A stretch of DNA of 64,000 nucleotides from Mesotaenium endlicherianum. Its lineage: Eukaryota. Numbering within the stretch: the stretch's first letter is position 1; each line of letters begins with the position of its first letter. Position numbers and translations under genes: made by a program. The notes below the pieces were generated by a model. The model searched no databases, was not told the origin of the DNA, and saw only the letters and a program-made list of their open reading frames with translations. The stretch covers positions 666,233 to 730,232 of the forward strand of contig WELA01003305.1 in the NCBI GenBank assembly GCA_009602735.1, read 5' to 3'. Shown here piece by piece: positions 1 to 64,000 of the stretch.

Positions 1-321
1 CCCTCCCCCCTCCGTCCCCCTCCCTTGCTGTCAGGCCGTCGCTCGCTCACTCGGTTGCTGACACTGTCACTTTTTCTTTTTCGCTCATTCAGTCACGCAT
101 TCACTTCCTCTCGCTTACCCTCACTTTCTTTCTTTCACTTGCACATTTGCTCAATAAGTCTCTGATGCTCTCTCACTCGCTCACACAAGCACTGCTCCTG
201 GGCAATCCTCGGGCTTCTGCAGCCATGAAGTCACGGAAGATCCTCAAGCCAAGGTCCAGGCTGGCGCAATTAGGATTTCCAAGCTCTGATGGATTCTGTC
301 GCGAGGGGGGGGGTTGTGCAG

Positions 322-3300
322 GAGTGCAGTGTGAACGCGCCCGACTACGGCCCCCTGCCAGATGGCGCGCCCTCCTGGTGCCTGGCCCCCTTTGACCCCG
401 AGGGCCTCCTCAGGTTCCATCCGCCTTGCTCTCTCCCTCCTCTCTCACGCACTTACACACACACACACACGCACACACACACACACACACAGTCACACAT
501 GGACACATACACATACACACGCACGCATGCACGCAGCGCACACATGGACACCCACACACACACACACTCTCATGTGCACACACTCGGACACCCAGGCACG
601 CCGAGACACTATGCACATACACTTGGACACACAAGCTCACACTCAGACGCGCACACACACTGAGTGACACCCCGTTCTCTTCTTTATAATAAGGCCCATC
701 CCGCCTCCCGTTCCCTGATCTTGCTCTTTCTCTGTCCCGAATACGTGTGCTATGCCGTCGCAAGCGCATGTGGACGCAGGTGCAGCAGCCGGCACAGGCA
801 CACGAGGCAGCCCATCCTGACCCCGCCCTCCTCCCTCTCCCTGTGCCGTGTCGTTTCTGTGTGCACATGTGACACGCAAACAAATTCGCGGGTGGCGGGC
901 GGGCGGGCGGTCAAGAGCAGCACCCTACCTGCCATTCTGAGTGCCTTCGCCGGGCTGCACTATGGCCACATCCTCACGCACTTCAAGGTCGGTCCTGCTT
1001 GGCGCGCACTCGCCCTTTTTATAGCTCAGATTCTGAGCCTCTCGAGCCGCTCCCGGGTTCTTCTCTGCTGATGCCCGGATGAAAGTCCAGGAGTGTCGTG
1101 AAAGGCCCGTGCCAGCTGCCCTCCCTTCCTTCTTGCCCGCTCTGCGTTCTTCTTATATCTGGGTACTACGGCTCCTCTTTCTTCTCACCAATATCCGCTT
1201 TTGCCTACAGTTGCTCCTTCTCTGGTTGTATGTTTCTGAAGCATCTGAGGCGTACCTGAGATTCATTTCAGTGTGCCCGTTCCTCAAGCGTCTGTCAGGC
1301 ACTCGGTGTGAAGTGAGATGTGAATGACAAAAATGAAAAAGAATCTGGAACCCCACGTTTGCGCCTGACAGGCTAAGCTGCCCATTCCAACACACGGCAC
1401 ATCTGTTTTTTGCAGTTGCTGCTGCAATGTTGCTTGGGCTCTAGCTGCACACAACTCATCTTCATGCACCCGGGCGTGCACAAGCACACACTTGGACCAT
1501 GCCCAAAATCCTGTAGTAAACATCACAGCCTGACACTGTAAAAGTGGCATTAGGGATGTGCAGGTTCACAGATTCTTCCTTGCCCTAGCATGCACCCCCC
1601 CCCCCNNNNNNNNNNNNNNNNNNNNNNNNNNNNNNNNNNNNNNNNNNNNNNNNNNNNNNNNNNNNNNNNNNNNNNNNNNNNNNNNNNNNNNNNNNNNNNN
1701 NNNNNNNNNNNNNNNNNNNNNNNNNNNNNNNNNNNNNNNNNNNNNNNNNNNNNNNNNNNNNNNNNNNNNNNNNNNNNNNNNNNNNNNNNNNNNNNNNNNN
1801 NNNNNNNNNNNNNNNNNNNNNNNNNNNNNNNNNNNNNNNNNNNNNNNNNNNNNNNNNNNNNNNNNNNNNNNNNNNNNNNNNNNNNNNNNNNNNNNNNNNN
1901 NNNNNNNNNNNNNNNNNNNNNNNNNNNNNNNNNNNNNNNNNNNNNNNNNNNNNNNNNNNNNNNNNNNNNNNNNNNNNNNNNNNNNNNNNNNNNNNNNNNN
2001 NNNNNNNNNNNNNNNNNNNNNNNNNNNNNNNNNNNNNNNNNNNNNNNNNNNNNNNNNNNNNNNNNNNNNNNNNNNNNNNNNNNNNNNNNNNNNNNNNNNN
2101 NNNNNNNNNNNNNNNNNNNNNNNNNNNNNNNNNNNNNNNNNNNNNNNNNGGGGGGGGGGGGGGGGGTGGTTTGTGCGTATCATATGCAGAGGCACAGCGC
2201 GCGCGTGACTCTTGGCGCCATCACGGCAACTTTGCTGGTGCTCGTGGGCCTCGGCCTGCAGTACCCGTGGGTGCTCAAGATTCACCGATGGTTTCCAGAT
2301 CTCCCATCCTGGCCCATCTTCCAGTACCCGGGTGAGGGGGCTAGGATGAGTATCCCTTGTTTTCCATATTTTTTTTGCCCTCATACACGGTGTTTGGTTG
2401 AGGGTTCTGAAATTTGAGGGTTCCACCTTTTGCTTTTCTTCATCCCATTTAGACCTGAACATCGTGGTGGCTGTTGAAATGCGACAGCCTGGTTCTTCTT
2501 GATAGAAAAAATTCTTATTGTTTTCTTTTTTGCTTGCTTCTTGCTCTCTGCTACTTGTTTCCTTCAATTCACGCCCATCCACTCTCACACATACACTCAG
2601 ACACACACACACACACACACACTCACACGCACTCCCACACGGACACATCAATCCTTCCACTTATGGAGCCTGTGCGACGGGTACACGTCTGATGTGCTCT
2701 GCACCCTTGAGAGCAATCCGTACTGCCCTGACGGCCCAGGTCGTGCCGTGCGTGCGTCCGATTGCATGTCCATGTGCAAGTGTGCGCACGTGCATGTGCG
2801 TGTGCATGCGTGCGTGTGTGCGTATGCGTGGGTGCGTGTGCTGGGCGTGAGGGCATGCAGGCATGCCGTTCAGCCATCCCCTGTACACCCTGAGCTACAT
2901 GTTCTTCACAGCTGGCGTGGCGGCAGGCCTCCTCTCCCTCATCTACGTCCTCGTGAGTGCCACCATGTTCCACCCCCCTTCCCTTGCAAATGCCATATAT
3001 GAGAGCGGCTGAATGTAGTCGTGCAGGTGCCATTACTTGAGAGAGGGCACTCCCTTCATACAGCTTGAGTGACTGAGGTGTAGGAAGTGACAGATGGCAA
3101 GTGCTCCCTGTGGAATGAGCCGCTGTGTCCCTTCAACTATGCCTAAATGGCCGGTGCTGTGTGTTTCCGAATATGCCTATAGTTGGCACTATGTCTATGA
3201 TTGGCGTGGACTTGGGCGACTGTGCGTGTGATGGTCCGGGCTTGGGGGCGCGTGTCATTGAGGGGGGGGGGGCGCCAGGTGGACGTGCTGCATGTGCGAT

Positions 3301-4681
3301 TCTACACGCGCCTGTTCGAGTGGGCGGGCCTCAACCCGCTGCTCATCTTCGTGCTCGGGGCATCCGGAGTGCTGGAGGCGCTCCTGCGTGGCTTCTATGT
3401 GGGGACTCCAGACAACAACCTGGTGGGAGCTCTGGCCTGGGCCCCCTTCCTCCTCTTGCAGCCTGCGGTCCAGTCTGTGGTCCTTCTTGCTGCCTGCCGT
3501 ACTTCTCTGTGTTCACATGAGCTTGGTCTCTCCATGCGCGTGTGGTGAGATGCACAAGGGTACAGAGGTGCAAAGGTGCGGAGGTGCAGGGGGTGTGGGT
3601 GAAGACGCTCCCGTTGCTTCGTGTGCACGTGCATGCACGCACACACCCACGTTCACGCGCGCGCGCAGTCATGCGCACGCCCGGGCATCGGACGCATGAG
3701 CGCACACTCACGTGCGAACAAGCGCACACTCACGTGCGAACCGCGCACAAGCACGAGCACACAAAAACACGCACTGCAATGCTCTGTGGCTCAACTTCGT
3801 GCATATCTGGACAAATGAATCTGCCGGGTGCTCTTAAATGAATTGGTAAAATTTACTTTTAATTAAAGAACAATTTAATGTGCCGGGACCTATTCAATCA
3901 ACCTCTTGGACTCCTACTCGCGCGCTCGCGGCGCCACGTGGCGCGACACCGTGAGCTCTGGTGTGCACCAAGAGGTGCATTGAAACGACGAGCGGGGGTC
4001 CCGCCAAAATTTCAACTTTGCGGAAATTTCCCCCGGAGATTTTACCTCCCATGACCTTGCATCAATCACATGGCATTTGTCAGCTTTTTGTTGTGGCGTT
4101 TCTAAGCTACACTGAACTCTTTGGACCAAATTGCCACTCACGGTGCCTTCCGGAGCCTTTTCCAAGCTTTCTCAAATACATCTTTCCAAACCTTTTGGGG
4201 CCTTTTGGAGAGCCATATGGACCCTTCCTGGGCCTGCTAGAGAATTCTTGGCCTTTTTAAAGCTTTCTGAGCCCCCCCCCCCTCTTCTTTTTCAATCCTG
4301 AGCCTTTTCAGCTCTCCGAGCATTCAATCTGGACCCTATGGTGTGCGCATGGACGTGCAAGTCCACCCCTAGGTCTTTACGCTCCCTCTGTGAGCATGCC
4401 CTATGCCCCATACTCCAAACTCCGTGCGTGTGCGTGTGCATATGCGCATGTGTGTGTGTGTGTGTGAGTGTGCGTGTGTGTGCGTGTGGCTGTGCGCCGT
4501 TGTCGTCGCTGTGCGCTGCGTGGGGGGGACGCTTCTCCAGGTCACGCTCGTGGCCGGCTTCTTCCGCCACGTCTTCCCGCGGGAGGACCTGGCCGCGTTG
4601 TGCGCTGTCATCACCAAGTGCATCGGGTGGTGCCTCGCCGGTGGCTTCCTTGCCCACCAGGGGCACACGTGGAAGTTTTGA
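322..4681 (+). CDS. HGSNAT: Heparan-alpha-glucosaminide N-acetyltransferase-like membrane protein, 3' exons only (gene starts upstream of window)
   Basis: Phase-consistent GT-AG exons 322-413, 921-987, 2190-2331, 2861-2952, 3279-3422, 4541-4681. They give ECSVNAPDYGPLPDGAPSWCLAPFDPEGLLS, GLHYGHILTHFK, GMPFSHPLYTLSYMFFTAG, EWAGLNPLLIFVL and HQGHTWKF*. PFDPEGLLS and LYTxSY are recognisable HGSNAT motifs. Confidence 0.88.
454..660. repeat. Degenerate (CA)n microsatellite in an intron; similar CA/GT tracts at ~2580-2640, 2780-2840, 4420-4490, 34503-34531 and (CT)n(GT)n at 41082-41148
   Basis: Directly visible dinucleotide runs; they generate the spurious HTHT/CVCV ORFs. Confidence 0.9.
1606..2149. 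other. Assembly gap (others at 40524-41081 and 47449-47525)
   Basis: Runs of N flanked by homopolymer or low-complexity sequence. Confidence 0.99.
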
Positions 4682-6543
4682 GCGGCCTCTGCCCCCCCTG
4701 TGCTGCCCCCCCTTCTCCGTCTCTTGTAGCTTAGCATGCTCCCTCAAGTGGCACTCTTTTCCAAGGAGCACCCAAACAGTCGGTTCCTCTTGTCATTTGT
4801 CTCCTTCGCTATTATTATTGGCATCTAGCTAGATCATTGTTTGATACCTGTGAATTCTCAATATAAGCCTGTAGCCTAGCATTGTTCCGAGAAAATGGGT
4901 AGGCGTGCTTTATGTGTATTATATCTAGGCGTCCTAGTACTACGACAGCTATGACAACTGCAAGAGCTTTTGTGCTGTTCCACAAGTGTAGGATCTTGCA
5001 AGTACTTGGGGAGTTGTTGAGCCTTAAGTTTGTCGTTGGTACTAAATAAGCCTTGTTTCTTGGGAAATAATTGAGCACTACTTCGATTTTCAACATCTTC
5101 TCCTTTTTTGTGTTGTTCTTAAGACGTCCTACATGTGTGTCTGCCTACTTTCTAATGCCACCGGCTTAACCTCGCAATTTGAGGCCTAGGTCCAAATTAC
5201 GTTCCTTTCCTATATTTTGGTTATATGTTCCAAGGTTATGCTCTGATTGGCATCTTTAGCTTTTCTTTCTAGCTTCTCTTGAGGTAAGCACCAATGCATG
5301 CACAAGGTGAAGCTGCTTAAAGCACTCAGGCTATCGTCACAATCAGCTGAATGGTTGACGAGGTCAGGTGAGGGTCATGCCAGCACCAGTTGGTTGATGC
5401 CCGGCAAATGAAATCGTTGTTCATTGGCCCCAAAGTGACAAATCGATCGAGAGCACTCCCTAAGCTCTATTGTATATAATATGACGTCCTGGCAGTGCAA
5501 AGACAATCATCTCTGTGGGGGGGGCGTTCCATCGTGAGACACGTACTCTTTATCTATTCTCTTGCAGCAACATCCGGTCACGCCAGCCTTAAACACTTTA
5601 TGTAATTGCAGTGAGCTGCTAAAGCATCGACGTCTAGCGGTGCACATACTCTGCATACTCGACCAATGTCGATGTTTGTGAGGAGACCGACATTTTTCTC
5701 CTCACAAAGTCCCTCCGAACGATCGCGACAGAAAAAAGCGTTGACGCAGCGCGACGGTTGTCGGCACTCCCATCCCCGTCTACCCTCCCTCCCTCCCTCC
5801 CTCCCTCCTCCCTCCCTCCACCGTGCCTTCTCCCTCCCCTTCCCACCCTCACTCTCTCAAACACCCTCATAACAAGCTTGCGGCCATGGCCGCCTGCCAA
5901 CGACAAGGCCATGGCTGCCCACCAGCGTGCCCTCCCAACCCTTCGACCCCACGAAACCCTCTAACGAGCAAGAGGGCCCTTTCCTACACCCTCGTGACGA
6001 GCTACCTCGCGGCCTAGGCGAGGCTTTGCCTCGCTTCTCCTCGCTCTGGCCCCTCATGAAAAGCCCCTTAAGTGCGCACTGTGTAAGCATAGAAGAGGAA
6101 TAATTATGGCGGAGCCTTACATAATGACGCTTGCAAAAAAAGGCGGGCTGCATAAACAAGCGCCCTCGCGATCGATCGATTTCGCGTCAATCCGAGTTGC
6201 ATGCGCACATGTATTATTTTGGAAGCACGTTCGGGCCAGCACTCACACGAGCGAGGGCCCTTACTAAACTCCCCCTCACAAGAGTTTTGTGAGGGGCACC
6301 TTACCAAAAAAAACAAACTAACGCACATACTGGATGATGGACATGTAGCAGCCGTAAGTTCATGGACACTTCCCAATGCCCCAATGACCTGCATATAATG
6401 GACATCAGGTAACCTAAATGACATCTATACCTAAACCAAAAAACGTATATGTTTGTCTACAACTGATCAAATTACAACATAGAGGAGATATCGAGTGCAA
6501 GCTACTGCCGCGTGACATTACCCTAGACCTTAAACTTCCCGGG

Positions 6544-8700
6544 TTAATTTCGCCAGTAAGAATTATACGTCTTAATGGTGCCTGGTGCGAGTGCTTGGAG
6601 TGCTATGTCTAACCGAAGCTTCTCGAGTTGTTTCCAATACTCTTGCAAACGTCGTCTGGAGCTATCTGCACACCCGCTTTCCCTGGTTGATGTTTAGTGC
6701 TAGCATTGTGCACGCGGGTAAGCCTTTCGTTCCAAATGTCCGCCAATCCTGTCCTTTATCTAACACTTGATTGCTAAAGCCTAAGATACGAACCTCATCA
6801 ATAAAACTAGCCCAAGTAGTGGCATCCTCGAGCAGCATTGGCCACCAGACGGCTGCGGGCCAGCAGGGTAATACTATAGTGCATTCGGCCTGGCATCTAA
6901 GCGCGTGTTTGATAGTTGGCGGGATGAGTTGCGGGGGTGGGAAACAGTAGTTATTATCAGCTCCCCAATGGAGCGTGAATGCGTTGGTAGCTATAGCTTC
7001 CCGACAGAGGAAGCGCGAGTTAAATCGCGGTAGCTTGCAGTTTTTGGGGCTGGCAAATCTGTCCACCGAGAAGGGTCCCCATAGCTTGTTGAGCATGCAG
7101 AACGTGTCCTCCTTCAAGCCATAGTCGTCTTTATCCGTGAACTTAGATAGTTCGTCGGCTATCGTGTTCGAGTCCCGAGGGACCCACTCAACAAAGAGTG
7201 TGAAGCCATTTGCTAAGGCTGTGTCAAAGATCGCTCTGCATAGGGAGCTTATTGCGAGGCGAGTCAACCCTCCTTTTTGAAATACGAAGTATGCCGCCTG
7301 GCTATCTGTCCAAATGAGTGTTTGAGCATTTTTTTTATAATTCCTGCTGAACTTGCTAGGGCTGCGCTCATGCCCGCTAGCTCGCAAACTGTCGACGAGT
7401 CACCTAGCACTGCTGCTTCAAGTGTTCCTCTCATTCTCCATGATTGACCTGGTTCTATTCTTTGCAGGTCTGCTCCCCAACCCAAGTCGCTTGTATCTGT
7501 ATACAATATAAACTCGGGTGCCATTTGAAATGTAAGCGGGGCTGAATTGAAACGCTCAAAGTTGTTCTTCCAGAATTGTAGTTCGTGAAGTACATCTGGG
7601 CAGACGGGGATCGAGTTTGACCAATAATGCCCGTCAAGTATGTTAGCGTAGAGCTGTCTTGTATACATACCCGCTAACCCTCCGAAGACTATCTTCATGG
7701 AAATAATTTGTCCCGCCACCGATGCTAGGTGTCTGACTGGAACTTGTTTTCGCCGACTTGCTTTCTGTTCAATCTGCGGGCGATGTAGTTTTGTCTTGCG
7801 TTTAGCATCAATGTGTATCGTTGGCGTTCTAGAGTCAATCACTACATCTAGAAACCGTAGGACCTTGGACGGATCCAGTTTTGCTTTTTGCATGTTGACC
7901 ACAAAACCCGAGTTGCGAAAATCGTCTAGTACCGCATGGAGGTGTTCGTAGCGTAAACTGGTTATGGCGCAGGCGCCTAGAAAGTCGTCGAGGTACCGCA
8001 AGATCTTAATGCCTTTTGTGCGCCATCGACCTACGAGCTGCTTAATCACCTTTGTGAAAATGAACGGGGCAGATGCAAGCCCAAATGGGAGATTAGTAAA
8101 TGAATAAGTTTTGCCGTCTAGTTGGAAATCCAAGTATGGATAATAATCTGGATGCATGGGTATGTGGTGATACCTCGACTTTAAGTCGATCAAAAAGAGG
8201 TAATCTCCTTGGGCTACTATCTCTGGTAGCAGCGTAGTACCTTCGTACTTAAATCGTTGTTTCTTCAAGTACTTGTTCACGTGTCTAAGATCTAGAATGA
8301 GTCTCAATTCATTGCCTTCAGCGATGTTGAGTGGACTGATAACTACTGGTGGAGTCAATCCAGTCCAAGCATTGGCCGCTCCAGTTTCTACTAACTCCGC
8401 TACTGCCTCGCGTGCAAAATCTAGATGCTTATTGCATCCTTGGTGGTTCTTTTTTGCATATGGAGGAGGGGGGCTGTCTTGCCATTCCAGGCGATAGCCG
8501 TTTTTTATTGTTGGAATGACTGTAGTGCATGTGCACCATGATTGCCACCATTGGAGGTTGGTAGTAAGTCGTCCCGCGACGTGCGTTTCTTGGTACGCAA
8601 CTGCCGTTGTCTCGTCGGATTCTTGTGTTTTCTCAACGCTTTTGCCAAGTAAGGCTTGCAGTTGGATGTCTGCTTGCAAATCTATGCACATCCACCCACG
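6544..8700 (-). mobile_element. DIRS-type (tyrosine recombinase) retrotransposon fragment: RT, RNase H, DAM-like methyltransferase domain, N-terminal stub of recombinase
   Basis: RT motifs [34 protein letters not shown] and YLDD (7984-7995). RNase [33 protein letters not shown]-like VDRFAS..RFNSRF..NYCFPP..LPCWPAAVWWPML (ORF 6662-7387). Then LAPGTIKTYNSYWRN* (6544-6660). Frameshift at the T8 run 7329-7336. Confidence 0.85.
6662..7387 (-). pseudogene. DIRS RNase H C-terminus plus N6-adenine methyltransferase-like domain
   Basis: WTDSQ, WVPRDSNTIADELSK, WGPFSVDRFAS, NNYCFPPPQLI, IVLPCWPAAVWWPML; out of frame with the upstream RT/RNase H. Confidence 0.8.
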
Positions 8701-10524
8701 ATTTAGCTTCCTTGACTCGTAGGCGATGGGCTGCAGTCCCTTGCCTTGGTCTTGAAGGAGGATTGCTCCTATTGCATAGGAAGATGCATCGGTGATGACG
8801 TGGAAGGGCCAATCTGGGTTTGGACTTGGGAGTGTGAGCACCGGGGATGTGGTCAATCTTCGCTTTAACTCTTGAAATGCCTCTTCCTCTTTCTCGGTCC
8901 ATGTATATAGCCTGTCCTTCTTGAGTAGATCTGTCAGGGGGGCTGCTATGTGCGAGAAGCCTTGGATGAATTTTCTGTACCAATTGGCAAATCCCAAGAA
9001 TGACTGGAGTTCTTTCTTGGTCGTGGGGGTTGGCCATTCCTCCACCACCGTGGTCTTCTTGGGGTCTATCTTGATGCCATCAGCAGTCACGTGGAGACCT
9101 AGGAACTCCACTTCTTGTTTGGCAAACTCGCATTTTGACTCCTTCGCAAACATCTTGTTTTGCTTCAACAGTTCAAGGACTTCTTTCAAGTGTCTCGCAT
9201 GCTCTTCAAGGGTCTTGCTGTAGATAAGGATGTCATCGATGAATACCACCACAAATCTGTCCAACATGGGCTGAAATATGGTGTTCATCATAGTCATGAA
9301 AGTTGCTGGGGCGTTGGTGAGTCCAAATGGCAGGACCATGAACTCAAAATGTCCATATCTTGTCCTGAATGCCGTCTTCTCTATGTCCGGTTCTGCGATG
9401 CGAATCTGGTGGTAGCCGCTCCGTAAGTCAATCTTCGTGAAGTACTTGGCTCCAACCAGCCGGTCCATGAGCTCATCCATGCGCGGCAGCGGGTATCGAT
9501 TCTTGATGGTGATCTTGTTGAGGGCGCGATAGTCCACACACATCCTCAAGGTACCATCTTTCTTCTTGACAAATAGCACCGGGGCTCCAAATGGCGACTT
9601 GCTAGGTCGAATGAAGCCATGCTCCAGTAGCTCCTTGATTTGCTTCTTGACTTCGTCTAGCTCCGTGTATGACATTTTGAACGTAGGCCGAGAGATGGGC
9701 TTGCTTCCGGGCTCCAACTCTATCTTGTGGTCTACGAATCTTTTGGGGGGTAGGCCCTTGGGCAATTCCGGGGAGAACACTTCTTTGTAGTCCTCAAAGA
9801 CTTCTTGTATCTCCTTGGGAACGGGGCTGCCTTCTTGACTCTCGATGTCTTTCTTGATGTCTTTTGGCGTGATCAAGGCCAAAAGAAGCTCGTGTCCCTT
9901 CCTCACAAGTCTCTTGAGTTGGAGGGCGGACAATAGTATCTCGTGTGCCGGCTTCTGGATGTCTTGGGTCTGGATATTCTGGATTGCGCGCAAAATACAG
10001 ATTCTTGAAGTGATGTCATTCTTGATCTTGATAGTACCGGTCCTCCAATCAACTTGGGGGTTGTGCTTGGTCAACCAAGGCGTCCCTAGGATGACGTCGT
10101 ACTTGCCCAATTGCATGGGGGAGAACACTACTCTATCCTTGAAGGACTTGATAGAGAGTGCCAAGGGGTACGTCTTCTTGGAAGGGGTAGTATAGGAGAA
10201 TCCATCGGGCATCATAATCTCCTCGTCGTGGTCAAGAGTTCGCATAGTAATACCGTGCTTGGTGGCAAAATCTGCAGCAATGAAGTTGCCTTGAGCTCCG
10301 CTATCCACCAAGATGTGGACCTTCTCTCCTCCAAGGTAACCTCTCAAACTCATTGGGGCTGGAACGTCGTCTTCAACGGGGGTCTCCACCTCACTTGGCG
10401 TGTTGCCTTCTCGTGAAGTGGGTCTTGGGGTGGTAGGCTCCTGGCCTACCGGCGCTGTCCGTTTTTTGACAACTTTTTGGGGCATGAAAGTGCACGATGG
10501 CCCTTTTCCTTGCAATAGAAGCAT
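7264..10524 (-). CDS. Chimeric pol ORF: Ty3/gypsy protease-RT-partial RNase H fused in frame to DIRS RT-RNase H
   Basis: 1086-aa ORF. Gypsy part: [75 protein letters not shown]. After ~8700 it switches to a second, DIRS-type RT with YLDD. No integrase. Confidence 0.85.
10432..10467 (-). promoter_or_regulatory. Putative programmed -1 ribosomal frameshift signal (gag-pol)
   Basis: Slippery heptamer A AAA AAC (10467-10461) in the gag frame, with pol in the -1 frame. 10 nt downstream is a perfect 7-bp stem GGTAGGC-cagga-GCCTACC (10450-10432) containing the gag stop. Confidence 0.75.
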
Positions 10525-11726
10525 AGTCCAGCCGTCATGAGAGCTTCTTTTTCAGCCGGGGAGAGTCTTGCTTTCACTCCTTGCTGGTTTCTTGCATCAT
10601 AAGTGTCATTGGAGGGTCTTCCACTCTTCCGGGCAGCCGCGGGGTCCCTTTTAATAACTCCGATTTCCATGGGTGTGGGTCCAGATTCGGATGTGGAAGG
10701 GGCTGCGTACACCCGCGTCGTCGGTACCCGTGAAGATGAAGGCACGGAGTGCTTGAAATCCAAGGTATCCACCTTTTGGGCCACTTCAATGATCTTTGAG
10801 AAGTCCGTCAAGTCGCGTAACTCCACTTCCTTTGCCACCTTGGGTTTGAGGCCAAAGATGTAACGGTCAATCTTCTCCTCGAGAGACATGTTGGGGATCT
10901 CAAGAGTGAGGGCGTGAAATCTGGATGTATACTCTTGAACGGACGTCGTTTGCTTGAGATGGTGGAGCTTTCCTCGGGCAATCTTCTCCGCATTGATGGG
11001 CATGAATTGCTTCTTGAGGGCCTCACGAAAATCTGCCCATCTTGCATATGATGGTGGGGGCTCTTGGCCGAGCATGGGGTGCGCCATAGCTTGATATATA
11101 GCCGCTTGATAGTTACGCCACCATGATGTTGCTGCTCCTCTAAGTAAGGTAACGGCAAAGGGAACGTAGTCCTCCTCGGGTACTTCAAGGAACGCGAGGT
11201 ACGTCTCCACTTGGTAGAGCCATAAATTCAGGTTGGCACCTTTCCCGGGGTTGAAAGTGTCGGGTTTGCCGGGCTTGATGAGTTTCCTTGCTCTCGTTGG
11301 CTCTTGTGGAGGCGCTTGAGCCGGGGCTGGATTTTGAGCATTGCTCGCAATAGGGGCAACCATGGCAGCCATAGCTTCTCTTGACGCTTGCACGGTTGCT
11401 TCATAGGTGGCCAAGCCCACTTGGTTGTGGACGGTCATTAGGAAGGCTGCCCACTCATTTGCGGGAACTCCTTGTGGTGGGGTCAACTTTGCTATAGCGG
11501 CTGCCACGGGATTTGACGGTGCTCCTCCTTGTGGTGCTTCTTGTTGTTGCAGATTTCCTTGAGTAGGCTCTCCCATCGACGCTGGAGGAGGGTGTGCTCC
11601 TCCTTGTGGTGCTTCTTGTTGTTGCAGATTTTCTTGAGTGGGCTCTCCCATCGGCGCTGGAGGAGGGTGTCTTGGAGAGGAAGGGCTTCCTTCGAAAGCT
11701 TGCTGTTGGTCTTGAGGATCGGCCAT
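10446..11726 (-). CDS. gag: Retrotransposon Gag with CCHC zinc knuckle
   Basis: [64 protein letters not shown]; 426 aa without interruption. Confidence 0.93.
11521..11670 (-). repeat. 75-bp tandem duplication in the gag N-terminus (HPPPA[P/S]MGEPTQ[E/G][12 protein letters not shown] x2)
   Basis: Two near-identical units 11521-11595 and 11596-11670. Confidence 0.92.
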
Positions 11727-11750
11727 CTTCTTGTGCTACCAAAGTGCCTA

Positions 11751-11762
11751 GCTCCGATACCA
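11751..11762 (-). promoter_or_regulatory. Primer binding site, tRNA-iMet type
   Basis: TGGTATCGGAGC one base after the LTR-terminal CA; canonical is TGGTATCAGAGC. Confidence 0.85.
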
Positions 11763-11763
11763 C

Positions 11764-12203
11764 TGTAGTGAAACAGATAGATAAAGTACTTAGTAAAACA
11801 GAATACTTTATCTATTCAAGACAAGGATCTTTGAACACAAGTGGTAGCTTCTTGAAAGAGAGATGGCTTCTTGAAAGTTAATATATTTCTGGATTTTGGC
11901 AAGTACAAGAGTGATTCTGGAATGTCTTTCTATGTTCTAGCTCTTGTTTATATACTTGCTACATAAGTAATTTCTAGGAAGGTGTATGTTGATGTGTTGG
12001 CACCCAACACATCCCAAAACTTGCCACCTCTTTCTAGAATAATGTACACATGTCCTTTTGACCTAAAAATGGCACATCTGACTTTTGCCACATGGAGTTC
12101 TTCTAGGTCTTTCCTCTAACTTCGAAAATGCCTTGGAATGTTCAAAGGACATGAACCAAGTTACTAGAGTACCTATTCACACTTGACACCACACCATACT
12201 ACA
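11764..12203 (-). repeat. 5' LTR of the Ty3/gypsy element (440 bp)
   Basis: Bounded by TGTAGT...ACTACA inverted termini and directly adjacent to the PBS; TATA-like tract near 11949. Confidence 0.8.
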
Positions 12204-12250
12204 AATATATTTGAAAACATTAAAATATATGCAAACTAATGTATAATAAC

Positions 12251-14801
12251 TCAAATCACTACATCTACAAAGTGCTCCAGGAGGCGGTGGCACTCTCGAC
12301 CGATGAAGCTTGGCTTCGCTGCCCGATTTCTCTTCTCGCCTTTGATGAGGGCCTTCACCGCCTCCTTAGGTATCTTCGCCTTCACTTTATCTTTAAGAAT
12401 CTTGTAGAACTCATCTTCCTTCTTTTGTCCTGGTGATAGGAATGCATGGAGAGTTCTCTCGTACAAGGTTGCAGAGATCCGCAAGTTTAAATGCAAAATG
12501 CAAACAACGCAGTCATTGGGCGGGATGTTAAATAGAGGGGGCTTCTTGTGCCTCTGTCCTTGGTGCTGCAGCTGGTAGTCTATCCTCGCCTTCGTGCTCT
12601 CCTTTTCTGGCTTACCCCGTGTCGTCTTCATGATATCATTGTCCATGTGTGACTTGTGCTCAAAGTGCTTTGAGCAGTGGGGACAGGTCATGGGCAATTT
12701 GTCCATGTCAGGAGCATGTGCTGCAGCCTTCGTCCCCTCCAAGGTGCGGGAGACGCTCGCACCGCGCTGACACCTGTTGTGGATGTCCTTCGACGTCACG
12801 AGGCACCACAAACACGGGTACGTTGAGCTTGCCCCTGTCAGCCCGTACAAGCTATTACTGAATTTGTAGTCCCCACCTTGATACACTTTTACTCTAAATA
12901 GCCCACCCCCCACATGCAAGCCTGCCTGATTGACCTCCTCCAAGTCTTTGAGCAGCCTTGAAGACACAGCTTGTATGCTGTTGTAGTCGTTTTCGCCTTC
13001 AAAACACACGATTGTACAAGTTTCCTTGCTGAGTTTGTCATGCCCAAGCTATCTTTTGTAATGACTTTCACAGCGATGGTGGTCTGGTTCACTCCTCTAT
13101 GTAGGACAGCCGCATCTCCAATAACCTGTACCCTCAACTCGGCCTGGACGAAGCTCTAACTGTAGAATCCGTTGTCTCAGAACCTCATGCAATGACACGG
13201 TTACACTGAGTCCATCTGCACTCTCCTGGGGCTGAGATCTGCATATATTTTAGCTGCCAGCTTCTCTACCTTCCTCCTAGAAGCAATCTTGGGGAGACGA
13301 ATACTTGTGCCTTGTAAACACCTGGGCTCCCACAACCCTGTCTGTTGTGAGTAGGTCTTAGACAACATGTTCACAAGCATCTGATATTGCTCTTGGGAAA
13401 GTTTCAATCTGTACTTTATGGCCAATCTCAGCTTGTCATCCCACTGCTCTTGAATCTGCTTGACAGTGGCCTCCTCTACGCGCTCCTTTAAGTGCAATTC
13501 AGCCATGATTGCTTCTAGCATGTCCTTGTTGTCTGAAATGAATCGACTTACCAAATAGGCGATTAACAATTAATAAAGATCTTTATATCAGCAAGTAATT
13601 TTTATGGTATTTCCGTTGACTGGTTTAACGGCAAAGGACAACACGCTAGCAGAGAATAATACTCGTCAGTCAAATGAGAGTAAACTAGCATCAATAATGC
13701 AAATCAGTAAACTCATACATAAGCAAGGTTAGAAGACAGTGCGTATCATTGGCTTCTCGCCTTGGATTCAGATCTCTCTCAGTAAGCTGTACAAGAGAGT
13801 TGGTCTCGTTTCCGAATGCCGAACTCGAGAGCAATGCCTAGCATATGTACATGGAATGAGTTTACTGTTCAACGGTCAGTGCGATGGCACCGCCTACCCG
13901 GGAGTTAACCACGTTGGTAGGACCTCGGTTAACCAAATCCACCGCCATCTCCCATCATCCCGAATCGCCATCCATCATAGGGATGTCATCTGGCCATTCA
14001 TCTAGCATACCACACTTAGATGCATATCGAGGCAGTTCGCTGCTACCGAGTACGGAAGTCAGCTGGCTGTCAAAGAATGTGTCAGCAAGCTGACTTAAGG
14101 TGACCTCAGCCTGCTACTTCCGGCCAAGTCATTAAACTGATATTAAGTTTAAAGTCCAGCAGACTGATTGTTAACTAGAGTTTAGCAGGCTGAACTTATT
14201 TAACTATATTATTTAAATGAATATTATATCGACCAGTATACTGATTCATTACATTGTCAGGCTTGTTCAAGAAGGCGGTCAAGGACTTGGTCATGTTTGT
14301 CTCTAATACAAACTTGTCTCCCACGAAGTGCTTTAAGTCATTGCTCATTCTCTGCCACGTCTTTGCAGATTCTCCACCGACTCTACGCCTCTTTGCTGCA
14401 GAAGATACAGGTGCTGCTGTCAACACTTTCTGCTTCAGTTACCTGATCTCCCTCTTAGCAGCGCTTAGCTCATTCTTGATACCCACAAACTGGTGTGCAA
14501 TTTGCACTTCTCTATCTGCTGCTTTTCTTTTCAAGCTTCTATTCTCATTTGCAAACTTCAACATATCTGATTTATATCTCTCCACTTTGTTGTGTTTCCT
14601 TGTAGAAGTATGTATATGTGTACTGGCAGTAGTACTTGTTGTAGACGTCACCTTCTTCACAAATCTGCCACCTGCACCTCTAGGCATATCTGTGTTGCTT
14701 TGGGGTGTTGCCATGGTCATTCTATTGGGTTGATTCTTATGCTTTTTGGGTCTAGGCATTGGTGCAGGCTCATCCTGGGAGGGCTGTTCTACAAGTTCCA
14801 T
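12251..14801 (-). pseudogene. RAG1-core/Transib(-Chapaev)-like DDE transposase, decayed and 3'-truncated
   Basis: Colinear fragments: basic N-terminus (14801-14254, internal stop at 14439), LAIKYRLKLSQEQYQML, SVTVSLHEVLRQRI, LRVQVIGDAA (D at 13114-13116), NSAR..CFEGENDY, GGDYKF (D at 12869-12871), GLTGASSTYPCLWC, PPLFNIPPNDCVVCILHLNLRI, FIGRECHRLL. About three frameshifts between 13240 and 13010. Confidence 0.78.
13534..14253. mobile_element. Solo LTR (720 bp) inserted in the transposase
   Basis: TG...CA termini with 10/11-nt inverted repeat (TGAAATGAATC / GATTCATTACA) and perfect 5-bp target duplication TTGTC (13529-13533, 14254-14258). Removal restores the frame FLNKP-DNKDMLEAI. Confidence 0.88.
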
Positions 14802-14879
14802 CTTGAAAAAGACCTTCTGTATGAAAGTGTACAGAGTATAGGCGGATGGTAGGTAGGTAGGTGGTAAAAAATGGGCTTA

Positions 14880-16188
14880 GAAGATTTTTTTGGTAATTTT
14901 GTCTTTTTTTGTTTTTTAAATTATAAAAATTATTTTTTGTATTTTTTTATAAAATTATGTGAACATATAGACTTCATCTTTACCTACATACCAAAAATAT
15001 GGCACAGAATGAAATGCACATGAGAGTCTGTATACTGAAATGTCAAATTGTTTTACGCGTACATTCTATTAAACTTCAGAAAACCACTAAGGTCTCAAAA
15101 CACTTTCAAATTTCAAACTTAAGACTGTTATGCAATCCTCTTACATAGGAGAACAGTGATGCAAAGTTATAGGATGACACAATGCCAGGTTGCTAACTTA
15201 TGCCACTCAACACATGCTTCAAAAAATGTCAGCTTTCAAGAAGTACCCGACTTATCGCCTACTTTTGCATGAGCAACTCAGGGGCTCTATCTTGGGCTTT
15301 GGTGCTTAGAATGAGCTGTAACTTTCCCATTGAGACTATGGGGGGTTTCAGAATCTAGTAGAACCATTTTCAGATCCGTACTCCAAGTGTTTTTGCATTG
15401 ACGGACTGGCATGCTTCACGTGTGCGAGAAACTCCACATGTCACATTTTGGAGGCTCACAGCCTGGTGTAACTTGATGCAAACTGAATTTTTTTTGGATT
15501 CATGGTTATCCAGTTGGGTCCTTAATGCCTCCTAAAATTTTGGGGGGATTCAAGAAAGTGGAGTACAAGTTATGGCCATCTGTGTGAAGTGAAAGAATAG
15601 TGCAACATGTAATATTTTTCCAAATATCACAAACTTTTGCAGATTTTAGTTTGTGTGCATATCTTGGGTCTCACTAAATGGAATGACCCAAAACTTCACC
15701 AATAGCTCTATAGGGGCATGACAAATCCAAAAAACAATTTGCAGATCCATACTACAAGCATACCGCATTTTACGGACGGCCACTCTTCACATGTGTGAAA
15801 AGCGCCACATGGCAAACTTTGGAGGCCCATAACTTAAAGTGATTCCATAAAAATTAAAATATTTTTTATTTCATGGCTACCTAAGAGGGTCTTTAGTAAA
15901 ATATGGGGTCCATTAGGAACTTTTTGAACAACTGATGGTCATTTGTATGAAGCAGCAAGAATGAGAGAGTGACAATTTCCACTTTTGTCGACATATTCTT
16001 CAATTTCACTAAAAGTGTAATAACTTATGGAGAATATGCCAGCTGTGTCTGAAACTTTAGGGAGGTTTATATATGGGGGTTATCTACTAGTATCCCAATT
16101 TTCAGACTATTTCGACAAAACCGCCGCAAATGGCGCTAAAAAGTACCTAAGTGTCCAAAAAATGGGCATTTGGGCTGCATGTGGAGTG
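14880..16188 (-). mobile_element. Probable non-coding subterminal arm of the DNA transposon, with ~371-bp imperfect direct repeat
   Basis: AT-rich, no ORFs. Repeated blocks cagatccgtactccaag (15371) / cagatccatactacaag (15742) and cttcacgtgtg..ccacatg..tttggaggc (~15415 / ~15786). Candidate CAC terminus at 16188. Confidence 0.5.
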
Positions 16189-18422
16189 CAACTCTCACAA
16201 GCACACATTCTACTACTTTAGTTCTCATTTTCGCATTCTCAAGGATTGTCAAATTATTTAAAGATATTGTTATTTTTTTCCATTAAGTATTAAATGTTCC
16301 TTGAATATTGAACAAGATCCTCGAGAAAGCAAAAATATTACATGATAAATAAGTCGATTCATATCACTCCACGCGACGTGTTGCACGCGTCGTAACCAAC
16401 CACGTGGCAGGTCGCTACACTCCTCCCACATACAATTGTGCTTGTCAATTGGGCACTTTTGCCGCGGCAATGCGAGGGACATTGCTTCGAGATAATGTCC
16501 TTTCTTCATAAAATCCAAATATCACCATACGGTCGCACCATCGACCTGCCTCTCACCCTGAGCATCTGGTGCTCACTGGGGTTTAACCTTGGTCTTCTGG
16601 GCACGGTTGCGTACATACCATTGTAATGATTCAAACAAAAAGGCAACTTGAGATACTTTAATTGTGCGCCAATTGTACTTAAACAATGTAGACCAACACT
16701 TTTGGTCACATATGGTCGCTCAGCGTGATGTGTCGCACGCGCCGTAATCGTCCACGTGGCGGTTCGCTACATTGTGGTGCAATCGAGCTCATGCAGCAGC
16801 TCTCCAAGAAATTTGCCGTCGTGGTGAATCCATTGAGACGATTCTTTGTGTGGCAACCAGTGGGCCAATTTCGTCTTGGCAGTCCACATGATAACTTTCT
16901 AGGTGTCACACATGTCGTGGCCATTCTAGCTTGACTGCCGGTGGACCAAGTCCAGCGTTGCCGTCCACGTTGCCCATTCCAAGGTCGCATATTTGCCTTC
17001 ATACACGTTATCAACCCCGTGTCTGATTCCAAGCCATTTGAAGTTCAAGTCAACCTTAGGGCCAATTTACGGTGGCCATAGAAATGGCCCGCAGTTCGAC
17101 TTTGTGGTCGTAGTTGTACTCGCAAGAATTTGCAAGTATACTGGCCCTTGCATGATGGATGAACTCCAAACTGCGAGCGTTTACACAGTGGTATTTCCCA
17201 CTTTTCATATTCGAACACTGCGGATTATGAAGTCCAACTACAACCAACTTCTCAAACGAGAGGTAGGTCATTTAAGTTATCGAGAGAATGGTGGGATATG
17301 CAAAACAACAAGAAAAGAGCCCAAATACTGACAATTTTGGATCTGACATCCGCTGTATGTGTATAAGAACGTAGTGCCACTTGGAACAACAATAAAAGTT
17401 TTCTGGTCACTACAACTGCAATTCAAATATCGCCATTACAATTGCAAATTGTCGAGTTCTTCTACGAGTTGTAAAGTCGAAGTGCAAGATTACATTTTTA
17501 ACTACACTTTAGAAAAAAAAAACGCAACTGCGAGGACGCTTGGGGCCAACTTAATGCGAGTGGCCCATGGGGTGCTAACTGTCGCATTGATCCCAATAAT
17601 TTCGATCGCTTTTGCCAAAATTGCAAGTCGATTAGCCGAAATGCGTGTCTCATTGGAATTTTGCGCTATGTTCAATGCTTATGCAAGATACCGCAGACGA
17701 TTATTTTCTTTGCGCAGTGGCACTTGACGAAGGTGCCAAAAAATGCACTTCATTAATATCTTGTGCAATCTATGTGGCTGGCTATGTCGCAAGGATGCCT
17801 ATTAAAATGATTATTTCTCGTAGTGTAGTTAGACATTTTGATTGTCACCAAAAATTGTCAAGATTATATTTATTCGCACAAGAGCAAGAATATATAAAAA
17901 AAAATCGCCAACCAAAAATCCTCAACCAAGAAGTCCCTACAGATGAAAAGAGTTAGCAATTCATGGAGTGGCCACTGTAAACTGGCCCTTATTAGGTTGA
18001 CCTTGCTCGTACTTCTTGGGTCAAACTGGACTCCACTCCGTACTTTGGCTAGCCGCAACTCCCGCTGCGCTTCTTACCGACACTAACCTTCAACACCCTG
18101 TATCGAATCTATTCGGGCTATTCACTTCCGCAGGTTGCGCAAAGACAAACAAATAAAACTGGGTGTAGAGAGGTCCATAAAGAGGTGGAAAGTTATATTT
18201 GTACCTGCTTAATTGATACGTCAGCTCTCGACCGGCCCTTGTAAAGTGAATCTTCCGAGCCGGACCAGGATAGTCGGGATATATACTATATACTATAATG
18301 ACCACAATTCATTCAAATTGCCCAGATGGTGCCAAGACTACGTAAGCATCTGGCACATCAAGTCTCATCTCTCCTAAGCTTTGCAAGACGACGCCTTCGC
18401 GCAAGCTTGCGTGCCGGACGAG

Positions 18423-18545
18423 CACTTGAACTATGCTTGAACTGGCTTGAACTCGCTTGAACCAACTTGAACCGTGAGTCGTGACTCTTGAGTCGTGACA
18501 ACGAGATTTCCAAGCTTGTAAATGATGACTCGTGACTCGCGAGGA
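18423..18545. repeat. Short repeat array (CTTGAAC x5, then GAGTCGTGAC/GACTCGTGACTC units) upstream of the SFH gene
   Basis: Directly visible. Confidence 0.7.
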
Positions 18546-19119
18546 ATCAGATCGGGGGCTGTCCCGAGCTGGTAATCTAGAAGTCTATTACAATTTACGA
18601 GTGATTACGAGCGAGTTCGATCCTTGGTATATGAACTGTGTCGAAGTCGGACGAGCCATCGGGACGGGCCGTCCCTTTTGGTGCAACTGTTCCAGGAGTA
18701 AAACTGCAACTAGCCCCGGACCTAAATGCCAGGCCTAAATGCCTCTGGTCTGCTCTGGTCGGATCAACAGAGGTATATTGTAGCCCAGCTGTAGCCCACT
18801 TATCCACGTAACCGTTCGGCCTAGCAGAGAGTTGCCCTTGAATTCTGCTGCCAGGAACTTGCACATCTTCGGTAGGCCAACGCTCGTCATCATCCTGCTT
18901 CCTTCACTCAGCGATCAGCTATTCTTATTTTATGCACCCAAGGGTGGTCTTAGGCGCTCTGAGGCGCTTATAGGCGCTTCTAGCAAATACCTGAATAAGT
19001 GTGCATGCAAATGGGGGACTTTAGCATACTTGTCGTGACCGGCGTTCTGTACTGAGGGGTAGCTCCGCAGACTTGAGAGTCTGCATCGATTCTATTTCTG
19101 CATATTTTGCTCGAGCAAA

Positions 19120-22100
19120 ATGAGTTTCAGGGAGACAGTTGGTGATTTAGGTAGTTCGTCTTCCGTACCCGACGAACGGGAAAGAATGAAGAGGGAAAAA
19201 CGTAGAGAAAAGCTGGAGAGGAAGCTTAGCAATATTCAGATGGAGGAGGTGGAGACTCCTAGAGACGACGAAAACAGGAGGAAGACCAGGATGGGGGCTC
19301 TGAAGGCCATTATAGCAAGCAAGAAGTTTCGTACTAACATGAAAAAGAAACGTCATCGGAAACTTCTGGACAAGCTAGCAAGCATAGAGGACTACCGGTC
19401 TGAAGAAGAAATCCGGGCAGTGGAAGCCTTTCGTGAGGTCTTGCTAGCATCTAACAAACTTCCTAGTCGATACGATCATTATCACACACTTCTCCGGTGA
19501 GCAGTCAACTTTGTCACTATACTTTTACTGGATCATATGGTTTCAAATAAAGATACAGCCCCGAGCATTCGTCAAAAAGGCATTGCATATGGATGAAGGA
19601 AATACATGTGAGGTGTAGCCATGGATTCAAGTAATATACGTAATGCAGCCCACTAACAATGTTAATGCAGCTACATCTCGTTGCCGCGGTGGGTCAAGAG
19701 TATTCTAGGAAGCATGCGTAGGGGTCATGTCGTGTTGATCTTGTCCAGTATGTGAACCCTATATTAAGTTAAGCAGAGTCATTATGAGAATCAGGAACTT
19801 AAAGTGAGACAATGCTGGCCTTTTGGGATTTCGCTGCAGCTACCCGCTAATGGGTATGGTGCGCTGGGGGGCCATAACACTAGCAGCCGCTAGTGCTTAA
19901 GGCATTGACAAGCTTCGGGGTTGCCTGTTTTCGACAGGTTTTTGAAAGCGAGAAAGTTTGACACTGAGAAGACAAAACTTATGTGGTCAAACATGCTGAA
20001 ATGGAGGGAAGAGTTTGGAGCAGATGACATTGTGGAGGTAAGGAAATCTAAAATGCTGACATTAAAAGCGGCTGAAAACATTAAAAGTGGTGCCCAGCAG
20101 ATTCAAAACAATATTGTATGCTAGGAGTTAGGGTAACTTGTCATCTGGACTTGCTGCCTACGTTGAAGCTTGGAATTGTGGAGGGTAGCAATGTGAACCG
20201 CCTCGTGTGTTTGCTGTTCTGTACGTCCCAGCTCCAAGGTAAACTGTGAAGTGCGCACATCTTAGGCTCCTTCTTATGGCATCCATCTCTGCTGGCAAGC
20301 TCATCATTCAGGGCCATCAAATCTGAGATGTTGGATGCCCTCGTCCATGCCGGCAAGGGTTGGCTTGAGACGTTTTGCCTTTTCGTGGCGCAAGTGCTGG
20401 GGTATACTAGAGCATGCAGTGAAGCTGCTGGCAAGCCCTAACCTCTTCACCTTGTTCCCCCCCAATTCACTCATCCACGACTTCCTTTATTGGTCACTTG
20501 AGAAAGCCCTACCTATGCGACATTGACTCCTTCGCATAAGGATGTAACCTCCCACGACCAGGAGTAGTTGGTGAAGAGGTCATGGCCCTGGCTAGTTTCT
20601 GACCAAATCCAGGGAACCGTACGCTATGCTGATGGTGGTGGCAGTGTTGACCGCTGTTCCCTTATGGGACACCGCATTTTCTTGGGGCTGGTTGATGGCA
20701 GGCCTTTGACTTTCCTGAAGTTTCAGATGTGAAGCAGCATTACCCTCAGGGTCATCATGGGGTTGATCGAGATGGGAGGCCTGTCTACATAGAGCTTGTT
20801 GGTAGAGTGGATGCTTCGAAGGTTCTGAAATTTACCACTGTGGAGCGATACTGCAAGTTCCATGTCAAGGAGTTTGAACGCACGTTTGACCTAAAATTCC
20901 CCGCGTGTACCATAGCAGCAGGGAAGCACATTGACCAGACAACCACCATCATGGATTTATCTGAATTCGTGAGTCCTCATCGCGTGCCTCTGTCCAAACC
21001 GTCAGGTGTTGTCAGGTGAAGCATGATGATGCTTAGGCATGTAGGTGTTTGTGACAACAACGCAGTTGGAGGTTCTGTGCATGTTTGCCACGGGTTGCAA
21101 AAGGGTCCCAGATGCCAAGGCGAATCCAGTGTATGCCAAGGGTATGACGATGTGAGTTGGCATGGTTGGGGACCCCCCCACATATTTGATACAGTGATAT
21201 CAGTTTGTGGATAAGGAGACTGTCTTCTTCAAACCTACGAGGTGAATAGGAAGGGCTCCTTGCTGCAGGACGGTCGGCGGAGCATTGAGAGTACCAATCT
21301 GTCAGCCTGCCCATTGCCTTGTTCCCCTTCCATAGCTTCATAATCTCTGTTATGACTTCAGACAGGATCTTATGGTGAATCTCGTCATACCTTCTCTTTG
21401 CTACCTTTGGACACAGTGTTGCTGGTGCCCCAGGGTCCTGTCTCTCAAGGGCAGTGGTGTCGAGTGGGTGGAGGGTTGCAGTCGTTGACTAGCATGCATG
21501 GGGGGTGTGCATGACAGGGTCTGAAGAACTTCTCCCGGGATGCTAGGGAACTCATCGCAAGGATCTCGCAACTCGACAGCGACTATTACCCCGAGGTACG
21601 GTGCACCTGCGCATGCACCAGTGGCGTTCATGAACCTGGGCCTGGCCTGTCTGCATTCCTGAACCTACCGCTGAGGGCAATGTGCTGCACGACATGGCCG
21701 AAACAAGGAAGTGTGTTGAGGCGTCCCTTTGGGACGCATGGAGGCGCTCCTCTGGACGCACATAGGACGATCCTTTGGCTACACTGGACCATAACACATC
21801 AGGTCTTGCACATTATTTTTGATCACACTGTGTAAATGAGGGTCAGTAAGGCGTGTCTGCAAGTTGAGGCAGTGCAGACATAACCTGGGGAAAATTCTGC
21901 GTGATATAGGCTAGGGTGAAGTCGTTTGACATATATGCTGCTCCTTAGGCTGTAGCCTGCGCATGTGGGAATGGTCCGTGCATGCTCCCCCGTGTGTTAC
22001 AATCTTGACTGAAGATCCACATTTGCGCCCCTCATCTGGGAGAAGGTTGCATGTCAAGTCACGGGGGGGGAGGGTTGGTGGGCGGTTCGTGCACAAGGAT

Positions 22101-25100
22101 TCTGGTAGTGTCCAGGCACTTAGAGGAACATCATTACAAGCCATTTTTTGGCAGGGGAATCCTAAGCAATAGCATCCACATGGCAGTGAGAGCCATGACG
22201 GTGAGGGCACCCTAGGCAGTAGCATCAACATTTTGAAGAAGTTTGTTTCCAACAGCTTCCTTATTTGGATCTGTGTCCCTTGCGGCTGCCGGTTGGCAGA
22301 CTCTCCACAAGATGTTTGTGATCAACGCAGGAACAGCATTCAAGGCCATCTGGGGCAGCGTGAAGGGTTTCCTGGATCCCAAGACCGCCGCGAAGATCCA
22401 GGTGGGTTTGTTTCACACGCGGTCTCTCTGTTGTTGACACGCCCGGCATGCCTCACCCACGATTGGCATGGCGGAAAGGGACCAGCACCCCCGCGCACTA
22501 CGGGGATGGGAGCACTGCAGCGATGGCTTGCATGACTGGATGTGAACGTGTGAACATGCCCACATCCAGTCTAGTTTCAGTCAATCCTAGAAGACAGAAT
22601 GGTTATGGGGGGGGTGCATGGACATGCTGAAGTCCAGCCTAGTCAAAGTCAGAGAATACAATGAAACCGTTACGAGGCGAATCGAGATAAAGTCGTTACG
22701 GGTTGACCAGTTGATTAAAACGGCTGCTCCGCATCCTGCCAGGCTTCCAGCACGCCTCTGCCCTGCCTTAGATGCATCAGGCATTAGACTGTGGCATCAG
22801 ACGGTTACCAGGTTCACACTGCCATGCCAGCTGCCGCGCAAGCAGCAAGCTCTGCTGCCGCCACTTGCATGGACAATGGACGATGCCTACCCGCCAATTC
22901 GAACCCGGGGAACGCTCTGAACCAAGCCAGCGCCCTTCTTCCGGGCTCAACCCTCTGCCGCCCTTTGTGTGACACGACACAGCCCTTTGTGACGCGACCA
23001 CTTTGTCCAGCAGCATCTGCGTGCAGGCTGGTCGGCACTCCCCCTGACGCTCACGGACTTGTGTTTGTCTGGTTGTGCCGCCCTTGTCTTCTGTCATCCC
23101 CCCCCCCCTCCCCCCCCCCCTTTGCTTCAGCTGCTGGGCACCAAGTACCACGCCAAGCTTCATGAAGCCATCGACCCGAGGTACGTGCTTGCTTGCCTGC
23201 ATGCTGGCTCTTCAGCGCTCGCCTTCCCTTCTCCTCTTCTTCTCACTTGTAGGACTACCTCTGCTTAAGAACGTCCCCGCAGTGTGCGAGGAGCACGCGT
23301 GTCGTGCCGGTGTCTGGCTTGTCTTTGCGGCGTTTGGCACACCAGCAGCCAGCAGTCACTTGGATGCTCCTGTTCAGCCGGCTCAGCCATGCCTGCTAGA
23401 CCTCGCAAAGGTCTTGTTTAGTTTCCTCCTTCTCCTGCTTATGCTGCTGCTCTGGCCTTGCCCCTCTACTCTGGCACTGAAGTGCATCGTGTGTCGTGTA
23501 TCGTGCCGCCCTCCTGCCACGTGTCGTTGCATGCTGCAGTCAACTTCCGGAGTCGCTTGGCGGGACGTGCCGGTGCAATGCGGAGGGCGGCTGCCTCATG
23601 TCTGACAAGGGCCCGTGGCAAGACCCTGAGATACTTCGAGTAAGCAAGCGCTCCCCTGTGCCCCCTCACCAGAAGCCCGCCCCCTGCTGTCTTTGAATGT
23701 CTGCCACAGGGGCATGCATGCAGAGCCCAGTTTTCAGTGCTCGCCCCTCCCAGGATGTCAGACATATCCCTGCTGACAAAAGACTCTTGGCTGAATGTGG
23801 ATTGCGAGACTACGGGACAAAACGTGTGCTCTGTCATTTTTGTAACTATCAAGTGACGAGCGGGGGGGCAGGCAGCCATGGCCAGAGTTCTGGATGTTCA
23901 TTTTTGATGACGTGGCAATGTCTCCCAAACGGTGCCACGTGTTGGCAGGCTCTGCAGCTGCAGAGGACGGGCGAGGTAAGCGAGAGCGCGGACGAGAGCG
24001 GGCGGGAGCGCTCCCGCAGCAAGGCCAAGTGGCAGCCCCAGCTGTCTGTGCGAGTAAGAGAACTTTCCGGGCCTTCAATTTGAGCTCCCCTGACGCGCTC
24101 GGCCCCATGGCTGGGCTCTCCCCACAAGCCTTATTGCGGAAGTGCTTGAGTTGCTCTTTGTGATATAGGTGTAGCCACACCCGAATAAGTGAAATAGGTC
24201 ATGTAATAGGTCTCGTTTTATGACACAAGTGTATGAGTACAGTAGCACATGTAAGTTTGTTCCTGACTGTTGGAACCATAAACACTTGTGTATCTGTTGG
24301 TCCGCATGCGCAGACCTCTGCTGTCGACCCTGGGCTGCTGACGACAGACTGCCAGCTGTCTAGATCTGCCGTGTTGTGCTTGTTCTCACCTCGCATGGCA
24401 ACCGTGGGCTCTTGTGGGTGGGTGCCAGTTGTCAGAAGCAGACTCGGGGACGGAGTCGGCGTCAGAAGCGGAGGAGATGAGTCGGAGCTCGCCCTACTTC
24501 AAGGCTGACGAGGCCCGGCTGGCCCCCGTTGAAGAGGAGGTGCTTTTTCTCCTCCTCTCCCTCACGCTTTTCTTTGCGCGTGTGTGCTTGTGTGTCTGTT
24601 TCTGTGTGTGGGCGTGCGCGTTAGTGTGTGCGAGCTTGCGCAAAGCTGCGCAGGCATGCGCGTGCGTGTGTCTGTACGGAAGGCTTGCACACAAAAGGGT
24701 GCCGTGGCATTACTTTCTTGGTCTGAGAAAGAGCTGTAAACCGCAAACCTTGCGAGTGGGAATGCGAGTAGGAATGCAGGGGCGCCCCCCCATGCTGTTC
24801 ATATATAGCCAGGTAGGCGGGCGGGCCACTTGACAGGCTGGTAGGCAGGCATGCAACCAGATTGGCAGGCTCTCGCGTCGCGTCCATGGTAGTAACGTGA
24901 ATGTCTTCTCTCCTATCTGCTGCTTAGCCCAGCCAGTACGTATCGGCCATGCGCCAGACGATGACAGCTCGGGAGGGCGGGGGAGATGGGGGGATGGTGG
25001 ACGGCGGGGAAGGGGGGTGGAGGGGTGTGGGATGAGTGCTTGCCTGTAGAACGGGTCACTTTCATGAAGCTCTCATTGAGCCACCATAGTGCTGTGCATG

Positions 25101-28100
25101 AGAGCAAGTGCCTATCTGCGCTGGTCTCTCCGTGAGAGCAAGCCTCCCGTGGGGTGTGGGCTCCTGCCTTGCCCCGGAGCCGAGTCCTGGAGCTTGGACT
25201 GACAAGGGCAGTGCTGCTCCAAGCTTCAGGCCTCGGGTGCATGCTCAGCTCGGGGGGGAAGAGAGCCCACACAAGTGTTCAGGGCAGAGAGAGCAGGCAG
25301 TGGGCGATGAGCGGGGTCGGTGGGGCAGGGCTGCTCCAAGCTTCAGGCTCTGGATTCAGGCTCAGCTCTGGCGTGAAGGAGAGGGAGAGACTTGGACGAG
25401 GGTCCAGGGCAGAGAGAGCAGAGAGAGAAGACAGTGAAATCGGCTCTGCTGCTCCAAGCTGCAGGCTCCAGGCTCCAGGCTCCAGGCTCCAGGCTTTTCC
25501 CACTGCCCACTGCCCACTGCCTGCTCTCTCTGGTCCTGACCAACCCAACAGTGGCACGCCTTTTTTCGCTCTCATAAAAGCCAGCTGGTGGTCAGAATCC
25601 AGGGGAAGATGTAACGGCCGTTATATATGCGCGCACCGTTGTCTGCGGCCTTTTTCCCTGTGGATGGGGCTGGGGGCTTGGGGCTGGGTGGGATTGGGTG
25701 GGTGGTTGGGTGGGCAGTACTGTTTCTCTTTCCTGCATCTACATGAGGCGTGTGGCCCTTCAACTCCTCCACCTCTCCTCTCCCAGAGTCGTTCTTCTCT
25801 TATTTTGCCAATTGCTCACTCGTCTCTCTCTCCCCCCTCCTCCCCCCCCCCCTTCCCCCCCCGTCAGCTAGCTAATAAGCCTCAGAAAGACATCTCGCCC
25901 CCCATGCCCTCTTCCCTTGGGCCATTCCTCCCCCCTTTCCTTTCTCATCCCTGGCTAATCCCTCCTCCCCCCTCCCTCTCTCCATCTCCCTTCCCCTCCT
26001 TCCTCCTTCCTCCTATTTCCCCTCCCTCTCTCCCTCTCCCTCACTCTCTCGTTCCGCAGCTGCGAAGCTCTGGAGAGGGCAACCATGGCAGCAACCACGG
26101 CGGCCACCCTGGGGGCCTCTTCCCCCCCCGCCCCCCCAGAGTCGCCACCAGCAGCATGCGGGGCAACCCCGGAGGGGCCCACCCCCTGCCCCCCCCTCCC
26201 AGGAGGCAGGACAGTTTCCCAGAAGCTTCCTCTGACGACGACTCGGGCGAGCTAGACCCCTCCATCGCGATGAGGCGCGGCAACTACCAGCTGCCGCCCA
26301 CCTCGCTGCGGCCCCAGCGGGCCCCCCATCGGACAAACTTCCGAACAGGTGGCGAAGGGCAGGCGGCCGTGTCCTCGGCGCCCTCGGGGCTCCCTGCTGC
26401 CGGGACACGTGGCGGCGCGGGGTCTGCCGTCTCTCCTGGAAACCACGGCTCCTCCAAGCCCCCCTCAGGTGCGCCCTGCCATGCCTAACTCCTACAGATA
26501 TACGCCCCCTCCCGCCCCCACTCCCCTCCCTCACTCGGGTGATGCTTGTAAAAATTGTCAGACTCTGTGGAGAAGCTTGCGCTGCCCACGGTGCTGACAG
26601 CTGGCCACGAGCCATGAGGGCGGTCCGGCTAGGCACCCCTTGCTTCATATCCTACACCACCACTTTCCCAGCTTATGGGTCTGCTGCAGCTGCTCTAGCC
26701 TTGTCCGAGCCCCAGTCTCGCCATCCCACCATCTCGTCAGCGGGCGTTCTGCGTGTGCACCTTCTTTGCGTCCTTTTCGATTCACCTCTCGCCGCCGGCC
26801 AGCTGACTGATAGCTCGAGACAAGACAATAGCCGGCGGTTCCTCCCTCAGGCTGACAATTCTTTCGCTGTCGGCCGAGTGCCAGCTAGCTGCTACCTAGC
26901 TGCCAACTGACAGAGCCGGCTCCTTCTCGTTGTCCGCGAATGAGCAGGGAGCAACGGCAGCAGCGGCGGCGGCCACCATGGGTTTTTTGTTGCCTTCTTC
27001 AGCGTTCTCGTTGGCATCCTCGCCTTCCTGCCCCGCCTGATATACTCAGCCATCTCCGCATCCGCGGCCGCTGCGGGCAGCAGCAGCAGCAGCAGTGGCC
27101 ACGCCAGCAGCGCAGCCGTGGCTCCGGCCGTTGACGACAGCTTTGGCGCAGACGCTCTGCCGCCCTACGGGGCAGACCCCGAGCGCGAGCGGGGGGGCGT
27201 TGGGGGGGGCGTCGCTGCCAGGGTGTCGCCGAGCCGTCTGTCACCAAAGCAGCTGGCGAAGCGCGTGGAGAATCTGGAGGCTGAGGTGGCGAAGCTGAGC
27301 TCCATGCCGCCCACGCCGAACCGGCCCGTCTCGCCCACGTGGCCAGCGCCGGCGCTTGAGCGCGTGCGCACGCTGGAGTCTGAGCTGGCCGAGACTCGCA
27401 AGGTGAGAGAGAGAGAGAGGGAGAGAGGGGGGCGGGGGAGGGCGGGGTTGAGAGGGAGAGAGAGGGGGGGGGCAGGAGGGAGGGGGAGAAGGAGAGGGAG
27501 AGAGAGCTTCTCCCTTCGCTCCCTTGAAGGTGCTCATTGGAAGTTGATGAAGGTTCCCCCTGTTTGGGCTAGAGGGATGCTGGGCGAAGTGTAAGACTAG
27601 TCTCCCCCTTCCCCAATTTGGCTATTCTATGGTATTCAGTGGAAAGCGAGGAGGGGAGGATGTGTCTTGTGTATGCTGCAGGACGCTGCCCGGGGAGGAG
27701 ACGCTGCCATGAGGGTGTGTGTAGTGTGTGAGTGGCGCATGTGGGTCCAGTGCTTGGTGTTGCCGTCTCAGTATTGTGAGTTTGAACCCAGTTTCCGCTC
27801 AAGCCGGTTCTGCATTAGAGGCCGTCACAACGTCCCTCTTTGGCTCTTTGGGTGTGGGAAAATGCACACATTCTTGTGTTCTCCAAGCGGGGAGAAGGAC
27901 AAGGCACGCACTTACATGTGTGTGTGTGTGTTTGTGCTTGTGCGCGGGGCTGTTGGATAGTTATCTTTCAGCTGGTATTCAACTGGCGGTATAGAAGGGT
28001 TGCAGGGAGGGAGGAGAGAAGGAGGGAGAGCACTTGTGGAGCAGGTCAAGAAAAGGGGAGGGTTAGGTCGAGTTTGAGGATGTGGCACTGGCAGACGATG

Positions 28101-29090
28101 CGAGCGTTCCTCTTTCTCCTGACGGCTGGTCTTTCGTATGACGTCTGGTCTTCCGCAGGACGTGTGAATGATGGGGGAGGAAAGAGTATTATAGCAGCAG
28201 TTCCGTTGTTGCTGTTGCTGGCCCTGGGCCCGACTTTGAGTTTTCCTGAACTCGGGGACTGGCTCGGGCGCTGTGCTCCGCTGTGTGTGTGTGACGCAGA
28301 CACTTGGCAACGTCCTGATGAGGCAGGAGGAGCTTTGGGTCCAGCTTGAGAAGCTCAAGGACTCTGAGTTTGCTGTAAGCTCTCTCTCTATCTCTGCTGC
28401 TGCCCGCACTCCGTGCTGCCTCCAGGCCAGTCCCCTGGAGCCTGCCCGGTATCCCTCCCTCTCCACTTTCCTCTACTGATGCAATTCTCACACACACCGA
28501 GTGTTACTATTTAGCGTGTTGCGTACACGTGAGCGTGCGCGTGTGCATGCGTGCAAGCGTGCAGGCGTGTGCATTTATGCGCGCCTGCGTATGTGTCGAG
28601 TGGGAGCCCCACCGGCATGGAGGAACACTGGCACTGTTCTTCTTGGTCAGACGAACCTCCCCTTTGTTCAACGTGAAAGGCAGACTTTGTTGCAGCTGGG
28701 AGCTTGCGACCTCTTTTTCTACCGATTTCCCCACAAATGGCCTGTGAGTGGCCCTCGGATGCTCCGCGCCTGCATCCGCAATTGGCTTGAGAATTGCCCG
28801 TGAACGAATCCCTGAAGTAACTCTCCGGCTGAACTCGCGAATGCAGCTGTGTGCGGCCCGCGAGAGAATCTTCGAGCGGTCCATGTATCGCCCGCGATAA
28901 CAACTTTGTGAACCGCCCGTTGGAACGTGAATCTATGAATGGCCTGCAAATGGCCTCTGAATCACGAAGTCGCCTGTGACTACTGGCCTGTGACTGGTCC
29001 GTGAATGAATCCGCCTCATTTTGTGTTCGTGTTCTGTGCGTTCTGTGCTCCTGCTTGGCGCTGCAGAAGAAGCTGCGGTGCTGGGGCTAG
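19120..29090 (+). CDS. SFH: Sec14-like phosphatidylinositol/phosphatidylcholine transfer protein with C-terminal nodulin (Nlj16-like) coiled coil, SFH family
   Basis: Exons 19120-19496, 19938-20037, 20702-20968, 21518-21595, 22300-22401, 23131-23180, 23540-23639, 23949-24053 (alternative donor 23975), 24429-24539, 26060-26468, 26948-27402, 28300-28374, 29067-29090, all phase-consistent. Motifs [81 protein letters not shown]. Confidence 0.92.
25170..25520 (+). repeat. Intronic ~118-bp imperfect tandem repeat (3 copies of GCTGCTCCAAGCT[T/G]CAGGC) ending in a (GGCTCCA)n array
   Basis: Core at ~25213, ~25331, ~25447; four heptamer copies at ~25464-25492. Confidence 0.7.
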
Positions 29091-31357
29091 GGCCGAGCTG
29101 GGCGGTGGGCAAAGCTACGTTGGGAGCGAAGGCGGGCGCTGGGTCCTCCTATGCGCGGCTTCCGACTGTAGAGTAGGCCCCTGCAACCGGTTTCTTGGAA
29201 AAAGAAATGTCTCCCTCATGTCTCCTGCTCTGGACTGTTGCTCCTCTCTCGCGGGTGGCAGGGGCAGGGGGACCAGCTCACCGCCCCGTTTTCTCTTCTG
29301 TTCCCCTTGCTGTAGTCCAAAGCTGTCTCTGAGCTGGTCTGGGCGTGATGTGAAAAGGACCCTCCAGGTCTGGAAGCATGCCAAATAGTCTCGTGTGCCT
29401 TCAGTGCTCGTCTGGCTGCAGCTTAGAAGGTGTTGATGGGTAGCCTGCCGCTAGTTGCTCAAACAGGGGGAGCTCCCCTCTACCCTTGTGGGGCGTGAGG
29501 GCATGTTACTTGTAGGGCTCTTGGTCGTGTTGACGCGCAGTTACTCCAAATTTAGGTGGAATCGCCTGTTGGAAGCAGCTGAGTTGTGAAGTACTGCCTG
29601 CCGGGCACGACTGTGAAAAGTAAGACGGACACTCATTCTGTAGGGAGATGCAGGACTCGTGGGGGAGGAGACAGTGAGAGGTTAAGTCAACAGGCAGGGG
29701 CTCCTGCTGCGATGGAGAGGCAGTCTACGGTGTAAGAGTATATAAGGTTTTGTGATTGAGGAGGCGCAGGGGAGGTACGCCGTCTGAAGCACTGCTGACA
29801 AGCTGCCAGATTCTGACTGGCTGCTGCTAGCTCCAGCAGTGCTGTTTCTTCCAGGTGGCACGAGCTAGCAGCTTAGCGTATTGTTGGACCAATGGTCAAC
29901 CTTCTTGATCAGATTGGACGGAGTCGGGCCTTTATCTCTTGACAAAGTTTTTTGAGCAACGTTACACCCAGACCTTCCCCCCCGTCTCTATCTCTACTGC
30001 CTGCGGTGGGTTCATTACCTTTTTGCAAATAGTTGTTTTCCCTTAGGTTAGTGTCAGCATGCAGATGCTCATTACAAAACTTTATTTTTTCTGGCACTGA
30101 ACGACTCGACTTTCGTCATAGTTTTCGATGCAATAAGAATGTGCGCTTCAATTTGTGAAGCCACGTTATTCAAGTGCATGAAAAAAATCTCGTAACTATT
30201 GAGTGCATTGTGTATCTCGCTTTTGCTTGCGCTTGGTGAGTTGTGTCCTCTAATCTAGCCATGGTGTCTCCGCTCATTTCCGTACATGGGTGTAAAGACT
30301 GGATTGAAGCACGTTCCTCATGGTGTAGGCATCCAAGGTCGCAATGTAGGAATCACCTTCTTGATTGGACCAGACCGACTCTACTCTTCAGATGCCAATA
30401 AGCTTGTAATGAATGGGTAGGTGGTAATTGAAGCGGTTCCTAAATGCTTGAGAGCAGGACAAGAATGTTATCTCTACCATCACTCACCATGACATTCAAG
30501 GCCAGCTCGGTGTCTGATTGGGAGTCCAAGCAAATATAATCTCTAGGGATCAACTGGCACTGGGAGGTGCCTTGCACCATTGAAAATAATATGCGTGAGA
30601 GGTTGTAATAGTGGCAACTACTAGTAGACCACAGAATTTTACCATCTGCAGAAAGCCTCCAAGCATGCAAGCAGTAGCCTGTCAATTTGTCATGGCAAAC
30701 AACATGAACCAATTGTTGCATGAGAAGAAACCAGTCACTTCATCTTACACTGACGTGCTACCTTCTGTAATGATAGTGCCTCGCAGCCAGTGCTTAACTG
30801 TACACAAAAATGTGAATTACTGGTCATATTTCCAGCCCCTTCGCGTACGCAAATTGCTCAAATTGATCACATTGCCCACATTGCCCTAATACATGCCCTT
30901 CCGTCTAAAAATATCGTCACACCCCAACGCTAGCACGAAGAAAAGTCATATCTTGATCTTCGCTAGGGGAGCATAGTCCTGACCACAAGGCAACATAGCC
31001 CGAAAAACTTGAAGTTGTAGCAGGTTCATATGACCAGCTCTGTAGCCCATAATCGACTCTGCAGAGACCAGTCGCACAGATAGAGCACAAGACACCAAAT
31101 ATACACTAGTGCTCTCGCGCTACAGCATGGGCGAAGCTAAGTCTATGGGCAGTGTTGCAACCGCAGCAGGCTGTCTTAACAAGCCCAGGTAGCTTGGGCA
31201 CCTTGGCAGCTCGGGCAGCTTGGGCCAGGCTGACGGGCAGCTTTTTGCCGTGTTGGTTGGCAGCTTTGCCCACGAGAGGAGATAAGTAACTTGCCAAAAG
31301 GCCAAGAAACAGAGATGGAAAGCCTTACTGCCGACGGCAGCTGGCTGGAAGCTGCTG

Positions 31358-32497
31358 TCAGCCAGAGGAAGGCAGTAGCTTAAGTATGATGATGAAAATA
31401 TTCACCACCACAAGGGGAACTGCAGTTTATCCAACCATCCATCATGGTCACAGCCCATGACAAACCAGCCCCCGACGGACCAGCCCGTGACAGACCAGCC
31501 CGCGACAGCAAGTACACAAGTTATCATGTCAGCGACAACTTCACGTGTCCTGCTCTGCATGTTGCTGTGCCAGGGCAAGGTGCCAACAGAGACATATAGA
31601 CGGTTTTGAAATATTGCTGTAAGTGAAAACAACAAGATTCGAACTTCCCCATTGCTAAAGGTTGGACAACACAAAACTCGCACAGGTCTTCAGCCACTTC
31701 ATACATAAGCTCATACACCTTCAGGCTGCCATGGTAGGTCTTGTGACTGATGTGATTAGCATACCTCGTAGATACTGTACCGCGTGTAAAAGTCCAATGA
31801 TCTGAACTTTTAGAGAGGAAACTCGTCCATTGGCCATCTCGTTGAAACCCCAGCCATCTGCAACAGAGATCTCAGCATAGTCACTCGAGCTGATCCAAAA
31901 TCGTCAACCAGCCAGAGAGTCAACAACACGCAAGCAACTAAATGCTCAAGAAGCTCTCATCAGTGTGAAAACTTGCGACCACAGGCCCTCTAATTTAAAC
32001 AGGCCAAATTATTGAGTTCCACCCTTGTATCTTAATTAAGGCGTTGGTAAGTGATGTGGATGTAACAGATGCACAGTACCAAAGTTACTGCAAAGAAGGT
32101 CAGGCACCCGTCCCCAACACCCTTTGAGGAGTAGGAGCAATGTGTCCCATCTCCCAGGAGTTAAGCGGACAGCCTGTGCAAAGCGGGTCCTAGAGAGATA
32201 GTCCTTAATTAGCCTCAAAAGGATGACTAAGGATCATGTTGACGGTAGAGAGTAGATGCATCTTGAGCAATACGTGCCAGGTCGACATTTTGAACGCGAT
32301 ATCATACCAGACCCTCAGAATGCCTCCAAAAAGTGGTGTGACTGATCGAAGTTTAGAATGGAGAAAAGACTGATTCAGGTCGGCCATGTGCAATAAGTTT
32401 CACTGCACTTACATGGAGAAAGAAATCGGTCCTCATTTAACACAGCCAAACCATTGACGATAAGTAGCACCGCCTGAAATAAAGTGAACAGGGTCAT
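31358..32497 (-). CDS. YOS1: Yos1 / IER3IP1-like ER-Golgi transport protein, 79 aa
   Basis: Exons 32497-32413, 31857-31765, 31419-31358 (GT-AG, 240 nt) give MTLFTLFQAVLLIVNGLAVLNEDRFLSPYGWGFNEMANGRVSSLKVQIIGLLHAVQYLRVPLVVVNIFIIILKLLPSSG*. LNEDRFL..GW and LKxQII..LRVPL are the family signature. Confidence 0.93.
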
Positions 32498-33316
32498 GAC
32501 GCCTCCCCTATATTATCTTTGATGTATCGTCTGCATCTGGAGGTGTCTACAAGGATTCTCTTTGGAGATATAAATTTCTTAGGCAGTCAACTTTGATGCG
32601 CAAGTGTCTCTAGTGACCCGAATAAGTTTCACTTGCATCATCTAAAAACTCTGATGCACAATTGCTTCTGCGATAATCTAAGCACTGGAGTTCGTCACGA
32701 TGAAGGAAAGTTTATGAATGACTGACGAATTAACATGCACCTGTGCGCAGTACGGAAGCGTACCAAGTTGACTCGTTGCTGAAAATGAAAAGTCGTGTTG
32801 TGTTGGGGATTCTAAATTGTGCAGCTCCTACGAACGCCGCTCGTAAGGCCCGTCGGATGGCAGGAGCGAACGTGCACTTGAGCGTCGACTGCAGTCGACG
32901 GCCTGGTGTCGACAGCTGCAGAGGTTCGACTGAGTCCCTGTGGGTCGGCACCTGGTGGGTTGCACCTGGTGGGTTGCACCCAGTTTTGGCCCAGAGCAGA
33001 GCAATGTTGTGACAAAGCTGGCACTGAAGCAGCGACACTCGCACTTGAGCGCACATTTACATCTTTGGCTAGCTCGTCTTCATGATCGGAGTAATGAGAG
33101 TGTATGAGAGTACGTATAAGAGTTCTGTAATTGTTGTCAGGCTGGCAGCAATTGTTGTCATATGAGCACAACAAAGCTCCTTTAGATGACTTGGGCTCCT
33201 TGCGTGCTGTGCCGCTCTGAGAAGAACTAGGAGAGGAACATCTGACAGCTTTGGTGATCGAAGCTGGATACGTTCTGCCTCAGTAATTTACAATATATCG
33301 CTTGACCCCGCGTGAG

Positions 33317-34501
33317 ATGGCACTCACATGCCACTTGATTAAGCCGTCTTGTATCCTGAAGCTGCATCCCCGTACTCTTTCGTCTCTTCCCCGCCTAGAG
33401 TGTACTAGCCCATCATTGAGATTGGAGCAAAGCTTCAATTTATCCAATCTTTTTCATGCTAGACCGAAAGATCGACATTGGAATGCAAAGCACGCTCTGT
33501 CTTCATCCAAAAGGGTGCCTCTTGGCATAGGACATGCCGTTTCAAAAAAACTCATATCACAGAAGCCGCATTCACTCAGCGTAAGACCTCAGAGTGACCA
33601 AAGTAGGGTGACATATAGATGCTTCGATGAAGGGAAGGTAGCAAATCACGTCACAGACTTCCAACCTGATGCCATAATGGTCCTAGCAGGGGGGCAGACT
33701 GAAGATGGAGGAGTGCCAGGTACATTATGCTCCCTGATAGCAGGCCACTGCTAGAAAGGCATATGATACTTTGGACCTCTTGATAGTTGGAAGGGGAGCT
33801 TGTGTGGAAGACAATGCGTAGGAACTGAAACGACTCATCGTCCAGCAGTCGAGGCAAGTCACAGAAGAAGTTTCTAGAGCATAAAGTGTTGCCTGGGGCA
33901 TATGGAACAGTCTTCACTGTGCCAGTTGTCTGACGGTGGGTGATCCCCACTGCCAGTGTGGGTGCAGAAGCGGCTTGACGTGGCCCTCTCGCTGCATCGC
34001 AAGTATGGCTGCCCCATCGTCTGCTTAGGTGGGGGCACACCCCACAGGCCCCCTGTGATTGGGCCAGCTGGCCATGTCATCCATGAAGGCACCTCATGTG
34101 CTGACTACCTTCTTTCCAAGGTGAGGCAACTTCATACCTTATCATATTGTTAAATACTGACATGACGACATATGGGCTCTACTTTCTTCCGTTGCCCCCC
34201 TATCTGGTGGGAATCTCTTGCCCTTTTGACTTGACTCACAAAGAATAGCAAGTCAAAGGTCAAAGGTCCAGGTTGCTTTACCAAAGAAGAGCTTCGAGCA
34301 TTTAACATAAGGATGTTCTCACGGGGAGTTTTTGTACCGGGGGTGTGTCTCCTCCTTCAGGCCATTCACTGTGCAATTCTTGTGGGGGCATTAGCATGAG
34401 ATCCATGTACATACATGCTTATGTGCATATTTCAACATGTTTTGATTATGTTCTGTGTCTTTGTAGTGTGTGCAGCACTGAGAGAAAACCTTATGCATCT
34501 G

Positions 34502-34537
<36 letters not shown>

Positions 34538-36616
34538 CTATATGCATACTTGTTAATATATCAACTTGTAGGCCAATATTTTGCTCGTCTAAGGTACATG
34601 TACTTTGTATGTGGGCATGTCCTGGAGTAGTGGACATACCTTTACTTTCTGGAACTGTGGGCACAGCTGACATAAAGCCCTGTATTGAATCAAGACAAAG
34701 AGTGCAGCTCCATGGTTCCCGTACCACCCACTACCATGAAGCCACATAAAAAGAGCAAAGAGTGGGAAAAGGCCCTGGTGATTGATATTGGAAGTTCCAG
34801 TATCATTCTTAAGCATGTTAGACTGCTAAGAATGTTCCGAGGCACAATTAACATCACATGCACGGCGTAAGCAGATTGCAGCTGACTATAACATCATCAC
34901 GTATCTGCACGTCACATATCCATTCACTTATTGCTTCCATCACAATGATCAATATTCTTATGCGGGTGACTGATATCCACCTACATCCTAATTGGATTTA
35001 TCTCTATGCAAGTATAATTCCTCAGAGCCAAATAGCAAAATAATGCCGTGGTCTCACCCTATCATCCCCTCACTGTGCGTGCCCCCGCTCATTTTGAGCT
35101 CCACATTCTTAAAACGAGCTCCACCTCTGTCGTCGACCCTCGTGATTAGCTGCGCCCATGAGTGTCGTTTGATGCACACATGTGTGGCATTACTGATCTG
35201 GCAGGGCATGGCCGCGCCGAGCATCCTGAAGGAGTGGGGCTCCTACGACACCATCGGCAACGGATACTTTGCGCTTGTGTGGCACTCCCTCCCGCGCCAG
35301 TGGAGGGCGCTAGCTGTCATCACGTCGGAGTTCCACATGCCCAGGTCCAGAATGATCTTTGACTGGATCTTCGGCTTGCAGGGCGCTGACCTGAGGCCCA
35401 GGGATGTGGGGGACTACAGCAGCAGGCAAGTCGTGACTGGTGGCAGTGCAGGTGTCGGTGCAGGGGGCGTCGCCAGAGGCCAGAGAGACAGTTTGGCCAC
35501 CGTGCCAGGTGGCAGCAGCTGCCTGAATGCAAGTAGTAGCATCAGCGCAAGTAATGGCACCAACCTTGGCAATGGCCACGTCAGCAGCCTTCTTGCGGAG
35601 GGTGGGCACAGCCAGGGGGTACTAGGAGTGGCAGAGGAGGAGGAGATGGAGGTGGGATTGCGAGTTCACGATATTGTGAAGGGGGGGGCTTCTAGAGAGC
35701 GCAGGGGTGAAGTTCCCAGTGAGCTGAATGAGCTGAATGCGCTGAATGGGCTGGGAGAGCAAGATGAAGACGGGTGGGTGCTGGAGAGCCTGCCTCGCGA
35801 CAGGTGTCCTGCACGCCAGGGGTACCGGATTGTGTACTACAGCGTATCAGACGATGGCATTGACCCCGCCCTCATTCAGGTGCCGCCACGTGGCACCTCT
35901 CGCTCACTCCTTTGCAGTCTTCTTAAATACCCATATGCCCTTAGGTATATGGCTACTGGAGCCTCCCGCTTGAATTTGAAGTTTTTTTGCCTGTCGAGAG
36001 CACACCAGTGTGGGCAAGAGTCATGAGACATGTACATGCATTGGAAGGCTTCTCTTCTGAAGGGCGGGTGTTGAAATTATATGAAAAAAGTGTTAAATTT
36101 ACAAGGAGAATTCTCGAGGGTGAGAACTCACTAGTGCCCAAGATAGCAAGTTGATTCTTTTGTATGTATCGGAAAGACCTTCACCCTCTGACTTCATGGA
36201 AAATGCTTTGAATTTAATATTGTCATTCGATGACGACTATTTGTGCTTTGAATATCTGCAATTGTGTCCTTGTTAGCGTTGGTGACGAGACGAGGGAACA
36301 AAGACATGGAGTAGTGCTTTGTGGTAATGACATCTCTATATGTCTGTGCACTTGTTAAGATTAATAAATGCACGCTGTCGTGTGTGTGTGCGTGTGGTTG
36401 TGCACGCGCCACGTGCTTGTGTGCTTGCAGGCACGTATTCTTAAGGAGCAACAAAGTATGGAGAATTTGAGGCGGCTCATCGTGAGATTACATAGCTTGC
36501 CTGACTTCCACATTTGGTTTCACACGGAGCACAAGGCCTACAATGTGGCTGACCAACATAAATTCGGCGTGAGCAATATGAAAGAGGTCAAGGATCCGAC
36601 TTTGCTTTGTTACTAG
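33317..36616 (+). CDS. DUF218 (YdcF/SanA/ElyC-like) domain protein with probable organellar transit peptide
   Basis: Exons 33317-33719, 33957-34120, 35205-35879, 36431-36616. Motifs DAIMVLAGG, RLDVA, LGGGTPH, SYDTIGNGYF, VITSEFHMPRSRMIFDWIF, RILKEQQS..WFHTEHKAY. Ser/Arg/Lys-rich N-terminal ~100 aa. Confidence 0.85.
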
Positions 36617-37817
36617 TTTCTCTAACATTAAATGCAATCATTACTCCTCATTTTAGGACTTCGTAGATTATGATTCCTTCTCTAGGTATGGATGTCCCGT
36701 TACCTAGAACGCGGCATAAATTGGTGGCAAAGCGTATCAGTTGACTTTAAGTGGCAAGACAAAGTTGATCATGGGTTCAATTTGATGTTTTTAGCTCCAT
36801 TATGATGTTCCTTAGGTGGCCCTCATAGGCTAATGTTTCATCTCATGCACCTCTCAGGTTGGAGTTAAAGGTCATATGTCAAAGAGGACACATGACCTCT
36901 TCCTCTTCCTTCCTTGTGTAAATTATTTCATGACTCCACCACTTTTGTCCTCTCTTAGAATTGTCATCCTAAGTATATTACGTACTAGCAAGTATGTCAT
37001 ATGTCATGACCATGTCGTGTTTCACGTGTGTCTCATGTTTGTTGTAGGAAGTGTGCAAAAGCAATATAAAAATTGTGTCTTGTTTCCTTTTAGCTACCGC
37101 CCATTGTAGATGTAAAGTTGTTTTTATCTAGAAAACATTAAGACTAAGGGGTTCCTATGAAAGAGGACGCAGCTGATTTATTTATGCTCATTGGTAAGGA
37201 AGCATTTGTCAAGTGCACATAAACAATCAGGTGACATATTTTATGTGCGCCTTTGGGGGTTCTGGTAAAAAAATGTCCCCCAAACGAGCGTAGTATGGAC
37301 AGGCGAAAGTCCAGCGGCTGGACGTTTTGTACGTTATTGAATCCTCGAGAGTTCTCAGCATCATTTGACCGTTATCAAACCATGATTGACGTGTCATACA
37401 AGTGCCAAGTCGTTGGACAAGGTGCCAGCTAGAAACTGTTTCTCGACATTTCTTTAGAAATTAGAATGCTGCAGACTGGGCCACTATTGTTGGCTGTCAG
37501 TCAAATTTATACATGGTACCCTTGAGACTTCTAGAATGCAGCTCATGTCTTCCTTTCACCAGGACACTTGCTAGGGCCACCGGGATTATATTCTCCTATT
37601 ATTCTGTCTATCTATTTGCTTGACTACTTAAAGAGAATGTGCCGATTAAAGCACGGTGCGGGGTTGGGAAGTTCACGTCTATTCTTGTAGAACTGGCATG
37701 AAGATTTGAACTTGACGTTGGCTTGTAGAAGACCCTTCTGAGTAGTCTTGAAATTACATGATCTACTTGTGAAAAGCAGACGAATAGTTGGTAGAATCAA
37801 CCGGAGTATCATGCGAA

Positions 37818-40800
37818 ATGGGTATAGTAAGTTCTGTAAGTAGATGGGCTTTTAGACGCTCTGACGGAGACTTTGAGAAGAAGCTACAGTACCTTTCGAA
37901 GGAGGAGGTTGCAGTTCATTCCCGCTTAAAGAGGAGGCTTGCATCATGGCGCAAGCTGGCCCGTATCATTGTGATCAATTCCACAATACTAGAGGTGAGA
38001 TGGAAGTCAATCATCGATATTAGGCAGAAGTTATGGTATAGTGCTAGCTGCTTAAAATCCTCGAATTTACGAACGGGAACTAGCTATAAGTGGTACCTTC
38101 AGGCTGTGCTGTTATCACTGGTCTAACTGGATAAAAGCAACGGACTGATATCCTCCTCAGTCCACTTCAATCCTCGTGGAGGTGTTGGTGGCAATGAAAA
38201 ATAAGTATTGGAAAGGACGAGTATGTGCAGTAAAAACAAAGACCCCATTGTACATAAATTTTATTTTCTGAGGGTGGAAATGGCATTCTGAGGCTGAGCC
38301 CGAGGGAGGTTCAGGGCTCAGCCTTCAGAGACTTTATATGCCGTTTGGTTTAGGTTGTCAAGCATTCATTGAGATTGCCATGTTGGCACGACATTGTTGC
38401 CTAGAGGCAAATTCAAAAGAGAAGCCCTACTCTTTCATCCTACATTATACAACAGTTTGCCATCCTTGGGTTGTCATCGAACGGTCATTGAAGCTGATGT
38501 GAATGAGGGTCTGCTTACCTGGTCCTTATGTCAACACATGGAGTCACTAAGTTGATTACTACACTCAAGACCCAGGCTTTATACACCGGGCAAATCGTTG
38601 TCGACAATTATATGTTTGTAGTGCGTATGGGAAATATGGAGCAAGCATTAGCATCAGTACTCCTGTTCAAGAATATAAAGTGGGTGAGAACTTTTTGCTC
38701 AACATGACAAATGAAGATTAGTGTTCTTAGGAACCTATGGTGAAGGGGATTTTATTAGGTTGCAGCCTCCAGCGTCAACAAAAAAACGTAGCATTCTGCG
38801 TCCCCCCTGTACAAGTTGGAAAACACAGTCATTTTGGTTGTTATTTGGGTGTGTGATCGAAATGGGGCGAAGTGACTCATAGCCTGTGACTACTGCTTCT
38901 AGTGAGAACGTGATGAATCTAACAGGCCCTGAGTAGAAAATTGATTGCTGAGTAACTAAGAGTGGGCTGTGACATTAGATAGAAGCACATGTCATACATG
39001 CAGCCATTGTGTTTTTTGCACAAATTGTGTGGCTATGGTTTCTTTTATGTGATGATTTTGGATTATCTCTCCTGTTGCTCCATTCAGGCGATTTGTTATA
39101 TGCATGAACGTCGGGCACCTTTGAAATATTATGTGGGATATGCAGCATAATCATATGCCTTACACAAACTCTTGTTCCTTTTCCAGAATGAACTTAATAT
39201 CAAAAGTTTGACAGAAGTGTTGGGTCCAGTAGATCTTCTCGACCATGGGGTACAAAGGATACTGATATAACTTCTAGATAGATCTGGACACATACTTTGT
39301 AAATTGCCGCATGCTTCACGTCATCAAGCAAGTTTTCTGTACTGGTCGTTTAGAACTTTGAAGAAGCTGGTTGTGTAGAAAAGTCCTCAGCATAGAGTAG
39401 GACCATACTGCCACGATGTTGTCATGCAGCGTGTTCTGCATTCTCTTCCTCTACCCTGTGGCCAAAAACTGGTCAACTCAGACCCACTAAACAGCAACAT
39501 GACGCTTCTTCTTGTTGCTGTTCATCCTTGTTCTGCTCTTGCCAGGTGGTGCTTCTCAGCTTTGCCCTGGTGGCGACAAGGTCTACTGACCTCGAATGGC
39601 AGGAGCGGTGTATACGGGTGTCCCCTGTCTTCCTCTTCCCCTTCGTAGCCATTTTGGTCTATTCTTGCTGCGCACGCTTCACCAAGATGAGTGAGTTTTC
39701 TCATCACTTGCAGACATGTCAGGAGGCTTCTGGCTTTAAGACAAGTTCTTGCGATGTCAGTGAAAACACCTCATGTGCTGCTATGGTCAAGCTTTTTGAG
39801 GAGATTATTCTATTGGGAATGGGATAAGGGGGCATGCATTGGGCCGAGAGATAAAATGCATGTTGCCATATAGTTCACGAATTCACAGCAACAAGAGGAG
39901 GACGTTTGGTGTGGTCTTGTCTGTGAGGTGTAAACTTACATGTGTAAGTTTGTCTACATCAATGTGTGAGGGTAGCAGGTTGTGTGTCCTAGCGACTATA
40001 CATCGGAGCAGAGAGTAGGAGCAGAGAAAAGTGTAGTTTTTGCATGGCACAGACGCTTACACCATCCTTCATTCTCAGACCTCCACTTGGTGATGCTCCA
40101 CATTTAATGCACCTCCTGGCACATATTTGGAGAGCTAACAACGGATCCAACTCGATGCATAGCAATGCATGCCACATCCTCTTTTTGTTTGACCAACAGA
40201 TATCCGTCTCCAGCCTCAGCCTTGCTGTACAAGCCTTGGTCTCTGCGTGCAACTCGTGGTTTCTTCCACCATGTTCCACAGCCCGTCTCACACTTAAGCA
40301 GTAGCTTGCTGCTGTCCACCTGGCAGGAGACCGGCACGACAGGCAGGCCCTGGAGAAGCTGAAGGCGCAGCGGCAGGCCAAGATTGAGGAGCTCAAGGAG
40401 AAGACCAACTACTACAGGAACATGCAGCTCATTCAGGAGTGTGCTTTGCGTGCCCTACACAAACTTCCTCCCCCACCTCTCTCTCCCCCTCCCCCTCCCC
40501 CTCCCCCTCCTCCTCCTCCTACTNNNNNNNNNNNNNNNNNNNNNNNNNNNNNNNNNNNNNNNNNNNNNNNNNNNNNNNNNNNNNNNNNNNNNNNNNNNNN
40601 NNNNNNNNNNNNNNNNNNNNNNNNNNNNNNNNNNNNNNNNNNNNNNNNNNNNNNNNNNNNNNNNNNNNNNNNNNNNNNNNNNNNNNNNNNNNNNNNNNNN
40701 NNNNNNNNNNNNNNNNNNNNNNNNNNNNNNNNNNNNNNNNNNNNNNNNNNNNNNNNNNNNNNNNNNNNNNNNNNNNNNNNNNNNNNNNNNNNNNNNNNNN

Positions 40801-41082
40801 NNNNNNNNNNNNNNNNNNNNNNNNNNNNNNNNNNNNNNNNNNNNNNNNNNNNNNNNNNNNNNNNNNNNNNNNNNNNNNNNNNNNNNNNNNNNNNNNNNNN
40901 NNNNNNNNNNNNNNNNNNNNNNNNNNNNNNNNNNNNNNNNNNNNNNNNNNNNNNNNNNNNNNNNNNNNNNNNNNNNNNNNNNNNNNNNNNNNNNNNNNNN
41001 NNNNNNNNNNNNNNNNNNNNNNNNNNNNNNNNNNNNNNNNNNNNNNNNNNNNNNNNNNNNNNNNNNNNNNNNNNNNNNNNNN

Positions 41083-41146
<64 letters not shown>

Positions 41147-44100
41147 TGGGTGTGTTTGTATAACGTAGGTGCATTTTTCTGTGTATTGTGGGCCTGCTTG
41201 TGTGTCCGTCTCGTGAATTCTGGATCCTGGTGAATGTGTGTGTAGCTTGCATGTGTAGCTTGCATGTGTCATGTGGTGGATGAGAGCAAGCCAAAGCCCT
41301 CCCGGGCATCTCGTGGTGCAGGTCATCATGAGCCAAGTCACAGCATGTCACAGCACATTATAGAAGAACTTCAGCAGGGGCTGCTGTTTGTGAACATAGT
41401 TGTGAGAACTGCGCGTCCATGCCACCGTCATCAGACTTGTGGCAAGCCTTGCTTTAATCAGCCATCTCCAGATGGCCGCCACCTCGAGCAGGCCTCCTCA
41501 TGCTCTTGCAACAACCAGTTGTATCATCTTGTATCCAGAATCTATGTCGACCCAAGAGTGCGTGTGACTCTACATTAGTGCATTTGGCTTCCTCCTTTTT
41601 ACTTTCTGGGCAGCAAAGTTTATGTGTCCTATTTCTATCCTTGGGTCAAAAGTTTTTTGTGTGCAAAATGACTACCAGCTTGGTCTTCCCGGTCACCTTA
41701 CTTGTGGAGCTTTGGTTGGAAAGCTCGTGTGGGGTTGAGGCGAGGGGGGGAACGTTGGGGGGATGAATGATGTTTCTGTTTCTCCGCTGCGACGCGGGTG
41801 TTGCGCTTGCGTCTTCCTCATTGATCACTCTCGTCATCAACATATTGCTTTTGATTTTTCAGCTCCTTCGTTCTCATTGAACTTGGGGACGCTACTGCAA
41901 GCAAGGCAGTGGTCTGGTACTGATACTTCTCTTTCACACTTTCTTTTGAATTGGCCTTTAAACATCGCTTCACAAATGTGCACCCTCATTCACGCACACA
42001 CACACACACACACATGGAAGAGAGACAGTCTGCAGAGCTTCCATGTGACGGGGACGTTTCGCGGGTGTGGGCGTGCAGAAGTACGACCCCGACCCGGCAG
42101 TGAAGGCAGCAGCCGCCAGCATCCTGGTGTCCAAGATGCACATCGAGTCCGGCCTCAAGCCCCCTTCCCTTCAGGCTGCATCGCAACCTCGCTCCGGTGG
42201 CGTCGACGGCAGCAGCAGTGAGGCCTCTCTGAGCGATGCAAACGGCCAACCCCTGGGTGTGAGTGGGGAGGACTACGGGCGGCAGAGGGGGGGGGGCGCG
42301 GACTCGCAGAGCCTGAGGAAACGAAAGGGTGCAGGGACCTTGCAGGGGAGCGGAGAGACAGGTGGCAGCAGCGGCGGCAGCAAGCAGGCGCTGCTAGGCT
42401 CGGGCGGCAGCGCACCTCACGCGCTGCGCAGTTACCAGGGCTCTTCTGGGCCAGGTGAGAACAGGCCCCCAGGGCCTGGGGCTTCTCGGGCTTCCAAGCT
42501 GGGCCTGGGGTTTGGTGGAGGAGGAGGAGCAGGAGGGGGGACAATAGGCTCCTCAGGGACATCGGGGATCTTGCAGGAGGAAGAGGAGGAAGAGGAGGAA
42601 GGGGAGGAAGGGGAGGAAGGGGGGGAGGGTGGGCGTGGCATGCCGAGGAGAAACAGTGGGGGGTCGGGCCCGGGGCTCCAGAGCTGGAAGGGGGCGGACG
42701 GGGGGGGTTGGGTGGGGAGGATTGCTGCGATGCTGGTGGGGGAGGACCCCACCCAGTGCTACGCGCTCATATGCAAGCGGTGCCACAACCACAACGGTCA
42801 GTCTCCTCCTCCTCCTCCTCCTCCTTCCAGCCCTTGGCCCCTCCTGCTCTGCTTCAGCTGTGCTTCTGGGCTTTGGTTATTGACGTCTTCTTCAAGTCTG
42901 CTGCTTCAAGTCTTAAAGGAAGGAAGCGAGCATTGCAAGGCAGCCGGCAGGCATTGAAGGCAGCCCGCAGGCTCTGCAAGGCTTACCTGTCCCTCCAGTG
43001 CGCTGGATGGGACCCAGATCCAGGGGCCTTGTCAAGACAGGGGGGTGAGAGGGCATTGGAGTGAGGGCAAGGGAGGTGGGCACTCAGAAGGCCACTGTGC
43101 ATCACCATCGCCAGTTTGCCCCAAAGAGTCTGCCTCGAGCCTGCTGTAGGCATACGTGTGCAATGCCTGGTAGCATTTATGCAAACGTGCGTGCACGCCG
43201 CTCCCGGGGTACCCCTGGCGCTTGCTGCTTGGGCTTTACTTCTAGGTTGGCTAGGGGGGGCACAGCTGCTGCATGTGTGCAACCTGGCACAGGTATGATT
43301 TTTTGCAAAAGTGCCTCTGGTTTTGTTGAAGAACGTCGATTTCCTGTTATATACTCCTCCTTGCACCTTCATAAGTCATGTGGGCGTCTTCATTTCTACC
43401 TTTCACGGAGTCAACCCGGATTCCAAGGGGTACTCAGTGTGGGTGGGAGGGAGAGAGGAAGAGAGGAAGTACACATGCAGAAAGTGGCTGTCTTGTCTGA
43501 CCGTCTCAGAATGTGTGGATTGTCTTCGCATAAGCGGCCAACTTGTCTGTATTACCATTCTAGTGTCTGCTTGTGGGAATAGTTATCACTGTTGCAATGG
43601 CTTTCCAATGTCAGCAACTTACTTCTCCTTCAGCCGCGTGTCATATTCCACTTTTTGACGCTGATGTGAACTCACGAGACCCTTAAAGTGCAGGCATGTC
43701 CGACTACAGCCCGAAAACACAGTTGGCAATTAACCGCTGTACAACCACATCATTACACTCGTGCAATGAGTTGCCGCACTTACAACTTGGTTCCCGATCA
43801 AAACCCCATCGCTTCTACTGCGCACCTCTTACATTCCCTCGCCTCTTCCGCTCACTCCTGTTTTATTCTTCTCGGTTCCTGCAGGCCTGGCCACAAAAGA
43901 GGACTTCCCTTACGTTACCTACTACTGCCCCAGATGCATGCACCTGAACCAGGGGGAGCATGCATCCAGAGCTGCCATGCAGGCGCCCTCTGCACCCCCC
44001 TCTCCAGCTCCCTCCCCTTTGCTCAGCTCGTTGAAACAACCTGAGGCCAATTTACCTCGTGGAGGGCAATTCCGGCCGGGTCCAATGGCTGCTGCTCCTG

Positions 44101-44285
44101 TGCCCGCCCTCTCTCTCCAAGGTGACATGAAGGGTGAAAGCGAGGGTAACGGTGGGGGGGGGACGACAAGCGTTGACGCTCCGGCTGATGACTTGAAAAC
44201 GGTCGAAGAGAATCTGCGAGAGGAGTTGGCTGTCAAATTGCTAGGTGTGAACACGACTGGGTCAGAAGAACAACGAATTTCATAG
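37818..44285 (+). CDS. LNP: Lunapark ER three-way-junction protein (2 TM, coiled coil, C4 zinc finger)
   Basis: Exons 37818-37994, 39546-39690, 40327-40436, 42079-42796, 43885-44285. Motifs DFEKKLQYLSKEE, KIEELKEKTNYY..QLIQKYDPDP, LVGEDPTQCYALICKRCHNHNGLA..YYCPRCMHLN. The third intron spans an N-gap and has a non-canonical donor. Confidence 0.9.
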
Positions 44286-45866
44286 GTAGGATACGTATCA
44301 GGAGCAGGTCGTGATATTTAAGTTGGCACAATTTTGAAAAGTGATCAGTGTGGAGGAGGGAGGCCCACTTCGTGCTTTTTATGCAGACAATGGCAGTTAC
44401 GAATGAAAGGCAGATTTCTTGAAAGGTTGAGACTTTTCTCATTCTCTGCACAAATATATGATGGTCTACTGTAGTGCAGCATCCACTTAAGGTCGCGGCG
44501 GCTAAGTGGCAGGCGTTAAAGATTGACAAGAATTCGAACAGCGCACTCTGAGAAGGCTTAAGAATTTCCTGAGTAATTATGGAAAGCCAAACAGATGACT
44601 TAAAAGAATAAGCTGAAAATCACTCTGCGTGCCACTTTAGATGGAATGTTCATCCTCGTAATTGTATGCTCGTTTCCGACTGTGATGAACCAACTTTCAC
44701 ACTTATATGTCAAGGATGAAGTGTGGCAAACTGCCTTCCAAACTTCACTACGCTGTACAGAAGTATTGAACTGCAGATTTAAGGCAGTCAATTTGTGGTC
44801 CTAGCCACGGTTGTCGCTCTATTTGGGACTCGAATGCAAGTCAAGCAATGGAGTCGAGCAAGGCTCAAGTCAACTTTAATTCCTCAAAAACTTAATGACC
44901 GATTGGTCGAGCTTGCTGCGTATCACCTGCATCGTAAGCCGCGTACATTTAACGAGTTCCACGCGGATTTGACGTTGTTGACCTTGGCTATGGAGAAAGA
45001 GGGGCTGAGACTACTGGCAAAGAAAGAAATTGGCTCACAACTCGAAGATGCCTTCCAAGAAAGGAACTCTGGTCTGTCTGTTGCAAGAAAATGCATGCTG
45101 CTGACTGCCTCATAGGGGACTATGAGGGACTATGTGACTGCCACTTATATGTGCATTATAAACAAGTGTATCTACAGACGTCAGGATCAAAAAAGCACTG
45201 CTTCCCGGCTGGAGAAGAAGCATCGACTTTAAATTGTTGAACATGCTGTGGCTCACGAATAAGATGAAAACAAGACGTATGAAGGGACTTGCAAGGCGGA
45301 AGGATGAGTGATATAGCGAGTGACATAAGTGCATTACACGAGCCATGCAACTGACAAATAAGCATCGTATCAGTCACATACATGGCCCCCCCCACGTACT
45401 ATACAGCGCCTTCATGTATGTGCCTGTTCCTGTAGAGTAGGCCTAGTTGGTCACATCCGAGTTCTTGAGTGAGTGATTTGGAAGCACCACAGGCAGCTAT
45501 AACATCCATCACATATAGCTAGCCATGCGTGCATCTGCTGCAACATTCAGCTGCCTAAGCAGCAGTGGTGCTCAGGTAAGGCTCTTAAATGTCACATCCG
45601 TATTTTGTCTATATGTGTAGAAGCACATACTGTATTCAACATTCATGGTTTTTCCCACTATCCACTTATCATATCACTGATGCAAGCACTTCTTTCATGC
45701 GTCTTTTCCTCCTGCCATGTAGATGTTGACAGTGTATCACAATTGGCAAAATAAATACTGCTCGTGACGTACCTTGTTATTATGCGAACCAAAAGATGGG
45801 CCTATATTTTGAGGCTTGAGCCAAGGGGTCACAGTCGCTTAGTTGCTAATGGGTGGCTTTTCGAAC

Positions 45867-48800
45867 ATGGAGGCACTACAGTTGGGTATGTCAGTAAACT
45901 GCTGCTGGAGCTCGGTGGATTCTGCCAGTACTAGAAAATTTGGACAAGTTTTACCGTTGCCCTAGGCGCTTGAGAAAGAAGTCATCCCGCCAGTTGACTT
46001 CAAAAACGACCCCAGTCGACTTTTGAAGCCACTTGTCACACTATCTACTGCCTTAATTTTTGTAATCATGGGTGCCAATTTGGTTTTGTTCCTGGTCCTG
46101 CTTTTCTTTCTTCACGCTCAATTAGGCCATGCATGGCCATGCATGCACCACAAACCAGACATGTCATGACATTAGTAGTGCACTAGAAGCTGAATGGGAG
46201 TCAGGCACATTAGTTGATTGGGTAAGTACTGGAATGCGGTTTTACCTTCAAGAAAGCAAATAAAGCATGCAGTACAATCATCTGCTGCTAGCCCTTGCTT
46301 GCATGAAGGTAGATAGTTTGCGATCCAGTCTGCACTCGACGTCATTTTATTGTGCTCTTGAGAAGGGAATGTCGGGCAGGTTCATTACTGCAGCATCGTT
46401 CTTGATAGGGCGACATATAATGTCTCACATAAGTCACATATGTCACACATATATGTAGGCGTGCCATACCACAAAAAAATCTAGCAATGATGCCATGCCT
46501 GGTATAGACATGCACATGTTGATTACACAAGAATAGCGTCCAAGATTCCTCCTTGGGACTAACTATTGAAGTCAGACAGCTAGAGACTGCGCACATCCTT
46601 CACATGATGAGCGTGCTTGATGCACATCAATTGTCCAGGCTGCCTGCCTAAGCCTGCTGATCCAGACTCCCGTGCATGGCTGCAGGAGGCATCGCACGCA
46701 TGTGCCGCCGCTCGGCCCTGCATGTCGCAAGGCAATTCGAGGCTTTCAGGTGTCACCACCGTGGCTCTTCCCTCCGCTCACCAGCAAGCCAGTACGCTGC
46801 CAGGTGGCCTCCGCCTTACTGGCTGCCCAGCCCGCCTTGCTGGCAGCCCAGCAGGCTCTGCCGGCGGCCCAGCCAGGCAGTCTCTGGTCAGCAATGTCGA
46901 GGGAGATTCTAGACTGGGGAAAGGCCTTGCTTTGCAGAAGCAGATTTATGGAGAGAAATTGCGCGCCGGCGACAGCTGTCAGCGTTTGGGAGCCTCAGCG
47001 AGGAGAGGGCTGCAGAGGGAGTGCACTGCAACGCGGCCCATTCCACACCAGGCTGCCAGCTGGCTCCTTGCCTGGCTGCCTGAGGACGTGCCACACGGGG
47101 CTACTTTTGGCTCCGCCGTGCCAGCTGGTGGAGTTGGGGCATTTGCGGGCCAGGTGGCGCCCTCGTCAGCCGCACCACGTGCTGCTGTCACTGCTGATGT
47201 CAGCAGAAAAAGCCAAAAGAGGTTAGGCAAGGCTCGTGGGCTTCTGCCGTGCCGCCGGGCGCAAGGGGGGGGAAACGCACACGTTGAGGGCAGTCCTGTG
47301 GACGAGGCTGATTATGACAGCTGGATTGACAACGAGGCGGCGAACAGGGCGGACCAAGAGGACGATGGAATGGAGCGGGAGTGGCAGCAGGAGGGGGAGG
47401 AGAAGGGAGAGGGGGAGGGCATGGGGGAGGTGTGGTTCTACCGCCCGGNNNNNNNNNNNNNNNNNNNNNNNNNNNNNNNNNNNNNNNNNNNNNNNNNNNN
47501 NNNNNNNNNNNNNNNNNNNNNNNNNGGAGGGGGAGGAGGGGGAGGACGGAGGGCAAAAGGGAGAGGAGGTTGGGGAAGAAGGAGAAGCTCAGCAGGGCGC
47601 ATCGTTGCCCATGGCGGGGTCCGGGGAGGGTGACCAGATTGGTGGCACAAAGCGCGCAACTAGGCACGTGCCACTTGGCACCGACCCTTACATTGATGCT
47701 AGGCGCCAGGTGGCACCGTGTCTCAGTGATGACAGGCAGGGGAAGGCGTATGAAGGGAAGGTGCACCTGCCTGCAGCTGTGGCTAGAACTCAGTTGACTG
47801 CTGTGGGTGCAGACAACAGAGAGAGCAATCGCAAAAGAGAGAGCAACCGCAATCGCTACAGCAACGGCAGCAGCAACGGCGATTTCGACAGCGAAGGCGA
47901 GGGCGCGGGCGAGGGCGACCTCAATAATGACGGCGACAGCGACAATGACATCATCAGCATCACTATTGTCAGCAAGGACAGGCGGGAATGGGAGCGGGAG
48001 AGCGAGAGGGGAGGAGGTGGAGGTGCGGTCGGCTGGATGCGGCCCGTGTGGTGGGTGCTGGGCCCGCTGGTGCTGCTGCTGACAGGTGTCGCACCGCGGC
48101 TGTGGCTGCGTTCCTCCAGCCTCTTTGTGGGCTCCAGCACCGCTGGCGTACTGGCCCTGCTAGGCCTGGACGGCGTGTTCAACGTCGGCGCCGCCGCCTT
48201 CTTCCTCATGGCCTCCTCCCTGTGCTCCTCCGTCGCCGCCGGCCGCAGCCGAATAGGTGGCGCCGCCGCGCGCGGGAGCGGGCTGGAGCTCGTGGTGGCC
48301 GGCGGGCGGGCCCTCCAGCGGTGGGAGCCGGAGCCCCGCGTTTTGCGCGCGCTCAAGGCGAGGGCGCGCGCCGAAGAGGCCGCTGGCGGAGCTAGCGCGC
48401 GTGTAGGGGGAGGCAGGAATAAGCAGGGCAGCTCCGCTTCATTGGCCCTAGATGACAACGACCAACGCAGGCGCATCCACAATCGCATTCCCGACGGACC
48501 GATTGGACCGATCCGTACGTTCCGCGGAGAGGCAAAAGCTGACAAGCGGCCCTTTCAAGGCGGGGGTAGGGAGGCCTACCTGCGCCTCATCAGCGTGGAC
48601 GGCAGCAGTGGCAGCGACAGCTCAGCGAGGGTGCCTGACAGCTACAGGGTGTGGAGCTCGGCTGTGAACACTCTCAGTCTTCTGCTTCCCCTGGCGGGCG
48701 TGGCTTACGCCACCTGGCGCGGGCTGGCGGAGCCACGCGCTCTGCTGCCTCTGCTGGCCACTTTGGGGCCCTACATGTTTGCGCTGGCAGTGCAAGGGGT

Positions 48801-49053
48801 CTCAGAGGCTCTGGTGACTAGGTGGCAGAGCCCCGTGTGGCCACTTGTCCCCCTTGTGTTCCACGCATACCGGGTGGTGCAGCTGTCGCGAGCCCTGGAG
48901 CTGGCTGCCAGTATGAACGCGCCCCTGTGGTTTTCTGAAGGCGTCAAGGCGTTGATTGCGTGGGTGGTGCTCGTTGTTGGCATGCAGCTCACTTGGGTCG
49001 CTTCTCAACTGGCATCCCCCAAAATGCATACCCTGGTTGAGGTGGTTGACTAG
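45867..49053 (+). CDS. Plant-specific multi-pass membrane protein (At1g48460-like) with long low-complexity N-terminus
   Basis: Small exon 45867-45885 (MEALQLG; alternative ATG 45849) is phase-matched to an exon starting at 46639 that runs across the N-gap to the stop at 49053. Conserved blocks WVLGPLVLLLTGVAPRLWL, LLGLDGVFNVGA, SYRVWS, LGPY..VQGVSE..WQSPVWPLVPLVFHAYRVVQL. The start and the family name are less certain than the coding status. Confidence 0.7.
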
Positions 49054-50083
49054 AGCTTCTGAGCATGATTGAGTGTGCTTGGTTAGTCGGGCTCTGTTGA
49101 TCAGAAAATTCGCATTTGCGTACACGAATGCAAGGTAGCCTGAGTTGAACAAAGAGCTAGCATTTGATGCACACACATGCAAGCTAGCATGTGTTGATCA
49201 GAGAGTATGCATTTGAGCACATCAATGCAAGCTGGCTTGTGCCAATGTACATACACCTTCTTCCTGCTTACTGGCTCAAGGAGCTTCTCTATTTTCCGTC
49301 CAGCGGATATGAGTGGCAGGCTGTGTATAGTTTAGGCGCCTTGTGTCTAGGCCGACCTTCTTAGTGAGGGTTGAGGACGGTAATGTACATAGCGCGTTAT
49401 GGGTTATTGGAATCTGACGATAGAGTACATACCACGAGGAGTAATTTAGACACGAAATTGTAAGTATGCAAGGTTAATAGGTCGAGAATTTTTGTGGAGT
49501 ATTACGGGTCCTGATGCACTATATTGGGTGAATGTTGCAAATCTGAAGTCTGTGTACATAGTCAAGTCTGCATTTAAAGTTCAAGTCATCAAGTTAAAGG
49601 CTCAAATGCGTAGCATATGTGTTTGGAGCTGGTTGGTTTAAGGACGGTACCTGTGTGTCGATTTGAACGCCCTCATGAGCCTGCATTTCACAAGTTCGCC
49701 ATTGTCACTTGACACGAGGAGCTTGACAACTTAGGTGGGGTTCAGCTTTGAAACGGTAGAGCAATCACCCACCAGGTCGCCAAGCGTACGGGGTGTTCAT
49801 GAAGATCCTAGTTGATCCTAGTTAAGCTTCTTGGAATCGGTGAGCTTATTATCGTGTATCACTTTTTATGCATGGTTCGTACTCGGCTACCTACTGGAAC
49901 ACAACTGTTCAACAAATGTGTGTGGGGAGTCGGGACTCGGGAGGTGGAGTCTGGCTGCTGGCAGAGTTGAGTACATAGAGGGTCATGTCAGTCGAGGTCA
50001 AGTATTGGTATGCATGGCTTCTTCTTACCGGAACACGGCTTTCCAAGGGCGGGCACAAAATGGCACCTAGATATTAGGAGCAA

Positions 50084-50139
50084 CCTAGGCGTGCCTAGGA
50101 GCATGCCTAGGAGCATGCCTAGGAGCATGCCTAGGAGCA
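50084..50139. repeat. 12-bp tandem repeat (CCTAGGAGCATG)n
   Basis: About 4.5 copies directly visible. Confidence 0.9.
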
Positions 50140-51727
50140 CCTTGGAGATAGAAGCCGGGTGCGCGTAGGTCGTGTTTCGACCAATTTAAATATCTCACTA
50201 AAGTTCCCTGCGGGTTAATTGACAGAAAAATATTATATTTGAGACGATACATACATCCCGATTCTACAAATAATATGACAGACAACCACTACCATCCACT
50301 ACAACGAGGACGTTATGTTGGATACCAGCTGGCTGGAAAAAGCATCTCGATCATCGGCGGGCAGGTATATTTCACCTGACGCAGGGTACCTAAACAGGGT
50401 TCTTCGTCATGCTCCATGATTTTCATCTCGCTATCAGGAACATGGTTGTATCGCCATAGATTGTCAAGTGCCGAGCAGTATTACCTACACAAGCTTTCTG
50501 AGAGACCTTAGGGCTGCTCGACGACGTTGTTGCAAGAGAACTGTCGTTACTCTTCGCTGAAAGAGTCACTTGTTCCTCTCTTACGCTGGTGTCACTTGCG
50601 CTCCTGAAATTTTTGCATTGTCATTACCTCCTTGACTACGTTAAGAGGGGGCATGGAGCGTCCTAGTTTGGATTATTTCTGGCTGCACATGGTTACAGAT
50701 CATATCCAGTGTCTGCTTGCTGAAGGACCTTGGTTTGAGGTCAGTCTTGTGCCAGATACTTTCATGTGCAATCTTCGTATTGTTTCTGTGATGGTCAATG
50801 TACCAGTCTATTATTCTCCTTGTCGTCGCGTGTAAAAAATGCCGTATGTATCTGTAGGAAAGAATGTTGTCGCAGAGACAGGATCTTGGGCATGCTACCG
50901 TTCTATTATACTCAGAACTGTTGCGATTGTTGTCGAGTTTCAGGTGTCCTCGTTGTGTTACCCTAAGAACTCAAGGAGAAATTATGACATAAACTGCAAC
51001 TTGCGGGGAGGGTTGCAGGTGATTTTCAGGACAGTTCCAGTCCTGGCAGAAGAGAACCCGAGGAGTCTGATGAAGGTACCCCTGGCACTTTGCATAGTGC
51101 TCTTAGATTGTTATGTGGTCAAAATATGCATCCTGTCATTTCTTATCGCATGATGAGGTAGGTAGTCCACAACTGGTGCTTTCTAACTTTGAAATTTCCC
51201 TTTATAAGCATCATGCAAAGTAAAAGGTCCATGTTATCGTAACTGACAGTGGCTTTTGCTTCTCTGCTGTTGCTTGCAGATGATGTCTATCTAACTGCTG
51301 AAGAAGATGGTGTTGGCACTCGTAGACAACATTCTGTCATCCCATTTCTAAGTTGTACAAGATGTGGAGTATCTGTGCGTGGAGTCCATTGGACTCCAGG
51401 GCAGTAACTAGGGATTCTTGCTCTAGCTGGAGCATGGGTCTGAAGGTGCACAAGGCCATTGTTACTGTACTTCCTAGTGAATGTTACTAAAAGGGCGAAG
51501 ACAGAGGTGGTCCATCACACTTCTTACGTCTTACCAACTTACCAGCATACTTCCTTGCGCAAAACCACCGATAGCAACTTTTGACACGCCTTTCTGGGCT
51601 GTATCCTCTAGCAAGTGTTGATCAGAGGGGTAGAAGCGCACAGTGCAGCACTTCAGTGAAGGTGCAACTCTGGAGCTGTTGACGGCCTTCAGACCCTTTG
51701 TTGGAGGAAACTTCTTTGCATAGAGCA

Positions 51728-57710
<5,983 letters not shown>

Positions 57711-60700
57711 GATTTTGAAGAGTGTGATGTCTACATTGGGCATGCTTTTTTGTTCTCCAGTCACAGGGACTACTGTGAGCTTATTTTTTAGTAGGTGCTA
57801 CAGCCAGTATCTGCTTGCTCCTTCATTTTAGGGCTGGTTTGGACACTTCTTCCCCTTGCTGACTACTGTATTGAACTTTTCAAGACTTGCACATTTCCAA
57901 ATTTTGTGTCCATACTTTTCAGGAACAGGAATAATGATATGAACAGGAAGTTACAATTGAGAAGCAAGTGAGCTGTTTATCCTACATTCTCACCCCTATA
58001 GACTTATATGTGCCAGTGTTGGTGACTTGGCTATGTGAGTTTGCATAGATATGGCTGGTTGCTGTTTGTGGTCATCTGCTCTTACTTGGAGGACATATTC
58101 CGCTTTTGCATCATCAAAAGCTTGCCATTGAGATGGTGTGTCCGATTGCTGAGCTGTGCATAGTGTGTCATGTAGATTTGTCTCAAACAAGTTGGGCTCC
58201 TGAACGTGCCCGGTGGGCTGCACAAGGAACAAGTGCAACTCTAAGATGTATAGTTATTTGGAGGTTCGGAGCCCCAAACAAACCTGCAACCTATGGGATG
58301 CTTGCAAAGTTGAGGGCTGAGTGTTGCATAGGATAACAGTTCACTTAATGAGGTAATAATTGTTCGTACAAAGACCCTCAAAAACCATGAGGAAGAGGGT
58401 CCAATGAGGATCCACTGCCCGGTAGCTAGGTGCAAGGAAGTGTATCCTGTTGCCACATAGTTTTGTTCACATAGAAGAAGGGTGAAGGCATGGTTGAAGA
58501 TGGGGCTGTTGGTGTGAAAAACTGTAGCATATTAGCCGCCGTGGCCACTAGAAGTGCAAGAATTTAAAAGACTAATCTAAGGGAGGAATATGTGGCTCAA
58601 TCTCCATACTCGTAGTGTCACCAAATGACGAGTAACTTTTAGGTCTCTTGCGCCAGTGCATATGTGATGACTTCGACGCATGGAGTATTCAAGTAACTTC
58701 TGTAGCAACGTCAAATGCTTCGCCGTCAATCATATGTTTGCATGTGTGAAAATGGTCACGATTGGCCTTAGCTACGCAATAATGCATAAGCCAAGCAAGC
58801 GGAGCGGCAAATAGATTGACCACCCAACATTGGCTAGAAATTAGGGCATCAAATTGAATACCAAGGAAATGTCCAAATCAACCAATTCAACCTCCATTCT
58901 TGGAGAAATTGAAGAAGATGCTATTGCAAGCCATAAGTCGCAACTTTCTAAGCTTGTCTTTGTGTTGACAAGGTGCAAGATTGCTTTCCTTTGCAGATTG
59001 TTGGACAGATGTATATGTATTATTTTGGTTATTCAAATTTGGTTAAGCTAGTATTTGAGTGAGCTTTTCGACATTGGGCCATGTGTTACATATGTTCTAA
59101 TAGCAATATTGGCTTATGTCTTATTGGGGGAATGACAAATGTACTTCCAAACTTTGCTTTAATTACACAAAGTATGTGCACGAGTGAAGGTCGCTACAAA
59201 TCTACGTACCGCACATGTAATCTAGTCATGATTTGGATTTAAAATGATATATGGCGTGCCAAGTCAATTCACATGAAAGGTTACTTGACGCGTCTGACTC
59301 TCCCTTTTTTGCAAATTTTTGGACAATTTCTCAAGGCGAAGCAGCTTTGCGATGTGATGTACCAAATAAAATTCTCACGAATCTTTTTCACTTTTTTGCC
59401 CATTTTATTTCCACACTGAAATTTCATATACTCGTCTCCGGATTTGTTGCTATTTTCTCGCACAAACGCACTAGTCTTCAACTTAAACCCCTTATTGCAC
59501 ATCCATTTGCAATCGACACCCTAGTTCTCAATCAAAAGTTTGGGAGGGGCCTCGATGCACTGAAAGCTACTTTAGCCATTGGAAGCTCTTATGTTGTCAT
59601 GGTCAGAAGCAGAAGATGTTGGATAATGGATTATGAGGGTAGGTTTCTCATACAGTTTGACCCAACAACTATGGGGTATTTTGAATGATAAATTGGTGAT
59701 ATGCAGTGAAGCCCCAAGGTAGATAGGTTGAATAGATACGTAATGTTTCAAACTCATTTGCTAAATTTTTGTTGCCAAGCATACTTCAATCTTTAACAAA
59801 TTGAGTGAATGATTGAAGTTGCTTATTCAGATTTGATATATAGACACATAACATAATCTGAACATCTCGCTTACTCTATTTTTGCAAGCTAAAAGCACTT
59901 TCTAAAAAATTCCAGAAATTTTATGATTTTTGCTGGGATTACAATGTATAATATAAAGATCAGCGTTCGTTAGAAATTGACAAGGTTAGCTTGTATGTCT
60001 AGATGATGTGGGATAATTCATTGCGTAGTGTAAACAATTGACTTACAATATATAGGCCTAATTTTGGCATACATATTTGGAATATACGTATAACAAATAC
60101 GTGTTGCAAAATATGTGTAGAAAATGAATATACGTGAGTATTATGTTTTTCCAAGATTATTGGAAAAATTGCAGGGCTCATAACTATCAATATCTTAGAA
60201 ACTTTGAGCGCGATCGGTCGCAAATGGTAAAGGACTTAATCTGCTATGACATGAAAGTGGTGAAAGTGAAAAATTCATTGTAACATTTTCAAACCGCCAA
60301 AGATTCATTTTTACCTCTTCGGGACACACATTTTGAGTCTTTTAAAAATACGTCGAAATACGTAATGTTGTTATACGTCGCTCACGGACCAATACGCAAG
60401 TATCCCATAACTTGCTCCTCAACAAGACATGCTTGTTTTTCTTATTATAATGCCATGCAGTGTTACCCTAATCATCTATGATTTACCCCTTGCAATTACA
60501 TGTATTGTAAGCTTGTGTACTACTAAGTCTATCCATGTTCTGTACCACTCACATTTATGTGTTATTAATTAGTGCATACCTTAGTATAAGCCCTACCTGT
60601 CCTCGGAATTACATTCAGAATGCTATTGATAATTTACTAAGAAAACACTTCAATATTAGCCCATTTTAGAAATGGTACACCCAAGATGTTTATTTATTGC

Positions 60701-61444
60701 GTACCGATTAAGTCCACCTGACGCTCATTTCGTGTACCATTAGGTGTTTGTTTATAAACGACGCTTTTACGCGTACCATTTCAGGCGTTTTTGGCAAAGT
60801 CGTACAAATAAGCGCACGTCTCGTTTTGCTAAGCAAGGCGTTTCTTGCGTACCACTAATTTTGTTGGGGGGAGGTACTTATGCAAGATTCTGGGACCTTG
60901 AAACGACGTCGGCAGTGCACGTCGAAGGAAGGATCCCGCGGGTGCAAATCATGACTACGTAGAACGCAGTACAACTCTATAGCGGGGACGGCATGCGCGC
61001 CGACTTAATTTGAAAAAGCCAGAAACTACAGTCGTTGGGCCAGTTTGGCTGGGCTTCACGGGCTGCATTTGGCAGTTTCGATTATCTCAATCTGAAGGTG
61101 CGTATATCTTCTTGTTGTTTCGCGACAGGGAGACACAGAAAAGGGGGGGCACCAGGGGGGTTATAGCTCGATTGCAAATCAGTAGCCAAAATATTCATCT
61201 AAGAAAATACCTGGTCAAATTCTACCAGTACGCACCGGTACGCGTTCCTGGCAGTTGCAGCCTCTCACGGGTTTGCATTTTGCGAACAGCCTTCTTCGTT
61301 ACTTCAAACCTTCAAAGCTGGTGTCAGAGTTTTTCCCTGTCATCCTCGTTATTGGCTTCTTGATGTGTGCTCTGTGACTTTTGATAGTCTTGCTCATCGC
61401 TATCTGGTATAGCGTAGGGACTTTCTAGTCTTCCTGTTGCAGAT

Positions 61445-63962
61445 ATGAGTCGGTTCGATCAAAATCCCTTCGATGAAGGTGGTGGAGACAATCCGTTTTC
61501 GGTATGGTACCTATCGGATCTTGCATGCTGCTGCGGGGTTATCGTTATTGCTAGTGGGAACTTTTTTATAGAAATGGATATAATCTACATATTGATTACC
61601 CCAGTCCTAACGAACAACTCATCATTCAGTCCTGGTGTTGTGACTGTTTCTGAATGTTCATGTAGCAGAAGTAGCTTGTTTCTTTTCCTAATTCATTAGT
61701 TGGCGAATAAGACGTCATGGATTTTCTAGATGCATCTACCTTTAACATCAAACCATTACTCGTTTCTTCCTCAGGATACTCCTGCTGGAAGAAGGGCCCC
61801 ACCAGCTGCTGCTCCCGCATACGGCAGTCAGTTTGCTTCTGGGTCATTCTATGATGCGGTAGGTTATGTTTAGCATCAAAGCACTTGGCATCAGGGAAAA
61901 ACCTTGGTGGCCTTGTTGTTGGACAAAACGTCTGACTATCTAATTCACTATTATCTATTATGATTTAGTTGAATTCTTACGCAAATGTTGGCACTTGCAC
62001 AGGTTCAGCCACCTGCTAAGTCGAAGCCGATGCCTCTCGGGCATGAGAGTATGAGCTCGTCCGGCATTGAAGCAACCGAAGATATTCCTCTCGGAAATGC
62101 AAGGGTGAGGACAGGGGTGGACTTCTCCAGTCTTTTCTAGTCGTTGTTCAGTTCGCTATTTTTTAATGCTGAATGTGCTGCAGCAGGATGATGTGGTTAT
62201 CATTGTAAGCTTGTCCTTTTGCAGGATTTGACTAAGAAGGAAAAGGAACTGAAGGCCAAGGAGGCTGCTTTGAAGAAGAAGGAAGAGGTAAAGCATGAAC
62301 TCTTGCCTCAGAGAACTTTCCCCATGATGCCTGCCCTGGTCTGTGGAGGTGGAAGAGAGGTGAGGTGATAAATATTGAGGTTGCCCTATGGTGCTTTTTG
62401 GTATGTGTTTCGCTGCAGGAGCTGAGGAAGCGAGAAGCGGGTACAAACAACTGAAGCCCTAGACCTGTCCTGAAGCCCTTATTGTACCTGCTTTCTAGAG
62501 CTATGCTGAACCCCTAATCACACCTGCTTTTCATTACTACATTGTGGAGTACCTCAAATTTCATGTCTTTGTTGTCCTCTCCTACTCGAGCGCTGAGGGG
62601 AGGTTGGACTTTTTAATTAAGATGTATGTAAGGAACCAGATGAGATTGCAAGGATTGAATAGTCTATCAGAAACGGGGCTGACAAGTGGACCATCTTTTA
62701 TCTTGTGCAGCTGTTGGAATGGACCACAAGAATTGGCCTCCTTTCTTCCCAATTTTGCATCATGACATTGCCAATGATATACCTCCACACTTGCAAGCAA
62801 TCCAGCGTGCTGCTTATTATAGCTGGCTGGGTACGGTACCTACTCCGTGCATTCTGTCACTACTTTTGAGCTGGTGTTGAAAATGTAGCTATGACACTGC
62901 TGCCTGTCTAGCTTAGGGCGTCTTCTTTCATACTTGCGTGCTAAGCCAATCTCATAACTTTGTTGGTTTGTCTACTTTCAGGTATCATCTGGTGCCTCTT
63001 CTACAACATTGTTGGAGTTACTGCAGCATGGGTTGGAAATGCTGTGAGTGGAACTAAAGGTGAGGAGTAAATATTTGCGCATGCAGTCCATGTTGACTGT
63101 CTGCATACTGGTGCAAGCAGTAGACGGTTTAACCTTCTTCCATGCTCTATGCGGAGATCTGTATTGCCTTATTGGAGGGTGTTCGATGCCGTATGTTAAG
63201 AGGGCGCTTCGTTGGATGTAGTCCGCTTTTTGTCTTTGTTGTTTATGGATGACTTGAATCTTTGACTTTGGAATGCGCGTATGATGCCTCAGGTTTCGGG
63301 AACTTCTTCCTGGCACTCGCATACGCAATCCTTGGTTGGCCTTTATCGTACTGGCTGTGGTACAGGCGCCTTTACAATGCAATGAGGTGGGTAAAAACCC
63401 ATGCCTTAGTTAGCTTCTCTTCCATTTTGCATACAAACTGGTCTTGCAATGTACTTGTAAGTGTTTACATGTGACTTGACAAATGACGACGGTTACACAG
63501 TCTGCTTCTGCTGTGCTTTAGATAGGTGCTTCTGGTGTCCCTCCGTCAGAAATTACATTGTCGCTGGTGCTTCTTGTACCAGCTAATTATGTTCTTGCTC
63601 ACAGGTTTTTATTCCTTGTTCTTTTTGCGCAGGAAGGATAGCGCTTTTACATTCGCCTTCTTCTTCATTTTCTACCTGGTATGCATCCGCACTAAGATTA
63701 CATGTTCTTGATGATCAACGCCTTTGACAAGCCAACTTGGGCAGCTAGACTTAGCAGCTCTTTGCACTATATTCTCGATTATCGCGAGTTTACAGAGCAG
63801 GGAGTTTTGACAATGTACTACTCAAATTGAGTACGTGGAGAAATTATGGACGTGTCAAGGGCGCCTGCGGTGGTTCTTTTTGCTGTGGTCGCAGATTCAC
63901 ATTGCCTACTGCATCTTTGCCTCCGTGGCCCCACCCTTCCTCTTCAAGGGCAAGTCGTTGAC
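61445..63962 (+). CDS. SCAMP: Secretory carrier-associated membrane protein, 5' exons (continues beyond window)
   Basis: Exons 61445-61501, 61775-61858, 62003-62104, 62225-62287, 62419-62440, 62711-62830, 62982-63059, 63293-63386, 63633-63678, 63895-63962. Two NPF motifs, coiled coil [38 protein letters not shown]-peptide [31 protein letters not shown]. Confidence 0.95.
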
Positions 63963-64000
63963 GTAAGTTGGTCTTGGTTTCTACCTAGTGTCCTACAAAG

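Follow-up and report, generated by a model that had tools for sequence, protein, structure and literature searches.

A decayed transposon with a RAG1-type transposase core in Mesotaenium endlicherianum, and its relatives in green algae

The stretch of DNA analysed here, called the window, comprises 64,000 nucleotides of Mesotaenium endlicherianum contig WELA01003305.1 (positions 666,233 to 730,232 of assembly GCA_009602735.1). It holds the remains of a transposase gene on the minus strand, in six pieces, together with one end of the element and two LTR insertions (Table 1). In the flanking sequence, Pfam matches are confined to a lunapark-like gene (Zn_ribbon_10; exons at 40300-44300, plus strand) and a DUF218 gene (exons at 33300-36000, plus strand).

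Table 1. Features of the transposon relic and of the insertions in it (positions in the window)
Feature	Position	Strand	Remarks
Left terminus CACATGCAGCC	16173..16183	-	18 contigs of run X1 diverge behind 16183
5' non-coding arm	14802..16172	-	164-bp internal direct repeat, 15362-15524 / 15733-15895, 69%
Transposase piece 1	14442..14801	-	ATG; low-complexity and coiled-coil N-terminus, without Chapa or RING cysteines
Premature stop TAA	14439..14441	-	not in sister copies (other letter at 14439)
Transposase piece 2	14254..14438	-	profile positions 28-83; weak alone, E 0.03
Solo LTR, 720 bp, TG..CA	13534..14253	-	5-bp duplication GACAA at 14254-14258 and 13529-13533
Transposase piece 3	13228..13528	-	LAIKYRLKLSQEQY block; E 1e-25 to profile A1
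Transposase piece 4	13135..13227	-	flanked by two frameshifts; alone E 0.63
Transposase piece 5	13022..13134	-	first catalytic Asp, GDA, codon 13114-13116; E 6e-8
Transposase piece 6	12264..13021	-	E 5e-76 to profile
Clade-specific insert H-x10-CxxC-x36-H	12563..12718	-	likely extra zinc finger
Gypsy 5' LTR truncating the transposase	11764..12263	-	primer-binding site TGGTATCGGAGC next to LTR
Gypsy gag and pol (protease, RT, RNase H start), cut off	8701..11735	-	Pfam
Second RT and Dam-like methylase	6665..8700	-	in-frame fusion to gypsy pol

When the minus strand is read from 14801 to 12264, with the solo LTR removed and N (X in the translation) placed at three breaks, 605 codons result, with one stop (codon 121) and three X. 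A first, sequence-only reading of this DNA had counted five pieces, one stop and about three frameshifts; the stop is there and the frameshifts are exactly three, but the pieces are six. That reading had placed the relic at 12251..14801. Bases 12264-14801 are transposase, while the 13 bases at 12251-12263 belong to the gypsy LTR, into which the frame continues; nor is this interval the whole element, which reaches 16183. The read-through scores 419 bits against a profile of 47 relatives from which the window was excluded (the top score among 200 shuffles, 193 of them scored, was 4.1 bits), and it is 29.5% identical over 579 aa (E 6e-62) to P0005, an intact protein of Pterosperma. In a piece-by-piece search all pieces fall in order along the profile. 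Through the model of a relative, piece 3 has its structural counterpart at the start of the RAG1 core, about residue 460. The first catalytic Asp of the window aligns to D325 of P0005 and is kept in all three groups of relatives described below (A, B and C). Piece 6 carries the second Asp (12869-12871), S-x3-CxxC (12803-12814), CILH (His at 12491-12493) and FIGREC, and is ended by the gypsy LTR ahead of the H(3-4)H and Glu motifs, which were lost through that insertion. The earlier statement that the catalytic Glu region is lost beyond the gypsy element stands, and neither a transposase C-terminus nor the second ORF of the relatives (below) occurs in the six frames of the window.

The Pfam scan of the six pieces gave no match over the cut-off, DUF1280 included, and the main piece matched in the PDB (phmmer) a single C2H2 entry at E 3.4. 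Atlas matches for the main piece all lay below 0.9 and serve as leads only. Word-index searches confirmed 0/1237 and 0/370 candidates, and with profile A1 1/7993, which was the query itself. The searches of viral contigs (0/29, 0/12, 0/12 and 0/6 candidate stretches) and of prokaryote genomes (0/69 candidates) confirmed none, and the viral fold library held no match at E<=1e-3. In two RNA runs, of which 6% and 13% were read, depth is 0-0.23 at 12436-13371 and 0 at 14308-14775; both LTRs are covered.

The solo LTR had been recognised from the sequence as splitting the ORF, and it does so between pieces 2 and 3, bounded by a perfect duplication; it is high-copy. The gypsy element is incomplete, with no second (3') LTR and no integrase within the window. 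One frame of 1095 codons (7264-10551, minus strand) joins its pol to the second RT at about 8700, and a Dam-like methylase ORF (6665-7399, minus strand) comes after that RT, a layout that we take to be DIRS-like. Two 75-bp tandem copies (96%) lie at the start of the gypsy gag, at 11519-11668. Searched through the window, the 3' part of the transposon was not found past the second RT and methylase region, and the search for its right end or for a continuation of the empty site gave chance-level matches only.

Sister copies assembled from sequencing run X1 show what the window copy has suffered. In them the solo LTR is absent (13528 is joined to 14254), extra bases are present behind 13021, 13134 and 13227, and there is no stop; they continue 710 nt past the gypsy junction (12264). 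Sister contigs differ from the window at 7/442 and 16/435 bases, and X1, which may be the very source of the window, matches the unique flank 16190-18500 with zero differences. The small differences among the assembled copies suggest a burst that may have been recent. Their depth is 885-986 compared with 69 for the unique flank, a ratio of about 13-14 that is a rough guide to the number of copies, since depth is not copy number.

The left end was located from the same run. Eighteen X1 contigs depart from the window behind 16183, with dissimilar flanks (agreement 0.39), and contigs of X5 and X7 likewise depart at 16183-16184. As contigs with unlike flanks diverge at this point, the element begins at 16183, where it reads CACATGCA; GACACTT, about 28 nt further in, forms a second conserved block. 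This dead copy of a multi-copy element with a CAC terminus is likely a cut-and-paste DNA transposon. The sequence at 16184-16222, which hosts the element, is repeated to a very high copy number (in X1 the summed depth reaches 87,949) and is present uninterrupted in nine contigs. Compared with the body, the terminal 240 bp (15946-16183) are covered more deeply and by more divergent contigs, and X20 has RNA reads there, a pattern that suggests non-autonomous derivatives. Upstream, another repeated element contains a 56-bp direct repeat (16364-16419 / 16716-16771, 79%).

With the main piece as query, phmmer found 322 relatives at E<=1e-3, and the best 150 were sorted into three groups: A, whose members have the insert, B and C, all three gathered with the window as query. 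Sixteen clusters of group A were looked up; ten were unnamed and the six that name an organism are all green algae, namely Mesostigma viride, Pterosperma (a complete transcript), Cymbomonas (three) and Tetraselmis striata. In group B, two of ten clusters name an organism, Nematostella (XP_048581436) and Haliotis (XP_046573163). Group B (P0104, P0141 and others) comprises widespread animal and metagenomic RAG1-like transposases annotated as uncharacterised, without a Pfam family in the members scanned. The top match, P0001, is a fragment repeated five-fold and was left out, and P0080 and P0096 were taken out of the Chapaev-like alignment. Both Asp, the Glu, CxxC and both His are conserved in group A; of these the window keeps the two Asp and CxxC. 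The insert lies between CxxC and (C/D)xLH. It had been read as an extra CPHC..H..H finger after the CxxC, and such a segment does exist throughout the clade, with the difference that the conserved ligands are the H, CxxC and H of Table 1, invariant in 10/10 and present in at least 90% of the 47 group A members. This finger was not found in groups B and C.

In a tree from which the insert columns were removed (381 columns, 32 rows), the window with group A (95/92), group B (100/99) and group C (99/95) are all separate, and a quick tree of 41 rows agrees on the groups. The rows of both were picked from the best 150 of the 322 relatives and from cluster members. The 32-row tree has no root and was computed under LG+G4 without mixture; 45% of its columns are filled in the window piece, and long branches meet inside A. 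Its rows are the window and members of groups A, B and C, with no RAG1, RAG1L, Transib, EnSpm or Lanisha sequence among them, so that the case for a separate lineage is built on motifs, on spacing and on profile scores.

The relation to RAG1 is apparent at the level of profile and of fold. Against solved structures, profile A1 finds the ProtoRAG RAG1L at E 8e-13 and RAG1 at E 1e-11 to 1e-8, and aligns NS..FEG..Y, GGD..CxxC, PL..(C/D)xLH, FIGREC and E onto the RAG1/RAG1L motifs; it also aligns the H..H and Glu motifs, both missing from the window. The fold was modelled not for the window protein but for P0005, a relative 30% identical to it (pLDDT 81, pTM 0.70). With this model Foldseek finds RAG1 at E 4e-16 and HzTransib at E 6e-10, and VIA gives Z 24.5 for RAG1 (rmsd 3.9, 451 aligned), 21.7 for RAG1L, 21.3 for HzTransib (6pqx), 11.7 for P element and 7.8 for Hermes, a ranking that cannot separate CMCT members, as the PDB matches include no Chapaev or EnSpm transposase. 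The match spans RAG1 460-1007. These results bear out what had been proposed by eye, a relic of a RAG1-type transposase with the RAG1 motif blocks in order, and the structural comparison with RAG1 and HzTransib proposed at that time finds both. What finds no support is a reading of the motifs as specific to Transib/RAG: all CMCT lineages share the DDE, C(2)C and H(3-4)H motifs (Kojima, 2025; PMC12730594), and HzTransib is not among the best 60 of the 69 profile A1 matches (E<=10).

A metagenome scan, in which five of 86 candidate stretches were confirmed (L001-L005), provided element ends. L001, L002 and L003 have a left end in common (CACATGGCAC, CACAATGCACC and CACATCGCACC), and in L002 a matching right end at 5317 gives an element of 4069 bp with an 11-nt imperfect TIR pair (5/5000 shuffles). 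The relatives' ends read CACAATG/CACATCG. CACA..GCA is found in 5/5 ends (that of the window and four of relatives) and a second block at an offset of 27-28 nt in 4/4 left ends, both small samples; the ends thus combine a heptamer-like CAC with a second block at a distance. Elements of the CMCT clade have CA..TG termini (PMC12730594) and a TSD of 2-5 bp. The window's left end is CACATG, its right end is missing, and L002 has 5'-CA..TG-3' at both ends. In the flanks of L002 no duplication of 2-9 bp was seen; the two flanks may stem from different copies. The same short repeat, CCGTATGGAC, lies in flanks of L002 (5318-5578) and L003 (1-87), as if these elements inserted into one repeat family. 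An ORF of about 415 aa (L002 2-1246, minus strand) starts 3 nt outside the left end of L002; it has methyltransferase-like motifs by eye and no Pfam match.

A second ORF, convergent with the transposase, is also present in four of the five loci (L001-L004), its identity to the L002 version being 27-45%. The differences fall mostly at third codon positions in 6/6 pairs, and by this codon pattern the ORF is coding. No RAG2-like Kelch ORF, for which the first reading had proposed a search, was found beside the transposase of four relatives: the second ORFs of L001-L004 have no Pfam family and no Kelch signal, and in the window copy the region is missing. The second ORF was not found in L005 or, in six frames, in the window, and as L001-L004 form one Cymbomonas-like subgroup, an arrangement with two genes may not extend to the window's family. 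The model of the second ORF is alpha/beta but of low confidence (pLDDT 57), with no Foldseek match at E<=1e-3, a best Z of 5.8 on a long helix and an Atlas match of 0.76. The predicted complex of the L002 transposase and second ORF scored 0.00; alignments were not used, and it is counted neither way.

Taken as a whole, the window almost certainly contains a decayed CMCT-group transposon with a RAG1-type core. We further consider it probable, with some reserve, that the transposon belongs to an uncatalogued green-algal lineage of the CMCT group, whose intact transposase is predicted to combine the RAG1 catalytic core with an inserted zinc finger. By analogy with RAG1 and HzTransib (accessible text of PMC10629977), a transposase dimer would bind the short bipartite ends, the D-D-E triad in its RNase H fold would nick beside CAC, hairpin formation on the flank would release the element, and strand transfer would join it to a new target with a short TSD. 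The insert, situated in the zinc-binding domain, would bind zinc and add a DNA or protein contact, and the second ORF may assist transposition. Afterwards the window copy accumulated the stop, its three frameshifts and the two LTR insertions, and its 3' part was lost along with the downstream half of the gypsy element.

The most serious alternative, which we consider possible although not likely, is that the element belongs to the Transib/RAG1L superfamily itself as a divergent member near Subgroup I of Tao et al., would transpose by the same nick-and-hairpin mechanism and would have TSDs of 5 bp. RAG1 and RAG1L are the sole significant transposases among the best 60 of the 69 profile matches, and the Chapaev-like profile (only nine sequences) finds no RAG1 at E<=10. 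The bipartite look of the ends fits as well, as does the start of L002, CACAATG, which is the Transib heptamer in the accessible text of 10.64898/2026.08.26.747230, where TSD and TIR vary within Transib. S-x3-CxxC occurs in zebrafish RAG1, and the D2-E spacing, 285-288, comes near the 253 of RAG1 once about 40 residues are subtracted for the insert. However, the profile misses HzTransib as described above, Pfam RAG1 reaches at most 18 bits (cut-off 25) in 3/47 members, identity to RAG1 is 14-15%, and the Glu motif is LEHLH, not NESGNK. Moreover, a much closer relation is seen to the animal group B (hhalign E 1e-54), which itself finds RAG1 (E 4e-11). A bolder extension of the green-algal reading, which we regard as rather doubtful, would make groups A and B together an undescribed superfamily-level branch nearer to RAG1/RAG1L than Chapaev is; the convergent non-Kelch gene inside the algal TIRs would then be a partner of the transposase, so that a RAG2-like helper would have been recruited independently, in the layout known from RAG.

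A Chapaev lineage that has shed its N-terminal Chapa/RING domain is improbable. DUF1280 is the Chapaev transposase (accessible text of PMC3985635) and is carried by group C, one member of which also has RAG1_imp_bd and a weak RING match. Groups A and C are related (hhalign E 4e-28), FIGREC comes nearer in its letters to SFIGNHC of the Chapaev-like proteins, which resembles SFIGREC, both share E-x-x-H, and 5/47 group A members have sub-threshold DUF1280 matches. The highest of these among the 47 members is 23.2 against a cut-off of 25, though, group C has its own branch, and the read-through scores 87 bits on C as against 146 on B and 419 on A. D2-E spacing in group C is 332-346, and the Chapa finger, present in its member P0148, is absent from P0005 and from the window's N-terminus.

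It is likewise improbable that Repbase already lists the family among those of the green lineage, for example as the moss superfamily Lanisha. This is a CMCT lineage sharing C(2)C and H(3-4)H (PMC12730594; PMC8245031, whose accessible text names Lanisha without giving its features), but Kojima describes it as EnSpm-like, and Transposase_21 is not among 25 of the 27 group A Pfam families listed. No moss protein occurs among the named relatives in the 30 clusters looked up. Elements of the CACTA/EnSpm type end in CACTA/G, and this assignment was rejected on the CACAT end and the same Pfam families, its sole pointer being an Atlas lead of 0.87. Best matches to CACTA/EnSpm or to a non-transposase, the outcome that the sequence-only reading had named as contrary to it, did not appear.

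The suggestion that a green-lineage family might be undescribed holds in part. The accessible text of the literature consulted, including PMC4411706, 10.1101/2021.09.26.461848 and PMC12973397, with Repbase Reports and most subscription journals outside its scope, gives no account of the algal clade. Kapitonov and Jurka (2005) report no Transib in the plants sequenced then (accessible text of PMC1131882). Tao et al. (2022; PMC9435367) describe RAGL from a pelagophyte, Aureococcus, and count 39 Transib-like plant proteins; the accessible part of their supplement names six angiosperms and has no match to the green-algal names looked for. The window copy is dead, and RAG1-like elements beyond animals are not new in principle. 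The origin of RAG1 has been inferred from few lineages, nearly all of them animal, and the predicted intact RAG1-fold transposases of Mesostigma, prasinophytes and Tetraselmis offer new outgroups for its tree. The complete Pterosperma transcript and the near-identical sister copies in the window's species make the enzymes assayable for nick-hairpin cleavage. How such a transposase comes to have a partner gene is a question that the insert and the convergent second gene would put to the test.

Among known systems, Lanisha, ESTA, Plavaka and EnSpm share C(2)C, H(3-4)H and CA..TG ends with the element (PMC12730594). EnSpm/CACTA and Plavaka differ from it in that the window ends in CACAT, not CACTA, and that neither Transposase_21 nor Plavaka is among the 25 of 27 Pfam families listed. 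Chapaev has a homologous core and the SFIG.eC and E-x-x-H motifs, but group A lacks Chapa/RING, has DUF1280 below the cut-off only, forms its own branch and has a shorter D2-E spacing. Transib (HzTransib; Subgroups I and II) resembles the green-algal lineage in fold, in the CACAATG-like end of L002 and in being without an N-terminal accessory domain; it differs from group A, which has the zinc-finger insert, two genes in some members and a D2-E spacing of 285 and 288 (P0005 and P0007) in place of the canonical 206-214 aa (accessible text of PMC1131882). Group B, without the insert and on its own branch, is the nearest outside group by profile and also finds RAG1. Unlike RAG1 and RAG1L, group A has the inserted H-CxxC-H finger and a coiled-coil N-terminus without Chapa/RING, and the second gene of the relatives, unlike that of RAGL, is non-Kelch; with the RAG1 core and ProtoRAG RAG1L the lineage shares the predicted fold, D-D-E, CxxC, (D/C)xxH and HxxxH in order, CAC termini and, in four relatives, a second gene.
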